From assembly GCA_035699805.1 (NCBI GenBank), contig DASSPF010000041.1:1-60843 (forward strand): a stretch of DNA of 60,843 nt, given 5' to 3'. The notes beneath the pieces are model-generated. The model was not told the origin of the DNA. It was given only the letters and a program-made list of their open reading frames with translations, and searched no databases. Numbering within the stretch: position 1 is the stretch's first letter; each line of letters begins with the position of its first letter. A program made the translations under genes and the position numbers. Shown here piece after piece: positions 1 through 60,843 of this stretch. This DNA is from Candidatus Limnocylindria bacterium. Lineage in GTDB: Bacteria > Chloroflexota > Limnocylindria > P2-11E.

Positions 1-2925
1 CAGCGCCGCGGCGAGGAGTACTGGATCGTCGCCGGCGCGGGTACGGGGGAGCGCGTCGTCGGGACGCGCTCACCGAAGGGGCGGGGGATCGTCGGGCTGG
101 TCGTGGAGCGCCGCGCCGCGGTCGCGCTCGACGACTACGCCCAGAGCGATGTGGCCATCCCGGCGATCAAGGAGCTCGGCATCCGCTCGCTGATCAGCGT
201 GCCGATCCTCGTCCAGGGTGAGGTGGTCGCCGTCCTCGCCGTGGGGCGGCTCGAGGTCCGTCCCTTCGACGCCGAGGACCAACGCGCGCTCGAGGGACTC
301 GCGAGCCACGCCGCGATCGCCCTCCGCAACGCGCGCCTCCTCGAGCTCTCACGCCGCCTCGAGACGCTGTCGCGCGAGGTCGCCGCGGAGACCGGCGCGC
401 TCGATGCGGTCATGCGCCGGGTCGCGACGGAGATCTCCGCGGCCTACGAGTCGGGCATCGTCACGGTGTCGCGCCTCATCGGCGAAGAGGCCAGGATGCT
501 GGCGCAGGTCGGGGTCGACGACGTGACCGCTCCGCTCCTCGCGCCGCCCGGCCCGCTCGCGCGCCGCGTCATCGCGCGCCGCGAGCCGATCGTGCTGCGT
601 GACTACGCCGCGGAGATGCGCACGGATGCGCATCCGGCGGTCGCCATCGCCGACCGGATCGGCCTCCACGCGGTCATGGGCGCGCCGGTCATCGTCGAGG
701 GTGACGTCGTCGGGACCGTCATGGTCGGCACGAGCGATCCCCATCGCTCGTTCGACGCGATCGACCTGCAGGGTCTGGCGGCGTTCGCGCAGATCGCCGG
801 CGCGGCGCTGCGGTCCGCACAGGTGCGCGAAGATCGCGAGCAGCGCATCCGACGGCTCTCGACCCTCAACGTCCTCGCATGGCAGCTGGCCGCCGTGCAC
901 GAGGCGTACGAGATCGCGCGGCTGGCATGGGCCGCTGCTGGAGAGCTCCTGCCGCGTGACGCGTTCTACGTGGCGCGCTACGACCCGGACAAGCGCGAAT
1001 TCGACTTCATCCTCCAGTCGGATGGCGACGACGTGTGGCGGGGCGATCGGTATCCGCTGGGCAACGGTCCGGCGAGCCAGGTGGTCCTGACGGGCGAGGT
1101 CCACCGCGTGCGCGCTCCCGGGAGCGAGGCGCACGTGCCCCTCAAGAGCCGCGGCCGGCTCGTGGGTGTGCTGTCGAGCCAGGCGAACACCATCGGTGCG
1201 TTCGACGACGAGGATCTGGTCGTCCTCCAGTCGCTGGCGAACCTCGTCGCCACGGCGTTCGAGAACGCCGAGCACATGCAGCAGAGCCGTGAGCTCTATC
1301 TCGCGTCGGTGAAGGCGCTCGCCGCCGCGGTCGACGCGCGCGACCCCTACACCCGCAGCCACTCCGCCCGCGTCGCGGCGCTCGCACGGACGGTCGCGGA
1401 GGAGATGCGTCTGGGGGCCGACACGCTGCGGCGGGTGCAGCTCGGAGCGCTGCTGCACGACATCGGCAAGATCGGCATCCCCGACGCGATCCTGAACAAG
1501 CCCGGCCCGCTCACCGATGACGAGTGGGTGCTCATGCGCACGCACCCCGCCGTCGGTGCGTCGATCCTCGCCGCGGTGGAGCCGCTGCGCGACCTCGTGC
1601 CGATCGTGCGCACACACCACGAGCGCTATGACGGCCAGGGCTACCCAGAGCGTCTCGCGGGCGACGCGATACCGATCGAATCGCACATCGTGGCGGCAGC
1701 CGACGCATTCGAGGTCATCGTGAGCCGTCGCGCGTACAAGCAGGCGCAGACCGTGGAGTTCGCGTGTGCCGAGCTCGTGAAGAATCGTGGCGCGCAGTTC
1801 CATCCCGGCGTCGTGGACGCGTTCCTCCGGGTCGTCGAGCGGGATCGCCAGCAGGGCGCGGGCTACCTTCGCCGCATCGGCGCCATCGAGCAGGAGGAGA
1901 TCGAGAACGTGCCCGGCCCGGGCGGGGTGCTCGAGCAGTTCGCCGCGTCGGCCCACGCCCACGGGCGGCAGCTCGCGATCCTGCAGCGCCTGGCGTCCGA
2001 GATCAGCGCCGTCTTGGACATTGACGAGCTCGCCGGACGACTTCTGCGCATCGTGTGCGAGTCGATGGGCTACGAGAACGGGTTCCTGCTCACGCTCGAC
2101 GACCGAAAGGGCGGTCTGGTGGTGCGTGCGGCGGTGGGCCCGTCCGAGCCGTACGTCGGCCAGGTGCTGCCGCAGGGGACCGGCGTGAGCTGGTGGGTGG
2201 TGGAGCATGGCCTGGCCCAGCACGTCAGCGACGCGCAGAAGGATCAGCGCTTCTTCGGGCCGCCCAACATCAATACGGTCCTCGCCGTCCCGCTGCAGCT
2301 GGGCGAGGAGCGCGTGGGTGTCCTGGGCATCGAAAGCCCGCGCGAGCATGCGTTCGGTCGTGAGGACGAGGAGCTGCTCGCCGCGGTCTCGCATCAGGTC
2401 GCGGCGGCGCTCCGCGTGGCGAAGCTGCACCAGGCCGCCAAGCACGCCGCGGCGACCGATCCGCTCACGGCACTGCCGAATCGGCGCACGTTCTTCGAGC
2501 GGCTGCGGGCTGAGCTCGCGCGCGACCCCAACGCCGCACTGAGCGTCGCCGTGCTGGACGTGAACGGTCTCAAGGAGCGCAACGACGAATTCGGGCATGC
2601 CGCGGGCGACGAGGCGCTCATGCGCATCGGTGAGCTCCTCGCGGCCGGGGTGCGCGATGGCGACGTTGTCGCGCGCATGGGCGGCGATGAGTTCGCCGTC
2701 CTGTTCCCCGGCGCGACGCAGCTCGTCGCCGAGCGGGTCATGCGACGGCTGGCCGAGTCCGTCGCCGAGGGGACCGTCGCGGATGGCAAGCGCCTGCCGA
2801 CGATCGCGTGGGGCGTCGCCGACGCGTCCACCAAGACCCTCACCGCCGACGAGCTCGTGGACGCCGCCGACCGCGCCATGTACCGGCACAAGGCGAAGAC
2901 AAGGGCGCGCGCCTCGACCGCCTGA
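1..2925 (+). CDS. Multidomain c-di-GMP signalling protein: GAF-GAF / HD-GYP phosphodiesterase / GAF / GGDEF diguanylate cyclase (5' end runs off the window)
   Basis: Frame 1 is open from nt 1, so the M at 103 in the ORF track is internal. HD-GYP motifs HDIGKIGIP and HHERYDGQGYP are present. The C-terminal GGDEF motif is RMGGDEFAVLF. GAF-like segments flank the HD-GYP domain. Confidence 0.85.
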   Translation, partial: QRRGEEYWIVAGAGTGERVVGTRSPKGRGIVGLVVERRAAVALDDYAQSDVAIPAIKELGIRSLISVPILVQGEVVAVLAVGRLEVRPFDAEDQRALEGLASHAAIALRNARLLELSRRLETLSREVAAETGALDAVMRRVATEISAAYESGIVTVSRLIGEEARMLAQVGVDDVTAPLLAPPGPLARRVIARREPIVLRDYAAEMRTDAHPAVAIADRIGLHAVMGAPVIVEGDVVGTVMVGTSDPHRSFDAIDLQGLAAFAQIAGAALRSAQVREDREQRIRRLSTLNVLAWQLAAVHEAYEIARLAWAAAGELLPRDAFYVARYDPDKREFDFILQSDGDDVWRGDRYPLGNGPASQVVLTGEVHRVRAPGSEAHVPLKSRGRLVGVLSSQANTIGAFDDEDLVVLQSLANLVATAFENAEHMQQSRELYLASVKALAAAVDARDPYTRSHSARVAALARTVAEEMRLGADTLRRVQLGALLHDIGKIGIPDAILNKPGPLTDDEWVLMRTHPAVGASILAAVEPLRDLVPIVRTHHERYDGQGYPERLAGDAIPIESHIVAAADAFEVIVSRRAYKQAQTVEFACAELVKNRGAQFHPGVVDAFLRVVERDRQQGAGYLRRIGAIEQEEIENVPGPGGVLEQFAASAHAHGRQLAILQRLASEISAVLDIDELAGRLLRIVCESMGYENGFLLTLDDRKGGLVVRAAVGPSEPYVGQVLPQGTGVSWWVVEHGLAQHVSDAQKDQRFFGPPNINTVLAVPLQLGEERVGVLGIESPREHAFGREDEELLAAVSHQVAAALRVAKLHQAAKHAAATDPLTALPNRRTFFERLRAELARDPNAALSVAVLDVNGLKERNDEFGHAAGDEALMRIGELLAAGVRDGDVVARMGGDEFAVLFPGATQLVAERVMRRLAESVAEGTVADGKRLPTIAWGVADASTKTLTADELVDAADRAMYRHKAKTRARASTA

Positions 2926-3097
2926 TCCGCGTCGTGAGGCCGCGGCGGCTTCCGCTCGCGCGCCGCAAACACGGCGGGCGCGCGCCGATGCCGCGGCGGC
3001 CTACCGCCGCTCTGGCCGCCCGATGTAGCCGACTGCTCACTCGGGTCGCGCCGCGGGTCCGCGCCGCGCAGAGCGGGCGCGCCCGTCGGTACAATGG

Positions 3098-3262
3098 CGG
3101 CAGCTGGCGCTGACCGGGAAAAGGCCTGACACCAAGCAGGAAAGTCGCCCGTGAGCCGGATCGCTGACCGCGTTAGAGGTCGCTGAGGCGCGGCGAAGGC
3201 CGCGCGAAGCCCAGGTGGTACCACGGCGCTGTTCGTCCCGGGACGAGCGGCGCTTTTTGTTT
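3098..3262 (+). promoter_or_regulatory. T-box leader (tRNA-sensing riboswitch) with intrinsic terminator, upstream of valS
   Basis: The conserved T-box sequence AGGTGGTACCACGGCG (3213-3228) overlaps the 5' arm of a 12-bp terminator helix (3226-3237 pairing with 3242-3253, two G-U pairs), which is followed by TTTTTGTTT (3254-3262). Val codons GTC (3179-3181) or GTG (3151-3153) could serve as the specifier; this is not resolved. TACAAT at 3090-3095 is a possible -10. Confidence 0.7.
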
Positions 3263-3292
3263 CCCGTGAACGAGCGAAGAAGGAGAGCACCG

Positions 3293-5977
3293 ATGGACAA
3301 GGCGAGCATCGCACCGCCCGACGCCGTGCTGACCTTCAGCGAGAAGAACTTCCGTCCATCGGTCGTCGAGGGCGAGCTGTACGACTGGTGGGAGCGGTCG
3401 GGCTTCTTCGCACCGCCGGCGACGCCGGCTCCCGGCGAGAAGACCTTCGTGATGATGCTCCCGCTGCCGAACGTGACGGGCGATCTCCACATGGGCCACG
3501 CGCTGGGCTTCGGCGGCTACGAGGACCTCATGGCGCGCTGGCACCGGATGCAGGGGGACGCCACGCTGTACCTGCCCGGGACCGACCACGCCGGGATCAT
3601 CGCGCAGATCGTCGTCGAGAAAGAGCTCGCCAAGGAGACGGATAAGAAGGGTCTCACGCGCGAGCAGTTCCTCGGCGAGATGTGGAAGTGGATGCGGCAT
3701 TACCAGCCGCGTATCTACGGGCAGCTGCGCATGCTGGGGTGCAGTCTCGACTGGTCGCGCGTCCACTTCACGATGGACCCCGACATGCAGCAGCGCGTGC
3801 GGACGCACTTCATCCGCCTGTACAAGCGCGGCCGTCTGTACCGCGCAGATCGCATCGTGCACTGGTGCCTCACCTGCCAGACCACGTTCTCGGACCTCGA
3901 GCTGCTCCACGTGGAGCGGACCGACCAGCTCTCGTACGTCCGGTACCCCTGGGCCGATGCCATGCCGGATGGCACGCCCGACGTGATCGTCGCGACGACG
4001 CGGCCGGAGACGATCGTCGCGGACACCGCGGTGGCGGTGCATCCCGAGGATGCGCGCTGGAAGCCGTTCATCGGACGCGACGTGCTCGTGCCGCTGGTCG
4101 AGCGCCGGGTGAAGATCATCGCCGACGAGGCCGTCGATCCGGCGTTCGGGACCGGCGCGCTGAAGGTGACGCCGGGCCACGATCAGACCGACTTCGAGAT
4201 CGGTCAGCGCCACTCGCTGCCCATCATCAGCGCGATCGACAAGAGCGGCACGATGACCGGCCAGGCCGGCATCCTCTCCGGAGAGCTGCGCGACGCCGCG
4301 CGCGCTCGGGCGGTGGAGGTGCTCAAGCAGCGTGGCCTCCTCGTGAGGCAGGAGCCCATCACACACGCGGTCGGCATCCACGACCGCTGCCAGACGGTGG
4401 AAGAGCCGCTCGTCATGCGTCAGTGGTTCATGCGCATGAAGGAGCTCGCCGCGCCGGCCATCGAGGCGGTGCGCAGCGGGAAGATCCAGATCGTGCCCGC
4501 GTATCAGGAGAAGATCTACTTCGAATGGATGGAGAACATCCGCGACTGGGCCATCGCCCGCCAGATCTGGTGGGGCCACTCCATCCCCGCGTGGTACTGC
4601 CGGGACTGCAGCGAGATCGTCGTGCCCGACGAGGATGCTCCCGATCCGACGGCGTGTCCGAAGTGCCGGAGCAACGATCTGGCGCAGGACCCCGACGTGC
4701 TCGACACGTGGTTCTCCTCGGCGCTCTGGCCGCACACCACGCTGGGGTGGCCCGAGCGGACGGCGGATCTTGCGCGCTTCTACCCCGGGACGATGCTCGA
4801 GACGGGCTACGACATCATCTTCTTCTGGGTCGCGCGCATGATCATGATGGGCATCGAGAACATGGGCGACGTCCCCTTCCGCACCGTGTACCTGCACGGT
4901 CTGGTCCGCATCGGCGGGCAGAAGATGTCCAAGTCGAAGGGCAACGTCGAGAGCCCGGTCGGCGTCATCCAGGAGCTCGGCGCGGACACGCTGCGGTTCG
5001 CGCTCGTGAACGGCGTCTCCGCGGGGGCCGACAGCGAGCTCTCCGAGGGCAAGCTCCAGAACGCGCGGGAGTTCGCCAACAAGCTGTGGAATATCGGTCG
5101 CTTCGTCCTGCGCACGCTCGAGGCGCGCCCGCAGACGGGCTGGGCGGCCGACCGCCGGCCCGTGGACGATGCGGCGCTCGGACCGGCGGAGCGGTGGATC
5201 CTCTCACGCACCGAGGCCGCCATCGCCGAGGCCACGCGGCTGCTCGAGACCTACCACTTCGGCGAGTACGTCGCGGCGCTCCAGCAGTTCGCCTGGGGCG
5301 AGTTCGCCGACGTATACCTGGAGCTCGCGAAGTCGAGCCTGCGTGACGAGCGGCGCGCGGATGGCGCCGCGCGCACGCTCGCGTACGTGCTCGACCGTGT
5401 CCTGCGGCTCCTCCATCCGAGCATGCCGTTCATCACCGACACGCTCGCGCTCCAGCTCTGGCGCGCTCTGCCCACCGACGAGGGCGCCCCGTCGCTCGTG
5501 GTGGCTCGCTGGCCGCTCGCCGGACCGCGCGACCTCGCGCTCGAGGAGCGCTTCGCGGTGCTCGTCGACGTGGTCCGTGCGATCCGCAACCTCCGCCAGG
5601 CGGCGGGCGCGCGGCCCGGGCAGCGTCTTGCGGTCACGCTCGGCGGCGAGACCGGCGCCATCCGCGAACTGGCGGATGCGATCGCGCACCTCACGCAGAC
5701 GACCGTCACGTTCGGTGGCGGCGCCGGTCCGGCGGTGGTCGTGCGAGCGGTCGAGGTGCGTCTTGGCATCGAGCAGGACGCCGCGGGGCATCGAGCGCGC
5801 CTGGAGCGCGACCTCGCCGAGGCACGTGACGCGCTGGCCCGCTCCCGCGAGCTGCTCGCGCGTCCGGGTTTCGCGGAGAAGGCTCCGGCCGCCGTCATCG
5901 CGAACGAGCGGGCCAAGCTCGCGGAGCGGGAGGAGCGCGTGCGGCTGCTCGAGGCCGAGATCGCTCGGCTCGCCTAG
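3293..5977 (+). CDS. valS: Valine--tRNA ligase
   Basis: The protein has class I HIGH-type (LHMGHAL) and KMSKS motifs, a ValRS-like N-terminus (KNFRPSVVEGELYDWWERSGFF) and a C-terminal coiled coil. The ATG at 3293 is preceded by GAAGGAG. The longer ORF start at 3215 lies inside the T-box terminator. Confidence 0.95.
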   Translation: MDKASIAPPDAVLTFSEKNFRPSVVEGELYDWWERSGFFAPPATPAPGEKTFVMMLPLPNVTGDLHMGHALGFGGYEDLMARWHRMQGDATLYLPGTDHAGIIAQIVVEKELAKETDKKGLTREQFLGEMWKWMRHYQPRIYGQLRMLGCSLDWSRVHFTMDPDMQQRVRTHFIRLYKRGRLYRADRIVHWCLTCQTTFSDLELLHVERTDQLSYVRYPWADAMPDGTPDVIVATTRPETIVADTAVAVHPEDARWKPFIGRDVLVPLVERRVKIIADEAVDPAFGTGALKVTPGHDQTDFEIGQRHSLPIISAIDKSGTMTGQAGILSGELRDAARARAVEVLKQRGLLVRQEPITHAVGIHDRCQTVEEPLVMRQWFMRMKELAAPAIEAVRSGKIQIVPAYQEKIYFEWMENIRDWAIARQIWWGHSIPAWYCRDCSEIVVPDEDAPDPTACPKCRSNDLAQDPDVLDTWFSSALWPHTTLGWPERTADLARFYPGTMLETGYDIIFFWVARMIMMGIENMGDVPFRTVYLHGLVRIGGQKMSKSKGNVESPVGVIQELGADTLRFALVNGVSAGADSELSEGKLQNAREFANKLWNIGRFVLRTLEARPQTGWAADRRPVDDAALGPAERWILSRTEAAIAEATRLLETYHFGEYVAALQQFAWGEFADVYLELAKSSLRDERRADGAARTLAYVLDRVLRLLHPSMPFITDTLALQLWRALPTDEGAPSLVVARWPLAGPRDLALEERFAVLVDVVRAIRNLRQAAGARPGQRLAVTLGGETGAIRELADAIAHLTQTTVTFGGGAGPAVVVRAVEVRLGIEQDAAGHRARLERDLAEARDALARSRELLARPGFAEKAPAAVIANERAKLAEREERVRLLEAEIARLA

Positions 5978-6012
5978 CGGCTCGCGACCGGCGCGGTCGC
6001 CGCACGAAATTG

Positions 6013-6042
6013 GAGAGGCCCCCGGTCTTCCGGGGGCCTCTC
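6013..6042. terminator. Bidirectional hairpin terminator between the convergent valS and ABC substrate-binding protein genes
   Basis: A perfect 13-bp stem GAGAGGCCCCCGG / CCGGGGGCCTCTC with loop TCTT. Confidence 0.7.
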
Positions 6043-6085
6043 GATCGTCCTGGGTTCGGTCGCCTCCGCCGTCAGGCGGCGGGGC

Positions 6086-7420
6086 TCATTGCGCGTCCTT
6101 GAGGATCTGGTTGGCCTTGTCGCCGCCGGTCTTGATGGCGGCATCGGGTGCCGCCTTGCCCGTGAGGACCTCGGTGATCATGTTGGACACCACGTCACGG
6201 ATGTCCTGCTGGCCGCGGACGTTCGGCTCCGGAGCGCTGACACCGATCAGGTCGAAGCCCTGCTTGCCCTGCGGCACCTTGCTCCAGTACTCCTTCACGA
6301 CCGCGGAGTCGGATGCGGACTTGCGGACCGGCATGTAGAAGGACTTCGTCGCCCAGTCCGCGGTCTGTGCGCTCTCGCTGAACCACTTGATGAAGAGCCA
6401 CGAGGCGAGCTGCTTCTGGGGGGTGGTCTTCAGCACGGCGACGTTCGCGCCGAACTGGACGGTCTTCGCCTTCGCGGCGTCGGCCTGCGGCAGGTTCGCG
6501 ACGCTCCACTTCGCACCGCTCTTATCGGCAGCGGCCTTCACGAATGGCATAGACGAAGTGGAGGAGAAGAAGAACGCGAGCTTGCCCTGGGCGAAGAAGT
6601 CCTGGAAGTCGAAGCCCTTGGGGCTGTACCCGGTCCCTTCCTTGTTGAACTTGTCGTACATCTGGAGGACCGCGAGACCCTCCTTACCGTTCCACGCGAC
6701 GGTCTTGTTGTCTGCGGCCATGAGGTTGCCGCCGCGCGCGAAGACCTGCGCGTTGAAGTACGAAGCATCCGAGTTGAAGGCGAAGCCCCACTGGGTGGCC
6801 TTGCCGTCGGCGCCCTTCTTGGTCGTGGCGGCAACGGCCTCCTCGAATTCGGCCCATGTCTTGGGGATCGTCTTGCCGGCCGCCTTGAGCATGTCCTCGT
6901 TCACGTACATGACCGCGAGGGACTTGGTGAACGGCCACGAGAGCAGCTTGTTGCCGTACTGGGGGAAGCGGTTCGTGTCGTAGTAGCCCTTGTAGATGTC
7001 GTCCTGGCTGGCCTTGTCGAGGCCGTTCTTCTTGCTCGCCAGGTATGGATCGAGATCGATGACGACCTCCGCCCTGGTGTAGTCGGCGACCTGGCTCTCG
7101 TACGCGTGCACCAGGTCCGGGAGCGCGCCGGCCTGGATCGCGCCGAGCGTCTTCTGATAGAGCTGCGTGTAGTTGCCCTGGACCACGGCCTCCACGGTGA
7201 TGCCCTTGCCGTTGGTCTCGTTGAACTTCTTCACGGCCGCCTCGAGGGCGCCCTTCTGCGGGTCGCTCGTCAGCGCGTGCCACAGCGTGATGGTGACCGG
7301 GCCGGTGATGTCGAGGTCCGCTTCGGTCGTCGCCGCCGGCGCCTGGGACGCCGCCGGCGTGCTCCCGCCACAGGCCGCGATGAGCAGCGCGATGACCGCG
7401 AGGATGCTCAGTTTGCGCAT
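6086..7420 (-). CDS. Sugar ABC transporter substrate-binding lipoprotein (solute-binding family 1)
   Basis: Lipoprotein signal MRKLSILAVIALLIAACGGS. Family-1 SBP-like sequence throughout. The ATG at 7420 is preceded by AGGAGGAGG. It is downstream of two permease genes on the same strand. Confidence 0.88.
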   Translation of the reverse strand: MRKLSILAVIALLIAACGGSTPAASQAPAATTEADLDITGPVTITLWHALTSDPQKGALEAAVKKFNETNGKGITVEAVVQGNYTQLYQKTLGAIQAGALPDLVHAYESQVADYTRAEVVIDLDPYLASKKNGLDKASQDDIYKGYYDTNRFPQYGNKLLSWPFTKSLAVMYVNEDMLKAAGKTIPKTWAEFEEAVAATTKKGADGKATQWGFAFNSDASYFNAQVFARGGNLMAADNKTVAWNGKEGLAVLQMYDKFNKEGTGYSPKGFDFQDFFAQGKLAFFFSSTSSMPFVKAAADKSGAKWSVANLPQADAAKAKTVQFGANVAVLKTTPQKQLASWLFIKWFSESAQTADWATKSFYMPVRKSASDSAVVKEYWSKVPQGKQGFDLIGVSAPEPNVRGQQDIRDVVSNMITEVLTGKAAPDAAIKTGGDKANQILKDAQ

Positions 7421-7495
7421 GGGCTCTGTCCTCCTCCTACCTTCCACACGACTCTGCGTCGGGCAGATGAACGCTACGTCAGCGGTGCGTGAATG

Positions 7496-8371
7496 CTAGC
7501 CACGGATGCCCGTCCTCGCGATCCCCTGCACCAGGTAGCGCTGGCCCACGAGATACAGCAGTACCACCGGTGCCACGACGAACGAAGCCGCCGCCATGAG
7601 CAGATGGTACTGCGAGCCAGCCTCGCCTCGGAACGCGTTCAGGCCGACCTGGATGGGCCGGATATCCGGATTCGAGGTGACGATGAGCGGCCACTGGAAC
7701 GAATTCCAGCTGCCGTAGAACGAGATGATGGCCACGGTGACGAGTGCGGGGACGGAGATCGGCAGCACGATGGACCAGAGGAAGCGGATGTGCCCCGCGC
7801 CGTCGATGCGCGCGGCGTCCTGGAGCTCCTGCGGCACCGACAGGAACTGCTGGCGCAGGAGGAAGATCGAGAACGCCGAGGCGACGAAGGGCAGGATCTG
7901 TGCGGCATACGAGTCGTACAGCCCGAGGCGGAGGATCGGGAAGAACGCGTTCCCGTTCGCGGGTGGCTTGCTCATCATGACGAAGTTCGGGATGAGCGTC
8001 GCCTCCGCCGGCATCATGTACGTCGCGAGCAGGACGGCGAACAGGACGTACTTGCCCTTGAAGCGCATGCGCGCGAACGCGTAGGCGGCGAGGACGCTCG
8101 TGACGAGCTCGCCGAGCGTGCTCGCGACCGCGATGAACACGGTGTTGGCGAAGTAGCGCAGCCACGGGGCCTTGCTCCAGGCCTCCGGATAGTTCTCGAG
8201 CGTCGGCTCCAGCGGAAAGATGGTCGGCGGAATGGCGGTGGCCTCGCCGAACGTCTTCAGCGACGTCGTGAGCATGTAATAGAAGGGGTAGGTGACGAGC
8301 ACGCCGACGACGATCAGGAACAGATGCTTGGAAAGGCCCGATCGGAGGGTCGTCATGCTTGCCCGGGTCAT
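7496..8371 (-). CDS. Carbohydrate ABC transporter permease (MalG-like)
   Basis: A six-TM permease with an EAA-type loop (DAARIDGAG). There is an ATGA overlap with the upstream permease gene. Confidence 0.9.
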   Translation of the reverse strand: MTRASMTTLRSGLSKHLFLIVVGVLVTYPFYYMLTTSLKTFGEATAIPPTIFPLEPTLENYPEAWSKAPWLRYFANTVFIAVASTLGELVTSVLAAYAFARMRFKGKYVLFAVLLATYMMPAEATLIPNFVMMSKPPANGNAFFPILRLGLYDSYAAQILPFVASAFSIFLLRQQFLSVPQELQDAARIDGAGHIRFLWSIVLPISVPALVTVAIISFYGSWNSFQWPLIVTSNPDIRPIQVGLNAFRGEAGSQYHLLMAAASFVVAPVVLLYLVGQRYLVQGIARTGIRG

Positions 8372-9372
8372 CCGTAGTGCACCCGGCGCTCGAGCACGCG
8401 GAACTGCACCAGCGTGAAGATGAGGATGATCACGGTGAGCAGGACGCCCATGGCGGAGCCAAGGCCGATCTGCCCCTGCTGGAAGAACGTGCGGAAGACG
8501 AGCATGGACACCGTGCGGGTCGTATCGAGCGGGCCGCCGTTGGTGAGGACGAAGATCTCATTGAACGCGCGGAGCACGCCGATGCTCGCGATCGTGAAGA
8601 CGAAGAAGATCTGCGGCGAGAGGAGCGGCAGCGTGATCCGCGTGAACAGCTGACGCTGCGACGCGCCATCCAGCCTCGCCGCTTCGTAGTACTCCGCCGG
8701 GATGTTCCCCAGACCGGCCAGGAAGATGACGATCTGGAAGCCGAGGAAGTGCCAGATCGAGAAGATGGCGACGGACGCGAGGGCCAGGCTCGGCCCGCCG
8801 GCCCAGTCGGGCAGCGTGGCGCCGAAGCGGTCGGCGATCATCGCGAACACGCCGTTCGGCTCGTCGAACCAGGTGAGCGCGCCGATGCCGACGCGCTCGA
8901 GGGCCGCGTTCACGGGCCCGTAGTTGGGGTGGAATACCCAGTTGAACACGGTCGCCGCCGCCACCGTCGAGGTGACGTAGGGCAGGTAGTAGATGGTGCG
9001 GTACGCGCTGCGGGCGTGGATCTTCTGGAAGAGCACATAGGCGATCACCAGCGCGAAGGCGATCTCGAAGGGGATCGTGATGGCGGCGTAGGTGAAGGTG
9101 GTCGAGAGCGATCGCCAGAAGGCCTCGGCGCGCGCCCCGAACAGGATGTCCGTGTAATTGGTCAACCCACGGAAGTCCTGGGGCGTGAACGGGCAGAAGA
9201 CGGCGCAGCGATAGAGCGAGATGTACAGGGCGTAGATGGCCGGGAGGATCTTGAAGACGAAGAGGAGCAGGAACGCGGGGACCAGGAAGGCGTACGCCCA
9301 GGCGCTGTCGACGAGGATGCGGCGGCGGCGCGAGGCCGCTCGCTGGTCCGTGGCGATAGCCCCTCCCGACAC
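8368..9372 (-). CDS. Carbohydrate ABC transporter permease (MalF-like)
   Basis: The EAA loop is YEAARLDGAS within a multi-TM profile. The GTG start at 9372 is uncertain because the Shine-Dalgarno spacing is poor. Confidence 0.85.
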   Translation of the reverse strand: MSGGAIATDQRAASRRRRILVDSAWAYAFLVPAFLLLFVFKILPAIYALYISLYRCAVFCPFTPQDFRGLTNYTDILFGARAEAFWRSLSTTFTYAAITIPFEIAFALVIAYVLFQKIHARSAYRTIYYLPYVTSTVAAATVFNWVFHPNYGPVNAALERVGIGALTWFDEPNGVFAMIADRFGATLPDWAGGPSLALASVAIFSIWHFLGFQIVIFLAGLGNIPAEYYEAARLDGASQRQLFTRITLPLLSPQIFFVFTIASIGVLRAFNEIFVLTNGGPLDTTRTVSMLVFRTFFQQGQIGLGSAMGVLLTVIILIFTLVQFRVLERRVHYG

Positions 9373-9392
9373 CTTCGGCGATGATATCCAGC

Positions 9393-9719
9393 GTGCCGAT
9401 CTACGACTATCGCTGCGACCACTGCGGACACGCCTTCTCGGTCGTCCTCTCGTTCACCGACAAGGCGGTGGAGGTCTGTCCGAGCTGCGGCAAGCGGCCC
9501 CGCAAGCTCCTCGTCGCGCCGGCGGTCGTCTTCAAGGGCTCCGGCTGGTACAAGACCGACAGCCGCAGCGCACCCAAGAGCGAGGGTGGGAGCGCGCCCG
9601 CCTCCAAGCCAGAGACCGCGAAGGAGGGCAGCGGTACGTCGTCCGCGGGGGGCGACGCGCCGGCGGCCGCGCCCAAGTCAGCGCCGGCGGCCCCGGCGAA
9701 GAGCGAGGCGACGTCGTAG
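9393..9719 (+). CDS. FmdB-family zinc-ribbon protein
   Basis: (M)PIYDYRCDHCGH...CPSCG has two CxxC pairs, followed by a low-complexity Ala/Pro/Ser tail. The GTG at 9393 gives the family-typical MPIY(D/E)YRC N-terminus. The ATG at 9381 is an alternative start. Confidence 0.8.
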   Translation: MPIYDYRCDHCGHAFSVVLSFTDKAVEVCPSCGKRPRKLLVAPAVVFKGSGWYKTDSRSAPKSEGGSAPASKPETAKEGSGTSSAGGDAPAAAPKSAPAAPAKSEATS

Positions 9720-9810
9720 GCGGTCGGCCGCACCGGGCTGGCCACGCGGCGGTCCTGGTATCGGCCGTGCTCAGGCTGAGCGGAGTGACGACGATGGAAG
9801 CGCTGTCCTA

Positions 9811-10557
9811 GTGGAGCGGGTCGAGGCCTTCGTCAGCCGCATGATCGAAGGGTGGAGCGCCCGGCTCTTCGGCGCGAAGCTCCAGCCGGTCCAGATCGCC
9901 AAGCGCTTGATCCGGGCGATGGAAGGCCATCAGACCATCAGCCTGTCCAAGACGTTCGTGCCCAACTCCTACGTGGTCTCGCTCTCGCCGACCGACTTCA
10001 CCCAGTTCGAGCAGTACCGGCGGAGCCTGGAGCGGGATCTGGCGGAGACGCTCCTGGGAGCCGCGCGGGAGCGCAGCTACACCCTCCTGGCGTACCCGAC
10101 CGTCGAGATCGAGCGCGATGAGGATCTTCCGCCTGGTGACATCCGCGTCTCCTGCGCCCTCGTCGATGCGTCCGGCGAGGAGGTCGAGGCGGATCCCAAG
10201 CGCCTCGGCGCGGTCGAATCGGGTCACACCATGGTCCTCGACCGCGAGGCGCTGCTGCGCGACCGGCCGCGCGCCCCCAAGGCCAGCCTCGAGCGCGCCG
10301 ATGGCCCGGGCGTGGCCCTCGGACCCGAGCCGGTGCTGATCGGGCGCGACCCGCAGAACGACGTCGTGCTCGACGATCGCCGCGTGTCGAGGAAGCACGC
10401 CGAGATCCGCCTGCGGCTCGGCAGGTACACCCTGTACGACCTGCAGAGCACGAACGGGACGTACGTGAACGGACGGCGCGTCGCGGAGAAGGTGCTGGAA
10501 GACGGCGACAAGATCTCGGTCGGCGGCCTCGAGGTCGTCTTCCGCGCCGCGGAGTAG
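9811..10557 (+). CDS. fhaA: FhaA-like protein (DUF3662-type N-domain + C-terminal FHA domain)
   Basis: The N-terminus VERVEAFVSRMIEGWSARLFG is typical of FhaA. The C-terminal FHA is GRDPQNDVVLDDRRVSRKHAEI...STNGTYVNG. The start is the GTG at 9811. The 9586 extension is an Arg/Pro-rich artefact that overlaps the previous gene. Confidence 0.85.
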   Translation: MERVEAFVSRMIEGWSARLFGAKLQPVQIAKRLIRAMEGHQTISLSKTFVPNSYVVSLSPTDFTQFEQYRRSLERDLAETLLGAARERSYTLLAYPTVEIERDEDLPPGDIRVSCALVDASGEEVEADPKRLGAVESGHTMVLDREALLRDRPRAPKASLERADGPGVALGPEPVLIGRDPQNDVVLDDRRVSRKHAEIRLRLGRYTLYDLQSTNGTYVNGRRVAEKVLEDGDKISVGGLEVVFRAAE

Positions 10558-10559
10558 CC

Positions 10560-10988
10560 GTGGAGCTCACCTTCGGGGTCCTGTTGTGGGCCGTACGCAT
10601 CGCCTTCCTGCTGCTGCTCTACCTGTTCCTCATCCGCGCGTTCGGCGTCCTCCATCGCGCCATGTCGGCGGAGCGCGTGGAGGGTCGTCCGCTCGGGACG
10701 CTCGTCGTCGAGCGCAGCCCGGCGCGCACCCCACGCGTGGGAGAGCGCCTGCCGCTCCGCGCGATGAACTCGATCGGACGCGATGCCGGGAACGACATCA
10801 CGCTCCCGGACGAGGCCGCCTCCGCGCGCCACGCCAAGCTCGAGCACGACGGGACGGAGTGGTGGATCGAGGACCTCGGGAGCACGAACGGCACGCTGGT
10901 GAACGGCACACGCATCGATGGCCGCGAGCGCCTGCGCGCCGGCGACGAGATCGCGATCGGACGCGTCGCCCTGCGGCTCGACCGGTGA
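10560..10988 (+). CDS. fhaB: FhaB-like membrane-anchored FHA-domain protein
   Basis: An N-terminal TM helix plus an FHA domain (GRDAGNDITLPDEAASARHAKL...STNGTLVNG). Confidence 0.85.
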   Translation: MELTFGVLLWAVRIAFLLLLYLFLIRAFGVLHRAMSAERVEGRPLGTLVVERSPARTPRVGERLPLRAMNSIGRDAGNDITLPDEAASARHAKLEHDGTEWWIEDLGSTNGTLVNGTRIDGRERLRAGDEIAIGRVALRLDR

Positions 10989-12283
10989 CGCTCCTCTTCC
11001 GCCGCGCGGATGAGATGCGCCTCCTCGTCTGGGTCGCCGCCCTCGTGGCGACCGGCTCGGTGGCGGTCGCCGCGGCGGAGGCGACGTCGTTCGACCGGCG
11101 CCAGCTCCTCATCCCGGTCGTGTTCGTCGCGCTCGCCGTGGCGCTCCACGCGTTCCTCGCCATTCGTCGCGTGCGCGGCGATCAGCTGCTGCTCCCGCTC
11201 GCGTCGGCGCTCACGGCCATCGGGCTGGTGCTCATGCAGCGCCTCCAGCCTGACGACACCCCGCTCCTCGCGCAGCAGCTCACCTGGATGATCGTGGCCT
11301 GCGGCGCGTTCGCCGCCACGATGCTCATCCCGCGGGACCTCACGACGATCGGCCGTTTCAAGTGGATGTGGGCGCTGCTCGGCGTCGCGCTCCTCGTCTC
11401 GCCGCTGTTGCCGGTCATCGGCCGCGAGATCAACGGCGCGCGCATCTGGGTGGGCCTGGGACGGTTCAACTTCGCGCCGTGGGAGGCGGTGAAGATCCTC
11501 ATGGTCGTGTTCTTCGCGGCCTACCTCGAGGAGTACCGCGAGGTGATCGCGCGTCCGCGGCGCATCGGCCCGATCCCGGTCCCCCCGGTCCCGTACCTCC
11601 TCCCCATGCTGGCCATGTGGGCGATCGCCATGGCGATCGTCGTCTTCGAGAAGGATCTCGGTGCGGCGCTCCTCTTCCTGGGCATCTTCCTCGCGATGCT
11701 CTACCTCGCGACGGGCGAGGCCTTCTATTCGCTCATCGGCATCGCCCTCGTCGCGCTGGGCGGCTACGTCCTCTACCAGACGTTCGGCCACGTGCAGGTG
11801 CGCGTGGACACCTGGCTCGATCCATTCCACGAGGAGATGCGGTTCGGGGCGGGCTATCAGATCATCCAGGGGCTCTTCGCCCTCGGGAACGGCGGGCTCT
11901 TCGGGGCGGGCCTCGGGAACGGGATGCCGCATCGCATCCCCATCGTGTGGAGCGACTTCGTCTTCGACGCGTTCGCCGAGGAGGCCGGCCTGGCCGGCGC
12001 GATCGCGCTCCTCGCGCTGTACCTGGTGTTCGTCTATCGCGGCATGCTCATCGCCATCAAGGCGCCGACGCCGTTCCTTCAGCTGCTGGCCGCCGGACTC
12101 TCGTTCATCATCGCCTTCCAGACGCTGGTGATCGTGGGCGGCAACCTGCGGCTCATCCCGCTCACCGGCGTCACGCTCCCGTTCGTCGCGTACGGCGGCA
12201 GCTCGCTGGTCACGAACTGGATGCTCGTCGCGCTCCTCATCCGCGTGTCCGACATCACCGCGCGCGTGCGGGGCACGCCGTGA
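10985..12283 (+). CDS. rodA: FtsW/RodA/SpoVE-family peptidoglycan glycosyltransferase
   Basis: A polytopic SEDS-type sequence. The GTG at 10985 forms a GTGA overlap with the fhaB stop. Synteny with pbpA supports the call. Confidence 0.85.
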   Translation: MTLLFRRADEMRLLVWVAALVATGSVAVAAAEATSFDRRQLLIPVVFVALAVALHAFLAIRRVRGDQLLLPLASALTAIGLVLMQRLQPDDTPLLAQQLTWMIVACGAFAATMLIPRDLTTIGRFKWMWALLGVALLVSPLLPVIGREINGARIWVGLGRFNFAPWEAVKILMVVFFAAYLEEYREVIARPRRIGPIPVPPVPYLLPMLAMWAIAMAIVVFEKDLGAALLFLGIFLAMLYLATGEAFYSLIGIALVALGGYVLYQTFGHVQVRVDTWLDPFHEEMRFGAGYQIIQGLFALGNGGLFGAGLGNGMPHRIPIVWSDFVFDAFAEEAGLAGAIALLALYLVFVYRGMLIAIKAPTPFLQLLAAGLSFIIAFQTLVIVGGNLRLIPLTGVTLPFVAYGGSSLVTNWMLVALLIRVSDITARVRGTP

Positions 12284-13725
12284 GCCCGCGCGGGATCGGC
12301 GCGAACATCCGCGGGCTCACGCTCGTCATCGCGCTGGCGTTCCTGGTGACGTCCTTCGGTGCCGGCTACTGGACGCTGGTGGCCGCAGAGGAGCTCGGGA
12401 GCGATCCGTTCAACCCGCGTCTGGTCGCTGCGATCCGCGACCGCCCCCGTGGTGCGATCGTGGACAGCGCCGGTGGCGTGCTCGCCGAGAGCGTGAAGAG
12501 CGGCAACGGCTACGTCCGCCGGTACCGGGACCGGACCCTCGCGCACGTCGTCGGCTACGCCTCGTTCAAGTACGGGACCGCCGGCATCGAGGCGGCGTAC
12601 TCCGACTCGCTCGTCGGTCAGGACCCCGCGGACCCGCTGGCGAGCTGGCGCGCACGGTACCTGGGCGAGCGCGATGCCCCTGGTGCGGTGGTCCTGGGGA
12701 TCGATCCGAAGGTCCAGGCGGCGGCGGCAGGCGCGCTCGCCGCGACCGGCCGGCGCGGGGCCATCGTCGCGCTCGACCCGCGCACGGGGACGATCCTCGC
12801 GTCGGCCTCGCTGCCGAACTTCGACCCGAACCAGATCGTCGATCCGGCGACCGAGGACGTCGCCTGGCAGCAGGTGAACGGCAACGCCGATCGTCCGCTC
12901 ATCGACCGTGCGCGCTCGGGCCTCTACCCGCCTGGATCGACCTTCAAGATCGTCACGGGGGCCGCCGCGCTCGAAAGCGGCGTCGACCCCGATGCGAAGG
13001 TCCGGGTGGACGACCCCTGGCAGGCCGACCCCTCCTGGGGTCCGTACCACGTCCGCTCCGCGTCGCGCGCCCACGGCGACTTCACGATGAGCGACGCCTT
13101 CCGGTTGTCGGAGAACATCTACTTCGCGAAGGTCGGCCTCCAGATCGGCGGCCAGCGGCTCGGGGAGTACGCGCAGCGCTTCGGCATCGGGGCGGCGCCG
13201 CGGTGCGACATCAGCGCCGCGAAGGGACAGCTCTCGGGCACGGGTGCGCTCGATCGTCCGACGCTCATCGCCGACACCGCCTACGGACAGGGCGAGCTCC
13301 TGGCGTCGCCGCTCCAGATGGCGCTGGTCGCGGCGGCCATCGGGCGGGGTGGCGTGATGCCGACGCCGCATTACGCGACCGAGGTCCGCGACGCCGCCGG
13401 GAACACCATACGGACGATCGCCCCCGGGGCCGCGGGGCAGGTCATCCGTCCGGATACCGCGGCGCGGGTCACGCAGATGCTCGTCGCGGCGGTGTCCGGC
13501 CCGGGAGCGTTCGCCTTCGGCGCCAAGATCCAGGGCGTCAATGTCGCCGGCAAGACCGGCACGGCGGAGAACCCCCAGGGCTCGCCGCACGGCTGGTTCG
13601 TCGGCTTCGCGCCGGCCGAGGCGCCGGTGGTGGCGGTCGCGGTGATCATCGAGAACGCGGGCCAGGGCGGTGTGGACGCCGCACCGCTGGGCGGGAGGGT
13701 GATGCAGGCCGCACTCGGCCGTTGA
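12280..13725 (+). CDS. pbpA: Penicillin-binding protein 2 / PbpA-type transpeptidase
   Basis: An N-terminal TM helix with the motifs STFK, SEN and KTGT. There is a GTGA overlap with rodA. Confidence 0.9.
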   Translation: MSPRGIGANIRGLTLVIALAFLVTSFGAGYWTLVAAEELGSDPFNPRLVAAIRDRPRGAIVDSAGGVLAESVKSGNGYVRRYRDRTLAHVVGYASFKYGTAGIEAAYSDSLVGQDPADPLASWRARYLGERDAPGAVVLGIDPKVQAAAAGALAATGRRGAIVALDPRTGTILASASLPNFDPNQIVDPATEDVAWQQVNGNADRPLIDRARSGLYPPGSTFKIVTGAAALESGVDPDAKVRVDDPWQADPSWGPYHVRSASRAHGDFTMSDAFRLSENIYFAKVGLQIGGQRLGEYAQRFGIGAAPRCDISAAKGQLSGTGALDRPTLIADTAYGQGELLASPLQMALVAAAIGRGGVMPTPHYATEVRDAAGNTIRTIAPGAAGQVIRPDTAARVTQMLVAAVSGPGAFAFGAKIQGVNVAGKTGTAENPQGSPHGWFVGFAPAEAPVVAVAVIIENAGQGGVDAAPLGGRVMQAALGR

Positions 13726-13828
13726 ACCAAGAGGACGCCTCAGGCGTTCATTCCGGTGACGGGTCTGCGCCTTTAGCATGGCCAGAGGGGACGCCCGCGA
13801 CGGCACCTCTGCATGGAGAAGAGCAACG

Positions 13829-14791
13829 ATGGATAGGACCGGGCTCGCGACGCGGATCTCGAGCGTCGTGGCGAATGTCGAGAAGGTCATCTTCGGCAAG
13901 CACCACGAGGTCGAGCTCGCACTCGTCGCGCTCATCTGTCGCGGCCACATCCTCGTCGAGGACGTTCCCGGCACGGGCAAGACCGTCCTGGCGAAAGCGA
14001 TCTCGCGCTCGCTCGGATGCTCGTTCCGCCGGATCCAGTTCACGCCGGACCTCCTGCCCTCGGATGTCACCGGCGTCTCGATCTTCAACCAGCGCAACAA
14101 CGCCTTCGAGTTCCGCGCCGGGCCGATCATGAGTCAGATCGTCCTCGCAGACGAGATCAACCGCGCGACGCCAAAGACCCAGTCCGCGCTCCTCGAGGCC
14201 ATGGAGGAGCATCAGGTGACGGTGGACGGAGTGACCTATCAGCTGCCGGAGCCCTTCCTGGTGATGGCGACGCAGAACCCGATCGAGTACGAGGGCACCT
14301 TCCCGCTGCCCGAGGCGCAGCTGGACCGGTTCTTCATCCGGCTCCAGCTCGGGTATCCGAAGGAGCGGGAGGAGATCGCGATCCTCGACGCGCAGCGCGT
14401 CGTCCATCCGCTCGAGACGATCGAGCAGGTGCTGAGCGCGGAGGAGCTCCTCGCGGCGCAGGCCGAGGTGAAGGACATCCACATCGCCGAGCCGGTGAAG
14501 GCGTACATCGTGGGCGTGGTGAGCGCGACCCGCTCGCATCCGGACGTGTACCTGGGCGCGTCGCCGCGTGGCTCGCTCGCCCTGGCGCGCGCCTCCCAGG
14601 CGTACGCGATGCTCCAGGGCCGCGATTTCGTGCTTCCCGACGACGTGAAGCAGCTGGCGGCGCCGACGCTGTCGCACCGGCTCATCCTCCAGCCGCAGGC
14701 GCGTCTGAAGGACCTCGCGTCGACGACCGTCGTGGCCGAGGTGCTCGCGAGCGTGCCGGTGGAGCTCTCACCGACCGCTGCGCGCGCCTAG
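13829..14791 (+). CDS. moxR: MoxR-family AAA+ ATPase
   Basis: Walker A is DVPGTGKT and Walker B is VLADEINR, with MoxR-like conservation throughout. The ATG at 13829 follows GGAGAAG. Confidence 0.9.
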
Positions 14792-14802
14792 CGGACCGGA
14801 CG

Positions 14803-16014
14803 ATGAGGACGTGGCACGCGGCGATCCTGTGGATCGCCCTGTTCATCGTCGCCGCGTCGACGGGACTCGAGCTCCTCAGCTACCTCGCGTACCTGCTGCT
14901 GTTCGTGGGCGTCGCGATGTGGGTCCAGGCGCGGCTGACGCTCGACGGGCTCTCGGTCACCCGGGCGCTCTCGCAGACGTACGCCCACCTGGGCGACACG
15001 TTCGAGCTCGTCTACGAGCTCCGCAACACGTCGTCGTTCGGCAAGCTCTGGCTGGAGATCAGTGAGGAGTCGAACTGGCCCGAGCCACTGCCCGGCCGCG
15101 TCCTGTCCATCGGGGGTGGCGGCAAGACTCGCAAGTGGAAGGTGCTCGCGAAGGCGATCCGCCGTGGTCGCTACAAGCTCGGACCCATCGTCCTGCGCAG
15201 CGGTGATCCCTTTGGCCTCTTCCCGCGCGAGGCGCGTGTCCCCACGGTCGCCCTGCTCCTGGTGTATCCGCGCGTCGTCCCGCTCCCGCACTGGCGCCTG
15301 CCGGGTTCGGTCCTGGAGGGCGGCGTGCTCACGGGCCAACGCTCGCTCCAGTCCACCTCGATGGTCATGGGGATCCGCGAGTACCGGTCGGGTGACGCGA
15401 TGAACCGCATCCACTGGCCATCGTCGATGCGCCACCGCACGCTCCACGTGAAGGAGTTCGAGCTCGACAAGACCGCCGACCTGTGGATCTACCTCGATCT
15501 CGAGCGCCACTGGCATCGAGGGGAGGGAGAGGACTCCACCGAAGAGCGTACGGTCACCGTGGCCGCGTCGATCGTGCGCAAGGCGCTCGACGAGCACCGC
15601 AACGTGGGCCTGATCACCAGCGGCGCTCGCGCCGAGGTCTTCCAGCCGGACCGCGGCACCAAGCAATTCGGGAAGCTCATGCAGTACCTCGCCGAGATCC
15701 GCGTGTCCGGGTCGCGCACGCTCGCCGAGACCCTCGTCGAGACGCTGCCGCGCCTGCGCCGTGGGTCGGCCTGCGTGCTCATCACGCCCTCGCTCGACCG
15801 TGCGTGGGTGCGCCCGGCCAGCACCTTGCGCGAAGCCTCCATCGCCACGCAGGCGGTCATCGTCGCCGCGCCCTCGCAATCCGACGAGCGGGACCGCGCG
15901 CGACGCCTCCAGCTCTTCGGCGAGCTCGCGATCGCCGGCGTGACCGCTACGTACCTCGCACCGGGTGCCTCGATCTCCGATCTCTTCCGCGATGCGGCTG
16001 GCGCCGTTGCCTGA
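14803..16014 (+). CDS. DUF58-domain protein (MoxR partner)
   Basis: Two N-terminal TM helices. The DUF58 signature is GIREYRSGDAMNRIHWPSS. It lies immediately downstream of moxR. Confidence 0.85.
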   Translation: MRTWHAAILWIALFIVAASTGLELLSYLAYLLLFVGVAMWVQARLTLDGLSVTRALSQTYAHLGDTFELVYELRNTSSFGKLWLEISEESNWPEPLPGRVLSIGGGGKTRKWKVLAKAIRRGRYKLGPIVLRSGDPFGLFPREARVPTVALLLVYPRVVPLPHWRLPGSVLEGGVLTGQRSLQSTSMVMGIREYRSGDAMNRIHWPSSMRHRTLHVKEFELDKTADLWIYLDLERHWHRGEGEDSTEERTVTVAASIVRKALDEHRNVGLITSGARAEVFQPDRGTKQFGKLMQYLAEIRVSGSRTLAETLVETLPRLRRGSACVLITPSLDRAWVRPASTLREASIATQAVIVAAPSQSDERDRARRLQLFGELAIAGVTATYLAPGASISDLFRDAAGAVA

Positions 16015-18313
16015 TCGGAGCGTGTCCCGGCGCGCTGCGGCCCCACGCGGGCCGATCGCCGCCTGGCTCGCGCGCACCTGGCGGTCGCTCTTCCCTCCCA
16101 TGTCGGGTCAGCGGCTGCGGTTCCGTGGCGGCCTCTTCGCACTTCCCATCTATGTGCTGCTCGTCCTGCTCTATCCGCTGTCGCTCCAGCAGGCCGAATG
16201 GGTGCGCACCGCCGACCACTTCAGCTGGCTGGCGATCCTCGCCATCGTCGCCGGCATCCTCATCGGCAATGGCCGGACGTCTGCGCCCAGAGCGGTCGTA
16301 CTTTCCGGTCTCCTCGGTGCGATCGCGATCGTGATCTCCACGGCGGCGGCGTCCGAAGGCGTCATCCTGCGCGAGAAGCTCATCGCCCTCGCGATCAACG
16401 TGAACAACTGGCTGACGCAGGTGCTCGCCGGCGAGGCGGCCACCGACCCGACCGCGTTCATCCTCTTTCTCGGCGCGACGGTCTGGGCTTCGGCGTTCGC
16501 CGGCACGTTCGCACTGACGCGGACCGGCCGTCCGTGGGACGCGCTCGTCTTCGTGGGCTTCTGCCTCGTGGTGAACGTGTCGATGGCGCTCACGAGCCTG
16601 CTCGCCGACCTCGTCGTGTTCACGCTCGGCAGCCTCGTGCTGCTCGTACGTCTGCACATCGTCGCGCTCCAGGAGCGCTGGCGCCGGCAGAACATCGTGC
16701 CCAGCGGCGAGATGGACTGGCGCCTCCTCCGTGGCGGGCTCACCTGGGCCCTCGTGCTCGTGCTCATGGCGTTCTTCACACCCCGGGTGGGCGCGGCGGA
16801 GGTGTTGGGGCGTGCCTACGACGTCTTCGAGGCGCCCTATCAGTCCGTCGAGGCCGAATGGCAGCGGTTCTTCGCCGGCGTGACCGGGCCCAGCCGGCTT
16901 CGCGGCGAGGGTTTCAGCGAGGTGTTCCGGCTCGGGCAATCACCCAACCTGTCCGATCGGGTGGTCATGACGGTCGATGCCGCGAGCGGGCGCTTCTGGC
17001 GGGCGATCGCCTACGACTTCTACACCGGGAACGGATGGCGGACGACCGAGAGCGACAAGGTCGACCGCGTCACCCCGCCGGTCCTCGGACGCGAGCGCTT
17101 CGACGCGACCTTCGAGATGAAGGTCCCGCAGCAGACCCTGCTCTTCGCGGCCAACGAGCCGGTGCGAGCGAGCATCCCGGTGCAGTTCAACGCCGGCGCC
17201 GACAGGACCTTCTCGACGTCGCTGCGCGCGTTGCGTGGCGGCGATGCGGCGCAGCGCTACACGGTCACCTCGTTCGCGTCGGTCGCGGACAAGGCCGCGC
17301 TGCGGGTCGCGTCCACCGTCTATCCGGAGCCGATCCGGCAGAGGTACCTCCAGCTGCCCTCCACGCTGCCCCAGCGCGTCCGCGATCTCGCGCGCCAGGT
17401 CGCGGGGACCGAGCCGAACCCGCACGACATGGCCGAGCGGATCGAGTCGTACCTGCGCACGACATACAAGTACGCGCCCCAGGTGAAGGCGCCGCCGGCC
17501 GGACGCGACCCCGTGGACTACTTCCTCTTCGACCTCAAGGAGGACTTCTGCGAGTACTTCGCCTCGGCCATGGTGGTCATGCTGCGCGAGCTCGGCGTCC
17601 CAGCGCGGCTGGTCGAGGGCTATACCACCGGCACCCTCGATCCGAACAGCGGGAAGTTCGTGGTGCGCGAGCTCGATGCCCACGCCTGGGTCGAGGTCTA
17701 CTTCCCGAGCTACGGATGGATCGAGTTCGAGCCCACGCCGTCGCAGGCGCCGTTCCTGCGCGTGGACAGCGATCTCACCGGCGGAGCCTCCCTGCCCGGC
17801 GACGGCGATGCGAGCCTGATCAACGACCCGGACAATCCCAACGCGAGCGACCGCGCCGGCCTGGAGCCGCGGGAGCTCGACGGGGGCGACGGGTCGCCGA
17901 GCGACGTCCCGCTGGCGCAGCGACTCGACCCGAGGCCGCTGCTGCTCGCGCTGCTCGCCCTCCTCCTCATGGGGACCCTCGCGTTCGCACGGTTCCAGGT
18001 GCGGTTCCGCGGGCAGCGTCCCATCGACGCAGCGTGGGGCAAGGCGCGGCTGCTCGCCGGCTACGCCGGGTACCAGCCGAGCCCCGCGCAGACCACCTAC
18101 GAGTACGCGCGCATGCTGGGCGAGGCGGTGCCCGATGCCGCGGGGCCGATCCAGGACATCGCCGAGGCGCGCGTCCGAGATCGGTACGCGCCGGGCGGCG
18201 CGACCGCGGACGACACCGCGCGCGCACTCTCGGCCTGGCGGCGCCTCGCCCGCACGCTCCTCGGACTGGTGCCGGCTCGGCTCGTGTCGTTCATCGCGCG
18301 CCTCGCGCCCTAG
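15992..18313 (+). CDS. Membrane transglutaminase-domain protein (TgpA-like)
   Basis: A polytopic N-terminus. The transglutaminase core has Cys in FCEYFASAMVVMLR and His/Asp in DAHAWVEVYFPSYGWIEFEPT. There is a C-terminal TM plus a DUF4129-like tail. The start is uncertain; 15965, 15992 and 16021 are all possible. Confidence 0.85.
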   Translation: MRLAPLPDRSVSRRAAAPRGPIAAWLARTWRSLFPPMSGQRLRFRGGLFALPIYVLLVLLYPLSLQQAEWVRTADHFSWLAILAIVAGILIGNGRTSAPRAVVLSGLLGAIAIVISTAAASEGVILREKLIALAINVNNWLTQVLAGEAATDPTAFILFLGATVWASAFAGTFALTRTGRPWDALVFVGFCLVVNVSMALTSLLADLVVFTLGSLVLLVRLHIVALQERWRRQNIVPSGEMDWRLLRGGLTWALVLVLMAFFTPRVGAAEVLGRAYDVFEAPYQSVEAEWQRFFAGVTGPSRLRGEGFSEVFRLGQSPNLSDRVVMTVDAASGRFWRAIAYDFYTGNGWRTTESDKVDRVTPPVLGRERFDATFEMKVPQQTLLFAANEPVRASIPVQFNAGADRTFSTSLRALRGGDAAQRYTVTSFASVADKAALRVASTVYPEPIRQRYLQLPSTLPQRVRDLARQVAGTEPNPHDMAERIESYLRTTYKYAPQVKAPPAGRDPVDYFLFDLKEDFCEYFASAMVVMLRELGVPARLVEGYTTGTLDPNSGKFVVRELDAHAWVEVYFPSYGWIEFEPTPSQAPFLRVDSDLTGGASLPGDGDASLINDPDNPNASDRAGLEPRELDGGDGSPSDVPLAQRLDPRPLLLALLALLLMGTLAFARFQVRFRGQRPIDAAWGKARLLAGYAGYQPSPAQTTYEYARMLGEAVPDAAGPIQDIAEARVRDRYAPGGATADDTARALSAWRRLARTLLGLVPARLVSFIARLAP

Positions 18314-18315
18314 GC

Positions 18316-18801
18316 ATGGCCACCGGCGCGCCGCAGCATCCGAGCGTCCTTCGCGTCGTCGCTCACGCGGCCGAGCGCGGCCTGGCCATCCGCGTGGTCC
18401 GCTTCGGCGCATCGACCCGCACCGCGCAGGATGCCGCGCGTGAGATCGGCACGAGCGTGGAGCGCATCGTGAAGTCGCTCGTGTTCGTGGCGGACGCTGC
18501 GACCGTCGTCGTGCTGTGCTCGGGCGCTTCCCGCGTCGACGAGGCCAAGCTCGCGCGCGCGCTCGGAGCCGGTGCGGTCCGCCGGGCCACCGCCGGCGAG
18601 GCGAAGGACGCCACCGGCTACGCGATCGGCGGGGTCCCGCCGTTCGCGCACGTTCGGCCGTGCCGCGTGATCTGCGACCCGCGCCTGCTGGCGCACGACG
18701 AGGTCTGGGCGGCGGCCGGACTCGACGACGCGGTGTTCGCGGTCGCGCCCGCGGAGCTCGTGCGCGTGAGTGGGGCGAGCGTGCAGGACGTCGCCGTGTA
18801 G
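18316..18801 (+). CDS. YbaK/EbsC-family aminoacyl-tRNA deacylase domain protein
   Basis: The sequences IVKSLVF and ATGYAIGGVPPF are typical of the YbaK/ProX family. Confidence 0.8.
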   Translation: MATGAPQHPSVLRVVAHAAERGLAIRVVRFGASTRTAQDAAREIGTSVERIVKSLVFVADAATVVVLCSGASRVDEAKLARALGAGAVRRATAGEAKDATGYAIGGVPPFAHVRPCRVICDPRLLAHDEVWAAAGLDDAVFAVAPAELVRVSGASVQDVAV

Positions 18802-18845
18802 GTCCGGCCCGCGCGCACGGCAGCGGCGGCGCCTACCCTCACATC

Positions 18846-19856
18846 ATGCGCGTCTTCGTCACCGGGGCCACCGGATTCGTGGTGGGTGCGGTCGCCCGCC
18901 GGCTCATCGCGCGCGGGGATGGCGTGCGCGCTCTCGTGCGCGATGCGCGCCGCGCGAGCGGTCTCGAGGGCGCCGAGCTGGTGTACGGCGACCTCACGAG
19001 CGAGGACGCCCTGCGCGCGGGGATGCGGGGTGTGGACGCGGTCATCCATGGCGCGGCGATCTACGAGATCGGTGTCGGCCCGGCGCGCCGGCGCGCGATG
19101 CTCGAGACGAACGTGCGCGGCACCGGGCGCGTGCTCTCCACGGCCATGGCCGCAGGCGTCACCCGCGCCGTGTACGTATCCACGATCGCCGTCTTCGGCA
19201 ACACCCGCGGTGCCATCGTGGACGAGACGTTCGTGCGCACCGACCCGACGTACACCTCGTACTACGAAGAGACGAAGGTGCTCGCGCATCACGTCGCGCT
19301 CCGGTATGCGGCCGACGGCCTGCCGCTCGTCATCGTGCAGCCGGGCCAGGTCTACGGACCGGGCGACCACTCCGGGTTCGGCCGTCTCCTCTCGGCCGTC
19401 GCGCGCGGCCGCCTTCCGGCGGTGCCGTTCCCGGAGCTCGGCCTCAACCTCGCCTTCCGCGACGACATCGCGGACGGCATCGTCCGCGCGCTCGACCACG
19501 GGACGCTCGGGCGGAGCTACGTGCTGGGCGGCGAGATCGTCCGCGTCGGTGACGCGGTCGCCACGCTCGCCGACGTGCTCGGTCGTCCGGCGCCGCGGTG
19601 GAGCGTTCCGCCGGCGCTCCTCGAGCTCGCGGCGCTGCTGCGGCCGCGGCTGCGCGAGGTCATCACATCGGCCAGGGACGTGACGTTCTGGGCCAGCGAT
19701 GCACGGGCCCGCGCGGAGCTCGGCTACGCACCCCGCGACCTGCGGACCGGTCTCGCCGACACGTACGCGCCGACCGCCGGTGGTCGTCCGCCCGGCCCTC
19801 AGCGCTCCTCTTCGTCGTCGTCCGACTCGTCGTCCGACTCGAACTCGTCCGAATAG
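18846..19856 (+). CDS. NAD-dependent epimerase/dehydratase (extended SDR)
   Basis: The N-terminal Rossmann motif is MRVFVTGATGFVVG, and a YxxxK motif (YEETK) is present. The Ser-rich C-terminal tail overlaps the convergent gene. Confidence 0.85.
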   Translation: MRVFVTGATGFVVGAVARRLIARGDGVRALVRDARRASGLEGAELVYGDLTSEDALRAGMRGVDAVIHGAAIYEIGVGPARRRAMLETNVRGTGRVLSTAMAAGVTRAVYVSTIAVFGNTRGAIVDETFVRTDPTYTSYYEETKVLAHHVALRYAADGLPLVIVQPGQVYGPGDHSGFGRLLSAVARGRLPAVPFPELGLNLAFRDDIADGIVRALDHGTLGRSYVLGGEIVRVGDAVATLADVLGRPAPRWSVPPALLELAALLRPRLREVITSARDVTFWASDARARAELGYAPRDLRTGLADTYAPTAGGRPPGPQRSSSSSSDSSSDSNSSE

Positions 19857-20119
19857 AACCCGAGCTCCTCGCCCTTGAACACGGTGACGAGGAAGTCCTC
19901 ACGCTCCGGGTCGTGCGTTTGGACGAGCTCCTCGTCCAGCTGGTCGATGAGCTGCTGGAGCTCGTCGTCGGTGAGCGCGACGTCGAGGATGAGCGTGCCG
20001 TGCACCTCGAAGCGTCCGTAATGGATGTCCACACGGCCGATACGCCGCGCGCCGCCATAGACGGTGAAGATCTCGCTCGACTCGGTGCGGAGCGTCCGCT
20101 CGAAACGCGCTGCTTCCAT
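19799..20119 (-). CDS. Small hypothetical protein with a strongly acidic C-terminal tail
   Basis: A 106-aa ORF with normal composition except for the tail SDEFESDDESDDDEEER. I recognise no family. Confidence 0.5.
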   Translation of the reverse strand: MEAARFERTLRTESSEIFTVYGGARRIGRVDIHYGRFEVHGTLILDVALTDDELQQLIDQLDEELVQTHDPEREDFLVTVFKGEELGFYSDEFESDDESDDDEEER

Positions 20120-20219
20120 CTCCCTCGACTGTATCGTGACCGCGGCAGGGTGATGCGCGAAGGGGCCTGGGCGACCTAGACTCAGCGGCCACGCGAAATC
20201 TCAGGCTGGGAGTGGGGGA

Positions 20220-21509
20220 GTGACGAGCGCGGCGGCACCCGAGAACGTCTGGGCACCCAAGCCGGAGCAGGCGGCTCCGCTCGCGCCGGCCGCGGTGGAG
20301 GAGACGGGCCTCACGCCGCCGTTCATCGCCGAGCTCGCGCTCAAGCTCCTGTACCAAAAGGGGCAGTCCACCGCGCAGGACCTGAGCGACGCGCTCTGCC
20401 TGCCGCTCGGGAAGATCCTCCAGCCGGTGCTCGACTTCCTGAAGGCCGAGCACCAGGTCGAGGTCAAGGGCGGCGCGGGTGTCGCGGCCGCGACCTATCA
20501 GTACGTCCTGTCCTCGAAGGGCAGCGAGCGCGCGCGCGAGGCCATGGCCAAGAACGGCTACGTCGGACCCGCGCCGGTGCCGCTCCAGGCGTACGTGGCC
20601 CGTGTGAAGCGGCAGACGATCGGCGACCTGGAGGTCTCGCACGAGCAGCTCCGCGAGGCCCTGAAGCACCTCGTGCTCCCGGACCTGACGCTGCTGCAGC
20701 TCGGCCCGGCCATCAACAGCGGCCGATCGATCTTCCTGTTCGGTCCACCGGGGACCGGGAAATCGTCCATCGCCAACGCCCTCGCCTCGCTGCTCCAGGG
20801 CGGCATGGTGGTCCCGTACGCAGTGATCGTGGGTCAGCAGATCATCCGCGTGTACGACGCGTCGCGGCACCACGCGCTCGTCCAGCTCGACGCGCGGTAC
20901 GACCGGCGCTGGATCCCCGTCGCGCGCCCCTTCGTCGAGGTCGGCGGAGAGCTCGTCCTGGAGGACCTCGACCTCGTCTTCGATCCGGCCACGAAGGTCC
21001 ACGAGGCACCGTTCCAGATGAAGGCCGCCGGCGGCGTCCTGCTCATCGACGACTTCGGACGCCAGCGCGTCTCACCGGACCAGCTGCTGAACCGCTGGAT
21101 CGTCCCGCTGGATCGCGACGTCGACTACCTCACCACGGCCGACGGGCGGAAGATCGAGATCCCCTTCGACGTGCTCCTCATCTTCTCCACCAACCGGACG
21201 CCGTCGTCTCTCGTCGATGAGGCCTTCCTCCGCCGCATCCAGTACAAGATCGAGGTCAAGGCGCCCACGTCGAAGGAGTTCTCCGAGATCCTGCGCCGCG
21301 TGTGCGCGACCGAGGGGATCACGTTCTATCCGCAGGCCGCGGACTGGATCGCGCAGTACTGCGACGAGCGCGGCATCGTGCTCCGCTCGTGTCACCCGCG
21401 CGATCTCGTCGCCCACCTCCGCGCGTGCGCCCGCTTCCTGAAGAAGCCGGCCGAGCTCACGCCCGAGCTCGTGCGGCTCTCCTGCGAGACGTATTTCGTC
21501 GCGGTCTGA
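20220..21509 (+). CDS. AAA+ ATPase with an N-terminal winged-helix-like domain (function unknown)
   Basis: Walker A is FGPPGTGKSS, Walker B is VLLIDDFG, and sensor-1 is IFSTNR. The GTG start is at 20220. Confidence 0.8.
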   Translation: MTSAAAPENVWAPKPEQAAPLAPAAVEETGLTPPFIAELALKLLYQKGQSTAQDLSDALCLPLGKILQPVLDFLKAEHQVEVKGGAGVAAATYQYVLSSKGSERAREAMAKNGYVGPAPVPLQAYVARVKRQTIGDLEVSHEQLREALKHLVLPDLTLLQLGPAINSGRSIFLFGPPGTGKSSIANALASLLQGGMVVPYAVIVGQQIIRVYDASRHHALVQLDARYDRRWIPVARPFVEVGGELVLEDLDLVFDPATKVHEAPFQMKAAGGVLLIDDFGRQRVSPDQLLNRWIVPLDRDVDYLTTADGRKIEIPFDVLLIFSTNRTPSSLVDEAFLRRIQYKIEVKAPTSKEFSEILRRVCATEGITFYPQAADWIAQYCDERGIVLRSCHPRDLVAHLRACARFLKKPAELTPELVRLSCETYFVAV

Positions 21510-21519
21510 GCGGGCCCGG

Positions 21520-22740
21520 CTAGCGGCGGCTCGCCACCGTCTCCGCGCGCGCCGTGACACGCGAGCCTGCCTTCGCGGGCGGTGCGCTGGCTTCCGCGTA
21601 CGCCCGCAGCGCCGTGGCGATCGCCTGACCGGGCTCGACGGGCTGGTTGAAGTCCTTGAGCGCGAGCTCGAGGGCGCTGAAGAAGGCCACCATGTCGGTC
21701 ATCGTCACGAAGCCCATGTGGCCCACGCGGAGGAGCTGGCCATCGAGCTTGCCGGTCCCGCCGGCGACGATGGTGTCGTAGTCGTCGCGCAGCACGCGGA
21801 TCAGGTTGCGCGCATCGACGCGTGTCGGCGGCCGGAACGCGGTGACCGCGGGCGATGCGTGCGCCTCGTCGGCGAAGAGCGAGAGGTTCACCGCCTGGAG
21901 ACCGCGCCGCGTGGCGCGGGCGATGTCGCGGTGGCGGCGCAGGATGGACTCGAGGCCCTCCTCGGCCATGAGGCGCAGGCTCTCCTGGAGCGCGATGATC
22001 ACGCCGATCGCCGGCGTCGAGGGGGTCGCGCCCTTTTCGAGCGACGTCTTGTAGCTCATGAGGTCGAAGTAGGCCTTCGGGAGGTCGGAGCGCTCGTACG
22101 CCTTCCAGGCACGCTCGCTCATGGTGACGATCGCGACGCCGGGCGGCGCGCCCCAGGCCTTCTGGGATGCGCTGACGCAGACGTCGATGCCCCACTCGTC
22201 GATCTCCAGCTCGGCCGCGCCGGCGCCCGAGATGCTGTCCACGATGAGGAGCTTGTCGGTCTCACGCACGACCTCGCTGATCTCCTTGAGCGGGTTGAGC
22301 ACGCCGACCGAGGTCTCGTTGTGCTGGAGCAGCACGGCCTTCGCGCCGTCCTTGCCGCGCTCCTTCGCGAGCTCGTCGCGGACCAGGTCAGGATCGACGG
22401 CGCGCCCGAGCGGCACGTCGACGCGGCGGGCGTCGACGCCGTACGTCTTGCAAGCGGTGACGAACTTCTCGCCGAAGGAGCCGTTCACGAACACGAGCAC
22501 CCGGTCACCGCGTGACAGCGTGTTCACGACCGCGGCCTCCATGCCGCCGGTGCCCGACGAGGTGAGCAGGAGGACGTCGCCCTGGGTGCGCAGGAAGTCC
22601 TGGAGCGCGCGCGTCAGGGCGGCGAGCAGCGCGGCGAACTCGGGACCGCGGTGGTTGATCATCGCCCGGGCCGACGCGGCCAGTACGGCCTGCGGAACGA
22701 CGGTCGGTCCGGGGATCCGGAGATTCTGGGGGCGATACAC
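21520..22740 (-). CDS. Class V aminotransferase (alanine-glyoxylate / serine-pyruvate type)
   Basis: The N-terminus is NLRIPGPT, and the PLP-lysine motif is SASQKAWGAPPG. The GTG at 22740 follows GAGGAGA. The upstream part of the ORF overlaps rpe on the other strand. Confidence 0.85.
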   Translation of the reverse strand: MYRPQNLRIPGPTVVPQAVLAASARAMINHRGPEFAALLAALTRALQDFLRTQGDVLLLTSSGTGGMEAAVVNTLSRGDRVLVFVNGSFGEKFVTACKTYGVDARRVDVPLGRAVDPDLVRDELAKERGKDGAKAVLLQHNETSVGVLNPLKEISEVVRETDKLLIVDSISGAGAAELEIDEWGIDVCVSASQKAWGAPPGVAIVTMSERAWKAYERSDLPKAYFDLMSYKTSLEKGATPSTPAIGVIIALQESLRLMAEEGLESILRRHRDIARATRRGLQAVNLSLFADEAHASPAVTAFRPPTRVDARNLIRVLRDDYDTIVAGGTGKLDGQLLRVGHMGFVTMTDMVAFFSALELALKDFNQPVEPGQAIATALRAYAEASAPPAKAGSRVTARAETVASRR

Positions 22741-22782
22741 GGGTGATTTCTCCTCGGGACGTGCTCGACGCATGATGCCAGC

Positions 22783-23445
22783 GTGAAGCTCGCCCCGTCC
22801 ATCTTGTCGGCCGATTTCGCCGATCTCGGCCAGGCCGTCCGGGCGGTCGAGCGTGCCGGCGCCGACTGGGTGCACGTGGACGTGATGGATGGCCATTTCG
22901 TGCCGAATCTCACATTCGGGCCGAAAATGGTGGCGGACCTGCGTCGGGCGACCAGCCTGCCGCTCGACGTCCACCTCATGATCGAGCGGCCGGATGACTG
23001 GGTCGACCGCTATGTCCAGGCGGGCGCGGCGTACGTCGTCGTGCACGTGGAGGCGGTGCAGGACGCGCGGCGGACCCTGGCCCGCATCCGCGAGCAGGGC
23101 GGCCGCGCGGGGCTGACCCTCAACCCAGCCACGCCGGTCGAGGCGCTCCTCCCGTACCTGGGCGAGGTCGACCTCGCCCTGGTGATGAGCGTCCAGCCCG
23201 GCTTCGGTGGCCAGCGCTTCATCGAGAGCGCGCTGGACAAGGTGCGCGTGCTGCGTCGGGCGCTCGACGAGCGTGGCCTCGCCGCCGAGCTGGAGGTGGA
23301 CGGGGGGATCAAGGTGGACAACGCCCGCCGGGTCGCCGACGCGGGTGCGACGGTCCTGGTGGCCGGCTCCGCCGTGTTCGAGGACCCCGACGGGGTCAGC
23401 GCGGCTGTGGGGAAGTTCAACAGGGTGCTACGCGGTCAGGTATAG
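22783..23445 (+). CDS. rpe: Ribulose-phosphate 3-epimerase
   Basis: The sequence MKLAPSILSADFADLG...HVDVMDGHFVPNLTFGP...MSVQPGFGGQ is a canonical Rpe. Confidence 0.95.
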   Translation: MKLAPSILSADFADLGQAVRAVERAGADWVHVDVMDGHFVPNLTFGPKMVADLRRATSLPLDVHLMIERPDDWVDRYVQAGAAYVVVHVEAVQDARRTLARIREQGGRAGLTLNPATPVEALLPYLGEVDLALVMSVQPGFGGQRFIESALDKVRVLRRALDERGLAAELEVDGGIKVDNARRVADAGATVLVAGSAVFEDPDGVSAAVGKFNRVLRGQV

Positions 23446-23490
23446 GCGCGTCGCGCGCGCGGGGCCGCCCGCGCGCTGAAAATCGCGTCG

Positions 23491-23913
23491 ATGGATGCCG
23501 ACCGGGTGCGCCTCTCGATCCTCGTGCGCCGCGCCGCGCCCGAGATCGTCCGCGCCCTGGTCGAGGAGGCCGCGCGCTCTACCAGCGCCGACAGCGCGAC
23601 GGCCGCCGAGCGCCGCGAGCTCCTGGCCGACCGCATCGCGCGCGGTCTGCCGGTCGCGCTCGACGCGATCGCGGCGGACGACGTCCTGCGGTCGCGCCTG
23701 CTCGCCTCGCTCGCCGAGCGCGCGTCGGCGAACGAGCCGGTCGCCATCCCACCGCTCGTGCGTGCCGGGCTGGTGGCCATCGGCCTGCGGCTCGCGCGCG
23801 AGCATCTGGCACGAGCGGTCGCCGGCGAGCCGGGCGCCGACGGCGTCTTGCGCGAGCTCGATACGTATGCGGCGGCCGTGCGCGAGGCGATCGCGCCGTA
23901 CGTGCGCTCCTAG
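23491..23913 (+). CDS. Hypothetical protein (Ala/Arg/Leu-rich, helical)
   Basis: It is the only plausible frame in this gap. I recognise no motif. Confidence 0.4.
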   Translation: MDADRVRLSILVRRAAPEIVRALVEEAARSTSADSATAAERRELLADRIARGLPVALDAIAADDVLRSRLLASLAERASANEPVAIPPLVRAGLVAIGLRLAREHLARAVAGEPGADGVLRELDTYAAAVREAIAPYVRS

Positions 23914-23923
23914 CGCGGCGCCG

Positions 23924-24295
23924 TCAGTCCTCGTCGCCGAGCCCGAGCTCCCGTAGGCGCTCGTCGCCGATGCCGAAGTGGTGCGCGATCTCGTGGACGA
24001 CGGTGTCGCGCACGATCTCGGCCTGGCGCCTGGGCGAGCTCGTCATGCGCTCGATCGGCCGGCGGAAGATCGTGATGCGGTCCGGCAGATAGGGCTCGCC
24101 CGCCCCGCGTCCGGTCAGGGGCACGCCCTCATAGAGGCCGAGGAGATCGGATCCATCGTCGGGTCGCTGGTCGTCGCTCGGCTCGTCGTCGATGACGATC
24201 TCGATGTTGCGCATGCGATCGACGAAGAACGGCGGCAGGCCGTCGAGCGCGCGAGCGACCAGGCGGGCGAAGCGCGCGCGCTTGAGGTCGGACAC
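23924..24295 (-). CDS. Small zinc metallopeptidase-like protein (zincin, DUF1025-like)
   Basis: An HExxH motif (VVHEIAHHFG) lies near the C-terminus, with an acidic central region. Confidence 0.75.
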   Translation of the reverse strand: MSDLKRARFARLVARALDGLPPFFVDRMRNIEIVIDDEPSDDQRPDDGSDLLGLYEGVPLTGRGAGEPYLPDRITIFRRPIERMTSSPRRQAEIVRDTVVHEIAHHFGIGDERLRELGLGDED

Positions 24296-24364
24296 GCGCT
24301 GACTCTAGCCGCTGGCATCGCCGTTGCTCATGACGACGGCGACACGCGACAGAAGGAGATGCGC

Positions 24365-24844
24365 ATGGACGCCCTGACCCTCCTCCAGGAGGACCACCAG
24401 AAGGTCAAGAAGCTGATGGGTGAGATCGAGAAGACGACCGAGCGCGGCGTGAAGACTCGCGAGGAGCTCTTCGCCAGGCTCGTTCAGGAGCTCACCATCC
24501 ACGAGCAGATCGAGGAACAGATCTTCTACCCCGAGGTGAAGGCGCAGGCCAAGACCAAGAAGCTCGAGGAGATGGTGACCGAGTCGTTCGAGGAGCACCA
24601 CTTCGTCGACACCGTCAAGGCGGAGATCGAAAGCACCCCGTTCGACGCCGCGGAGTGGGGCGCCAAGTTCAAGGTGATGATGGAGAACATCGAGCACCAC
24701 GCCTTCGAGGAGGAGGAGGGGAAGATGTTCCCCCAGGTGCGGAAGATCTTCTCGAAGGCTGAGCTCGAGGACATGGGCACGCGCATGGCGGAGCTCAAGC
24801 AGCAGCTCCTGGAGGACGCGCCCGCGGAGGCCGGCAGGCGGTAG
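24365..24844 (+). CDS. Hemerythrin-domain protein
   Basis: LLQEDHQKVKKL...IHEQIEEQIFYPE...FEEHHFV...IEHHAFEEE gives His/Glu ligand spacing typical of hemerythrin-like cation-binding domains. GAAGGAG lies upstream. Confidence 0.75.
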   Translation: MDALTLLQEDHQKVKKLMGEIEKTTERGVKTREELFARLVQELTIHEQIEEQIFYPEVKAQAKTKKLEEMVTESFEEHHFVDTVKAEIESTPFDAAEWGAKFKVMMENIEHHAFEEEEGKMFPQVRKIFSKAELEDMGTRMAELKQQLLEDAPAEAGRR

Positions 24845-24854
24845 CCGCGCCGGG

Positions 24855-25457
24855 CTACGCCGCCTCCGCCGTGGCGTAGCGCTCGCGCAGCTTCCGGAGC
24901 GCGCGCGACCGCACGCGGCACGCGCCCGACTCCGACAGCCCGATCTCCATGCCGATCTCGCGGAGCGTCATCCTGCGCGCGTACGCGAGCACGAGGACGC
25001 GCCGCTCGAGCGGCGCGAGACGGCGGAGCGCATCCGCCACGGTCGGCCAGCGAGCGTCCCGCAGGTCGGTCGCGCGCGGCGGCGCGGGGAGATCGCCCTC
25101 AGCGAGCTCGGCGAGGCGTTCGAGCGACACCTCGACCACCGGCTGCGGGATATCCGCGTCCTGGCGCTGCGCCTCCCGGAACGCGCGGCGCTCGGTCCGG
25201 GTGAGCGGGTCCCGCTCGCGCAGCGCGTCGAGCAGCCGGCCGCGGACCCGCCGCGCGGCGTAGGGCCCGAACGGCGCGCCGACGTCGCCGCGGAAGCGGT
25301 GCGCGGCCTGCACCAGCCCCACCACGCCCCAGGCGATGAGATCCTCGCGGTCCGCCCCACGGCAGCGCGGATCGATGGTCCGCGACGCGACCGCCCGCGC
25401 GAAGCCAAGGTGCGCGATGATGCGGTCGTCGACGTCCGGGCGGCTCATGCGCAGCAC
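24855..25457 (-). CDS. Sigma-70 family RNA polymerase sigma factor (group 3, FliA/SigB-like)
   Basis: Region 2 is DLIAWGVVGLVQAAHRF. The region 4 HTH is MTLREIGMEIGLSESGACRVRSRALRKLRE. Confidence 0.8.
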   Translation of the reverse strand: MLRMSRPDVDDRIIAHLGFARAVASRTIDPRCRGADREDLIAWGVVGLVQAAHRFRGDVGAPFGPYAARRVRGRLLDALRERDPLTRTERRAFREAQRQDADIPQPVVEVSLERLAELAEGDLPAPPRATDLRDARWPTVADALRRLAPLERRVLVLAYARRMTLREIGMEIGLSESGACRVRSRALRKLRERYATAEAA

Positions 25458-25505
25458 TCTCCCCCGGCGCCGAACGTATGGACCGTGCGGAGGCGTGTCA
25501 ACGCG

Positions 25506-26054
25506 ATGACCAGCGACTTATCCACGACCGCGGCGCGCTACTTCGAAAGGTACGGATACCCGCAGTGGCTGTGCGACCATTCGCGGATCGTGGGGAGCAT
25601 CGCGGAATTCCTCGTCGCCTCCCGCACCGCGGCCGGCGACCGTCTCGATGCCGACACGGTGGTCCTCGCGGCGTACCTCCACGACATCGGCCGCTCGCCA
25701 CTCGTCTCCGGCGATCCCCGCGAGCACAACGAGCTCTCCGCCCTCATCCTTGCGGCGGAGGGGCTGCACGCCTGCGCGGAGCTCGCGCGCCGCCACCCGA
25801 TCTACGCGGTGCTCGACCCCGGAACGACACCGCGCACGATGGAGGAGAAGATCGTGTTCATCGCCGACCGCCGCGGCGGGATGGCGGTCCAGTCGATCGC
25901 CGAGCGCGCGGCGGACACCGCCGGGCGGCACCCCAAGTACGCGGACGCGATCGCTCGTGCGATCCCGATCGCGCATGGCATCGAGCGCGAGGTATTCGCG
26001 GGATTACCGTTGCTGCCGGCCGAGCTCGCGGCACACGTTGGAGCGCCGCGCTGA
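25506..26054 (+). CDS. HD-domain phosphohydrolase
   Basis: An HD motif (AAYLHDIGRS) and a downstream conserved Asp (FIADRRG). Confidence 0.75.
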   Translation: MTSDLSTTAARYFERYGYPQWLCDHSRIVGSIAEFLVASRTAAGDRLDADTVVLAAYLHDIGRSPLVSGDPREHNELSALILAAEGLHACAELARRHPIYAVLDPGTTPRTMEEKIVFIADRRGGMAVQSIAERAADTAGRHPKYADAIARAIPIAHGIEREVFAGLPLLPAELAAHVGAPR

Positions 26055-27274
26055 CCGAGATCGCGCGCCTTCAGAAGCGCATCGACGATCTGGCGAGGAT
26101 CGGCGGCGACGGCACGTCCGTGTCTCGCCTGGGTCTCACGCCTGAGGAGTCGAAGGCCCGGCAGCTGGTCGCCGACTGGTGCCGCGGCGTCGGCGCGGCG
26201 GTCCGTCGCGACGCCGCAGGGAATCTCTACGCCCACTTCGCCGGCGAGCAGGACCTGGAGCCGTGCGTGCTCGTCGGGTCGCACATCGACTCCGTGCCCG
26301 AGGGCGGCCGCTTCGACGGCGCCCTCGGCGTCTGCTGCGCCGCCGAGGCCCTCGTCTCACTGAAGGACGCGGGGGTGCGGTTCCGGCGTCCGGTCGAGCT
26401 CGTCGCCTGGGCCGACGAGGAAGGCGCGCGTTTTGGTGTGGGCCTCTTCGGGTCGTCTGCGGCGTTCGGGAGGCTTCCCGCTGGCGCGGCCGCGCTGACC
26501 GACAGGAACGGAGTGTCCATCGGTGATGCTCTTCGTGCGATGGGCGAGGCGGGGGACCCGACGAAGGCGGCGCGCGACCCGACGCGGATCCGCGCCTACC
26601 TCGAGCTGCACATCGAGCAGGGCCCGCGCCTGGAGCGCGCCGGCGTGCCCCTTGGGGTGGTGAGCGACATCGTCGGGATCTTCCACGCGCGCGTGCGCGT
26701 GCGGGGACGCGCTGACCACGCCGGCGCCACGGTCATGGGCGCGCGGAAGGACGCGCTGGTCGCGGCGACGGAGCTCGTCGCAGCGCTGGAGCGCATCGCC
26801 TCGGCCGTCCCGGATGCGGTGGGCACGGTGGGCGAGATCGCGGTGCGGCCAGGCGCGAAGAACGTCGTGCCCGGCGAGTGCGTCTTCTCGCTCGACATCC
26901 GTGCTCCCCGGGAGGATGCGATCGATGGCGTGCTGGGCGAGCTCAAGGCGGAGATGGCTCGCGTGATGCTCGCACGGGACGTTCGGATCTCGACCGAGCA
27001 GGTGAACCGCGTGCCGGTCACGCCCCTCGATCGCGACATCCGCAGGATCCTGGCGAGCGCCGTGCACAGCGCCGCGAGGATCGAGCCGCCGGTCCTGGTC
27101 TCGGGTGCGGGCCACGACGCCCAGAACCCGGCGCTCGCAGGTGTGCCGACCGGGATGATCTTCGTCCGCTCTACTGGGGGTAGTCACACCCCGACCGAGT
27201 TCGCCGCGACTGCCGATGCGGCCCTTGGCACCGACGCGCTGGCGCGGGCGATCAAGGAGCTTGCGACGACCTGA
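26051..27274 (+). CDS. M20-family amidohydrolase (allantoate amidohydrolase / N-carbamoyl-L-amino-acid hydrolase type)
   Basis: GSHIDSVPEGGRFDGALGV, WADEEGARFG and ELHIEQGP are typical of the AmaB/AllC family. The start is unresolved. The only start-like codon before the conserved N-terminus is the CTG at 26051, which forms a CTGA overlap with the HD gene stop. The next GTG is at 26120. Confidence 0.8.
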   Translation: MTEIARLQKRIDDLARIGGDGTSVSRLGLTPEESKARQLVADWCRGVGAAVRRDAAGNLYAHFAGEQDLEPCVLVGSHIDSVPEGGRFDGALGVCCAAEALVSLKDAGVRFRRPVELVAWADEEGARFGVGLFGSSAAFGRLPAGAAALTDRNGVSIGDALRAMGEAGDPTKAARDPTRIRAYLELHIEQGPRLERAGVPLGVVSDIVGIFHARVRVRGRADHAGATVMGARKDALVAATELVAALERIASAVPDAVGTVGEIAVRPGAKNVVPGECVFSLDIRAPREDAIDGVLGELKAEMARVMLARDVRISTEQVNRVPVTPLDRDIRRILASAVHSAARIEPPVLVSGAGHDAQNPALAGVPTGMIFVRSTGGSHTPTEFAATADAALGTDALARAIKELATT

Positions 27275-27302
27275 GGCAGCGGGGTCGCCCGGCCCGAGCG
27301 GC

Positions 27303-27332
27303 TGTCTGCCAGTTGACGTGAACTGGCAGACA
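27303..27332. promoter_or_regulatory. 12-bp-arm perfect inverted repeat upstream of the MerR-headed acyl-CoA operon; candidate operator, or alternatively the terminator of the upstream gene
   Basis: TGTCTGCCAGTT-GACGTG-AACTGGCAGACA. A third half-site, ACTGGCAG, occurs at 27350-27357. The spacer contains TTGACG (27313-27318), which resembles a -35 element. Confidence 0.5.
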
Positions 27333-27384
27333 TGGCACAAAACAGACTGACTGGCAGCCGGGGATCCCTCCGGCGCGGGGAGGC

Positions 27385-27789
27385 GTGGTGGCCACAGCGG
27401 TCGGGCACTACCGCATCGGTGAGCTCGCGGCCCGGGTGGGGCTGACCGAGCGCACCATCCGCTACTACGAGGAGCTCGGCCTCCTCGAGTCGGTGAAGCG
27501 GCTCGAAGGCGGCGTCCGCGTGTACACCGACGACGACGTCCGGCGGCTGCGCTACATCCGCAAGCTGAAGACGCTCGGACTCTCGCTCCAGGAGATGGCC
27601 GAGCTCGAGACGATGTACCGCCGGCACCGCTCCAACCGCGCGGTACTGCCCAGGCTCATGGAGCTGCTCGACGCGCACCTCGACCGGCTGAACGAGCGCA
27701 TGAGCGAGCTCGGCGCGCTGCGCGACGAGATCCGCTCGTATCGCGAGCACGTGGCTCGACGCTTGCTCGAGGAGAGGGCCAGTGACTGA
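27385..27789 (+). CDS. MerR-family transcriptional regulator (LiuR-like context)
   Basis: The N-terminal HTH is YRIGELAARVGLTERTIRYYEELGLL, followed by a coiled-coil dimerisation helix. It is the first gene of the acyl-CoA operon. Confidence 0.88.
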   Translation: MVATAVGHYRIGELAARVGLTERTIRYYEELGLLESVKRLEGGVRVYTDDDVRRLRYIRKLKTLGLSLQEMAELETMYRRHRSNRAVLPRLMELLDAHLDRLNERMSELGALRDEIRSYREHVARRLLEERASD

Positions 27790-28957
27790 GGTGGTCATCC
27801 TTGGCGCCGCCCGCACACCCATCGGCGGCTTCCTCGGCGGGCTCGCGCCCCTGGCCGCGCCGAAGCTCGGCTCGGTGGCCATCCGCTGCGCGCTCGAGCG
27901 CGCCGGCGTGCGGCCGGATCAGGTGGACGAGGTCTTCATGGGCAACGTCATCCAGGCCGGCGTCGGTCAGGCGCCGGCGCGTCAGGCCGCGCTCGGCGCG
28001 GGGATCCCTACGAGCGTGCCCTGCACCACCGTGAACAAGGTGTGCGGCTCGGGGCTCAAGACGGTCATGCTCGCGGCGACGCAGATCGCGGCGGGTGAGG
28101 CGCAGCTGCTGGTCGCCGGCGGCATGGAGAGCATGTCGAACGCGCCGTACCTCATGCGTGGTGCGCGGACCGGCCTTTCGCTCGGCGAGCACGCCATGGA
28201 GGACGCCAATCTCACCGACGGCCTGGTGGACGCGTACGGCCACGGGCACATGGGTCTGGGCGGCGAGCTCACCGCCACGCAGTGCCGACTCTCGCGCGAG
28301 GACCAGGACCGCTTCGCGCTCGCGTCGTATGAGAAGGCGCTCGCCGCGCAGCAGAGCGGTGCGTTCGACGCCGAGATCGCCGCGGTCGAGGTGCCCGGGC
28401 GCAAGGGCGCGGTCACGGTGGTGAGCCGCGACGAGACGCCGCGCGAGACGACGCTCGCCACGCTCGCCGCGCTCCGACCGGTGTTCAAGAGCGACGGCAC
28501 CGTGACCGCGGGGAACGCCTCGAAGCTGAACGACGGGGCGGCCGCGGTGGTGGTCGCGTCGCGCGAGCGCGCGCGCGAGCTCGGCGCGACGGCGCTCGCG
28601 CGGGTCGTGGCGCAGGGGCAGTTCGCGCACGAGCCGGAGCGGTTCCTCACCGCGCCGAAGGGCGCGATCGAGCGCGTGCTCGAGAAGGCCGGCTGGACCG
28701 TCGCGGACACCGATCTCTTCGAGGTGAACGAGGCCTTCAGCGGCGTGGAGTGCGTGCGCCGCGAGCTGGACATCCCCGAGGCGAAGTTCAACGTGAACGG
28801 TGGCGCGGTCGCGCTCGGCCACCCCATCGGCGCGAGCGGCACCCGCCTGCTGGTGACGCTCCTCTACGCGCTGCGCGCGCGCGGGAAGCGGCGTGGCATC
28901 GTCTCGCTCTGCCTGGGCGGCGGCGAGGCCGTCGCCCTCGCGGTGGAGATCGCGTAA
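27782..28957 (+). CDS. Acetyl-CoA C-acetyltransferase (thiolase II)
   Basis: VNKVCGSGLK contains the active-site Cys. The C-terminus has NVNGGAVALGHPIGASG and CLGGGEA. Confidence 0.93.
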   Translation: MTEVVILGAARTPIGGFLGGLAPLAAPKLGSVAIRCALERAGVRPDQVDEVFMGNVIQAGVGQAPARQAALGAGIPTSVPCTTVNKVCGSGLKTVMLAATQIAAGEAQLLVAGGMESMSNAPYLMRGARTGLSLGEHAMEDANLTDGLVDAYGHGHMGLGGELTATQCRLSREDQDRFALASYEKALAAQQSGAFDAEIAAVEVPGRKGAVTVVSRDETPRETTLATLAALRPVFKSDGTVTAGNASKLNDGAAAVVVASRERARELGATALARVVAQGQFAHEPERFLTAPKGAIERVLEKAGWTVADTDLFEVNEAFSGVECVRRELDIPEAKFNVNGGAVALGHPIGASGTRLLVTLLYALRARGKRRGIVSLCLGGGEAVALAVEIA

Positions 28958-29800
28958 ATGGAGCGCATCGGCGTGGTGGGTGCCGGCACCATGGGTGCCG
29001 GCATCGCGCAGACATTCGCCACCGCGGGCCACGAGGTCACCATGGTGGACGTCGGCGCGGCGCAGCTCGAGCGCGGCATGACCGCGATCGCGGCATCGCT
29101 GGCCAAGCTGGAGGAGAAGCAGAAGCTCCCGGCGGCGGCGGCCGAGATCGCCGCACGGATCCGCACGAGCACCGACATCGCGGCGCTCGCCGATGCCGGT
29201 CTCGTGGTGGAGGCCGCCTACGAGGATCCCGCGGTGAAGAAGGAGCTCTTCGCCACCCTCGACCGGGTCACGCGTCCGGAGGTCATCCTCGCCTCGAACA
29301 CGTCCTCCATCTCGATCGGGGCACTCGCCGCGCGCACCGGGCGGCCCGAGCGCGTGGCCGGAATGCATTTCATGAACCCCGTCCCGCTCATGACGCTCGT
29401 GGAGGTCGTGAAGGGCCAGCGGACATCGTCCGAGACAGTGGCCACCATCTGCGACCTCGCGCGCCGTCTGGGCAAGACGCCGGTCGTCTCCGCCGACCGC
29501 CCGGGCTTCATCGCCAACCGCATCCTCATGCCGATGATCAACGAGGCGTTCCGCGCGCTCGAGGAGGGGGTGGCCTCGGCCGAGGACATCGACACGGTCA
29601 TGACCCTCGGGATGAATCACCCCATCGGTCCGCTGCGGCTGGCGGACCTCATCGGGCTCGATGTCTGCCTGGCGGTCATGGGCGTGCTGGAGCGCGACCT
29701 CGGCGACGACAAGTACGCGGCCGCGAGATCGCTGCGCGAGCACGTCGCCGCCGGCCGGCTCGGCCGCAAGAGCGGCGCGGGTGTGTACACCTACCGATGA
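28958..29800 (+). CDS. hbd: 3-hydroxybutyryl-CoA dehydrogenase
   Basis: The Rossmann motif is IGVVGAGTMGAGIA. SNTSS, HFMNPVP and NRIL are typical of the 3-hydroxyacyl-CoA dehydrogenase family. Confidence 0.92.
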   Translation: MERIGVVGAGTMGAGIAQTFATAGHEVTMVDVGAAQLERGMTAIAASLAKLEEKQKLPAAAAEIAARIRTSTDIAALADAGLVVEAAYEDPAVKKELFATLDRVTRPEVILASNTSSISIGALAARTGRPERVAGMHFMNPVPLMTLVEVVKGQRTSSETVATICDLARRLGKTPVVSADRPGFIANRILMPMINEAFRALEEGVASAEDIDTVMTLGMNHPIGPLRLADLIGLDVCLAVMGVLERDLGDDKYAAARSLREHVAAGRLGRKSGAGVYTYR

Positions 29801-30177
29801 GTGCCACACACCCCGGCCGCCTCGGGCCGGTGACGGTCTTCAGCGCCCGGCGCAGCGAGGTCGTGCGCTTCTATCGCGACGTCGCGGGGCTCGCGCCGGA
29901 CGACGCCGGTGAGGTGACCTGGTTCGACACGGGCGACGCGAAGCTCGCGATCCACGATCCGGCGGACCGCCAGACGCCGGCGGAGGTCCGCGGGCAGCAG
30001 GCCTTCGTCGTCTGGCTCGGCGTGGACGATGTGCGCGTGGTGTACGAGCGGGCCAAGGCCGCCGGTGCGACCATCGGCGAGTTCCACGGCGACTTCTTCT
30101 ACGCCAAGGACCCCGAGGGCCGGTTCGTCGGCTTCTACGCATTGGAGGAGCACCATGGCCACGACCACGCGCACTGA
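29797..30177 (+). CDS. VOC/glyoxalase-family small protein with a His-rich C-terminus
   Basis: A 126-aa protein with a beta-alpha-beta-beta-beta-like pattern. The tail is EEHHGHDHAH. There is an ATGA overlap with hbd. Confidence 0.6.
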   Translation: MSATHPGRLGPVTVFSARRSEVVRFYRDVAGLAPDDAGEVTWFDTGDAKLAIHDPADRQTPAEVRGQQAFVVWLGVDDVRVVYERAKAAGATIGEFHGDFFYAKDPEGRFVGFYALEEHHGHDHAH

Positions 30178-31333
30178 GCCGTCCGCGGGGTTCGACCTCG
30201 AGCTCACCAGCGAGCAGGCGATGGTCCAGCGCACCGCGCGCGACTTCGCGCAGGAGAAGGTGCTCCCGCTCGCGCACCAGATCGACGAGCAGAAGGACGT
30301 GCCCGCGGCGCTCGTCACGGAGATGGGGCGCCTCGGCTTCATGGGGATCGACGTGCCCGAGCAGTACGGCGGCTCCGGGCTCGACTCGCTCACGTACGTG
30401 CTCGTGGTGGAGGAGATCAACCGCGCCTGCGCGTCCACCGGCGTGACGCTCTGCACCCATGTGAGCCTGGCGATCGAGCCGATCCTGCGCTTCGGCACCG
30501 ACGCGCAAAAGGCCAAGTGGCTGCCGGCCATGGCGCGCGGCGAGACGCTCGGCTGCTTCGCGCTCTCCGAGCCGGCCACGGGCAGCGACGCCGCCGCCAT
30601 GCGCATGACCGCGCGCCGCGAGGGCGACGTCTTCGTGCTGAACGGGACGAAGAACTTCATCACCAACGGCTCGAAGGCCGGGATCGCCATCGTGTTCGCG
30701 CAGACGGATCCGGCGCTGCGGCACAAGGGCATCGCCGCGTTCGTCGTCGAGAAGGGCACGCCCGGCTTGGGCGTGGGGAAGCTCGAGTCCAAGCTCGGGA
30801 TCCGCGGATCGGACACCGCGCAGCTGGTCTTTCAGGACTGCCGCGTCCCCGCCGCGAACCTCATCGGCGAGGTCGGCCAGGGCTTCAAGATCGCGCTCGC
30901 GACGCTCGACGGCGGCCGCATCAGCATCGCAGCGCAGGCGGTGGGCATCGCCCGCGCCTGCCTCGAGGACGCGCTCGCCTATGCGAAGGAGCGCGAGGCG
31001 TTCGGCAAGCGCATCGCGGACTTCCAGGCGATCCAGGCGATGCTCGCCGACATGTCCACCGAGGTGGACGCCGCGCGCCTTTTGGTGTGGCGCGCCGCGA
31101 CCATGCGCGATCGCGGCGAGCCGCACCGCATGGAAGCCGCGCAGGCGAAGCTCCTCGCCAGCGACATCGCCATGAAGGCGGCACGGAATTGCGTGCAGAT
31201 CTTCGGCGGGTATGGCTACCTCACCGACTTCCCGGCCGAGCGTCACTACCGCGACGCGAAGATCACCGAGATCTACGAAGGGACGAGCGAGATCATGAAG
31301 CTGGTCATCGCCGAGGAGATGCTCGAGGAGTGA
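30155..31333 (+). CDS. Acyl-CoA dehydrogenase (short-chain/butyryl-CoA type)
   Basis: ALSEPATGSDAA, QIFGGYGY and YEGTSEI are ACAD signatures. GGAGGAG lies upstream of the ATG at 30155. Confidence 0.92.
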   Translation: MATTTRTEPSAGFDLELTSEQAMVQRTARDFAQEKVLPLAHQIDEQKDVPAALVTEMGRLGFMGIDVPEQYGGSGLDSLTYVLVVEEINRACASTGVTLCTHVSLAIEPILRFGTDAQKAKWLPAMARGETLGCFALSEPATGSDAAAMRMTARREGDVFVLNGTKNFITNGSKAGIAIVFAQTDPALRHKGIAAFVVEKGTPGLGVGKLESKLGIRGSDTAQLVFQDCRVPAANLIGEVGQGFKIALATLDGGRISIAAQAVGIARACLEDALAYAKEREAFGKRIADFQAIQAMLADMSTEVDAARLLVWRAATMRDRGEPHRMEAAQAKLLASDIAMKAARNCVQIFGGYGYLTDFPAERHYRDAKITEIYEGTSEIMKLVIAEEMLEE

Positions 31334-31340
31334 GCGTTCC

Positions 31341-33377
31341 GTGACCGCTCCCACGGGCAGCTTCGTCTGGGGCGGGGCGATCCTGCTCGTTCTCACGCTC
31401 CTGGCGTTCGGTGCGTTCGGGCTGCGGGTCTGGCACCTGTACCGCCTCTTGCGGCTCGGCCGCGACGAGACCCGGCTGGACCACGGCTGGCGGCGGGTGC
31501 GTGACGAGCTGGTCATCTACCTGGGGCAGCGCAAGCTCCTCACGCGCCCCTACTACCTGCGCGGGCTCGGGCACGCGCTCATCTTCTGGGGTTTCCTCGT
31601 CATCACCTACGGCAGCGCGGACCTCCTACTGCGCGGCATCCTCGGCTGGCACCTGCCGTTGACCGACAGCGGCCTGTACGCGTGGTCGCTCGATCTCTTC
31701 GCGATCGCGGTGCTCGCCTCGATCGTCATCGCGCTCTATCGGCGTGCCGTGCTCCATCCCGCGCACATGCACATCGCGCGCGAGGGCTACCTGATCCTCG
31801 GCCTCATCGCGTTCCTCATGCTGACGCTCCTGGCCTTCGAGGGCGCGGGCGTCGCGGCGGGGATGCTCGAGCCGGGCGCGGCCGCGCCGCCGCTCGCGGG
31901 CGCGATGCGCGAGCTGTTCCCCGGCACCTCGTCGTCCACCGTCTTCTTCTGGTCGTGGTGGGCGCACGTCGTGACCGTGCTCGGCTTCGCCGTCTATCTG
32001 CCGCGCACGAAGCATCTGCACATCGTCACCACGCTGCCCAACGTGTTCTTCCGCTCGCAGCGCCCGCGCGGCGCGCTCGCGCTCATCGAGGGCATCGAGG
32101 AGCGGGAGACCTTCGGCGCCGCGACGATCCGCGACTTTTCGTGGAAGCAGCTTCTCGACGGCTACACCTGCACCGAGTGCGGCCGCTGCTCGGACAACTG
32201 CCCAGCGCTCGCCACGGGCAAGCCGCTCGACCCGCAGCGCATCGTCCTGGACATCCGCGACCAGCTGCTCCGAGAGGGTCCGAAGCTGCTCGCCGACCCG
32301 GCGGCGGCCACGACCGCACCCGCGCACTGGAGCGCGACGAAGCCGGAGGAGCTCTGGGCCTGCACCACCTGCGCCGCGTGCGTGGAGGCGTGCCCGGTCA
32401 CGATCGAGCACATCGACAAGATCGTGGACATGCGCCGCAACCTCGCCCTCATGGAGGGGGCGATGCCGGCGGAGGCGCAGCGGTCCATGACGAACATCGA
32501 GCGCGCCGGGAACCCCTGGGGCGAGCCGCGCGCCGCCCGGGGCGAGTGGGCCGCCGGCCTGGACATCCCCACGTTCGCCGAGAGACCCGACGCCGAGTAT
32601 CTCTACTTCGTCGGCTGCGCCGGCTCGTACGACCGCCGCAACCAGAAGGTCGCGCGCTCGCTGGCGACCATCCTGCGCGCCGCGGGCGTCTCGTTCGCGA
32701 TCCTCGGCGCCGAGGAGACCTGCAACGGCGATCCCGCCCGCCGGCTCGGCAACGAGTACCTCTGGCAGATCCAGGCGCAGCAGAACATCGAGGTGCTGAA
32801 CGGGCACGGCGTGAAGAAGGTCATCACCAGCTGCCCGCACTGCTTCAACACCATCGCCAACGAGTTCCCGCAGCTGGGTGGCCGGTACGAGGTCGTCCAC
32901 GCGCTGCAGCTCGTGCAGCGGCTCATCGCGGAGAAGAAGATCACCCTCAGCGATGGCGAGGCCGACATCGTCGCGTACCACGACCCCTGCTACCTCGGCC
33001 GGCACAACGGCATCTATGACGAGCCGCGCGCGGTGCTCGACGCCATCCCCGGCGTGGAACGAAAAGAGATCGCGCCGCACCACCGCGAGCGTGGCTTCTG
33101 CTGCGGCGCCGGCGGCGGCCGGATGTGGGTCGAGGAGAAGATGGGTCAGCGGGTGAACCACCGGCGCGTCGAGCAGCTGGTCATGGCGGATACCGGGGCC
33201 ACCAAGGTGGCGAGCGGCTGCCCCTACTGCCTGATCATGCTCGACGAGGGCGTCGGGGCAAGGGGCGTGCAGGACCAGATCAAGCCGGTCGACGTGCTGG
33301 AGCTCGTCGCCGCACGCCTCGTGGCGGCCGCGCCGGCGGAGCATTCGGCCCAACGCAGCGACAAGGAGATCGCGTGA
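31341..33377 (+). CDS. Membrane-bound (Fe-S) oxidoreductase, HdrD/GlpC-like with a polytopic N-domain (EtfD-like)
   Basis: About 5-6 N-terminal TM helices. There are two 4Fe-4S motifs, CTECGRCSDNCP and CTTCAACVEACP, and two CCG-type Cys-rich domains (VGCAGSY...CPHC; HDPCYLG...CCGAGGG...CPYC). It sits directly upstream of etfBA. Confidence 0.85.
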   Translation: MTAPTGSFVWGGAILLVLTLLAFGAFGLRVWHLYRLLRLGRDETRLDHGWRRVRDELVIYLGQRKLLTRPYYLRGLGHALIFWGFLVITYGSADLLLRGILGWHLPLTDSGLYAWSLDLFAIAVLASIVIALYRRAVLHPAHMHIAREGYLILGLIAFLMLTLLAFEGAGVAAGMLEPGAAAPPLAGAMRELFPGTSSSTVFFWSWWAHVVTVLGFAVYLPRTKHLHIVTTLPNVFFRSQRPRGALALIEGIEERETFGAATIRDFSWKQLLDGYTCTECGRCSDNCPALATGKPLDPQRIVLDIRDQLLREGPKLLADPAAATTAPAHWSATKPEELWACTTCAACVEACPVTIEHIDKIVDMRRNLALMEGAMPAEAQRSMTNIERAGNPWGEPRAARGEWAAGLDIPTFAERPDAEYLYFVGCAGSYDRRNQKVARSLATILRAAGVSFAILGAEETCNGDPARRLGNEYLWQIQAQQNIEVLNGHGVKKVITSCPHCFNTIANEFPQLGGRYEVVHALQLVQRLIAEKKITLSDGEADIVAYHDPCYLGRHNGIYDEPRAVLDAIPGVERKEIAPHHRERGFCCGAGGGRMWVEEKMGQRVNHRRVEQLVMADTGATKVASGCPYCLIMLDEGVGARGVQDQIKPVDVLELVAARLVAAAPAEHSAQRSDKEIA

Positions 33378-33378
33378 G

Positions 33379-34152
33379 ATGAGATTCCTGGTGTGCCTCA
33401 AGCAGGTCCCCGATTCGACGGTGCGCGTGAAGGTCGGCGCCGACGGCCGCTCGATCGCCACCGAGGGTGTGACCTGGTCGATCTCGCCGTACGACGAGTA
33501 CGCCATCGAGCTCGCGCTCGAGCGCAAGGACGCTGACCCGACCACTGTCGTGAGCGTCGTCACCGTGGGGCCGGCGCGCTCGCGCGACGCGCTGCGCCAG
33601 GCGCTCGCGATGGGCTGCGACGACGCGACGCTGGTGCTGGCGGAGGTGCCGCTCGGCGGCCTGGACGTGGCGAAGGCGCTCGCCAAGATCGTGGAGGAGC
33701 TCCGGCCCGAGGTGGTCCTCTGCGGCAAGCAGGCCTCGGACGACGATCAGGGTCTGGTCGGGCCGGCCCTCGCCGAGACGCTCGGCTGGCCGCACGTCGG
33801 CATGCTCACCCGGCTCGTGCCGGGTGCCGAGGGGATCGAGCTCTGGCGCGAGGCCGAGGGCGGACACGAGGTGTGGCGCGCCACACCGCCGGTCGTCGGG
33901 CTGGTGCACAAGTCGGAGAAGGAGCCGCGCTACCCGAGCCTCCCGGGGATCATGAAGGCGAAGAAGAAGGAGATCCCGGAGAAGACGCTGGAGTCGCTCG
34001 GTGTGACCGCCAATGGTCCGACGGACGACGTCGTCTCCATGGAGCCGCCGCCGCAGCGTGGCGGCGGCAAGATCTTCAAGCTCGACGGCGACCCCGCTGG
34101 TGTCGCGGCGACGCTCGCGCAGGCGCTCCACGAGGAGGCGAAGGTCCTATGA
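33379..34152 (+). CDS. etfB: Electron transfer flavoprotein beta subunit
   Basis: MRFLVCLKQVPDS...SPYDEYAIE...CGKQASDDD is a canonical EtfB. Confidence 0.93.
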   Translation: MRFLVCLKQVPDSTVRVKVGADGRSIATEGVTWSISPYDEYAIELALERKDADPTTVVSVVTVGPARSRDALRQALAMGCDDATLVLAEVPLGGLDVAKALAKIVEELRPEVVLCGKQASDDDQGLVGPALAETLGWPHVGMLTRLVPGAEGIELWREAEGGHEVWRATPPVVGLVHKSEKEPRYPSLPGIMKAKKKEIPEKTLESLGVTANGPTDDVVSMEPPPQRGGGKIFKLDGDPAGVAATLAQALHEEAKVL

Positions 34153-35051
34153 AGATCCTCGTCGTCGCGGAACGCCGGTCCGGCGAGGTGCGCCGGGTCT
34201 CGCTGGAGATCGCGGCCAAGGCCGCGGGGCTCGGCGAGTGCGAGGTCGTCGCAGTGGATCCCCCGGGTGGGAAGGAGCAGGCGCGCTACTCGCCAGTGGC
34301 CCACGCGACCGCCGTGGCCGAGAAGGCGCGGGCCTCGGGCGCCAAGGTGGTGCTCGTGGGCGCGACGCTCGACGGGCGCGACCTCGCCGCTCGTCTGGCG
34401 GCGAAGCTCGGGTGGTCGTATGCGGCCGACTGCACCGACGTCGCGGTCGAGGATGGATCCATCGTCGCGAAGCGCGCGATGTACGCGGGCAAGATCCGCG
34501 CGACCGTGCGCGTCGCGCTTCCCGCGGTCATCTCGGTGCGGCCGGGCGCGTGGACGCTCCCGAGCGGCGCCGCAGCGCCCGCGATCGTCGACATCGACGC
34601 GGCCGCGGACGACCCGCGCGTGGCGTTCGTTCGGTTCGAGGCCACATCGAGCGGCGGCAAGCGCGTGACGCTGGCCGAGGCGCGCACCATCGTGTCTGCC
34701 GGACGCGGGCTCAAAGGGCCCGAGAACTGGAAGATGGTCGAGGAGCTCGCCGACGTCCTCGGCGCGGCGACCGGCGCATCCCGCGCGGTGACCGACGCCG
34801 GGTGGCGGCCGAACGAGGAGCAGGTCGGCCAGACCGGGAAGACCGTGACGCCGGACCTGTACATCGCGCTCGGCATCTCGGGCGCCATCCAGCACCTGGC
34901 GGGCATGACCGCGTCCAAGGTGATCGTCGCCGTGAACAAGGATCCCGACGCCGACATCTTCAAGATCGCCGACTACGGCGTCGTGGGCGACCTCTTCGAG
35001 TTCGTCCCAGCGTTCACCGAGGCGGTGAAGAAGGTGAAGGGTCGTGGCTGA
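34149..35051 (+). CDS. etfA: Electron transfer flavoprotein alpha subunit
   Basis: The C-terminal FAD-binding region is GQTGKTVTPDLYIALGISGAIQHLAGM. There is an ATGA overlap with etfB. Confidence 0.93.
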   Translation: MKILVVAERRSGEVRRVSLEIAAKAAGLGECEVVAVDPPGGKEQARYSPVAHATAVAEKARASGAKVVLVGATLDGRDLAARLAAKLGWSYAADCTDVAVEDGSIVAKRAMYAGKIRATVRVALPAVISVRPGAWTLPSGAAAPAIVDIDAAADDPRVAFVRFEATSSGGKRVTLAEARTIVSAGRGLKGPENWKMVEELADVLGAATGASRAVTDAGWRPNEEQVGQTGKTVTPDLYIALGISGAIQHLAGMTASKVIVAVNKDPDADIFKIADYGVVGDLFEFVPAFTEAVKKVKGRG

Positions 35052-35075
35052 GCGGTCACCGCGGCGGTCGGGCCG

Positions 35076-36233
35076 ATGAAGCTCGTCCCGAGCCGGACCG
35101 ACAGCGAGCTCGCGCTCGCGGTGCGTTCCTGGGCGGCGAGCCTGGACCCGCGCATCGCGCCGGCGGAGGAGGCGGGCACGCTCCCGCTGGACGTCGTGCG
35201 CGAGCTCGGGGACCTTGGCGTCCTGGGCATGACGGTCCCTGAGGCCGACGGCGGCCTGGGCGCGTCCGCGGTGGCGTTCGCGCTCGTCCTCGAGGAGCTC
35301 GCGCACCGCTGGCCGTCGCTTGCCCTGGGAGTCTCCGTGAACAGCGGCATCGTCGCGGGCTCGATCGTCCGCTACGGCACCCGCGAGCAGCGCGCACGCT
35401 GGCTGCCCACGCTCATGGACGGCCGCGGGCTCGGCGCGTTCGCGCTCACCGAGCCGGCGTCCGGCAGCGACGCGGCGTCGCTCCGTGCGACGGCGGTGCG
35501 CGACGGCGACGGCTGGCGCATCAGCGGGCAGAAGCAGTTCATCACCAGCGCGCGCTACGCACCGCTCTTCATCGTGCTCGCGCGTGACAGCGCGGCGGAG
35601 CCCGCTGACGCGCGCCCACAGGCCGGCGTCACCGCGTTCATCGTCCCGGCCGACGCCGCGGGTGTCAGGGTCGGTGCCGCCGAGGCGAAGACCGGGCTCC
35701 TCGCCTCGGACACGAGCGCGCTCGTCCTCGACGACGTGCGTGTGGCAGCCGACGCCGTGCTCGGCGAGGTGGGGAAGGGCTTCGCCATCGCCATGGCCGG
35801 CCTCGACGGCGGCCGGATCGGCATCGCCGCGCAGTCCGTGGGCATCGCGCGGGCCGCGGTGGACCGGGCCGTGGCCTACGGGCGCGGCCGCGCCCAGTTC
35901 GGACGGTCCATATTGGAGTTCGAGATGCCGCGCTTCTCGCTCGCGACCGCCCGCACCGAGATCGACGCCGCGCGCCTGCTCACGCACCGGGCCGCGTGGC
36001 TGCGCGACCTCGGCCGCCCCTTCACTCGCGAGGCGTCGATCGCCAAGCTGTACGCGAGCGAGGTCGCGCAGCGCGCGACCTACGCCGCGGTGCAGGTCTT
36101 CGGTGGATACGGGTACATGCGCGAGTACGGCGTGGAGCGCTACGCACGCGATGCGCGCGCGACCACCATCTACGAAGGGACGAGCGAGGTTCAGCGGCTG
36201 GTGATCGCGCGCTCGCTGCTCGGCGCGGCATGA
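35076..36233 (+). CDS. Acyl-CoA dehydrogenase
   Basis: [21 protein letters not shown] and YEGTSEVQ. Confidence 0.9.
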
Positions 36234-37909
36234 CGGAGATCGCGAGGACGGACAAGGGGCGCTGGCTCGAGGACGTGTACGGGCCGGCCGTGCGCAAGCG
36301 CGCGGAGCGGCGCGAGCGGTTCACCACGATCTCCGGCGAGCCGGTCGAGCCGCTGTACACGGCCGAGGATCTGGGCGGCTTCGACCCGACGCGCGATCTC
36401 GGTGCGCCTGGCGAGTTCCCGTACACCCGAGGCATCCATCCGACCATGTATCGCGGCCGGCTATGGACGATGCGCCAGTTCGCGGGATTCGGCTCGGCCG
36501 AGGACACCAACGAGCGCTTCCACTACCTGCTCGCGCACGGCGTGAACGGACTCTCGACCGCGTTCGATATGCCCACGCTCATGGGCCGCGATGCGGACGA
36601 TCCGCTCTCGCGCGGCGAGGTCGGCCGCGAGGGTGTGGCCGTCTCCACGCTGCGCGACATGGAGATCCTCTTCGACGGCATCCCGCTCGATGAGGTCACG
36701 ACATCCATGACCATCAACGGGCCGGCGTCGATCATCTGGGCGATGTACCTGGCGGCGGCGGAGCGTCGCGGGATCGCGCTCACGGCGCTCGGCGGGACGA
36801 TCCAGAACGACTGTCTCAAGGAGTACATCGCGCAGCGCGAGTGGATCGTCCCGGAGCGCGCGGCGATGGCCCTCGTCGTGGATACGTTCCGCTTCGGGGC
36901 GCGTGAGGTCCCCAAGTGGAACACCATCTCCGTCTCCGGGTACCACATCCGCGAGGCCGGAGCGACCGCGCTCCAGGAGCTCGCGTTCACGCTCATCGAC
37001 GGCCTCGAGTACGTGAAGTGGGGCGTGCGCGCCGGTCTGGACGTGAACGAGTTCGTCCCGCGCATGTCCTTCTTCTTCGACGTCCACAACGACTTCTTCG
37101 AGGAGATCGCCAAGTTCCGCGCCGCGCGCCGCATCTGGGCGCGCGAGATCGAGCGCCGCTATCACCCCACCAACCCGCGAGCGCTCCAGCTGCGCACCCA
37201 CGCGCAGACCGCGGGCGTCTCGCTCACGGCGCAGCAGCCGTACAACAACGTGGTCCGCGTGGCGCTCCAGGCCCTCGCCGCGGTGCTCGGCGGCACGCAG
37301 TCGCTGCACACGAACTCGCTCGACGAGACCTACGCCCTCCCCACGAAGGAGGCGGTGACGCTCGCGCTCCGGACGCAGCAGATCATCGCGCACGAGTCGG
37401 GGGTGGCCGACACGGTCGATCCGCTCGCGGGCTCGTACTACCTCGAGCACCTCACGCAGCGGATGGAGGAGGGCTTCGCGCGGTACCTCGCCGAGATCGA
37501 GGGGATGGGCGGTATGGTCGAGGCGGTGGAGCGCGGCTACCCGCAGCGCGAGATCACCGAGGCGTCGTTCCGCTTCCAGGAGCAGGTCGAGAAGCGCGAG
37601 AAGCTCATCGTCGGCATCAACGCGTACGCCACCGACCAGGACCCGCCGATCCCGCTCCTCCAGATCGACCCGGAGGTCGAGGCGAAGCAGGTCGCGCGGC
37701 TGGCCGAGGTGCGCCGCACGCGCGACGGCGGCCGCTGGCGCGAGTCGATGGACCGGCTGCGCGAGGCCGCGATCGCGGCGAAGACGAGCGATCGCGCGGA
37801 GCTCATGCCCGCGTTCCTCGAATGCGCGCGCGCCTACGCGAGCGTGGGCGAGCAGGTCCAGGTGCTGAAGGAGGTCTTCGGTGTCTACCGAGACCCGGGC
37901 TACTACTAG
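36230..37909 (+). CDS. B12-dependent acyl-CoA mutase, large catalytic subunit (methylmalonyl/isobutyryl-CoA mutase family; ICM-like F/Q signature)
   Basis: [32 protein letters not shown]...STAFDMPT...[17 protein letters not shown]. There is an ATGA overlap with the preceding ACAD gene. Confidence 0.92.
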
Positions 37910-39614
37910 CCCGCGGGAGCTGCTCGCGCAGGTCGAGGGCGGCTACCGCGCCACGCGCGCGGTGATCGACGCGCTCGGGCCGGAGCGCTTCGACACGCGC
38001 CTCCTGTCCGGCATGACGCTGCGCCAGATGGTGGCGCACCTTGCGGCGTGGGAGGAGACGGTGCCGCCGCGGGTGGAGCGCGTGCTGCGCGGCGAGGGCG
38101 ATGACCCGGCGTACGAGGATGTGGACGGCTTCAACGCGCGGGTCTTCGAGGAGACCAGGGATGCGACGGTGGAGCACCTGCGCGCGCGCTACGCCACCGT
38201 CCACGAGCGCGTGGTCGAGGTCCTCCGCTCATTCCTGGGCCGCGACGTCCCCGCGCTGGCGCTGGACATCGTCGAGTGGAACACCACAGGTCACTATCCC
38301 GATCACTACCGTGACCTCGGCAGCGCGATCACCGACGCGACCGAGCTCGCCGCCGTCGTGCGGCGCGGCTGGATCGACTTCCGGATCGATCTCCTGGCCC
38401 TCGGGCCGCTCATCGAGCGGCCGACGCCGATCGGCTGGACCTACATGGACCTGCTGGCCCACGTGATCGGATGGGAAGAGCTCACCGTCGCGCGCCTTGC
38501 GACGCTGCGCGAGACCGGCGAGCCGGTCGGCCCGGGCGGCACCGCCGACGAGATCAACGCCGACCTCGTGGCGCGCGCGCGGGGTCGCTCCGCGCGCGAG
38601 CTCTTCGAGGAGTTCGACGCCGCGCACGCGCGTCTGGTGGAGGAGATCGGGAAGCTCTCGCCGGAGCAGCTCCACGCGCACGACGCGTGGGCCATCGCGG
38701 TCGTCGCCGGGAACACCTACGGCCACTACGCCGAGCATCACCACGAGCTCCAGGCCGGCGTCCCGCAGACGAGCGGCGAGCTCGTGGAGCGCCTGCGCGA
38801 CGGCTGGCGCCCGTACCGCCGCGCGCTCGCGCGTGCCGGCCTCGCGCCGCTCGGCGGACCAACGGCCTCGGGGTGGACCGGCAAGGCCCTGCTCGCGCAC
38901 CAGGCCGGCTGGCTGGAGTGGTGCCGGAGCGAGGTCCCCAACCGGCTCGCCGGCACGCGCGGGCCCACACCGGTCTCGGTCGAGCACAACGCGCGCGAGG
39001 CCGCGGCGGCGGAGGGCCGCTTGGCGCACGAGGTCGTCGCGCGGCTCGATGCCGCGTACCGCGCGCTCCTGGATGCGCTCACGGCGCTGCCGGCCGACGC
39101 CGCGGCGCCGACGGACCTGGTGCGTCTGGTGGCCGCGACCGTCTACGGCCACTTCGCCGAGCATCTGCACGAGCTCGAGGCGCTCGTGCCCACCGACACC
39201 CGGGCGGTCCTCCGCCGGTTCGACCAGACCTGGTCGCGCTTCCGCGGACGGATCCGCGAGGTCGGTCGGGCCCGGCTCATGGACGCCACGCCCTCGGGCT
39301 GGTCGTACCGCGACATGTGCGCACACGCGGCGAACTGGATGCAGAACGCGGTGAGCGAGCTCGCCGGAGCGCCGCGGTCCTGGAGCCGGGAGACGATCCA
39401 GGCCGAGAACGAGCGCGCCGTCGAGGCGCACCGGCTCGTCGGGGCCGAGGCGATGCTCGACGAGCTCGACACGTCCCACGCGCGCGTGCGCGAGGCGATC
39501 GCGGCGCTCGGTGATGAGCGCCTGCGCGATCCGAGGATCTTCGGGATCGTGGCGTTCTACACATACCTGCACTGGGAGGAGCATCTGCACGAGGACCTGG
39601 GGGTGGATCTGTGA
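37881..39614 (+). CDS. Protein of four tandem DinB/DfsB-like four-helix-bundle repeats
   Basis: A roughly 142-aa repeat occurs four times. Helix-1 motifs are [48 protein letters not shown] and [17 protein letters not shown]-terminal His motifs are [30 protein letters not shown] and [10 protein letters not shown]. The gene overlaps both flanking mutase genes. Confidence 0.75.
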
Positions 39615-40033
39615 AGCGACCGATCAGGGTCGTCGTGGCGAAGGCCGGCCTGGACGGACACGATCGCGGGGCGAAGGTGGTCGCGCGCGCGCTGCGCGAC
39701 GCCGGCATGGAGGTCATCTACACCGGCGTCCACCAGACGCCAGAGCAGGTCGTCGAGACCGCGCTCCAGGAGGATGCCGACGCGATCGGCATCAGCCTCC
39801 TCTCGGGGGCGCACAACTACATCTTTCCGCGCGTCGCCGAGCTCATGAAGGCGAAGGGCATGGACGACGTGCTGCTGTTCGGCGGCGGGATCATCCCGGA
39901 GGCCGACGTCCCCGGGCTCCAGAAGGCCGGCGTGGAGCGCATCTTCCCGCCGGGCGCCTCGCTGGAAGAGATCGTGCGGTACCTGAACGAGGCGGTGGGG
40001 AAGCGCCGCGGAGCACCGGTCAGTGGCCGGTAG
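39611..40033 (+). CDS. Acyl-CoA mutase small subunit (cobalamin-binding domain)
   Basis: The DxHxxG B12-binding motif lies in [15 protein letters not shown], and SLLSGAH and GGGIIP are also present. There is a GTGA overlap with the upstream gene. Confidence 0.92.
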
Positions 40034-40142
40034 CTTCGATGGCGGACCGCTGACCCGCCAGCCGGTCGCGAGCGAGGTAGGGAAGGCGCGGGAGAGCGAG
40101 ATCGCGAAGGACTACGCGAGCTCGCAGGAAAGGAGACGCGCC

Positions 40143-40541
40143 ATGGCCATCTTTGGGGGAAACAAGCAGGACACCCGCCCCGTCGACGAGGGCCTCGGGA
40201 AGCTCCGGGGAAGCGATGAGGCCACCGCCGTCGCGTTCTGGAAGAAGCGCCTCGAGCTCACCGCACAGGTGGGCAGCGAGGTCGCGCGCGTCGGCGCGCT
40301 CACGCCACAGCTCCGTGAGCTCACGCGGATGACCGACCGTGAGGAGCGCAAGCGCCTGACGCGTGCGCGGATCATCGCGTTCTCGCAGCTCAGCCAAGAG
40401 CAGCGCCAGGTGGTCGGCGAGGCCCGCCGCAAGGCCTTCGCGGTGGATCCCGGCGTCATGGAGGACGACCAGGCGATGGTGGACGAGATCCTGCCCACGC
40501 TCGATCAGAGCGTGGTCGCGGTCTATCCGCGGCGTCCATAG
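40143..40541 (+). CDS. Hypothetical protein (helical, charged)
   Basis: A 132-aa ORF. AAAGGAG lies upstream of the ATG at 40143. I recognise no family. It sits inside the operon. Confidence 0.5.
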   Translation: MAIFGGNKQDTRPVDEGLGKLRGSDEATAVAFWKKRLELTAQVGSEVARVGALTPQLRELTRMTDREERKRLTRARIIAFSQLSQEQRQVVGEARRKAFAVDPGVMEDDQAMVDEILPTLDQSVVAVYPRRP

Positions 40542-41681
40542 ATGGACCTCCGCTATCGCGACGACCAGCTCCTCGTTCGCGACACGGTCCGCGACTTCGT
40601 GCGGTCGCGGATCGTGCCGAACGCGGACGCCTGGAACGACGCGGCGGAGTTCCCGCTCGAGCTCCTCCCTGAGCTCGCGGCGCTCGGGCTGCTCGGGCTC
40701 GCGGTGCCCCCCGAGCACGGCGGCGCCGGGCTCGACATGCTCACCATCGCCATGGTGATGGAGGAGCTGGGCGCCGGCGACGGATCGATCGCGCTCACTC
40801 TCGCCGCGCACAACTCGCTGTGCATCGGTCATCTCCTCGTGGCGGCGAGCGAGGAGCAGAAGCGCCGTTGGCTCCCGCCGCTCGTCCGCGGCGAGCATCT
40901 CGGCGCGTGGGCGCTCACCGAGCCCGGCTCCGGCTCCGACGCCATCGCGGTGCAGAGCACCGCGCGGAACGTCGGTGAGGGCTACGTGCTGAACGGCACG
41001 AAGCAGTTCATCACCAACGCCTCGCTCGCCGGTCTGGTCGTGGTGAACGTCGGCAGCGGTCCGCGGAAGATGAGCGCCTTCGGCGTGGCCCGTGGCGCCG
41101 TGGGTCTCCGTCCGGGCAAGCGCGAGCGCAAGATGGGCCTGCACGCCAGCGATACCTCGCAGCTCATCCTCGAGGACTGCCGCGTCGGCGCGGCCGACCT
41201 CATCGGGACCGATGGCGGCGCGTTCGCCGACGTGAAGAAGGTCCTCGACAAGGGTCGCATCGGCATCGGTGCGCTGGCCATCGGTCTCGGCCGCGCGTCG
41301 GTGGAGACGGCCACGGCCTACGCGAAGCAGCGCACGCAGTTCGGGAAGGCGCTCGCGGAATTCCAGATGATCCAGTGGAAGCTCGCGATAAGCCGCACCG
41401 AGCTCGACGCGGCGCGCCTCTTGGTGCATCGCGCCGCGGCGCAGGCGGACGCGGGTGCGCCGTTCGGCGTCGCCGCGTCCAAGGCCAAGCTGTACGCCTC
41501 CGAGGCCGCGAGTCGCGCGGCGAACGCGAGCCTCCAGGTCCTCGGCGGGTACGGGTATCTGCGCGACCACCCGATCGAGCGGCATCTGCGCGACGCGAAG
41601 CTCATGGAGATCGGCGAAGGGACGAGCGAGGTCCAGCGACTCGTGATCGCGCGCGACCTCGTCCAGCAGGCCACCGCGTGA
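40542..41681 (+). CDS. Acyl-CoA dehydrogenase
   Basis: [21 protein letters not shown] and GEGTSEVQ. Confidence 0.9.
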
Positions 41682-42622
41682 CGGTCGTCGCGGCCGCCGA
41701 GCTGGTCAGTCGCGCGCGCGGCGGCGACACCCGATCCACCGCGCGGCTCCTGTCGCTGGTGGAGAACGACGAGCCCGGCGCGGCGGACGTGCTGCGCGAG
41801 CTGTACCCGCTCACCGGGAAGGCGCGCATCGTCGGCGTGACCGGACCGCCGGGCGGGGGCAAGAGCACGCTGGTGAACCGGCTCGCCGGCGCGTACCGCG
41901 AGGAGGGGACGCGCGTGGCGGTGGTCGCGGTGGATCCCTCGAGTCCGTTCACTGGCGGTGCGCTGCTCGGCGACCGCATCCGCATGACCGACCGCTTCCT
42001 CGACGAGGGCCTCTTCATCCGCAGCATGGCGAGCCGGGGACACTCCGGCGGCCTCGCGCGCACGACCTCGCGCGTGGTGAACGTGCTCGATGCCCTCGGC
42101 TACGGGGTCGTGCTGGTGGAGACGGTCGGTGTCGGCCAGGAGGAGGTCGAGGTCGTCCGCGTGGCGGACAGCGTGTGTCTGGTGACCGTCCCCGGCCTGG
42201 GTGACGACATCCAGGCGATCAAGGCCGGCGTGCTGGAGATCGCCGACGTGCTCGTGGTGAACAAGGCCGATCGGCCCGGCGCCGACGAGACGGCGCGCGA
42301 TCTCGCGCAGATGCTCACGCTCGGCAAGCTGCGCACCACTTGGAAGCCGCCCATCGTGCGGACCGTCGCGGCGACCGGCGACGGCGTGCGCGAGCTGGTC
42401 GAGGCGATCGCGCGCCATCGCGCCTGGGCGGCCGAGAGCGGCGAGCGCGAGCGGCGCCGGCGCGACGCCGCCCGCGTGGAGGTGGAGGACCTGCTGCGCG
42501 ACGCCCTGGTGAAGCGCCTGCGCGACCGGTTGGGCGAGGAGCGCGTGGAGCGGGCCATCGCACGCGTCGCCGACCGCGCGGTCGATCCGTACGCGGCCGT
42601 CGAGGAGCTCCTGCGCGGGTGA
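41678..42622 (+). CDS. meaB: Mutase-associated G-protein chaperone (MeaB/ArgK family)
   Basis: The P-loop is GVTGPPGGGKSTL. DPSSPFTGGALLGDR, ETVGVGQ and NKAD are also present. There is a GTGA overlap with the ACAD gene. Confidence 0.92.
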   Translation: MTVVAAAELVSRARGGDTRSTARLLSLVENDEPGAADVLRELYPLTGKARIVGVTGPPGGGKSTLVNRLAGAYREEGTRVAVVAVDPSSPFTGGALLGDRIRMTDRFLDEGLFIRSMASRGHSGGLARTTSRVVNVLDALGYGVVLVETVGVGQEEVEVVRVADSVCLVTVPGLGDDIQAIKAGVLEIADVLVVNKADRPGADETARDLAQMLTLGKLRTTWKPPIVRTVAATGDGVRELVEAIARHRAWAAESGERERRRRDAARVEVEDLLRDALVKRLRDRLGEERVERAIARVADRAVDPYAAVEELLRG

Positions 42623-43098
42623 GCCACAATCCCCACGCGGGCCACGCCTCGACACGACCGGCGCCCTCGGTGAACGCGCTGGCCTTCAGCGCGACGCGGC
42701 ACTGCCTCACCGGCTGCGCGATCGGCGAGATCCTCGGGGTGCTCCTCGGCGGGGCGCTCGGGGTGGGGCAGGGGGCCGCGCTGGTCTTGGGCGTCGGGCT
42801 CGCGTTCGTGTTCGGCTATGCCTTCACCTTCGTGCCGCTCATCCGTGGCGGCATGGCGCTGGGCCGCGCGACGCAGGTGACGCTCGCGGCCGACACGATC
42901 TCCATCGTGGTGATGGAGGTCGTCGACAACGCGGTCATCCTGATGGTGCCCGGTGCGATGGACGCCGGCCTCGCCCACCCGCTCTTCTGGGCGAGCCTCG
43001 TCGGCGGTCTCGGTGTCGCGTTCGCGGTGGCCCTGCCGGTGAACCGCTGGCTCATCGCGCGCGGCCGCGGCCACGCCATCGCGCACGGCGCGCATTGA
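42619..43098 (+). CDS. Small polytopic membrane protein (DUF4396-like) with CxxxC and a His-rich N-terminus
   Basis: HNPHAGHAS...RHCLTGCAIGEILG followed by about 4 TM helices. There is a GTGA overlap with meaB. Confidence 0.65.
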   Translation: MSHNPHAGHASTRPAPSVNALAFSATRHCLTGCAIGEILGVLLGGALGVGQGAALVLGVGLAFVFGYAFTFVPLIRGGMALGRATQVTLAADTISIVVMEVVDNAVILMVPGAMDAGLAHPLFWASLVGGLGVAFAVALPVNRWLIARGRGHAIAHGAH

Positions 43099-43178
43099 TG
43101 GCCGGCTGCCCCGTCCGACGACCGGACGAGCCGCCGAGCGTCCGGGCCGTGTGGTCCGCCGCCTGCTGAGGATCCGGC

Positions 43179-44072
43179 ATGAGCGATCCGCGCAACACGG
43201 TCGGACACGCCCTGGTGAAGGACGCGAAGTGGCTCGATGCCGTCGCGGACGTCTTCGGCAAGATCGTCGGCGGTTTGTACCGGTTGCCGGGGACGCGGCC
43301 GCTCAAGGACCTGCTGCACGGCACCTGGCCCCTTGGGCATCCGCTCCATCCGGCCGTCACCGACATCACCGTCGGCGCGTACACCGCGATGGTCCTGCTC
43401 GATGTCCTGACGCTCGTCGCGCGAGAGCCCGGGCTCGCCCGCGCGGCCGACGTCGTCCTCCTCCTCGGCCTCGCCACCTCGCTCGTGTCGGCGCTCTCCG
43501 GCCTCACCGACTGGAACGAGACGTATGGCGAGGAGCGCCGCAACGGGATGCTGCACGGCCTGGTCATGGTCGCCGCGACCGCGGGCTTCGTCGTCTCGCT
43601 CGCGCTGCGCGGCGGCGGGCAGCGTGAGGCGGCGGTCGTCGTGGCGATCGTCGCGTGGCTGGTGATGCTGGCGGGCGCGTACCTCGGTGGCGAGCAGGTC
43701 TTCGGCTACGGCACGCAGGTGAATCGGCACGCCTGGACGAAGCCCGCGGCGAAGTGGCAGCGCCTCGAGATCCGCGCGGCGGATCTGGAGGATCGCACGC
43801 CGGCCGTCGCGAGGACCACGCAGGGCCTTGAGCTCATGGTCGCCAAGGTGGACGGCACGATCTACGCGATCGCGAACACCTGCACGCATGCCGGCGGGCC
43901 GCTCGCGAAGGGGACCTGGACCGGAGACGACCGCTGCCTCATCAAGTGCCCGTGGCATGGCTCGCGCTTCTCGGTGAAGGACGGCCACGCCGCCGCCGGG
44001 CCGGCCACGTTCGACGCACCAGCGTTCGAGGTCCGCCTCGCGGACGGGATGGTCGAGGTGCGCGCCCGCTAG
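43179..44072 (+). CDS. Rieske [2Fe-2S] protein with an N-terminal DUF2231-type membrane domain
   Basis: The N-domain contains HGTWPLGHPLHPAVTDI plus TM helices. The C-terminal Rieske motifs are CTHAGGPL and CPWHGSRF. Confidence 0.85.
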   Translation: MSDPRNTVGHALVKDAKWLDAVADVFGKIVGGLYRLPGTRPLKDLLHGTWPLGHPLHPAVTDITVGAYTAMVLLDVLTLVAREPGLARAADVVLLLGLATSLVSALSGLTDWNETYGEERRNGMLHGLVMVAATAGFVVSLALRGGGQREAAVVVAIVAWLVMLAGAYLGGEQVFGYGTQVNRHAWTKPAAKWQRLEIRAADLEDRTPAVARTTQGLELMVAKVDGTIYAIANTCTHAGGPLAKGTWTGDDRCLIKCPWHGSRFSVKDGHAAAGPATFDAPAFEVRLADGMVEVRAR

Positions 44073-45020
44073 ATGTGGCTCGCACCGGGTCCACATGTGA
44101 AGTGGTTCGTCGACCCGACGGGCCACACCACCGATTACGCACTGCTGCTCACGCCGCCCGTCCTCGCCGCCTTCGCGCTCGCGCTCGTCGCGGTCGGCGT
44201 GGCGTACCTCATCGAGCACCGGGTCGACGAGCCGGCCGCGGTCCGCGTGCTCGAGCGATCGGCCGGCGTGGCCCCGCTCGCTCTGGGGCTGCACGTTGGT
44301 ATCGCGCTCACCGCCGCGGCGCTCCTCGGCCTGCTCTTCGTTCCGTCGCTGCGCGTCCTGCCCGACACGCCCGGTCGGGCGCTCCTGGCGATGGAGCTCG
44401 CCTGCGGCTTCGCGCTCATCCTGGGCCTGGGCACCCGGCCGGCGGCTGTCGCTCTGGCGCTCCTCGGCGTGCTCGCGATGGTCCCCTTCACCTTCGAGTC
44501 CGTCCTCGAGCAGGTCCACTTGCTCGGTGCCGCGGTGTTCCTCTTCGTCGCCGGACGCGGGGCGATCTCGCTCGACCGGCTCCTCGGCCAGCGCCGCTCG
44601 ATCGATCATCCGGAAGCGCCCCAGGCGGCGCTCTTCGTCCTCCGTGTGGCGATGGGCTTCGGGATCGCCTTCGGTGCGCTCACCGAGAAGCTCCTGGCGC
44701 CCGATCTCGCCGCGGCCCTCCTCGCCGCTCGACCCGAGCTGAACATCCTGCGGGCCCTCGGGCTGACCGACGGCCAGTTCGCGTACCTGGCCGGCACGAC
44801 GGAGCTGGTCATCGGAGCGGTGATCATCGGTGGCTGGCTCACCCGCCCGGTCATGGCGATCGGCGCCGTGCTCTTCACCGTCACGCTGCCGCTCTTCGGG
44901 TGGCTCGAGCTCCTCGGACACCTGCCGTACTACGGCGCGATGCTGACGCTCTTCATCGCGCCGAACGCGGACTCCTGGCAGGTACGGCGCCGGCTGCGCG
45001 AGGGCCGCCTCGCGTTGTGA
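44073..45020 (+). CDS. Polytopic membrane protein (DoxX-like?), function unknown
   Basis: About 8 hydrophobic helices. Its start abuts the Rieske gene stop (TAGATG). Confidence 0.6.
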   Translation: MWLAPGPHVKWFVDPTGHTTDYALLLTPPVLAAFALALVAVGVAYLIEHRVDEPAAVRVLERSAGVAPLALGLHVGIALTAAALLGLLFVPSLRVLPDTPGRALLAMELACGFALILGLGTRPAAVALALLGVLAMVPFTFESVLEQVHLLGAAVFLFVAGRGAISLDRLLGQRRSIDHPEAPQAALFVLRVAMGFGIAFGALTEKLLAPDLAAALLAARPELNILRALGLTDGQFAYLAGTTELVIGAVIIGGWLTRPVMAIGAVLFTVTLPLFGWLELLGHLPYYGAMLTLFIAPNADSWQVRRRLREGRLAL

Positions 45021-45040
45021 CGGTCCGCGCGGCGGACCGT
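45020..45040. terminator. Hairpin between convergent genes
   Basis: A 9-bp stem ACGGTCCGC / GCGGACCGT with a 3-nt loop that fills the 22-nt intergenic gap. There is no U-tract. Confidence 0.4.
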
Positions 45041-45042
45041 GG

Positions 45043-45852
45043 CTAACGCCGTCGGGCGCGTGGGTCCCACGCGCGATAGAGGCCGTCGGCGAGCAGGTTC
45101 GCGCCCAGCACGGTCGCGGCGAGGGCCACTCCCGGGAAGACCGACATCCACCAGGCCAGACGCAGGAAGGGCTGCGCGTCGTTCAGCATCCGGCCCCAGC
45201 TCACCACGCTGCGGTCGCCCACGCCGAGGAACGCGAGGCCGGCCTCCACGAGGATGGCGGCGCCGACCTGGAGGGCCGCGCTGGTGACCGCGATCGCGAC
45301 GGCGTTCGGCAGCAGGTGTGCGCGGATGATGCGCAGGTCCGAGCAGCCGAGCGCGCGCGCCGCGAGCACGAACTCGCGCTCGCGCAGCGACAGGACCTGC
45401 GAACGGAGCAGGCGCGCGGTCTGCGGCCAGAACGTGAGGCCGAGGAGGAACGTGAGCGCGAGGAAGCTCGGACCGAAGAGCGCGGCGACGAGCACCGCGA
45501 GGAAGAAGCGCGGCACCGTCTGGACCAGCTCGGTCAGGCGCATCAGCAGGTCGTCGACCAGGCCGCCGCGGTAGCCGGCCACCAGGCCGACGGCCACCCC
45601 CACGAGCGCCGAGGTCAGCGCGGCGACCATCCCGACGATGAGCGACACCCGGCCGCCGTGGAGGACGCCCGAGAGGACATCGCGGCCGAGGTCGTCGGTC
45701 CCGAAGGGATGCGCCGGCGATGGCGGCTGCAGCGCGCGCGCGTCGGTGGCGCCCGGCGCGGTCGGGATGAGCCACGCCCCAGCGGTCGCGAGCAGCGCGA
45801 TGGCCGCGAGCAGCCCGAGGCCCGCGAGGAGAGGGAACGACGCGCCCTTCAC
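45043..45852 (-). CDS. Peptide/nickel ABC transporter permease (DppC/OppC-like)
   Basis: HPFGTDDLGRDVLS and the EAA-type loop AARALGCSD. The GTG at 45852 overlaps the stop of the upstream permease gene. Confidence 0.88.
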   Translation of the reverse strand: MKGASFPLLAGLGLLAAIALLATAGAWLIPTAPGATDARALQPPSPAHPFGTDDLGRDVLSGVLHGGRVSLIVGMVAALTSALVGVAVGLVAGYRGGLVDDLLMRLTELVQTVPRFFLAVLVAALFGPSFLALTFLLGLTFWPQTARLLRSQVLSLREREFVLAARALGCSDLRIIRAHLLPNAVAIAVTSAALQVGAAILVEAGLAFLGVGDRSVVSWGRMLNDAQPFLRLAWWMSVFPGVALAATVLGANLLADGLYRAWDPRARRR

Positions 45853-46775
45853 CGCAGGCGCACCCGCGGGTCCAGACGCGCGTAGGTGAGGTCGGTGACG
45901 AGGTTCGCGACGACGACCGAGACCGCGGCCATGAGGAAGATCGCCAGGAGCAGCGGGTAGTCGCGCGCGAGGGTCGCGTCGTACAGGAGGCGCCCCACGC
46001 CGGGCCAGGCGAAGATGATCTCGGTCAGCACCGCGCCGGTGAGCAGGGTGCCGATGTGGCCTCCGACCACGGTCACCACCGGAAGGAGCACGTTCGGCAG
46101 CGCGTGGCGGCTCACGATGCGCGCGGCGGCGAGGCCCTTCGCGGCGGCGGTGCGCGCGTAGTCCTCGTGCATGGCGTCGCGCAGGCCGCTCCGCGCGAGA
46201 CGCGCGACGAGCGCCAGCTGCAGGAGGCCGAGGGTGACCGCCGGGAGCACGAGGTGGTGCGCGATGTCCGCGGCGTGGCCCAGGCCGTCGGGCGGTGTGC
46301 GCACGCTGGCCATGCCCTGCACCGGGAACCAGCCGAGCGTCACGGCGAAGGCGAGGACGAGCATCTGTCCGAGCCAGAACGCCGGGAGCGCACCGCCGAG
46401 GAGCGTGAGGATCGTCACCGCGTGATCGGCGGGCCGGTCGGCGTGCCGCGCACCGACGAGCGCCGCCGCGATGCCACCGGCGGTCGACAGGACCAGGGCG
46501 GTGACCATGAGGAGCAGCGTGGCCGGGATGCGATCGGCGACGACCTCGAGGGCAGACTGGCGGTGCGCGTAGGAGAAGCCGAGGTCTCCGCGCGCGAGGT
46601 TGCCGAGATACACCACGAACTGCTCCAGGAGCGGCCGGTCCAGGCCGAACTTGCGGCGCATCTCGGCGTAATACCGCGCGTCGCCCGACTCGCCGGCGAA
46701 GATCGTCACCGGGTCGCCCGGCGCAAGATGCACCAGAAGGAACGCGATCACCAGGATCGCGAACACCACCGGCAC
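45849..46775 (-). CDS. Peptide/nickel ABC transporter permease (DppB/OppB-like)
   Basis: HLAPGDPV and YARTAAAKGL motifs. The family-typical N-terminus (L)SRYVVRRLLQA lies upstream of the GTG at 46775 and is only reachable from the CTG at 46811. Confidence 0.85.
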   Translation of the reverse strand: MPVVFAILVIAFLLVHLAPGDPVTIFAGESGDARYYAEMRRKFGLDRPLLEQFVVYLGNLARGDLGFSYAHRQSALEVVADRIPATLLLMVTALVLSTAGGIAAALVGARHADRPADHAVTILTLLGGALPAFWLGQMLVLAFAVTLGWFPVQGMASVRTPPDGLGHAADIAHHLVLPAVTLGLLQLALVARLARSGLRDAMHEDYARTAAAKGLAAARIVSRHALPNVLLPVVTVVGGHIGTLLTGAVLTEIIFAWPGVGRLLYDATLARDYPLLLAIFLMAAVSVVVANLVTDLTYARLDPRVRLR

Positions 46776-46817
46776 CGCCTGGAGCAGTCGCCGGACGACG
46801 TAGCGGCTCAGGGTGTT

Positions 46818-48425
46818 CTACTGCCGCGAGGCAGCTTCCGCGAGGTTCCCGCTCCAGTAGTAGAGATCCCTGAAGGACTTCTGCCAGGCGCGATACCCCT
46901 CGGTCTCGATCAGGCCGAGGTAGGGGAGGTCCTTCGCCACCTGGTCCTGGATCTCGAAGTAGGCCTTCGCCCGGTCGGATTTCTCGACCGCGGCGACCGC
47001 CTTGTCGAAGCTCTCGTCGACCTTCGGGTTGCGGTACGCCGCACCATTGGAGAAGAGGACGGGGCCGATGTTCGACGACACGTACATGCGCCGGACGCCG
47101 ATCTCGGGGTCGGGGCCGTTGCAGTACGACGCGAAGCCCAGGTCGAAGTCCCGCTTGATGAACACCCGCTGGTTCGCGGCATTCACCTCGAGCGCCGCTA
47201 GCTGCAGGTCCACCCCGACCTTCGCCAGGTCGGCCTTCATGAGCTCGCCGTACTTGGCGAATCCGGTCGCGTGCACGAACGTGACCTTGAAGCGCATGCC
47301 GTCGGCGCCCTTGGCGAGGCCGGCCTGATCGAGGAGCGCATTCGCCTTCGCCGTGTCGAGCGGGTACTGCTGGACGCTCGGGTTGTGTGCCCAGCCGATC
47401 GCGCTCGAGATCGCCGCCGTTGCGACCTTGCCCTGACCGAACTGGATCTCGGCGAGCATCTTGTTCCGGTCGATCGCGTGGGCGAACGCCTGACGCACCT
47501 CGGCCTTGTTCACGTTCGGACGCTCGAGATTGAAGATGAGCGTGGTGATGCAGAACGAGCCGCCCGACCCGGCGCCGCTCTTGGTGATGGTGTACTTGTC
47601 GCTCTGCCGCAGCCGGGCGAGGTCCGGCCCCGGGACGCCGGAGAGGTAATCGACCTCGCCGCGCTCGAGCGCGGCCACCTGGGTCGCGGCCTGGGGGATG
47701 ATCTTGAACACGAGCTCGTCGAGGTAGGGAAGGCCCGGCTTGAAGTAGTCGGGGTTGCGTGTCATGCGTACGACGTCCCCCTTCGTGTACGCCGCGAGCT
47801 TGAACGGGCCGGTGCCCACGGGCTTGAGGTTCGCCTCGGCCGTGGTGGGGTCCTTCCCCTCGTAGATGTGCTTCGCGACGATCGGCGCCTCGACCACGTC
47901 CAGACGCTGGAGCAGAGGCCCGTAGGGCTGGGTGAAGCGCATCACGACCGTGCTCGGGTCGGGTGTGTCGATGCCCGCGAGGACCGCCTCCAGGCCGGCC
48001 TTCGTTCGCGCGTGGTACTTGAGGAGCACCTGCTCGAAGGAGAACTTCACGTCGGCGGAGCTGAAGGCCGTCCCGTCGTGCCACTTCACGTTCTGGCGGA
48101 GCTTGAAGGTGTACGTCCTCCCGCCGTCGCTGACCGTCCAGGACTGCGCGAGGTCCGGCTTCGGCTCGAGCTTCTCGTCCAGGAAGACCAGCCCGTTGTA
48201 GAGGTTGTCGGCGACGAAGTGCGTGCCGCCGGCGGTCGTGATGGCCGGGTTGAAGTGCCCGGGGTCGGCGCCGGCCGCGACGACCAGCGTTCCCCCGCGC
48301 TGGGGAGTGGCGGCCGCGCTCGCGGTGGCCGCGCCCGAGGGGCTCGGCGCGGACGATGGCGGGGCGCACGCGATCGCGAGCAGGACGGTGAGCAGCGCGA
48401 AGGCGAGGAAGCGGCGGACCGGCAT
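46818..48425 (-). CDS. Peptide/nickel ABC transporter substrate-binding lipoprotein (family 5)
   Basis: The lipobox is LLAIAC. The body is family-5 SBP-like (WHDGTAFSSADVKFSF). Confidence 0.88.
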   Translation of the reverse strand: MPVRRFLAFALLTVLLAIACAPPSSAPSPSGAATASAAATPQRGGTLVVAAGADPGHFNPAITTAGGTHFVADNLYNGLVFLDEKLEPKPDLAQSWTVSDGGRTYTFKLRQNVKWHDGTAFSSADVKFSFEQVLLKYHARTKAGLEAVLAGIDTPDPSTVVMRFTQPYGPLLQRLDVVEAPIVAKHIYEGKDPTTAEANLKPVGTGPFKLAAYTKGDVVRMTRNPDYFKPGLPYLDELVFKIIPQAATQVAALERGEVDYLSGVPGPDLARLRQSDKYTITKSGAGSGGSFCITTLIFNLERPNVNKAEVRQAFAHAIDRNKMLAEIQFGQGKVATAAISSAIGWAHNPSVQQYPLDTAKANALLDQAGLAKGADGMRFKVTFVHATGFAKYGELMKADLAKVGVDLQLAALEVNAANQRVFIKRDFDLGFASYCNGPDPEIGVRRMYVSSNIGPVLFSNGAAYRNPKVDESFDKAVAAVEKSDRAKAYFEIQDQVAKDLPYLGLIETEGYRAWQKSFRDLYYWSGNLAEAASRQ

Positions 48426-48581
48426 GTTCGTTCCCCCTCCCTGGTGTGCTGGCGCCGAGTGGCGGCATAGGGTAAGGCGCGCCCGGAAGACCCGACAGTC
48501 TCACTGGCAGGTTCACCGCGCCCGCGCTCGCTGCCTCGGCGGGTGTGAAGAGCCCGATCACTCGTAGTACCTTTCACATCC

Positions 48582-49025
48582 ATGTCGGGGGGTGGAGCGT
48601 TGCTCCGCGTCAGCGCGCTGGCAAAGCGCGCGGAAGTCCCGCCACGCACTGTCAGGTTCTACGCCGACATCGGGCTGTTGCGGCCGGCCAAGCGCGGCGA
48701 CAACGGGTATCGCTTCTTCGGCCCCGATGCGGTCGAGCGCGTGCAGCTCCTGCGTCGGGCCACGCGTCTGGGGGTCTCGCTCCGGGAGATCTCGCGCGTC
48801 CTCGAGATCGCGGAGCGCGCAAACTGCGCCGACGCTCATCAGGCGTTCGCGCAGGCGCTGCGCGAACGCATCGCGCAGGTGGATCGGAGCATCGGCGAGC
48901 TGCGGGCCACCCGCGAGCAGCTCGTGGACCTCGCGGCCGAGAGCGACGTCGGGTGCACGGATGCCTTCTGCCTCTGCCGGACGAGCCCGCACGACGCGGT
49001 GCCGATCACCTGGAGGGAGCGATGA
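48582..49025 (+). CDS. MerR-family regulator with a Cys-rich C-terminus
   Basis: The HTH is LRVSALAKRAEVPPRTVRFYADIGLL. The C-terminal cysteines are ...ERANCADAH... and ...GCTDAFCLC.... There is an ATGA overlap with the cooC-like gene. Confidence 0.85.
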   Translation: MSGGGALLRVSALAKRAEVPPRTVRFYADIGLLRPAKRGDNGYRFFGPDAVERVQLLRRATRLGVSLREISRVLEIAERANCADAHQAFAQALRERIAQVDRSIGELRATREQLVDLAAESDVGCTDAFCLCRTSPHDAVPITWRER

Positions 49026-49774
49026 AGCTCGCCGTGGCCGGCAAGGGCGGCGCGGGCAAGACGACGATCTCCGCCACGCTCGCGCGATCGCTCGCGCGCG
49101 CGGGCCGCACGGTCCTCGCGATCGACGGCGACCCCAACGCGAACCTCGGGATCGCGCTCGGTGTCCCCGCCGCGGATCTGGAGCGCCAGCCGCGCGTGCC
49201 CCGCGACCTCCTCGAGCAGCGCGACGGCGACGCCTGGCTGAAGGTCCCGGCCGACCAGCTGCGCCGCGACTACGCCATCGCTGCGCCCGACGGCGTGCAG
49301 CTCATGGCGGTCACCACCGTCGACCATGCCGGCACCGGCTGACTGTGCTCGGCGCACCGGTCGGTGCGCGGGGTGGCGGGGGCGCTCCTCGGCGCGAAGA
49401 GCGAGGTGAACCTCCTCGACATGGAGGCGTCCATCGAGCATCTCGGCCGCGGGACGCCCAAGGGTCTCGACACGCTGCTCATCGTGGTGGAGCCGTACTA
49501 CCGCGCGCTCGAGACCGCGGGTCGGATGGCGCCGCTGGCGCGCGAGCTCGGCATCCCGGGGATCCTCGCCATCGCGAATAAGCTCCGCGACGCCGAGGAC
49601 GCGCGGGTCATCCGCGACTACTGCGCGTCGCACCAGCTCGAGCTCGTCGCCGAGCTGCCGTTCGACGAAGACGTTCGCGACGCCGATCGCCGCGGGCGTG
49701 CGGTCATCGATCACGCACCCGAGTCGAGCACGGTCCGGCTCGTCGGCGAGCTCGGCCGTCAGCTGATGCGGTAG
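49022..49774 (+). CDS. cooC: CooC-type (MinD/ParA-fold) nickel-insertion maturation ATPase with one in-frame TGA (49340-49342); candidate selenocysteine codon, otherwise a pseudogene
   Basis: The deviant Walker A is MKLAVAGKGGAGKTT, and LLDMEASIEHLGRGT is present. The two ORFs in the track (ending at 49342, starting at 49364) share one frame and are separated by a single TGA. The TGA sits at GTG-[TGA]-L-C, which aligns with the CxC metal motif. Confidence 0.7.
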
Positions 49775-49785
49775 AGGAGGACGCC

Positions 49786-51042
49786 ATGGCGGTGACCATC
49801 GAGCCGACACCGTCGCGGGCCACCCGGAGCGCGCCGCCGTTCGAGCAGACCGGCAATGTGGCCGGGGCCTCGCAGGAGCAGTGGGCGCGCGCGGCGATCG
49901 AGCCACGCGGGAAGCCGACCGGCCTGGGCGGGGCGTTCGAGCGGGTGCACGTGTTCTGGCTCGCGGGCATGAGCTGCGATGGCTGCAGCATCGCCGTGCT
50001 CGGCGCGACCGCACCTGCGGTCGAGAGCCTGCTCACCGGGACGCTGCCCGGCCTTCCGCTGCTGCTGCTCCACCACACCGCGATCCAGGTGGAGGCGGGG
50101 GAGGCCTACATGGAGCCCCTGCGCAAGGCGGCGGCGGGGACGCTCGAGGATCCCTACGTGATCGTCTACGAGGGCTCCGTCGCGGACGAGGACAAGCTCG
50201 GCTCCGGGTACTGGTCGGCCATCGGCGAAGAGCTGGACGGGCAGGGGGACAAGATCCAGGTGCCCTCGGCCGTGTGGCTGCGCCGCCTCGCTCCGGGTGC
50301 GGCCGCGGTCATCGCCATCGGGACCTGCGCGACGTGGGGCGGCATCCCCGCCGCGATCAACAACGTGACCGGTTCGATGAGCGTGGCGGACTGCCTGGGC
50401 AAGGACTACCGCAGCGCCCTCGGCCTACCGGTGGTGAATATCCCCGGCTGCTCGCCGGTGGGCGACAACTTCACCGAGACGGTCGCGGTGACGCTGCTGT
50501 TCCTCCAGGGCCTGGGCCCCGCTCCGGAGATCGACATGCACGGCCGCCCGGCCTGGCTCTTCGGCGAAACGGTGCACCGGACGTGCACTCGCGCCGGCTT
50601 CTACGAGGAGGGCACCTTCGCCAAGCGCTACGGCGACAAGGAGTGCCTGGTGGAGATCGGCTGCTGGGGGCCGGTGGTGGACTGCAACATCACCTCCCGC
50701 GGCGCGATCAACCACCTGGGCGGCTGCATGAACGTGGGTGGCGTGTGCATCGGCTGCACCATGCCGGGGTTCCCGGACAAGTTCGCCCCGTTCTACAAGG
50801 CCCCGCCGGGGACGCTCGTGTCCGGCACCGGATCGCGGATGATCGGCGGCTTCGTGCGGCCGCTCCGGCGCATCACCGAGCGCAAGATGAACCGGCAGGT
50901 GAACTGGGATCGCGAGGGCGACGTCTCGAGTGGGTGGGGACTGCCCGAACAGCCGAGCGTCGTCGACAAGAGCATCCAGAAGTTCTACGACTGGCTACGT
51001 CATCGCGGTTCGTTCGGTACGTCGAAGAAAGCCGGGTCCTGA
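49786..51042 (+). CDS. [NiFe]-hydrogenase small subunit (no Tat signal)
   Basis: The Fe-S ligand motifs are GMSCDGCS, GTCATWGGIP, PGCSPVGDN, CLVEIGCWGP and GGVCIGCTMPGFPD. The N-terminus lacks an RRxF twin-arginine motif. GAGGAGGA lies upstream. Confidence 0.92.
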   Translation: MAVTIEPTPSRATRSAPPFEQTGNVAGASQEQWARAAIEPRGKPTGLGGAFERVHVFWLAGMSCDGCSIAVLGATAPAVESLLTGTLPGLPLLLLHHTAIQVEAGEAYMEPLRKAAAGTLEDPYVIVYEGSVADEDKLGSGYWSAIGEELDGQGDKIQVPSAVWLRRLAPGAAAVIAIGTCATWGGIPAAINNVTGSMSVADCLGKDYRSALGLPVVNIPGCSPVGDNFTETVAVTLLFLQGLGPAPEIDMHGRPAWLFGETVHRTCTRAGFYEEGTFAKRYGDKECLVEIGCWGPVVDCNITSRGAINHLGGCMNVGGVCIGCTMPGFPDKFAPFYKAPPGTLVSGTGSRMIGGFVRPLRRITERKMNRQVNWDREGDVSSGWGLPEQPSVVDKSIQKFYDWLRHRGSFGTSKKAGS

Positions 51043-51056
51043 ACGAGGAGGATGAG

Positions 51057-51362
51057 ATGGATCTGAACATGACGGTCGCGCAGTTCTGGTGGCTGATCCT
51101 GGGCCTCGGTCTGGTCATCGTGCTCGTCGTCGCGGCGTTGCTCGTCGCGATCATCCTGGCGGCCCGGCGCATCGAGCGCGCGGCGGCGGACATCTGGACC
51201 GTGGGCAAGCAGATCGCGGGCAACACCGTGCAGATCTGGCAGCTCGGTGAGACGAACGCCACGGCGAAGGCGATCCACGGCGTCGCGCTCGACATCGCCG
51301 GCGGCGCGAAATCGATCGACGAGCGCCTCGCGAAGCTGCCCCAGGTCCTTGGAAAGGGCTGA
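51057..51362 (+). CDS. Small single-pass membrane protein, paralog 1 of 4 (type A)
   Basis: 101 aa. The TM helix is FWWLILGLGLVIVLVVAALLVAIIL, followed by a helical Ala/Gly-rich tail with an IAGNTVQI motif. GAGGAGGATGAG lies upstream. Confidence 0.7.
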   Translation: MDLNMTVAQFWWLILGLGLVIVLVVAALLVAIILAARRIERAAADIWTVGKQIAGNTVQIWQLGETNATAKAIHGVALDIAGGAKSIDERLAKLPQVLGKG

Positions 51363-51365
51363 CCG

Positions 51366-51671
51366 ATGGACCAGATCACGCTGCTCTGGTGGCTCACCGG
51401 GATCTATCTCGCGATCCTCGTGCTCGTGCTCGCCTTCTCCGTCGGTAGCGTCCTGTTCTATCTCTGGCGCATCGGGACGACCCTCGGCGCCATCGCCGAT
51501 GGCCTCAGCGCGGTCGAAGGGCACACGCGTCCGCTCGGCGAGAAGATCGGAGCGGCGAACGCCGGCCTCGGCGCGATCGCCGGCTCGCTCTCCTCGGCTC
51601 GCGACCACCTCGTCGCGACGGATGCCGCGCTCGCCACGCTCACCAGCGGCGGAGAGGAGCGTGTGGCCTGA
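51366..51671 (+). CDS. Small single-pass membrane protein, paralog 2 of 4 (type B)
   Basis: 101 aa. The TM helix is LLWWLTGIYLAILVLVLAFSVGSVLF. The tail carries LSSARDHL. There is a 3-nt gap to the previous gene. Confidence 0.7.
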   Translation: MDQITLLWWLTGIYLAILVLVLAFSVGSVLFYLWRIGTTLGAIADGLSAVEGHTRPLGEKIGAANAGLGAIAGSLSSARDHLVATDAALATLTSGGEERVA

Positions 51672-51973
51672 TGGAGGCGATCATCGTCATCTGGTGGATC
51701 ACGCTCGCCGTCGCGCTCGTGCTGACGGTCATCGCGCTCGGGATCATCACGCGCTTCGTCCTCCACGCCCGCGAGATCGACCGGCTGGCGCGCATCACCC
51801 TGAAAGCGGCGCAGGGCGTGGCCGGGAACACCGCGAACATCGCGCTCCTCGACACGCTGCTGGCCCACGCCACCGCGCTGGCCGCGACCTCCGCCGCGAT
51901 CGACGGTGTCGCGGCGCGGATCCACGGTCACGGCGGCGCGGTCGTCCGTGCGCTCTCGGGAGGTCGCCGCTGA
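51671..51973 (+). CDS. Small single-pass membrane protein, paralog 3 of 4 (type A)
   Basis: 100 aa. The TM helix is VIWWITLAVALVLTVIALGII. The tail carries VAGNTANI. There is a TGATG overlap with the previous gene. Confidence 0.7.
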   Translation: MEAIIVIWWITLAVALVLTVIALGIITRFVLHAREIDRLARITLKAAQGVAGNTANIALLDTLLAHATALAATSAAIDGVAARIHGHGGAVVRALSGGRR

Positions 51974-52269
51974 TGGATGTCCTTCTCGCGCTGCTCACCG
52001 GGATCGAGCTCATCATCGTCCTCGCGGTGGTCTCGTACGGCGTCCAGACCATCACGCACGCGCTGAAGGGCATCAACCGTTCGATGGCGAAGATCTCGTG
52101 GGGTGTCCGTGCGATCGAGAGCGAGACCGCCCTGCTCACCGCCAACGTGCCCCCGCTCATCGACACGTTCAAGGGACTCGACGACGGCGCCAAGATCATC
52201 GCCGAGCGCCTTTCGTCCGCGGAGCGCCATCTCGCTTCCGCGGCCCAGCTGCTCGGCGCCGAGAAATGA
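51973..52269 (+). CDS. Small single-pass membrane protein, paralog 4 of 4 (type B)
   Basis: 98 aa. The TM helix is LLALLTGIELIIVLAVVSYGV. The tail carries LSSAERHL. There is a TGATG overlap with the previous gene. Confidence 0.7.
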   Translation: MDVLLALLTGIELIIVLAVVSYGVQTITHALKGINRSMAKISWGVRAIESETALLTANVPPLIDTFKGLDDGAKIIAERLSSAERHLASAAQLLGAEK

Positions 52270-52280
52270 GGGCCAGCTGA

Positions 52281-54182
52281 ATGTGCTTCAAGAACCTCCC
52301 CGTCGAGTTCGATGACCAGGGGAAGGCCTTCCTGCGGGCGGGGGTCACCGATCCGTACAAGGTGACGCGCACCCAGACGGCGGCCGAGCGTGAGGACCGC
52401 ATCAAGGAGCTGCTCGCGCGCAACGGCCACATCAAGGAGGTGAGCATCGACCCGGTGACGCGCGTCGCCGGCGCGCTCGCCTTCCACAGCGTCGTCGACC
52501 TCCAGCAGCGCCGGGTGGAGGACGCGCACTCGATGGCGACCCTGTTCCGTGGCTACGAGATCATCCTGAAGGGGCGCGACCCGCGCGACGCCATCTTCAT
52601 CTCGAGCCGCGCGTGCGGCGTGTGCGGCGGGGTGCACGCGAACTGCTCCGCCGAGGCCATCGAGATGGCCTTCGCCGCTCCGCCGCCGCCGATGGGCGTC
52701 GTCGTGCGGAACCTCGGACAGGCCGCGGAGTTCCTCTACGACCACCCGCTGCATCTGTACCTGCTGGCCGGCCCCGATTACTCCGAGGCCGTCGTCGGCG
52801 CCACCAACCCCGAGATCCTGGAGCGCGCGCGGACCTTCCGCGCCCGCGGCAAGGACGTCCACGGCTTCGCGACGATCGGCGAGATCATGAGCGCGCTCAA
52901 CCCGCTCACCGGGAAGCTGTACCTCGAGGCCCTCGAGGAAACGCGCCGGGCGCGCGAGATGACCGTGCTCGTCTGGGGCAAGTACCCGCACCCGCAGACG
53001 ATCGTCCCGGGCGGCATCAGCGCGACGGTGACCGCGCAGACGCTGAACGAGATCGGCGTCCGTCTCAACTTCTTCTTCGACTACGCGAAGAAGATGATCA
53101 GCATCTGGAACGACGTGTTCGACTTCCTCTACGAGGTCGAGCCGCGGTTCCACGATGTGGGCAAGCGGCCCGTGAGCATGATCGACCTCGGCATCTGGGA
53201 ATACCACGAGGGCTATGACGCGGACTACGCCCACGCGAACGAGTGGGGGAACCGCCGCTGGGCCACGCCCGGCGTCGTGGTGGACGGCGAGTTCCGCACC
53301 ACCGACCTGCAGAAGATCAACGCGGGCCTCGAGGAGTTCGTGGATCACAGCTACTACGAGGAGTGGCCCACGAACGCGCCGAAGTTCGCGACGGACCCGG
53401 CGGGCAACCCGCTCTCCCCGTATCACATGTGGAACAAGGACACGCTGCCCAAGCCCGGCGGTCGCAGCTGGCGCGAGAAGTACAGCTGGGCCACCGCGCC
53501 GCGGTGGGACCGCCGCGTGGTGGAGGCCGGCGCGTACGCGCGCATGTGGACGACGGCCGGTGCGACGACCCTGCCGAAGAACCCCTTCATCCACACCGAC
53601 GGCAAGGGTATGAAGATGCTGCTGCCATCGGTGGGGCTTCCCGAGATGGAGGTGGAGTGGCGGATCCCGAGCGAGCTGAACGCGATCGAGCGCAACCGCG
53701 CGCGCGCCTATGCCCAGGCCTACACGGCGCTGGTCGCCTTCAACAACCTGCTCGCCGCGTACGACCTGCAGAAGAAGGGCGAGACCCGCGTGAGCCGCGA
53801 CTTCAGCGTTCCGAAGGAGCACCGCCTCGGCGTGGGCTTCTGGGGCGCCGGGCGCGGCTACCTCTCGCACCACCTCGAGATGGAGAAGGGTGCGCTCCTC
53901 AACTATCAGATCTGCACGCCCTCGACCATCAACGCGTCGCCGCGCGACCCGTTCGGGCAGCCCGGCCCCTACGAGGAGGCGGTCATGAACACGCCGCTCA
54001 TCGAGCGATTCGCGACGCCCGAGGAGTACAAGGGCATCGACATCCTGCGGACGATCCGCAGCTTCGACCCGTGCATGCCCTGCACGACGCACGTGTACGC
54101 GGGCTCGCACACGATCGTGCGCGAGGTGAACACCTGCGCCTGCATCCTGGACGAGGAGCCGTCCGCCGAACATGTCACCTAG
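52281..54182 (+). CDS. [NiFe]-hydrogenase large (catalytic) subunit
   Basis: The N-terminal motif is SSRACGVCGGVH and the C-terminal motif is SFDPCMPCTTH. A 29-aa extension follows the C-terminal His, consistent with endopeptidase processing. Confidence 0.93.
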   Translation: MCFKNLPVEFDDQGKAFLRAGVTDPYKVTRTQTAAEREDRIKELLARNGHIKEVSIDPVTRVAGALAFHSVVDLQQRRVEDAHSMATLFRGYEIILKGRDPRDAIFISSRACGVCGGVHANCSAEAIEMAFAAPPPPMGVVVRNLGQAAEFLYDHPLHLYLLAGPDYSEAVVGATNPEILERARTFRARGKDVHGFATIGEIMSALNPLTGKLYLEALEETRRAREMTVLVWGKYPHPQTIVPGGISATVTAQTLNEIGVRLNFFFDYAKKMISIWNDVFDFLYEVEPRFHDVGKRPVSMIDLGIWEYHEGYDADYAHANEWGNRRWATPGVVVDGEFRTTDLQKINAGLEEFVDHSYYEEWPTNAPKFATDPAGNPLSPYHMWNKDTLPKPGGRSWREKYSWATAPRWDRRVVEAGAYARMWTTAGATTLPKNPFIHTDGKGMKMLLPSVGLPEMEVEWRIPSELNAIERNRARAYAQAYTALVAFNNLLAAYDLQKKGETRVSRDFSVPKEHRLGVGFWGAGRGYLSHHLEMEKGALLNYQICTPSTINASPRDPFGQPGPYEEAVMNTPLIERFATPEEYKGIDILRTIRSFDPCMPCTTHVYAGSHTIVREVNTCACILDEEPSAEHVT

Positions 54183-54690
54183 CGATGCCGCCACCGCCGC
54201 CGTCGACGTGACGCCGGCGCGCGTCCTGGTCGCGGGCGTGGGGTACACCAACCTCGCCGACCATTCGGCGGGACTGCACGCGATCGACCGGCTCGGCCGG
54301 ATCGGCGACCACGTGGACGTGGAGGACTTCTCGTACGGCGCGATCGATGTCCTCTTCACGCTGCAGCGGCGTCCTCCGTACCGCAAGGCCGTCTTCATCG
54401 CGGCGGTCGAGCGCGGCGATCCGGTGGGCTCGGTCCGCTGGCAGCGCTGGGAGCGTCCCGCGATCTCGGCGGCCGAGCTCCAGGAGAAGGTCGCCGAGGC
54501 GGTCACCGGCGTGGTGAGCCTGGACAACCTCCTGCACATCACCGCGCACTTCGGCGGGCTGCCGGAGGACGTGGTCGTGGTCGAGATCGAGCCCGGCGAG
54601 GAGCGCTACGGGCCGGCCCCCGGACCGGTCGTGGACGCCGCGATCACCGAGGCGCTGCGCCTCGCGCGGCACGAAGCGGGGATCGCCTGA
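54172..54690 (+). CDS. Divergent HyaD/HybD-like hydrogenase maturation protease paralog
   Basis: VLVAGVGYTNLADHSAG resembles the GxGNxxxxDDGxG motif but is degenerate. The family's (V/I)DA Asp position reads FIAAV. The start could be 54172 or the GTG at 54208. Confidence 0.5.
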   Translation: MSPSDAATAAVDVTPARVLVAGVGYTNLADHSAGLHAIDRLGRIGDHVDVEDFSYGAIDVLFTLQRRPPYRKAVFIAAVERGDPVGSVRWQRWERPAISAAELQEKVAEAVTGVVSLDNLLHITAHFGGLPEDVVVVEIEPGEERYGPAPGPVVDAAITEALRLARHEAGIA

Positions 54691-55058
54691 TGGACGCCGC
54701 GCCGATCCGCGCGAAGGACGAGGTGCTCCAGGTCATGTACTGGATGCTCGGCGAGGGCATCGCCCACGAGGTGACGCCGTCGTACCTCGCGCGCTTCCTG
54801 GTGATCCCGGAAGCGGACGTCGCCGCCGCGCTCGCGCAGCTCGGCCGCGAGCGTCTCGCCCTCCGAGGCGGCGCCGCGGACTCCTACCGGCTGTCGGAGG
54901 ACGGCATCCACGAGGGGGGACGGCGCTTCAAGGACGAATTCAGCGACCTCACCAAGCAGCCGCACGGTGAGTGCGCGCCCGGCTGCTGGTGCCATAAGCC
55001 CGAGGGGGAGGGGAAGCCGTGCCCGAGCACGACGCGCGCGGCCGAACATGCCCACTGA
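54690..55058 (+). CDS. Hydrogenase-cluster hypothetical protein (winged-helix-like N-domain, Cys/His-rich C-terminus)
   Basis: 122 aa. The C-terminus contains HGECAPGCWCH. There is a TGATG overlap with the upstream gene. Confidence 0.6.
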   Translation: MDAAPIRAKDEVLQVMYWMLGEGIAHEVTPSYLARFLVIPEADVAAALAQLGRERLALRGGAADSYRLSEDGIHEGGRRFKDEFSDLTKQPHGECAPGCWCHKPEGEGKPCPSTTRAAEHAH

Positions 55059-55719
55059 TCCGCTGGACCTCGACGCGGAGCTCGCGCGGCTCGAGCGCAT
55101 CATCGGCACGTTCGAGAACGAGACCGACGACGCCGTGCGCGAGCGGGTGTTCGAGCTCCTCGAGAGCGTGGATGCGGTCCACCGTCGTCTGATCTGGACG
55201 CTGGCCGAGCGCCTCTACAACGAGCGCGCGGAGCTCTTCGATCGTTTGCTCGAGGACCCGCTCACCAGCGTGCTGTTCGAGATGTACGGGCTCGTCGCGC
55301 CGTCGCGGCGCGCCGAGGAGGGCGGCGACGCGCCGGCGGCACCGGTCGCGATGGTCGGGCTCGCCGATCTCGAGGCGACCATCCCGGCCCCGCTCGGCTG
55401 GTACGACGCCGGGTCCGCCGACGAGGTGCGCGCCGACGCGCTTGTCGCGCGCGACGTGGAGGGCGAGCGCGTGCTCCTGGTGCGCGCCCCCGGCGGCGTG
55501 AAGGCGTACCGGGACCGCTGTCCCGAGGCCCCGATGCCCCTGAACGCCGCCGTGGTGCGTGACGGGCTCATCCTGTGTCCGTGGCATGACTGCCGGTTCG
55601 ATGTGGAGACCGGCGAGCGGCGTGATCGCGCCGGCGAGGGGCTCGCGAGCATCCCGGTCACCGTCCGCGACGGTGCGGTGCGTCTGGGTCTGCGCATCGG
55701 CCGGCGGTCCGCGGCATGA
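55048..55719 (+). CDS. Hydrogenase-cluster protein with a C-terminal Rieske-like domain (first His ligand replaced)
   Basis: C-P-E-x16-C-P-W-H has the exact Rieske CxH-x16-CxxH spacing, but Glu replaces the first His. The N-domain is helical. Confidence 0.65.
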   Translation: MPTDPLDLDAELARLERIIGTFENETDDAVRERVFELLESVDAVHRRLIWTLAERLYNERAELFDRLLEDPLTSVLFEMYGLVAPSRRAEEGGDAPAAPVAMVGLADLEATIPAPLGWYDAGSADEVRADALVARDVEGERVLLVRAPGGVKAYRDRCPEAPMPLNAAVVRDGLILCPWHDCRFDVETGERRDRAGEGLASIPVTVRDGAVRLGLRIGRRSAA

Positions 55720-56204
55720 CCCGCACGCTCGTCGTCGGCTTCGGCAACGAGCTGCGCGCCGACGACGGCGTGGGGCTTGCCGTCGTGCGGAGCCTTGCCG
55801 CCGCGGGTCTGCCCGACGGCGTGCGGATCGCCGAGGTCGGTATCGGTGGCATCGCGCTGCTGCACGAGCTCCAGGCCGGGTGCGATCGCCTGGTCATCGT
55901 GGACGCGGTGCGCCGCGGTGGCGCCCCGGGGACCGTCTATGTGCTCACTCCGGTGCTGCCCGCGCCGGGCCGCGCGCTCGACGAGCACAACGCGCTCGCG
56001 GACGCGCACTTCGCGGAGCCCTACGCCGCGCTGGTGCTCGCGCGCTCGCTCGGCGTGCTGCCGGCGGACATCAGCGTCGTAGGCATCGAGGCCGCGGAGA
56101 CGGACGAGCTCACCACCGAGCTGACGCCCGCGGTGGCGCGCGCGGTCGCGGTCGCCGCCGATCGCGTGCGGCGTCTTGCCGCGGCCGCGCGGGAGGCCGC
56201 CTGA
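55716..56204 (+). CDS. Hydrogenase maturation endopeptidase (HyaD/HybD family, canonical)
   Basis: LVVGFGNELRADDGVG and LVIVDAV motifs. Confidence 0.88.
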   Translation: MTRTLVVGFGNELRADDGVGLAVVRSLAAAGLPDGVRIAEVGIGGIALLHELQAGCDRLVIVDAVRRGGAPGTVYVLTPVLPAPGRALDEHNALADAHFAEPYAALVLARSLGVLPADISVVGIEAAETDELTTELTPAVARAVAVAADRVRRLAAAAREAA

Positions 56205-56446
56205 TGTGCCAGGGGATCCCGCGTCCGGTGCTCGCGGTCGCGCCGGGCCGGCTGCGCGTCGACATCGACGGGCGGCCCACGTGGGTCGCCGCGGGCGGGG
56301 CGCTCCGCGACGTGACAGCGGGAGAGCACGTCGTCGTGTACGCGGGCGTCGCGCTCGACCGCGTGTCGCCGGAGGAGGCCAGCGAGCAGCTGCGCTTTCT
56401 GCGCGAGCTCGAGGAGCTCTTCCCCGCCACGGAAGACGGCGCATGA
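56204..56446 (+). CDS. hypC: Hydrogenase assembly chaperone HypC/HupF
   Basis: The N-terminal MCQGIP motif is invariant in HypC. The protein is 80 aa. There is a TGATG overlap with the upstream gene. Confidence 0.88.
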   Translation: MCQGIPRPVLAVAPGRLRVDIDGRPTWVAAGGALRDVTAGEHVVVYAGVALDRVSPEEASEQLRFLRELEELFPATEDGA

Positions 56447-57189
56447 CGCTCGAGGCGACGCGGTCGGTGAACGGCACCACCCGGTTCGTGCGCTACGGCT
56501 TCATGCCGAACCGCCTGCGCTACTGCGGGGGTGACGACAACCGCACCATCTTCGAGTACGCCCTCGAGGACGCGCGCGAGCCGACGCTCGACACGATGCT
56601 CCGCGCGTTCAGCGGCGCCGTACCGTATCTGCGGCTCATCGCCCGCGGGAACGGCATCGCCGACCCCTTCGACGAGCGCGTCGTGGAGGCGTACTGGATC
56701 GGCAATCCGCTCCTCGAGCGGGTGGAGGCGAAGGATCTGTACGAGTCGCTCATCGCGCGCTACGGCAAGGAGCTGCCGAAGCGGGTCATGGACCGGGTCG
56801 CCGCCAAGGCGCCCGCGGGGGCGCGCCCGCACCACACCTTCCACGTGTTCGATGTCTGGCGCCACGCCGACCGTGGCTCGGCGGACGTCCTGGCGATGCT
56901 CGACAGCTGCCGCATCAGCTGGGGTGCGGTGACCGCGGTGGAGGGCGCCGAGCTCGTCGTCTCACGGCGGCCGCTCACGCTGCGTGGCGGCAAGCTCGTC
57001 CTCGCCGATGCGCAGCCCGAGCGGGTCACGCGGCTGCTCGACGGGCGCGGCTTCGCCACGGACGTGGCCGTGGGCGACGTGGTGTCATTGCACTGGGGCT
57101 GGGTCTGCGAGCGTCTCGACCCGCGGCAGGCCGCCGCGCTCGAGCGCTACACCGAACATCACCTGCGTCTGGCGAATGGAACGCTCTAA
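56443..57189 (+). CDS. Conserved hypothetical protein of the hydrogenase cluster
   Basis: 248 aa. There is an ATGA overlap with hypC. I cannot assign a catalytic motif (possibly a DUF6390-type protein; unverified). Confidence 0.6.
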   Translation: MTLEATRSVNGTTRFVRYGFMPNRLRYCGGDDNRTIFEYALEDAREPTLDTMLRAFSGAVPYLRLIARGNGIADPFDERVVEAYWIGNPLLERVEAKDLYESLIARYGKELPKRVMDRVAAKAPAGARPHHTFHVFDVWRHADRGSADVLAMLDSCRISWGAVTAVEGAELVVSRRPLTLRGGKLVLADAQPERVTRLLDGRGFATDVAVGDVVSLHWGWVCERLDPRQAAALERYTEHHLRLANGTL

Positions 57190-57202
57190 GGGAGGGTCAC
57201 GC

Positions 57203-58108
57203 ATGAAGGATCGCTCGACTGGGATCGCGCTGGCATTCGGGGCCGCATGCATCAGTGGGTTCTCGGTCTTCCTGAACTCCTTCGCGGTGAAGGAGTTCGG
57301 CGACGCGACGCTGTACACGACCGCGAAGAATCTGGTGGCGGCCGTCCTGCTGGTCGGCATCGTCGCGTTACTCGCCCGTCGTGGCGCCGCCTCGTTCACG
57401 ATGCCGCGGAACGCGCGTGAGCGGATCGGGCTGCTCGTCGTCGGCGTCGTCGGCGGTGGGGTCCCGTTCTACCTGTTCTTCCAGGGGCTCGCGGTGACGA
57501 CGTCCACGTCGGCGGCGTTCATCCAGAAGACGCTCGTCATCTGGGTGGCGGTCCTCGCGGTGAGCTTCCTGCGCGAGCGCTTCGGCCTCCTCCACGCCGC
57601 CGCGATCGGCCTCCTCGTCGCCGGCCAGGCCGCGGCCTCCGGGGGCGTGGGCGGATTCGCCCTGGACCGGGGTGAGGCGCTCGTGTTCATCGCGACGCTC
57701 CTCTGGTCGGTCGAGGTCGTGGTGGCGAAGCCGCTGCTGCGGAGCCTCTCGCCGTTCACCGTCGCCGCGGCGCGCATGGGCATCGGCATCGTCGTGCTCC
57801 TCGCGATCGCCCTGGCCACGGGCGCGTTCGCGAGCCTCGCCTCGATCACCGCGGGTCAGTGGGTCTGGGCGCTGGTCACCGGCGTCGTGCTCACGGCCTA
57901 CGTCACGACGTGGTTCTCGGCGCTCAGCCGGGCGCAGGCGGTGGACGTCACCGCGGTGCTCGTCTTCGGGGCGGTGATCACGGCGATCATCTCGGCCGGG
58001 TATCGCGGGACCTCGCTCGCGCCGAGCGCAGCCGGGCTCGCGCTCATCACGCTCGGCACCCTGCTCATCACGGCCCTCGCGCTGCGGCGCCGGCCCGTCA
58101 CCGCCTGA
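57203..58108 (+). CDS. EamA/DMT-family transporter
   Basis: Ten hydrophobic helices arranged as two EamA-like halves. GGGAGGG lies upstream of the ATG at 57203. Confidence 0.8.
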   Translation: MKDRSTGIALAFGAACISGFSVFLNSFAVKEFGDATLYTTAKNLVAAVLLVGIVALLARRGAASFTMPRNARERIGLLVVGVVGGGVPFYLFFQGLAVTTSTSAAFIQKTLVIWVAVLAVSFLRERFGLLHAAAIGLLVAGQAAASGGVGGFALDRGEALVFIATLLWSVEVVVAKPLLRSLSPFTVAAARMGIGIVVLLAIALATGAFASLASITAGQWVWALVTGVVLTAYVTTWFSALSRAQAVDVTAVLVFGAVITAIISAGYRGTSLAPSAAGLALITLGTLLITALALRRRPVTA

Positions 58109-58117
58109 CCCTCGGAT

Positions 58118-58147
58118 GCGGCGCCGTCCCTTCGGGACGGCGCCGCG
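58118..58147 (+). terminator. Strong hairpin after the EamA gene
   Basis: A perfect 13-bp stem GCGGCGCCGTCCC / GGGACGGCGCCGC with a TTCG tetraloop, followed by GTTCGTCG (a weak U-tract). Confidence 0.6.
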
Positions 58148-58163
58148 TTCGTCGCTACCGCGC

Positions 58164-58982
58164 GTGCTCCTCGTGCTCGGCCGCTGCGAGCCGGTCGCCC
58201 GCCGCACCGCCGCGTGCGAGACTGGCGCCCTGCTCGAGCTCGTCATCCTCCGCACCGGCGGGGTGCGCATCGTCCGGTCCGCCTTCGCGCCGTGGCTCCA
58301 GGGCGCCGCCCGCGACGAGCGCGTGCTCGCGCCGGTCTGGTCGGCGCTCGTGCGTACCGCGGAGGGCAACATCCTCTTCGACACGGGCCTCCATCCGGTG
58401 CACGTGACGCGTCCGGAGGCCACGTTCGGGCGGCGGCCGGGCATGGACGTCGTCATGGAGGCAGAGGACGCGCTGGTCGCGCGTCTTGCCACGCTCGGGG
58501 TCGCGCCCGATGACATCAGCGTCGTGGTGAACAGTCACCTCCACTTCGATCACGCCGGCAACAACGGCGCCTTCCCACGCGCCACCTTCGTGGTCCAGGC
58601 GGAGCATCTTGCGTTCGCCCGCGGCAAGCCCGACTTCCCCGGTGTGTACTGGGATATCCCGGAGCTCACCTACCTGCCGGTGGTCGGTCGCTCGCGCATC
58701 GCGCGCGGCGTCGAGGTCGTACCGACGCCCGGTCACGCGCCGGGGCACCAGTCGCTCCTCGTGGACCTTCCCCAGACCGGTCGCGTGGTGCTCGCGGGCG
58801 ACGCGGCGTTCACACGGGAGAACCTGGAGCGCGCCGAGATCACCGCGTCCGATCCGGTGAGCGCGGGGCGCTCGCTCGCCGAGATCCGCTCGCTCGTCGG
58901 CGACGACCTCACGCGGGTCTTCACCAGCCACGACGCCGCCGCGTGGGAGGGCTGGCGGCGCGCCCCGGACGCGTATCGCTGA
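58164..58982 (+). CDS. MBL-fold metallo-hydrolase (N-acyl-homoserine-lactonase-like)
   Basis: The HxHxDH motif is [10 protein letters not shown], with TPGHAPGH downstream. The longest-ORF start at 58116 lies inside the terminator hairpin, so GTG at 58164 or 58173 is preferred. Confidence 0.8.
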
Positions 58983-59034
58983 GCCGCTCGCGTCCGAGCG
59001 CGGTCGTGCCGGAGCGCCGCCCTATCCTGCTCGC

Positions 59035-60576
59035 GTGGGGCCGCTCGAACGCCTTGGGGAGATGCGTCGCAGGGCCGCGGTGGGCGGCGGCGAGGCGCGC
59101 ATCGAGCAGCAGCACGCGAAAGGGAAGCTCACCGCCCGCGAGCGGATCGATCTCCTTCTGGACGACGGGTCGTTCGTCGAGCTCGACGCGTTCGTCCTTC
59201 CGCGGGCCACGCCGCTCGTGCCCGACGAGGAGCGAGCCATGGGTGACGGTGTCGTCACCGGCTGGGGTCTGGTGGACGGGCGCCTCGTGTACGTGTTCTC
59301 CCAGGACTTCACCGTCTTCGGTGGCTCTCTCGCGGAGGCGCATGCGGCGAAGATCTGCAAGGTGATGGACCTTGCGGTCCGCAATGGTGCCCCCATCGTC
59401 GGGCTGAACGACTCCGGTGGGGCGCGCATCCAGGAGGGTGTCGTCTCGCTCGCTGGCTACGCCGACATCTTCCTGCGCAACGTGATGGCATCGGGTGTGG
59501 TGCCGCAGCTGTCGGCGATCCTTGGACCGTGCGCGGGTGGCGCGGTGTACTCGCCCGCGATCACCGACTTCATCGTCATGGTGCGCGATACGTCCTACAT
59601 GTTCGTGACGGGTCCGAACGTGGTGAAGACCGTCACCCACGAGGACGTCACGTTCGACGAGCTGGGCGGCGCCGACGTCCACGCGCGGCGCAGTGGCGTC
59701 GCGCACTTCGAGAGCGACGATGAGGTCGCCTGTCTCGCCCTGCTCCGCCGCCTGCTCTCGTACCTCCCGCAGAACAATCTCGACCCCGCGCCGGTCGTGG
59801 CGAGCGACGACCCCAGCGATCGGCAGGACGAGGAGCTGGACACGCTCGTGCCGGACGTCGCGAGCCGGCCGTACGACATGCTGGAGGTGCTGCGGCGCGT
59901 CGTCGACGACGGCGAGCTCCTTCAGGTGCACGAAGGCTGGGCGCAGAACATCATCTGCGCGTTCGCGCGTCTGGACGGCAGGAGCGTGGGCGTGGTGGCC
60001 CAGCAGCCGATGGTCCTCGCCGGCGTGCTCGACATCGACGCCTCCACCAAGGCGGCGCGCTTCGTGCGCTTCTGCGACGCGTTCAACATCCCGCTCCTGA
60101 CGTTCGTCGACGTCCCGGGCTTCCTCCCGGGCACGGCGCAGGAGCATGGCGGCATCATCCGCAGCGGCGCGAAGCTGCTCTACGCGTACGCGGAGGCCAC
60201 CGTGCCCAAGCTCACGGTCATCACGCGCAAGGCCTACGGTGGTGCCTACGACGTCATGTCGAGCAAGCACATCCGCGGCGACTACAACGTCGCCTGGCCG
60301 AGCGCCCAGATCGCCGTCATGGGCCCCGAGGGGGCGGTGAACATCCTGTACAAGGACGAGCTCGCGAAGGCCGCGGACCCCGAGGCCCTGCGCAAGCGCC
60401 TCGTCGCGGAGTACGTGGAGCAGTTCGCCGATCCGTACGTCGCCGCCGCTCGCGGCTACATCGACGACGTCATCGAGCCGCACGCGACGCGACCCCGGCT
60501 CATCGCGGCGCTCCGCTCGCTCGCCGCGAAGCGCGACACCAACCCGCGGCGCAAGCACGGCAACATCCCACTCTGA
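59035..60576 (+). CDS. Acyl-CoA carboxylase carboxyltransferase beta subunit (propionyl-CoA carboxylase / methylmalonyl-CoA carboxyltransferase type)
   Basis: [39 protein letters not shown] and AYGGAY are typical of the PccB/AccD5 family. Confidence 0.92.
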
Positions 60577-60592
60577 CGTAGGAGGAGGGCAC

Positions 60593-60843
60593 ATGTACGG
60601 CACGATCGCGCGTCTGAAGGTGCGCAAGGACAAGCTTCGCGAATTCTTCGCCCTGGGCAAGGAATGGGACGACCGGGAGCGCAAGCGCGCGCTGGGGTAC
60701 GTCGGGTCGGAGATCCTCTGGGAGGATCGTGAGGAGGGCCGCGCCTGCCTGGTCGTCCATTTCACCAGCCGCGAGTCCTACGCGAAGAACGCCGACTCGC
60801 CCGAGCAGGATGCCTTCTATCAGCGGATGCGGGCCTGCCTCGA
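60593..60843 (+). CDS. Small ABM (antibiotic-biosynthesis-monooxygenase)-like protein, 3' end off the window
   Basis: My own translation from the ATG at 60593, which follows AGGAGGAGGG, is MYGTIARLKVRKDKLREFFALGKEWDDRERKRALGYVGSEILWEDREEGRACLVVHFTSRESYAKNADSPEQDAFYQRMRACL. The frame is still open at the window end. Confidence 0.55.
   Translation, partial: MYGTIARLKVRKDKLREFFALGKEWDDRERKRALGYVGSEILWEDREEGRACLVVHFTSRESYAKNADSPEQDAFYQRMRACL

Follow-up and report, generated by a model that had tools for sequence, protein, structure and literature searches.

A DinB-domain array between the subunit genes of a soil Chloroflexota acyl-CoA mutase appears to be an optional helper or passenger

Why would a protein built of four tandem DinB domains be encoded between the catalytic and the B12-binding subunit of an acyl-CoA mutase? 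This arrangement occurs in the window, by which we mean the whole 60,843-nucleotide stretch of Candidatus Limnocylindria DNA that was analysed, and it had given rise to the original prediction that the repeat protein could serve the split mutase in cofactor handling, in repair or as a scaffold.

A four-domain protein overlapping both neighbouring genes

The gene (37881..39614, forward strand) yields a stop-free translation of 577 aa, which Pfam and NCBIfam matches, an AF2 model and Foldseek comparisons identify as a four-domain member of the DinB superfamily. Its GC3 of 93% in a window of 70.7% GC is typical of a genuine gene. The frame opens at 37869, and the earliest start codon thereafter is the GTG at 37881, which is preceded at a distance of 7 nt by the Shine-Dalgarno sequence AAGGAGG. 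The next candidate start, at 37962, lies downstream of the invariant residues L14 and Y22, which leaves 37881 as the sole workable start; use of this GTG, on which the predicted protein depended, is thus supported by both the Shine-Dalgarno sequence and the conserved residues. The stop codon of mutL, the large subunit gene, falls at 37907-37909, giving a 29-nt overlap with the start of the DinB gene, and at its other end the latter shares the letters GTGA with mutS, the gene of the B12-binding subunit, which begins at 39611. Both overlaps had been placed correctly from the sequence, and the gene is indeed tightly coupled to its two mutase neighbours.

The four-fold repetition originally described is confirmed by repeat-against-repeat BLASTP and by two motifs that each occur four times. 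Repeats of about 142 aa share 28-39% identity with one another (E 1e-4 to 4e-16). A helix motif, G(W/M)(T/S)xxx(L/M)xAH, places its His at residues 53, 194, 340 and 482, and a second motif, H(Y/F/W)x(E/D)H, spans residues 138-142, 282-286, 424-428 and 564-568. The resulting triads are H53/H138/H142 in R1 (residues 1-150; 37881..38330), H194/H282/H286 in R2 (residues 151-295; 38331..38765), H340/H424/H428 in R3 (residues 296-437; 38766..39191) and H482/H564/H568 in R4 (residues 438-577; 39192..39611), all on the forward strand. The first nine codons of R1 overlap the end of mutL, and this repeat is present in four-domain forms only.

Searched singly, all four repeats pass the gathering cut-off of MDMPI_N (PF11716; 28.5, 34.5, 33.4 and 32.3 bits for R1 to R4, against 24.2), and three of the four pass that of DinB_2 (PF12867; R1 30.7, R2 33.1 and R4 31.3 bits, against 24.8). 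For DUF1706 (PF08020; cut-off 24.2), R2 passes with 33.1 bits, R1 and R4 fall below with 23.2 and 15.7, and R3 has no match; single domains score under the cut-off of TIGR03083. The AF2 model of the 577-aa protein is confident and compact (pLDDT 90.6, pTM 0.84), with DfsB/ClbS, the EgtB N-domain, MDMPI, MST and YfiT as its top Foldseek matches, and the high-probability matches are DinB-fold proteins exclusively (TM-score about 0.6-0.7 per target). When the entire protein was compared with PDB sequences, no match was returned. The per-repeat Pfam matches, the model and the fold matches support the DinB/MDMPI_N/DUF1706-like four-helix bundle with a His triad that had been proposed. Each of the four bundles has a predicted three-His site of the YfiT/EgtB kind (H...HxxxH) together with a conserved Asn and Trp. 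All 12 triad His residues are invariant or at least 90% conserved among 34 family members, and the pattern W-H-N-H-H recurs in 71 of 71 full-length domain copies from one- to four-domain forms. The sites are thus predicted metal-binding triads whose residues are kept in every repeat.

The surrounding mutase operon

The gene belongs to an operon whose order is conserved in Limnocylindria: acyl-CoA dehydrogenase (ACAD), Fe-S/CCG protein, ETF beta and alpha, ACAD, mutL, DinB, mutS, an ORF of unknown function, ACAD and MeaB. In the window, where all of these lie on the forward strand, the series begins with an ACAD whose start codon is uncertain (30029..31333), a Fe-S/CCG-domain oxidoreductase that is the likely electron acceptor for ETF (31341..33377), the electron-transfer flavoprotein genes (33379..35051; beta 33379-34152, alpha 34149-35051) and another ACAD (35076..36233), whose stop codon is overlapped by the mutL ATG at 36230. 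The large, catalytic subunit encoded by mutL has 559 aa (36230..37909; PF01642, E 4e-215), and the B12-binding small subunit encoded by mutS has 140 aa, with DxHxxG at residues 15-20 (39611..40033; PF02310, TIGR00640). An ORF at 40143..40541 and a further ACAD (40542..41681) are followed by the G3E GTPase MeaB (about 41678..42622; PF03308, E 6e-95), the likely GTG start of which overlaps the ACAD stop codon. Overlaps of 4 nt are the rule across the whole operon and are not peculiar to the DinB/mutS pair, so the coupling of the DinB gene is no proof of a specific partnership. The ORF at 40143..40541, which follows mutS in most orthologous operons, encodes a helical protein of about 132 aa that is conserved in 16 loci and has an AF2 pLDDT of 88.4; it has no match in Pfam or NCBIfam and no significant PDB match in a fold search, and a relationship to DinB was rejected (hhalign probability 0.1% against the DinB domain).

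In an alignment to 4r3u, 1req and 2xij, mutL has Phe84 and Gln202 at the positions of MCM Tyr89 and Arg207, along with the motifs WTMRQFAGF and KEYIAQR. The mutase next to the DinB gene therefore carries, as far as its sequence indicates, the Phe/Gln signature of isobutyryl-CoA mutase (ICM); a second large subunit encoded in the genome carries Tyr/Arg at these two positions. The best PDB match of mutL is 4r3u (E 2e-161). Assignment as a 2-hydroxyisobutyryl-CoA mutase was rejected, given Phe and not Ile at the Tyr89 position and TAFD and not TDFD (Asp117) in comparison with 4r3u_A. A genome search found no second mutase-type small subunit besides mutS. The observation that the cluster holds MeaB and lacks an adenosyltransferase proved correct; a PduO-type adenosyltransferase is encoded elsewhere in the genome, on contig C153, which makes any argument from the missing gene weak.

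Domain gain and gene loss among related loci

As the original prediction would have it, orthologous mutase operons do contain the DinB gene: the family is present in those of 77 of 94 genomes of the order, and its position is retained in all 10 genera. The number of domains differs by genus and can be one, two, three or four. The order mutL-DinB-mutS is found at nine of nine four-domain loci and at 19 loci with fewer domains. Regardless of domain number, an overlap of 29 or 32 nt with mutL and an internal Shine-Dalgarno sequence are conserved across loci, the NTGA overlap with mutS is kept in 21 of 25, and DinB and mutS occupy different reading frames at every locus. The DinB protein evolves much faster than its neighbours, with identities of 52-64% as against 75-94% for mutL and mutS.

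The most conserved of the four repeats is R4, the ancestral anchor, which is orthologous to the single-domain proteins; the other domains came from duplications within the gene, and the overlaps at its two ends were preserved throughout. Four domains were attained on two independent occasions: family f1 has them in one chain, and family f70 has them in a pair of two-domain genes coupled by ATGA. Beyond its metal site, R4 carries an additional invariant motif (W451, R455, R459, G462, R463 and L519-V-G-x-E-A-x-x-D-E-L-D530), and these non-metal residues are missing from R1-R3 and from the uncoupled DinB protein of a sister family. It is possible that the helix faces bearing the basic residues R455/R459/R463 and the acidic residues E523/D527/E528/D530 dock an operon partner, of which the small subunit would be the likeliest.

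In at least seven genomes of this order, including two from the genus of the window itself, the operon is intact but the DinB gene is absent, and mutL is followed directly by mutS. The mutL nearest to that of the window (91% identity) comes from one of these genomes, and some of the DinB-less operons retain short mini-ORF remnants that are still coupled to mutS. The mutL tree implies at least four independent losses. Because DinB has been lost while the operon remained intact, the protein is not an obligate scaffold or cofactor chaperone, and the proposal that the split mutase relies on it for cofactor handling, repair or scaffolding is not supported in that form. Judged from these comparisons, the DinB protein is an optional helper or a passenger of a soil Chloroflexota mutase operon rather than a core component of the mutase, and it may act as a facultative accessory.

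Candidate roles and known systems

The reading that we favor, tentatively, is that DinB is a facultative, metal-dependent accessory of an ICM-like catabolic operon, tied to the mutase or its pathway without being a mutase subunit. The overlaps would cause translational coupling, such that DinB would be made together with the large and B12-binding subunits and could act in stoichiometric amounts close to the mutase, with the metal sites as its working parts. It might remove a reactive, thiol-reactive or mutase-inactivating by-product, for example an enoyl-CoA from the three acyl-CoA dehydrogenases of the operon, or it might handle released or damaged corrinoid. A role that is useful under some conditions only would explain why lineages have been able to lose the gene. 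Counting against this reading are the loss itself in several close relatives, the fast evolution of the protein, its link to folE in the sister family and the outcome of the thiol-pathway searches given below; among long representative matches, too, there was no fusion of DinB with a B12 or mutase domain, only more tandem DinB proteins. Nearly as likely, if itself doubtful, is that DinB is a stress or detoxification metalloenzyme whose chemistry is unrelated to the mutase and that uses the operon for expression only. Under such a scenario, the mutL block would have moved into an ancestral folE-DinB/mutS-MeaB neighborhood and DinB would have been kept for its own function. Repeated loss from intact operons with mini-ORFs still coupled to mutS, as well as the fast evolution of the protein, are what a passenger might be expected to exhibit, and the genome encodes about nine further DinB_2 paralogues, with tandem two- and three-domain DinB proteins occurring elsewhere. 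In the sister family, moreover, DinB is tightly joined to folE and is separated from mutS by variable genes, once on the opposite strand. However, a mere passenger does not readily account for a position kept across every genus and found again near mutS in the sister family, for an invariant anchor motif confined to the lineage in which DinB is coupled to mutL and mutS, or for the attainment of four domains twice within the operon.

An unlikely alternative to the facultative accessory is a dedicated corrinoid factor, in which the metal sites, perhaps with a thiol, would remove the upper ligand from incoming or damaged cobalamin or replace it by another, or in which the bundles would retain cob(II)alamin released by the small subunit until it is reloaded by the PduO-type adenosyltransferase and MeaB. 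Such a protein would be a functional analogue of eukaryotic CblC/CblD. The direct coupling of the anchor domain to the B12-binding subunit gene is consistent with this role, as is the DinB relative that lies near mutS-MeaB in the sister family with no adjacent mutL; in addition, one small subunit apparently serves two large subunits, and cofactor traffic may thus be demanding. Against this, the gene is dispensable, and PDB sequence and Foldseek searches revealed no similarity in sequence or fold to known cobalamin-binding proteins. Searches of the 91% complete genome for thiol pathways found neither BshC (bacillithiol) nor EgtB (ergothioneine), and the best match to the mycothiol MshC family scores 340 bits, short of the cut-off of 485, and probably represents a paralogue of CysRS. 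Literature searches on DinB with acyl-CoA mutase or cobalamin, and on Limnocylindria with mutase, returned nothing relevant, including no DinB-fold protein described as an acyl-CoA mutase accessory and no account of a DinB-mutase pairing. Far less probable still is an obligate scaffold that holds the separate subunits together in place of the covalent linker of fused mutases. The location of DinB between the two subunit genes, its coupling on each side and its compact four-domain model would suit such a spacer, but a three-His site in every domain would be needless for it, and, when aligned with HCM and MCM, mutL already includes the linker region, to about residue 556. Above all, this possibility is contradicted by the natural deletions, including that in the genome with the nearest mutL, and we reject it. 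A bolder version of the facultative accessory, which we consider improbable in its full form, would make the array a guardian, not recognised before, that protects a radical enzyme dependent on B12. Its anchor would be docked on the B12-binding subunit, and the three-His sites, one to four in each chain, would trap corrinoid that has escaped or been damaged, or process it anew, or would destroy mutase-inactivating compounds of the enoyl-CoA type at the enzyme, the number of sites per mutase being tuned by domain duplication and collapse.

Accessories of B12-dependent mutases such as MeaB, adenosyltransferase and CblC/D carry medical and mechanistic weight, and they include no protein of the DinB fold. 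Should DinB act on the mutase or on its cofactor, radical B12 enzymes would be seen to have a new, optional means of protection or repair. Without such an action, the locus still offers a clean natural series in which a doubly coupled gene expands from one domain to four, arrives at four twice independently and collapses repeatedly to coupled mini-ORFs, and this series should be useful for learning how the layout of an operon limits the gain of domains and the loss of genes. For experiments, the natural deletions are ready controls. What is new here is the domain-number series, the anchor motif, the double origin of four domains and the repeated losses.

Among known systems, YfiT/BstA of B. 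subtilis (PDB 1rxq) and MST of M. tuberculosis (PDB 8f5v) share the DinB four-helix bundle with the window protein, and their metal site likewise consists of one helix-2 His and an HxxxH pair in the last helix. Profile matches to this group (DinB_2 PF12867/MST PF04978) are above cut-off, and YfiT and MST are also fold matches. YfiT/BstA and MST are single-domain, dimer-forming proteins, whereas the window protein fuses four domains. In the 91% complete genome, the bacillithiol pathway was not found and the MshC match is below cut-off. We know of no YfiT/BstA or MST family member in a B12-mutase operon. Each of the four repeats finds its best Pfam family in the N-terminal domain of MDMPI (PF11716, TIGR03083; PDB 2nsg), which has its metal site at equivalent positions, but the isomerase possesses a second, C-terminal domain that the window protein lacks. 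The closest solved structures are those of DfsB/ClbS (DUF1706, PF08020; PDB 5cof, 5civ and 7mtl), with TM-scores of 0.69-0.71 over the target; to our knowledge, ClbS is a single-domain, colibactin-inactivating hydrolase without a three-His metal site. The N-terminal DinB domains of EgtB, OvsA and SenA (PDB 8vih, 8u41 and 8k5i) carry a three-His facial triad on the bundle, as does the window protein, but their active site is completed by a fused FGE-like domain, which has no counterpart here. MeaB/CblA, PduO-type adenosyltransferase and eukaryotic CblC/CblD have no sequence or fold relation to DinB, which is moreover dispensable in close relatives. Nevertheless, like the MeaB/CblA GTPase, DinB is encoded in one operon with the mutase subunits, here alongside MeaB itself, and like the known mutase accessories it may affect the cofactor or the lifetime of the enzyme.

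A DinB array between the two genes of a split mutase

The 577-codon open frame at positions 37881-39614 (+) has a GC3 of 93%, with window GC at 70.7%, and its four segments of about 142 aa (R1-R4) share 28-39% pairwise identity (lowest BLASTP E 4e-16). The four-fold repetition of the original prediction was borne out, with both of its motifs occurring exactly four times each at the predicted residues, and the DinB-type assignment holds because all four segments, scanned alone, pass the Pfam gathering score of MDMPI_N. Three segments scanned in this way also pass the DinB_2 cut-off and R2 passes that of DUF1706, while TIGR03083 matches the whole protein in four stretches. Use of GTG 37881 as the start, in a frame that opens just 12 nt upstream, is backed by an AAGGAGG 7 nt upstream and by the invariant residues L14 and Y22, which would be lost from the next candidate start. 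Both predicted overlaps are also present: 29 nt with the gene for the mutase large subunit (mutL, 36230-37909), and a GTGA in which the TGA stop meets the GTG start of the B12-binding small subunit gene (mutS, 39611-40033).

The surrounding operon runs from an acyl-CoA dehydrogenase (ACAD) gene beginning at 30029 through Fe-S/CCG oxidoreductase, ETFβ, ETFα, a second ACAD, mutL, the four-domain DinB gene, mutS, an ORF of about 132 aa and a further ACAD to MeaB, with 4-nt overlaps at many junctions. The longest frame for the large subunit (35996-37909, GTG 35996, 637 aa) overlaps the upstream ACAD by 238 nt; the true start is most likely ATG 36230 (559 aa), because this codon shares an ATGA with the ACAD stop and the resulting length fits a 555-aa gene call in an orthologous locus (L009). 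Although the best solved relative of this subunit is 2-hydroxyisobutyryl-CoA mutase (4r3u, E 2e-161), it bears the isobutyryl-CoA mutase signature: Phe and Gln stand in for Tyr89 and Arg207 of methylmalonyl-CoA mutase (MCM), and Ala for Asp117 of the 2-hydroxyisobutyryl enzyme. The small subunit carries the DxHxxG motif. A second large subunit of the Tyr/Arg (MCM) type is encoded elsewhere in the genome (C201:47-1570, locus L034), and behind it lies a glyoxalase-fold gene, possibly that of the epimerase. Just one mutase-type small subunit was found in this genome, which is 91% complete, and thus a single B12-binding subunit may serve both catalytic subunits. There is likewise just one MeaB locus, and one PduO-type adenosyltransferase lies on contig C153.

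The ORF of about 132 aa (40143-40541, +) directly follows mutS in most orthologous operons but is missing from locus L007. Neither Pfam nor NCBIfam gives a match, and its AlphaFold2 model is a confident helical repeat (pLDDT 88.4, pTM 0.81) with no significant match in the PDB. Kinship with DinB was rejected by hhalign, which saw no relation. This ORF is a candidate for a second undescribed operon component.

Growth and natural loss of the array

A word-indexed search returned 275 relatives (E ≤ 0.001); of the best 120, nearly all are 574-590 aa long and 54-72% identical, and an exhaustive HMMER search found just 517 matches at this threshold among 1.84 billion representatives, with the four-domain form making up essentially one 50%-identity cluster. 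The relatives derive from metagenome-assembled genomes labelled Candidatus Limnocylindria or Chloroflexi. Among 301 genomes spread over the phylum the four-domain protein was found only in that of the window, and some DinB relative occurs in 77 of the 94 genomes, and all ten genera, of the order. The gene recurs in orthologous mutase operons, and nine fetched four-domain loci keep the gene order of the window. One complete operon of the Limnocylindria type carries the label Candidatus Acidiferrales (Acidobacteriota; L004, DASQIF010000056.1). Its six core genes are 77-94% identical and its mutL is nested within the Limnocylindria clade; the label is probably a binning error rather than a sign of gene transfer.

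Across 20 fetched loci, the gene between mutL and mutS varies by lineage, encoding from one to four DinB domains. In a domain tree the single-domain proteins are orthologues of the C-terminal domain of all forms (support 99/95), the third domain of four-domain forms groups with the second of three-domain forms (100/100), and D1 is found solely in four-domain forms. The C-terminal domain is thus the ancestral anchor, to which the others were added. Whatever the domain number, the gene starts 29 or 32 nt inside mutL, whose Lys-Glu-Val codons form its Shine-Dalgarno sequence, and in 21 of 25 loci it ends in an NTGA shared with the mutS start. With both junctions constant, the array must have grown by internal duplication. 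In family f70, the place between mutL and mutS is taken by two two-domain genes that overlap in an ATGA (L023 5088-6847, +); their domains are each other's closest relatives, and four domains were reached there independently.

Nine genomes of the order without a DinB match were searched for mutS, and in seven the operon is otherwise complete, with mutL followed directly by mutS: G328 and G338 in the window's own genus, G357, G360, G361 and G363 in g176, and G379 in g180. In G338 a 60-codon ORF joins DinB residues 1-51 to the last ten (BLASTP E 8e-18 to a four-domain relative) and keeps both gene overlaps. G379 and G357 have ORFs of 36 and 16 codons that retain the ATGA overlap with the mutS start, and in G328 (L044 about 2408-2450, -) the former DinB start now opens a frame that continues into mutS. 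Remnant ORFs lie at L045 2449-2630, L049 about 2460-2575 and L050 about 2416-2470, all on the minus strand. These mini-ORFs of 16-60 codons are pieced together from the N- and C-terminal parts of the lost gene and overlap mutL and/or the mutS start, which suggests that such lineages need to keep the coupling to mutS rather than the DinB protein. The DinB-less operons fall within four-, two- and one-domain clades of the mutL tree, and its well-supported branches require no fewer than four independent losses; the closest mutL to that of the window belongs to DinB-less G338 (91% identity). The gene is thus dispensable for the operon. An obligate scaffold or cofactor chaperone of the mutase is excluded by these repeated losses from otherwise intact operons, and the cofactor-handling or scaffolding factor of the original prediction does not survive as an obligate role, given seven complete operons that lack it.

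Conservation and possible function

The twelve triad histidines are all invariant or at least 90% conserved. Trp-His-Asn-His-His is kept at five diagnostic positions in all 71 full-length domain copies of every architecture (two further copies are truncated and incomplete in sequence), the exceptions being a single Ser in place of Asn and, in some D1 copies, Met or Leu in place of Trp. The predicted metal site is thus under selection in each copy. Conservation is highest in R4, where 39 positions are invariant, versus 16-24 in R1-R3. Its invariant residues outside the metal site in one- to four-domain orthologues (W451, R455, R459, G462, R463 and L519-V-G-x-E-A-x-x-D-E-L-D530) form a motif absent from R1-R3 and from the single DinB protein of a sister family. 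Identity across loci is 52-64% for the DinB protein versus 75-94% for the two mutase subunits, and the DinB protein thus evolves faster than its neighbours.

That sister family, within the same class, has a single-domain relative that shares about 39% identity with R2 and lies in a block of HDAC, GTP cyclohydrolase I, DinB, zero to two variable genes, mutS, MeaB and 3-hydroxyacyl-CoA dehydrogenase (L026, L031, L032, L033). The variable insert is an acetyltransferase, methyltransferase or HTH gene, on the opposite strand in one case, and in G277 a large subunit of the Phe/Gln type is encoded on the same strand, about 6 kb upstream. DinB is linked more closely to folE than to mutS there. The neighbourhood of DinB and mutS therefore predates the order, whereas the tight coupling is derived.

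Our tentative preference is for an accessory protein that is facultative, depends on metal and is linked to the mutase or its pathway, because the position between mutL and mutS is kept across ten genera, the putative surface motif specific to the anchor domain arose with coupling, and four domains were selected twice. Alternatively, the protein could be a passenger DinB stress enzyme, a reading that we regard as only a little less probable; it would explain the repeated losses, the rapid evolution and the gene order in the sister family, and fits these about as well as an accessory does. A corrinoid-processing role, though attractive, seems improbable. A thiol-transferase mechanism would be left without a co-substrate in the genome of the window, since BshC and EgtB were not found there and all MshC-family matches fall below the cut-off. 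Four CysRS/MshC-like open frames (C211:2612-3754, C69:2-835, C28:1750-2988 and C5:2152-3360) score 225-341 bits against the MshC model, with the cut-off at 485. Four cysteine-ligase paralogues are more than expected for a 2.4-Mb genome, and a thiol containing cysteine, so far unrecognised, could be the product of one of them.

Relation to known DinB-fold proteins

No paper describing a DinB protein within a mutase operon came up in full-text literature searches. New here are the analysis of the anchor domain, the conserved junctions and the natural deletions; the series from one to four domains was derived independently in this analysis. The 577-aa product is a real DinB-fold protein with four conserved, predicted three-histidine sites. 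Its AlphaFold2 model, built from a 34-sequence family alignment, has a mean pLDDT of 90.6 and a pTM of 0.84, the latter suggesting that the four predicted bundles pack in a defined arrangement. A PDB sequence search gave no match, and by Foldseek the four-domain arrangement was not found in any solved structure. The high-probability Foldseek matches in the PDB are single-domain DinB-fold proteins only: the DfsB/ClbS-like 5cof, 7mtl and 5civ (TM-score about 0.7 per target), the N-terminal domains of EgtB, OvsA and SenA, maleylpyruvate isomerase 2nsg, mycothiol S-transferase 8f5v and YfiT 1rxq.

Follow-up and report, generated by a model that had tools for sequence, protein, structure and literature searches.

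A conserved in-frame UGA at the metal motif of CooC-type ATPases encoded beside [NiFe]-hydrogenase genes: a probable new selenoprotein family

CooC1 of Carboxydothermus hydrogenoformans is a nickel-binding ATPase that matures CO dehydrogenase (3kje, 3kjg, 3kjh, 3kji). A gene for a related protein lies in a contig of 60,843 nucleotides from a Candidatus Limnocylindria bacterium, and the whole of this stretch is referred to here as the window. The gene is interrupted by a TGA codon, and the codon stands where CooC1 has the first cysteine of its metal motif. The locus thus raises the question of whether the TGA marks a damaged, misread or split gene, or whether it is translated, and if so, into which residue. 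An answer was sought in the reading frame and its protein product, in the relatives of the gene, in the RNA downstream of the codon, and in the neighbouring genes.

The cooC-like gene and its metal motif

The cooC-like gene forms one frame from ATG 49022 to TAG 49772-49774, and TGA 49340-49342 is the sole stop inside it. The ORF finder breaks the gene in two, with one piece ending at 49342 and another starting from GTG 49364. According to the sequence-only reading, these two ORFs share a frame and are separated by nothing more than the TGA and seven sense codons (CTG TGC TCG GCG CAC CGG TCG); the frame was read again and the coordinates agree. The same reading took the joined ORFs for a complete CooC-type ATPase of 250 residues. 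This is borne out when Cys is substituted at the TGA, as the product then matches Pfam CbiA PF01656 (MinD/ParA-type P-loop) at 1.2e-16 and has CooC1 as its best PDB match (3kje, E=1.8e-29, residues 1-223; phmmer). The protein has the N-terminus MKLAVAGKGGAGKTT and also contains LLDMEASIEHLGRGT, and its deviant Walker A, AGKGGAGKTT, fits the MinD/SIMIBI pattern xKGGxGK[ST]. The ATG of the gene shares bases with the stop codon of the MerR-type gene before it (ATGA) and is preceded by a GGAGGGAG ribosome-binding site. In a scan of the window, 49340-49342 was the only in-frame TGA with coding-like flanks, the rest being ordinary gene junctions. Moreover, the genetic code is standard, because TGA terminates 24 of the 39 genes in the window; a reassigned code, already discounted in the sequence-only reading, is therefore excluded. 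The features of the locus are listed in Table 1.

Table 1. Features of the cooC-like locus and its surroundings, with positions in the window
Feature	Position	Strand	Basis or remark
NikC-like	45043-45855	-	NCBIfam Opp4C 2e-75, ranked above Opp2C/nikC
NikB-like	45849-46817	-	NCBIfam Opp2B nickel permease 8e-82
NikA-like binding protein	46818-48425	-	NCBIfam nickel_nikA 2.1e-64
MerR-family metal-sensor-type regulator	48582-49025	+	Pfam MerR_1 and MerR-DNA-bind; C-terminal C-x4-C-x-C
cooC-like P-loop ATPase gene	49022-49774	+	250 residues, TGA 49340-49342 read through
UGA codon 107, proposed selenocysteine	49340-49342	+	first position of U-L-C-S-A-H
SECIS-like hairpin	49343-49379	+	RNAfold
[NiFe]-hydrogenase small subunit	49786-51042	+	Pfam Oxidored_q6, NiFe_hyd_SSU_C
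Four tandem ORFs, about 100 aa each	51057-51362, 51366-51671, 51671-51973, 51973-52269	+	translations
[NiFe]-hydrogenase large subunit	52281-54182	+	best PDB match 5aa5, E=4.9e-149
Protease-like	54172-54690	+	Pfam/NCBIfam accessory-gene annotation
Unknown gene	54690-55058	+	coordinates
Rieske protein	54967-55719	+	Pfam
Maturation protease (HycI domain)	55716-56204	+	Pfam
HypC	56204-56446	+	Pfam/NCBIfam
DUF6390	56446-57189	+	Pfam/NCBIfam

Alignment of ...HAGTG-[TGA]-L-C... on CooC1 ...KGGSQ-C-Y-C... places the TGA at the leading Cys of the CxC nickel motif, as was first claimed. U107-L-C109 accordingly occupies the Cys-x-Cys column of CooC1, and in the motif U-L-C-S-A-H, Cys109 is encoded at 49346-49348 and His112 at 49355-49357. 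The full-length homologues in the protein database, at about 50% identity, all have G-C-x-C-x-x-H, with G106, C107, C109 and H112 invariant in the Cys homologues. The protein resembles CooC1 in its MinD-type P-loop fold as judged by sequence, in its deviant Walker A (GKGGxGKT), and in having a metal motif in the same column. It differs from CooC1 in that the first ligand is encoded by UGA instead of a Cys codon, and in an additional invariant His, which gives the motif U/C-x-C-x-x-H. The setting is different as well, since the cooC-like gene stands beside an uptake [NiFe]-hydrogenase and a Nik-like transporter, without CO dehydrogenase nearby, and the hosts are soil lineages described as aerobic trace-gas oxidisers. 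CODH/ACS genes were found neither in the annotated window nor among the neighbour genes examined in relatives. The protein is CooC-like in its putative mode of action and, by context, is no CODH maturation factor.

Conservation of the UGA and of a downstream hairpin

The recoding was originally proposed from a single copy of the gene, and relatives were collected by scanning one genome per GTDB species, which yielded a nearest set of 80 loci with identities of 46-68%. In 77 of these 80 genomes, TGA stands at the aligned codon, within the context G-*-[LM]-C-x-x-H-A-x-V-R, where the asterisk marks the TGA; the remaining three, all Dormibacterota, have TGC. The TGA therefore falls at exactly this codon in the relatives, with no random disruptions. 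Within the Chloroflexota, the TGA-form is carried by Limnocylindria (nearest, 68%), Tepidiformaceae, Chloroflexia, and Thermomicrobiales. Other carriers are Rubrobacteraceae, Acidobacteriota (Pyrinomonadaceae, Vicinamibacterales), Armatimonadota, Vulcanimicrobiota, and a few odd bins. Among the PLSDB plasmids, tblastn gave no carrier, the sole match being an unrelated Acetoanaerobium CooC. Genomes and a metagenome scan together provided 100 unique TGA-forms, along with 39 unique Cys-forms that belong to the same motif subfamily; in 99 of the 100 TGA-forms no stop occurs besides the TGA. Additionally, dN/dS is 0.41 upstream of the TGA and 0.38 downstream, and lies below 1 in all pairs (937/937). 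The window gene itself is present in at least 10 independent runs or assemblies; TGA and hairpin are identical in 10/10, none of the assemblies checked has TGC, and the 10 independent copies vary at three third positions, all synonymous. The UGA is conserved and read through across the family.

The sequence-only reading also described a SECIS-like hairpin after the TGA, with a 7-bp stem (GCGCACC 49352-49358 pairing with GGTGCGC 49363-49369) and a GGTC loop at 49359-49362, and a stem and loop of just this kind are present. In the RNAfold structure, which spans +4..+40, this upper helix and its GGUC loop stand on a lower helix (49343-49350 / 49371-49379). The energy is -23.7 kcal/mol for 44 nt, of which the upper stem alone gives -14.3. 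Taken by itself, the window hairpin carries little weight as evidence. Compared with dinucleotide shuffles, it has a z-score of -0.73, which is unremarkable for DNA of 70% G+C, and an equally stable perfect hairpin follows 3.7% of the 1146 TGA triplets in the window. With Rfam, nothing in the window passed the gathering thresholds, and the matches around the TGA were at chance level only. The significance of the TGA and its hairpin consequently derives from the relatives.

When the U of UGA is numbered 1, a gap-free alignment of 97 TGA-forms has a helix at 17-23/29-35 (pairs 17:35 to 23:29) closing a loop N-G-U-G-C at 24-28, with 86.6% of cells paired; registers shifted by 1-3 columns are 17-52% paired. 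The helix carries 88 double-sided changes as against 33.6 in shuffles, and 0 of 500 shuffles were as high. Pair 21:31, for example, is CG in 53 sequences and UA in 31, and pair 22:30 is GC in 45 and AU in 29. The covarying pairs couple synonymous sites with amino-acid-determining sites. The same columns are 28-41% paired in the 39 Cys-forms, despite the common H-A-x-V-R peptide. Furthermore, the best hairpin has an energy of -11.0 kcal/mol in TGA-forms, compared with -5.8 kcal/mol in Cys-forms (p=7e-15), with equal values in the 30 nt upstream; the G+C content (0.69 in TGA-forms vs 0.61 in Cys-forms) is a partial confound for these energies, though not for the covariation. There is, then, an RNA hairpin that is peculiar to the TGA-forms.

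The claim of a SECIS-like hairpin is thus upheld for the family, which has a conserved and covarying element, but not in the register first given. That stem, 13-19/24-30 in the family numbering, is 76.4% paired across the family, equal to shuffles, and is without covariation, so it is ruled out as the family SECIS. In the window, it reaches the -14.3 kcal/mol given above, compared with about -4 for the consensus register, and it is a stable structure in the Rubrobacteraceae copies also. It seems to be a lineage variant common to the window and the Rubrobacteraceae. The window copy forms 4 of the 7 consensus pairs, and it belongs, together with the Rubrobacteraceae copies, to the 19 of 100 TGA-forms in which 3-4 of the 7 are formed.

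Bacterial SECIS elements are stem-loops just 3' of the UGA; their apical loop lies at a distance of about 16-37 nt and contains G or G-U. These features are found both in the family stem 17-23/29-35, with its loop NGUGC, and in the window variant 13-19/24-30, with its loop GGUC. The element of E. coli fdhF, taken from NC_000913.3, likewise begins right after the UGA (fdhF +3..+42; window +4..+40) and has the apical loop GGUC, placed at +22..25 in fdhF and at +20..23 in the window, 2 nt nearer the UGA. On the other hand, the stem sequences are unrelated to those of fdhF, and the family consensus has a shorter stem of 7 bp with its loop N-G-U-G-C at +24..28.

Selenocysteine and the competing readings

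A hairpin-directed UGA at a Cys column is not known to have any established outcome but selenocysteine. On these comparisons of sequences, the residue at UGA 49340-49342 is predicted to be selenocysteine, with a probability of roughly 0.85. The genes for its insertion were looked for nearby. A tRNA scan found no tRNA-Sec in the 60.8-kb window or the fetched loci (about 1 Mb), and tblastn with E. coli SelA, SelB, and SelD found no selA, selB or selD in the window or the 80 genome loci. SelA, SelB, and SelD are documented in cultured representatives of the lineages that carry the gene, namely Rubrobacter xylanophilus, Thermomicrobium roseum, Sphaerobacter, Nitrolancetus, and Chloracidobacterium (PMC5029168 Table S1).

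Among the competing readings, the one that survives best, though it is unlikely, is that the UGA is recoded to another residue. This could be Cys, inserted via a tRNASec-like tRNACys(UCA) and a SelB paralogue (selC*/SelB*), or Trp, Cys or Arg, inserted by near-cognate read-through stimulated by the hairpin. Sequence alone is compatible with any of these residues, and such a reading would agree with the lack of Sec machinery in the window and the fetched loci. It would also suit the aerobic carriers, as aerobic bacteria, according to a recent review, rarely keep selenoproteins. Moreover, the selC* tRNACys(UCA) was shown to decode the opal codon as Cys (PMC5389517). However, selC*/SelB* has been reported only in anaerobic Firmicutes, Thermodesulfobacteria, Nitrospirae, and Deltaproteobacteria, and was always accompanied by a full Sec system (PMC5389517), while SelA, SelB, and SelD are documented in the carrier lineages. 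The position of the hairpin and the G-U in its loop resemble the fdhF SECIS. For the insertion of Cys, TGC without a hairpin would suffice, as it does in the Cys-forms.

Still less probable is a split gene, in which a P-loop half of 106 residues stops at the TGA, a C-terminal half starts from GTG 49364, and the two halves assemble. Database records have this appearance, given that the gene is called as 106 aa plus 136 aa on 10 contigs and that the best 120 database matches to the C-terminal part are all fragments of 119-144 aa. The presumed GTG start, however, corresponds to a conserved loop Val that is written as GTT, GTA or GTC, which are non-initiating, in many members, and GTG 49364 is without a ribosome-binding site. 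The seven codons from the TGA to the GTG would go untranslated, yet L-C-x-x-H is conserved in them, with Cys and His invariant. A split also gives no reason why the TGA should stand on the metal-ligand Cys column in about 100 genes. Finally, the TGA could be a nonsense mutation of TGC in a pseudogene, or an error of base calling or assembly in the record. Just one base change from TGC would be needed, and the window hairpin alone is statistically unexceptional, but this reading is effectively refuted by the TGA in 10 independent assemblies that differ only synonymously, by its presence in 77/80 related species genomes, by purifying selection that is alike in both halves, and by the retention of all family-invariant residues.

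CobW-type proteins are P-loop NTPase metallochaperones. The nearest entry among the 119 prokaryotic selenoprotein families inventoried in 2026 is a CobW-related selenoprotein (NF041053), which provides a precedent by having Sec in a motif of the cysteine type (UxxC). It is set apart by its description, which is that of another family than MinD/CooC, with UxxC and without a hydrogenase link. ATPases of the CooC, MinD or ParA type are absent from the 119 families, in keeping with the sequence-only reading, which did not count such proteins among the known selenoprotein families. NCBIfam is without a model for the TGA-form CooC-type family, and a whole-word search of the literature for CooC with selenocysteine returned no report of a Sec-containing CooC. 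The CooC-type gene with its recoded UGA is real and conserved, and it very probably belongs to a new family of selenoproteins, one associated with aerobic hydrogenases. Among the best 120 protein-database matches, the C-terminal fragments are labelled 'hypothetical protein' or 'CO dehydrogenase maturation factor'. A systematic mis-annotation is thereby exposed, in which hundreds of entries are the 106-aa and roughly 135-aa pieces of one gene.

Hydrogenase neighbourhood and a putative role in nickel delivery

The cooC-like gene is linked to hydrogenase and nickel-transport genes. It is translationally coupled to the MerR-type gene, whose protein has CueR, ZntR, and MerR as its best NCBIfam matches, all below cut-off; a MerR-type gene lies upstream in Limnocylindria-like and Rubrobacteraceae loci as well. 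The small subunit gene, which starts 11 nt past the cooC-like stop, is provided with a GAGGAGGA ribosome-binding site of its own. It is separated from the large subunit gene by the four ORFs of 51057-52269, each with one hydrophobic N-terminal stretch of membrane-spanning-like character. The C-terminal motif of the large subunit is DPCMPC, with Cys and no Sec. HypA and HypB were not seen in the 60.8-kb window. Divergent from the cooC-like gene, the minus strand carries a Nik/Opp-type ABC transporter (45043-48425), with all NCBIfam matches below the equivalog cut-offs.

The nearest solved structure to the large subunit, 5aa5 (HofG large subunit), is that of the Cupriavidus necator group 1h enzyme (bioRxiv 10.1101/2020.08.06.239558). 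By gene layout, the cluster is arranged like group 1l. For this group, in aerobic soil bacteria, the cluster description in the same preprint gives a signature of short membrane-type ORFs set between the genes of the two subunits, together with a Rieske protein and HupD. The window has likewise short hydrophobic ORFs separating the subunit genes, and a Rieske protein and a maturation protease downstream, although the interposed ORFs number four here and five in the published cluster. A CooC-like gene goes unmentioned in that cluster description (bioRxiv 10.1101/2020.08.06.239558). In most related loci, the TGA-form gene is found directly upstream of the hydrogenase cluster or within it; in the Thermomicrobiales loci, it adjoins a Nik-like ABC transporter and not a hydrogenase.

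With selenocysteine as the residue at codon 107, the following course of events may be envisaged. At UGA 49340-49342, SelB with Sec-tRNASec would bind the hairpin 49343-49379 with its GGUC loop, and Sec107 would be inserted, giving a U-x-C-x-x-H metal site in place of the C-x-C of CooC1. By analogy with CooC1, ATP-dependent dimerisation could then join two such motifs in a Se2S2 nickel site, so that nickel would be bound by U107 and C109, and perhaps by His, at a site formed on dimerisation. ATP hydrolysis would release the nickel to a client. Homology and gene neighbourhood suggest a hydrogenase as the client of the CooC-type ATPase, the likeliest candidate being the large subunit encoded downstream in the group-1l-like [NiFe]-hydrogenase cluster, and the neighbouring Nik-like transporter may supply the nickel. 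More broadly, Sec-containing CooC-type nickel chaperones are likely to be an unrecognised widespread family that serves only the high-affinity, oxygen-tolerant hydrogenases found in aerobic soil bacteria.

A comparison with the [NiFeSe] hydrogenases is apt, as in both cases selenium is presumed to touch nickel in hydrogen metabolism. Unlike in those enzymes, the large subunit here keeps Cys, and the Sec would be located in a putative nickel-delivery protein. The [NiFeSe] enzymes are reported from sulfate reducers and methanogens only. If the selenocysteine reading is true, a metallochaperone of the MinD/CooC class joins the selenoproteome, and selenium is tied to nickel delivery for hydrogenases that are thought to consume atmospheric H2. 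A selenoprotein would then occur in lineages (Chloroflexota, Rubrobacteraceae, Pyrinomonadaceae, and others) whose members are described as abundant aerobes that oxidise trace gases, contrary to the review on aerobes cited above. Hydrogenase maturation, and hence the uptake of atmospheric H2 by soil, would be partly selenium-dependent, and H2-uptake activity is predicted to depend on selenium or SelB.

A rough neighbour-joining tree has at least 7 Sec/Cys switches in the family, and the natural Sec/Cys pairs so formed offer material on why Sec is chosen as a metal ligand. Related genomes also encode sister paralogues with two putative Sec codons (U-x-U-C), apparently with one hairpin for both.

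Hairpin register and motif variants

In the cooC-like gene of the window, H-R-S is found where the family has H-A-[AT] (window 49343-49379 against alignment A2), and owing to this replacement the consensus SECIS loses three of its central pairs. Instead, this copy features an alternative stem lying 4 nt nearer the UGA than the consensus register, which is kept in its closest relatives (loci L001, L002, and L084). One metagenomic TGA-form (L140:1995-2738) reads G-U-L-G-S-M-H, with the second motif Cys missing.

Two related loci, L086 and L087, carry Cys-forms (codon TGC/TGT, motif CLCSEHIT[IV]RD), each adjoined by a TGA-form paralogue. Of the seven pairs in the consensus hairpin, 6-7 are still formed in both; these hairpins may be fossil SECIS elements remaining after a recent switch from Sec to Cys.

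A CooC-like paralogue with two in-frame TGAs

In related genomes, the main gene is adjoined by a second CooC-like paralogue having two in-frame TGAs one codon apart, with the motif N-P-G-U-P-U-C-G-[IV]-S-P-E-Q-L-L; it is absent from the window. A single conserved hairpin, CCUGAGC-AGUU-GCUCGGG, lies at +22..39 counted from the first UGA. Locus L097 holds a Cys version, N-P-G-C-M-C-C-G (CxCC motif), without the hairpin. The double-TGA paralogue is found even in Dormibacterota, though the main copy there is a Cys-form.

Genes surrounding the cooC-like gene

The MerR-family regulator gene is translationally coupled to the cooC-like gene via ATGA, and its upstream position is conserved in Limnocylindria-like and Rubrobacteraceae loci. 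This regulator may serve as a metal sensor for the operon. The NikA-, NikB-, and NikC-like assignments of the divergent transporter are all under equivalog cut-offs. In Thermomicrobiales (L070:7133-11110), the TGA-form gene also has a transporter of similar type after it.

The presence of ORFs between the hydrogenase subunit genes is the group 1l arrangement, although five such ORFs are described in the literature whereas the window has four, each with a hydrophobic N-terminal stretch of membrane-spanning appearance. For the first protease-like gene, the sole match is the TIGR00072 superfamily model, with a score slightly under the cut-off.

Elsewhere in the window, a block for fatty-acid and propionate catabolism comes after another MerR regulator; this region is ordinary and without relation to the TGA-form cooC-like finding.

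Coordinates of the features described
Feature	Location	Strand	Remarks
Double-TGA CooC-like paralogue	L003:1306-2043
Same	L001:6-509
Same	L083:894-1613
Same	L090:1029-1754
Same	L053:3892-4614	(-)
Same	L057:3882-4607	(-)
Same	L039:1925-2347	(-)
Cys-form of cooC-like gene	L086:3001-3762
Same	L087:2556-3317
MerR-family regulator	window 48582-49025		C-terminal GCTDAFCLC motif
Nik/Opp-type ABC transporter (NikA-, NikB-, NikC-like)	window 45043-48425	(-)	divergent from operon
Four tandem paralogous ORFs, ~100 aa each	window 51057-52269		between hydrogenase small and large subunit genes
Hydrogenase-maturation-protease-like gene, first of two in cluster	window 54172-54690
Same, second of two	window 55716-56204
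Second MerR regulator and catabolic block	window 27322-41681		thiolase, 3-hydroxyacyl-CoA dehydrogenase, acyl-CoA dehydrogenases, ETF, CCG/4Fe-4S protein, methylmalonyl-CoA mutase with B12-binding subunit

Follow-up and report, generated by a model that had tools for sequence, protein, structure and literature searches.

Four small genes, P1–P4, separate the small-subunit gene (hylS) from the large-subunit gene (hylL) of a [NiFe]-hydrogenase in the window, which here means the whole 60,843-nucleotide stretch of DNA that we analysed. P1–P4 are most likely a four-gene, cysteine-free variant of the HylTM proteins published for group 1l hydrogenases, with which we equate them by matching description. 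We consider it probable that they are HylTM subunits forming a heteromeric coiled-coil stalk that ties the group 1l Hyl core to the membrane. Five interposed single-pass proteins, HylTM1-5, are a published hallmark of group 1l (Ortiz et al. 2021, bioRxiv 10.1101/2020.08.06.239558, Suppl. Note 1); the original prediction was right in linking a split gene pair with transmembrane (TM) ORFs to this study, and an anchor or stalk role has been proposed for them there. Neither the arrangement nor the anchor hypothesis is therefore new, and the finding opens no new category. What is added here are two gene layouts, two protein families (A and B) with an orthology map, the losses that mark the four-gene form, and predictions of helix and periodicity. 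The genes of the cluster are listed in Table 1.

Table 1. Genes of the hydrogenase cluster and their positions in the window.
Feature	Position	Strand	Remarks
MerR-family regulator	48582-49025	+	cluster head; Pfam MerR_1, E 3e-17
CooC-type P-loop metal-insertion ATPase	49022-49774	+	cluster context
HylS, [NiFe]-hydrogenase small subunit	49786-51042	+	418 aa; Pfam NiFe_hyd_SSU_C, Oxidored_q6
P1, type-A HylTM	51057-51362	+	101 aa; orthologue of G2
P2, type-B HylTM	51366-51671	+	101 aa; orthologue of G5 (last gene, five-gene clusters)
P3, type-A HylTM	51671-51973	+	100 aa; orthologue of G4
P4, type-B HylTM	51973-52269	+	98 aa; orthologue of G3
HylL, [NiFe]-hydrogenase large subunit	52281-54182	+	633 aa; Pfam NiFeSe_Hases
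Divergent hydrogenase maturation protease-like gene	54172-54690	+	172 aa; NCBIfam TIGR00072, E 1.5e-11, just under cut-off
HylE-like Rieske [2Fe-2S] protein	54967-55719	+	Pfam Rieske, E 1e-10, residues 145-219
HupD/HycI-type maturation endopeptidase	55716-56204	+	Pfam HycI, E 6e-14
HypC/HupF chaperone	56204-56446	+	Pfam HupF_HypC, E 4e-11

P1–P4 are real, conserved genes. As originally predicted, they are tightly coupled ORFs of 101, 101, 100 and 98 residues: a 3-nt gap lies between P1 and P2, and the P2/P3 and P3/P4 junctions are one-base overlaps (ATGA/TGATG). Their GC3 in the called frames is 0.89–0.94, compared with 0.93 and 0.96 for the two hydrogenase genes, and their dN/dS against three orthologous clusters is 0.28–0.70, HylL being under tighter constraint at 0.26. 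In five independent assemblies, public gene callers arrive at these four genes as well. GC3, dN/dS, the synteny described below and the independent gene calls together rule out spurious ORFs; a missing coding signal or missing conservation in homologous clusters had been named as evidence against the prediction, and both coding signal and synteny were found. Each protein carries, as foreseen, a single N-terminal hydrophobic stretch of 25–34 uncharged residues, with a WW pair in P1–P3 that is absent from P4. There is no cysteine in any of the four proteins and no histidine inside their TM cores. Searches of P1–P4 against Pfam and NCBIfam returned nothing above threshold, and the whole window contains no Rfam matches and no tRNAs.

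The flanking subunits carry marks of group 1l. HylS and HylL have their best PDB matches in the group 1h structure 5AA5 (chain A, E 1e-101, 47.6% identity, and chain C, E 5e-149, 43.5% identity, respectively). The N-terminus of HylS shows no twin-arginine motif. The proximal-cluster motif reads C-D-G-C in the window HylS and C-D-G-D in 5AA5, and CDGC occurs in 63/64 related HylS proteins; according to published work, the proximal Fe-S cluster of group 1l has four Cys ligands, one of which is replaced by Asp in group 1h. In HylL, the L1 motif RACGVCGGVH is identical in 53/53 related loci and the L2 motif DPCMPCTTH is found in 51/53. The published large-subunit identity between groups 1l and 1h is below 40%. 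The window HylL is 42.7–43.5% identical to 5AA5 and 40–42% to plasmid-borne 1h enzymes, the only kind of enzyme that a search of a plasmid collection with HylL recovered. When it is compared with the large subunit of every locus that has interposed TM genes, MAGs of the Ortiz study among them, the identity is 58–80%; for five-TM clusters, some of them in Mackay Glacier MAGs, it is 58–61%. The group 1l features present in the window comprise CDGC in HylS, the interposed single-pass ORFs, Rieske HylE, maturation proteases, HupD, HypC and CbiA. Group 1l enzymes are reported to be the dominant H2-oxidising enzymes of Antarctic desert soils (bioRxiv 10.1101/2020.08.06.239558; PMC13554262).

Within the surrounding cluster, the divergent protease-like gene has no Pfam match, and the true start of the HylE-like ORF is probably the ATG near 55045. 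In the CxC metal motif of the CooC-type gene, an in-frame TGA (49340-49342) occupies the position of the first Cys and is followed by a hairpin (49352-49369), which makes the ATPase a candidate selenoprotein; its full-length product would have ~250 aa, against 106 aa if translation stopped at the TGA.

Every HylTM belongs to one of two families, A or B. The predicted A-B-A-B paralogy of P1–P4 is borne out by blastp and shuffle statistics for P1–P3 (E 1e-7, z 7.9) and P2–P4 (E 6e-9, z 9.5), the cross-type pairs being weak in the same comparison. The soluble parts carry the motifs ARRIE..A.DIW.VGK.IAGNT..IW.L..TN in P1 and AREIDRLA...L.AA.GVAGNT in P3, and IADGLSAVEGHTRPL in P2 and KISWGVRAIESET in P4. 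Between the families, just 2/20 soluble-part profile pairs exceed 80% probability. Two fixed layouts recur among 112 related loci: S-4TM-L, complete in 25 loci including the window, and S-5TM-L, complete in 37. A synteny survey, proposed along with the original prediction, found the order S-C1-C2-C3-C4-L in the 25 complete four-gene loci, where C1–C4 denote the HylTMs of four-gene clusters at the positions of P1–P4. The 37 complete five-gene loci have the order S-G1..G5-L, which reads A-A-B-A-B, G1–G5 being the HylTMs of five-gene clusters.

The two sets map onto each other almost gene by gene. Best-profile assignments pair C1 with G2 (34/34), C2 with G5 (32/32), C3 with G4 (30/31) and C4 with G3 (30/30), and when the mapping is done in both directions the agreement is almost complete, ranging from 30/31 to 69/69 per class. 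The corresponding hhalign probabilities are 99.6% for C1-G2, 98.9% for C2-G5, 98.3% for C3-G4 and 99.0% for C4-G3, and these relationships persist once the TM helix is removed. P1 therefore equals G2, P2 equals G5, P3 equals G4 and P4 equals G3, and the gene order is permuted, with the two B genes swapped. Each of the four paralogues has a one-to-one orthologue in the five-gene clusters that other phyla carry; the duplications are therefore ancient, and it is excluded that an AB module was recently duplicated in tandem. The A/B alternation is confirmed and extends to the whole family, but the proposed duplication of a two-gene module has to be modified.

Compared with the five-gene clusters, the four-gene form has no G1, no CxxCxxC tail on C1 (0/38 C1 vs 61/71 G2-type proteins) and a shorter HylS tail. 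The C-terminal extension of the window HylS (residues ~378–418) runs about 40 residues past the aligned end of 5AA5 (group 1h HhyS) and that of five-gene clusters about 40 residues further; in Hymenobacter roseosalivarius, the published extension relative to group 1h is about 100 residues. These losses bear on the idea that the HylTMs are an electron-relay module with a cofactor of their own, which goes back to a C-terminal tri-Cys motif in HylTM4 for which Fe-S binding was suggested (Ortiz et al. 2021, bioRxiv 10.1101/2020.08.06.239558). The prevalence of CxxCxxC among G2-type proteins speaks for the idea; from the order of the HylL (GenBank SMB94678) and HylS (SMB94698) accessions, between which the five HylTM genes presumably lie, we infer that HylTM4 is G2. 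However, P1–P4 contain neither cysteine nor a histidine in their TM cores, so that a HylTM-borne cofactor cannot apply to the window, and since the four-gene clusters are conserved and in all other respects complete, such a cofactor is not essential to the family. We regard the relay as highly improbable.

The TM genes are strictly linked to hylS and hylL. A search that used just the TM protein as query retrieved 80 loci; hylS or hylL is visible in 72 of these, the other 8 being contigs of about 1–1.7 kb, and no context other than hylS/hylL occurs among the 80. The linkage survives rearrangement: in one locus (L015) four TM genes lie upstream of an adjoining S-L pair, and in another (L027) three TM genes are transcribed divergently. 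The HylTMs might instead be assembly, targeting or regulatory factors rather than subunits of the mature enzyme, for instance membrane-tethered chaperones or DUF948-like general membrane coiled-coil proteins. The cluster is rich in maturation genes, the dN/dS of the TM genes is relatively relaxed, one source calls a member 'YoxC', and 30/62 B-type as well as 5/62 A-type proteins give weak DUF948 matches below threshold. Yet the TM genes are translationally coupled, present in equal copy number and placed between both structural genes, and the TM set co-varies with the length of the HylS tail, suggesting a physical partnership with HylS. The DUF948 signal may reflect generic coiled-coil similarity: all HylTM matches fall below the Pfam gathering cut-off (best E 0.0014–0.0016), and they are unreliable because the B profile also matches generic and designed coiled coils. 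On balance, an assembly or regulatory role appears distinctly unlikely.

Structure prediction points to a simple architecture. The AlphaFold2 models of P1 and P2 are single helices spanning residues 2–97 (pLDDT 83) and 3–94 (pLDDT 88); the monomer models have a low pTM of 0.39, which is not surprising for an isolated helix. There are no Lys or Arg residues ahead of the TM segment and 1–4 behind it in the HylTM subfamilies, and each HylTM is predicted to be one helix of about 95 residues with its N-terminus outside and its C-terminus in the cytoplasm. A hydrophobic periodicity of 3.40–3.50 residues is found in all nine HylTM subfamilies. Helix, topology and period fit a heteromeric coiled-coil stalk. 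PDB searches with the HylTM profiles matched only coiled-coil bundles or barrels, MCP and tropomyosin; the best matches of the B profile are the designed coiled-coil assemblies sc-apCC-6 and sc-apCC-4 (E 1e-15), and its long matches are generic coiled-coil proteins.

The anchor or stalk hypothesis of the original prediction, although already published, is in keeping with all the computed features, namely one long helix per protein, a topology with the N-terminus out and the C-terminus in, the heptad period and a linkage to hylS/hylL that is obligate. In the mechanism that we favour, the first ~30 residues of each HylTM would span the membrane, and the remaining ~60 residues would form an amphipathic, heptad-patterned helix reaching about 90 Å into the cytoplasm. 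Two type-A (P1, P3) and two type-B (P2, P4) helices would associate into a heteromeric coiled-coil bundle, serving as a stalk on which the Tat-less cytoplasmic HylSL core docks, probably via the conserved C-terminal extension of HylS. By keeping HylSL at the membrane, the stalk would allow electrons from H2 to reach the quinone pool. The assembly of P1–P4 with each other and with HylS, their stoichiometry and their role in anchoring or electron coupling are what we infer from the above, and we found no experiment on any HylTM in the literature searched. We counted the looser constraint on P1–P4 relative to HylL against the stalk-subunit explanation. The Rieske protein HylE of the cluster could carry electrons, and the stalk may therefore be purely mechanical.

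Alternatively, the bundle could be more than an anchor, namely a hydrophobic tube that lifts quinone from the bilayer to the distal Fe-S cluster in the manner of HucM. A stalk of ~90 Å would otherwise leave the enzyme far from the quinone pool, and the soluble parts of the HylTMs are rich in Ala, Gly and Leu. AlphaFold3 models from 2026 depict the HylTMs as 'tube-like' membrane scaffolds near the distal cluster (PMC13554262). The best B-profile matches in the PDB also point in this direction. Some members of the sc-apCC design series are barrels of helices whose central channel binds lipophilic dyes. This match, however, reflects composition and heptad pattern rather than homology, the same profile matching tropomyosin and generic coiled coils. 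Moreover, four helices normally pack without a lumen, and the PDB profile searches revealed no similarity to the HucM chains (7UTD/7UUS) at E ≤ 1. We consider a quinone tube unlikely.

Returning to the stalk, we tentatively propose a broader model, which we hold to be possible though somewhat short of probable. The stalk would be built from two ancient families, and its minimal working form would be a cofactor-free, four-helix assembly with 2A:2B composition; one optional add-on module would comprise the additional A subunit together with the tri-Cys tail and the extra length of HylS. A stalk without a redox cofactor would then be enough to couple the enzyme to the quinone pool, possibly by conducting quinone through a tube. 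The variant with four cysteine-free genes amounts to a natural experiment: a large, conserved clade does without the fifth subunit and the tri-Cys motif. This dispensability speaks against an Fe-S relay borne by the HylTMs and leaves anchoring or a quinone conduit as models. Both the A/B classes and the orthology map provide a rational basis for multimer modelling, for naming subunits across phyla and for choosing deletion targets.

Comparison with known systems sets P1–P4 closest to HylTM1-5 of H. roseosalivarius. Both are ~100-aa single-pass proteins encoded between hylS and hylL, their clusters share the neighbours CbiA/CooC, Rieske HylE, HupD and HypC as well as a four-Cys proximal cluster in HylS, and P1–P4 are one-to-one profile orthologues of four of the five proteins of five-gene clusters. 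The window differs in having four genes without a G1 counterpart, no tri-Cys tail on its P1/G2 member, a HylS tail ~40 aa shorter, and swapped B genes. The equation with the published proteins rests on the description, that is, five genes, one tri-Cys tail and Antarctic MAGs of the same study; the genome-scan results included no Hymenobacter locus. Group 1m clusters (PMC9561532), compared by description, also encode small single-TM proteins (82–92 aa), but only two of them, and their small- and large-subunit genes adjoin. DUF948/YoxC proteins (PF06103) resemble the HylTMs in having an N-terminal TM helix followed by a coiled coil of ~60–70 aa.

Cytochrome b subunits (HupC/HyaC/HoxZ, PF01292) are likewise membrane partners of group 1 uptake hydrogenases, but they are di-haem proteins with four TM helices, whereas P1–P4 have one each and lack haem-ligating His in their TM cores, and the window enzyme lies on the cytoplasmic side. 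A match to cytochrome b or HupC had been singled out as evidence against the prediction; P1–P4 have no Pfam (PF01292, Ni_hydr_CYTB) or NCBIfam match, which together with the single TM helix rules this reading out. Mycobacterial Huc, of group 2a, offers a functional analogy: it too is a cytoplasm-facing, Tat-less, O2-tolerant uptake hydrogenase with a helical stalk instead of a cytochrome b. HucM is reportedly one protein that forms a homotetrameric tube without classical TM helices, whereas the window encodes four different single-pass proteins from two families. If the broader model of a cofactor-free stalk is correct, the membrane coupling of a cytoplasmic high-affinity hydrogenase would here differ from that provided by either cytochrome b or HucM.

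The four small single-pass membrane proteins P1-P4 are the products of real genes. The lengths of their reading frames and their tight spacing between the small- and large-subunit genes of the [NiFe]-hydrogenase (hylS and hylL), with a gap of 3 nt between P1 and P2 and one-base overlaps (TGATG) at P2/P3 and P3/P4, were confirmed as originally predicted. A GAGGAGGA box lies 5' of P1. In the called frames, GC3 is 0.89-0.94, while the two hydrogenase subunit genes reach 0.93 and 0.96, and orthologues from three related clusters give dN/dS values of 0.28-0.70, versus 0.26 for HylL. The same four genes, with identical lengths, were returned by independent public gene callers in five separate assemblies. 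None of the four proteins contains a cysteine.

Features of the hydrogenase cluster and its surroundings in the window
Feature	Coordinates	Strand	Remark
Putative ABC-type peptide/solute transport genes	45043-48561	-	upstream of hydrogenase cluster
Substrate-binding-protein-like ORF	46818-48425	-	535 aa; identified by eye from translation
CooC-type metal-insertion ATPase gene	49022-49774	+	just upstream of hylS
In-frame TGA	49340-49342		within CooC-type gene
Hairpin	49352-49369		GCGCACC-GGTC-GGTGCGC
hylS, small subunit	49786-51042
P1	51057-51362	+	101 aa
P2	51366-51671	+	101 aa
P3	51671-51973	+	100 aa
P4	51973-52269	+	98 aa
hylL, large subunit	52281-54182
Divergent maturation-protease-like gene	54172-54690		TIGR00072, E 1.5e-11, just below cut-off
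122-aa ORF	54690-55058
Second maturation-protease gene	55716-56204		clear HycI/HupD

The cluster comprises, in order, genes for a MerR regulator, a CooC/CbiA-type ATPase, HylS, P1-P4, HylL, the divergent protease-like protein, the 122-aa ORF, a Rieske protein, the HycI/HupD protease and HypC. These gene types are those in the cluster figure legend of Ortiz et al., who defined group 1l (bioRxiv 10.1101/2020.08.06.239558). Among solved structures, the group 1h enzyme 5AA5 is nearest to both subunits (43.5% identity for the large and 47.6% for the small subunit); the PDB copy searched contains no group 1l structure. HylS reads C-D-G-C where 5AA5 reads C-D-G-D, and CDGC is present in 63 of 64 related HylS proteins; a four-cysteine proximal cluster is a mark of group 1l according to Ortiz et al. 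(bioRxiv 10.1101/2020.08.06.239558). When genomes were scanned with HylL, 32 loci with 55-80% identity emerged in Chloroflexota, Gemmatimonadota, Deinococcota, Acidobacteriota and Actinomycetota, including two MAGs of the Ortiz study (MGR_bin229 and MGR_bin293). The L1 motif RACGVCGGVH is common to all 53 full-length large subunits in the data set, and the L2 motif DPCMPCTTH to 51; the 53 proteins share 40.5-46.2% identity with 5AA5, and bona fide group 1h enzymes encoded on plasmids are 40-42% identical to HylL. These sequence marks and the synteny point to group 1l as the probable class. The protease-like gene shares 11 nt with the 3' end of hylL and gave no match in a Pfam search; the adjacent 122-aa ORF, which precedes the Rieske gene, has a Cys-rich C-terminus (CAPGCWCHKPEGEGKPCP) and no family match. 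The transport region on the opposite strand contains very long overlapping alternative-frame ORFs, which are typical of high-GC DNA.

The subunit genes of group 1l are 'often' separated by five single-pass-protein ORFs, HylTM1-5, with 12-30% mutual identity (bioRxiv 10.1101/2020.08.06.239558), in line with the split gene pair described in the original prediction. We built a profile per gene position and annotated 112 loci as well as the window; 80 of the 112 had come from a metagenome search with the membrane protein alone. The interposed genes are conserved in two layouts, one with four genes (positions C1-C4, occupied in the window by P1-P4; 25 complete loci, window included) and one with five (G1-G5; 37 complete). 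With the exception of L015 and L027, all loci carrying such genes fit one of these layouts, the remainder being contig-end truncations of either. Among the 80 loci found through the membrane protein, hylS and/or hylL is visible in 72, and the other eight are contigs of ~1-1.7 kb; across the 112 loci and the window, the HylTM family was never seen in another genomic context. In L015, a Blastocatellia MAG, four membrane-protein genes (2622-3865) lie upstream of an adjacent hylS-hylL pair, and in L027, an Acidimicrobiales MAG, three (3809-4392, minus strand) are divergent from such a pair. Interposition is therefore usual and not obligatory, while linkage to hylS-hylL is kept.

The A-B-A-B alternation of P1-P4 is real: P1 resembles P3 (blastp E 1e-7, shuffle z 7.9) and P2 resembles P4 (E 6e-9, z 9.5), whereas cross-type pairs are only weakly similar. 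Profile-profile comparison of the nine positions assigns C1, C3, G1, G2 and G4 to type A and C2, C4, G3 and G5 to type B. When the TM helix is left out of the comparison, type A positions match each other with probabilities of 87-99% and type B positions with 97-99%; only two of 20 A-B pairs exceed 80%, which leaves a deeper common origin unproven. Reciprocal best-profile mapping is near-unanimous for C1-G2 (34/34 and 69/69), C2-G5 (32/32 and 43/43), C3-G4 (30/31 and 47/49) and C4-G3 (30/30 and 57/57), so the window order reads G2-G5-G4-G3 in five-gene terms. Compared with five-gene clusters, the window lacks a counterpart of G1, whose best match is also C1, and its two B genes are swapped around a fixed A gene. 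Judging from this one-to-one mapping, all paralogues are older than the split between the layouts, which rules out the recent duplication of a two-gene AB module that had been proposed to explain the alternation.

Other features vary with the layout. Of 71 G2 proteins, 61 have a CxxCxxC tail, whereas all 38 C1 proteins lack it; a C-terminal tri-Cys motif has been described for HylTM4 (bioRxiv 10.1101/2020.08.06.239558). The accession number of HylL (SMB94678) is lower than that of HylS (SMB94698), and the published numbering was therefore taken to run from HylL to HylS, from which we infer that HylTM4 corresponds to G2. Comparison of HylS C-termini (L016-L025 and L050-L112 against window positions 50900-51042) revealed that HylS of four-gene clusters ends shortly after a conserved 'SGWG...FY..(L/W)R' segment, whereas most five-gene clusters add ~40 residues ('PGRP.G.E.RFWG.DRPG...DY.D'). 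This extension is missing in at least two five-gene loci, L097 and the Deinococcus locus L024, which has five membrane-protein genes and a short HylS tail. In these sequences, clusters with a fifth subunit thus usually also have the tri-Cys tail and the extended HylS C-terminus.

Each of P1-P4 has a single uncharged N-terminal stretch of 25-34 residues, preceded by no Lys or Arg and followed by 1-4 within 15 residues, which predicts an N-out/C-in topology by the positive-inside rule. In AlphaFold2 models based on family alignments, P1 and P2 are predicted to be single helices (residues 2-97, pLDDT 83, and 3-94, pLDDT 88), with no hairpin or globular domain in either. In each of the nine subfamilies, the hydrophobicity of the soluble part, averaged over the alignment, is most strongly periodic at 3.40-3.50 residues, the heptad pattern that marks coiled coils. 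The observed power is reached by at most 2.2% of shuffles in six of them; the signal is weaker in C1 (5%), G3 (7%) and G2 (20%). Profile matches in the PDB are coiled-coil proteins only (designed assemblies, an MCP signalling domain and tropomyosin); neither HucM, the proposed functional analogue, nor cytochrome b is among them. Searched exhaustively against 1.84 billion representative proteins, the B profile matched 847 clusters at E <= 1e-3, of which 207 reach E <= 1e-10; almost all of the 150 top matches listed are 73-127 aa long, and the few long ones are generic coiled-coil proteins. Sub-threshold DUF948 matches may likewise reflect generic coiled-coil similarity.

In the best-supported picture, four different helices, two A and two B, would cross the membrane and extend as a cytoplasmic coiled-coil stalk ~90 Å long, on which the Tat-less HylSL core would sit, probably via the HylS tail. 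The genes, both families, their linkage to hylS-hylL and the co-variation with the HylS tail are observed; helix, topology and heptads are predicted, whereas assembly, docking and role are inferred. A redox cofactor borne by the HylTM proteins is excluded in this variant, since P1-P4 contain neither Cys nor a TM His. Electrons must then exit straight from the distal cluster, via HylE, or by transfer to a quinone that the stalk presents.

The CooC-type gene has an in-frame TGA. Its best PDB match is CooC1 (3KJE, E 2e-29), in which the first Cys of the metal-binding C-x-C motif aligns with the TGA, and the conserved protein continues in frame beyond it. Orthologues in related loci have TGA in 12 cases and TGC/TGT in 12. 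A hairpin ~10-18 nt 3' of the codon is more stable where the codon is TGA than where it encodes Cys (mean -13.2 versus -7.0 kcal/mol, Mann-Whitney p 4e-4), and five sequences carry a compensatory GC-to-AU change. At the sequence level, this alternation and hairpin are the classical Sec/Cys signature, making the ATPase a candidate selenocysteine protein; the call is provisional because the window contains no Sec machinery or tRNA-Sec. The words CooC, CbiA and P-loop are absent from a 2026 review of prokaryotic selenoproteins.

The proposed membrane anchor or quinone-coupling stalk fits all computed evidence and coincides with a published hypothesis, so it is not new. PMC9561532 gives the same HylTM description as Ortiz et al., our literature search found no experimental work on these proteins, and in an AlphaFold3 model of the H. 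roseosalivarius complex (PMC13554262, 2026) intertwined HylTM1-5 helices form two tube-like scaffolds that tether (HylLS)2 to the membrane. The window holds a four-gene, cysteine-free, order-permuted variant of this known system, not a new category, and as such is useful for narrowing its mechanism.
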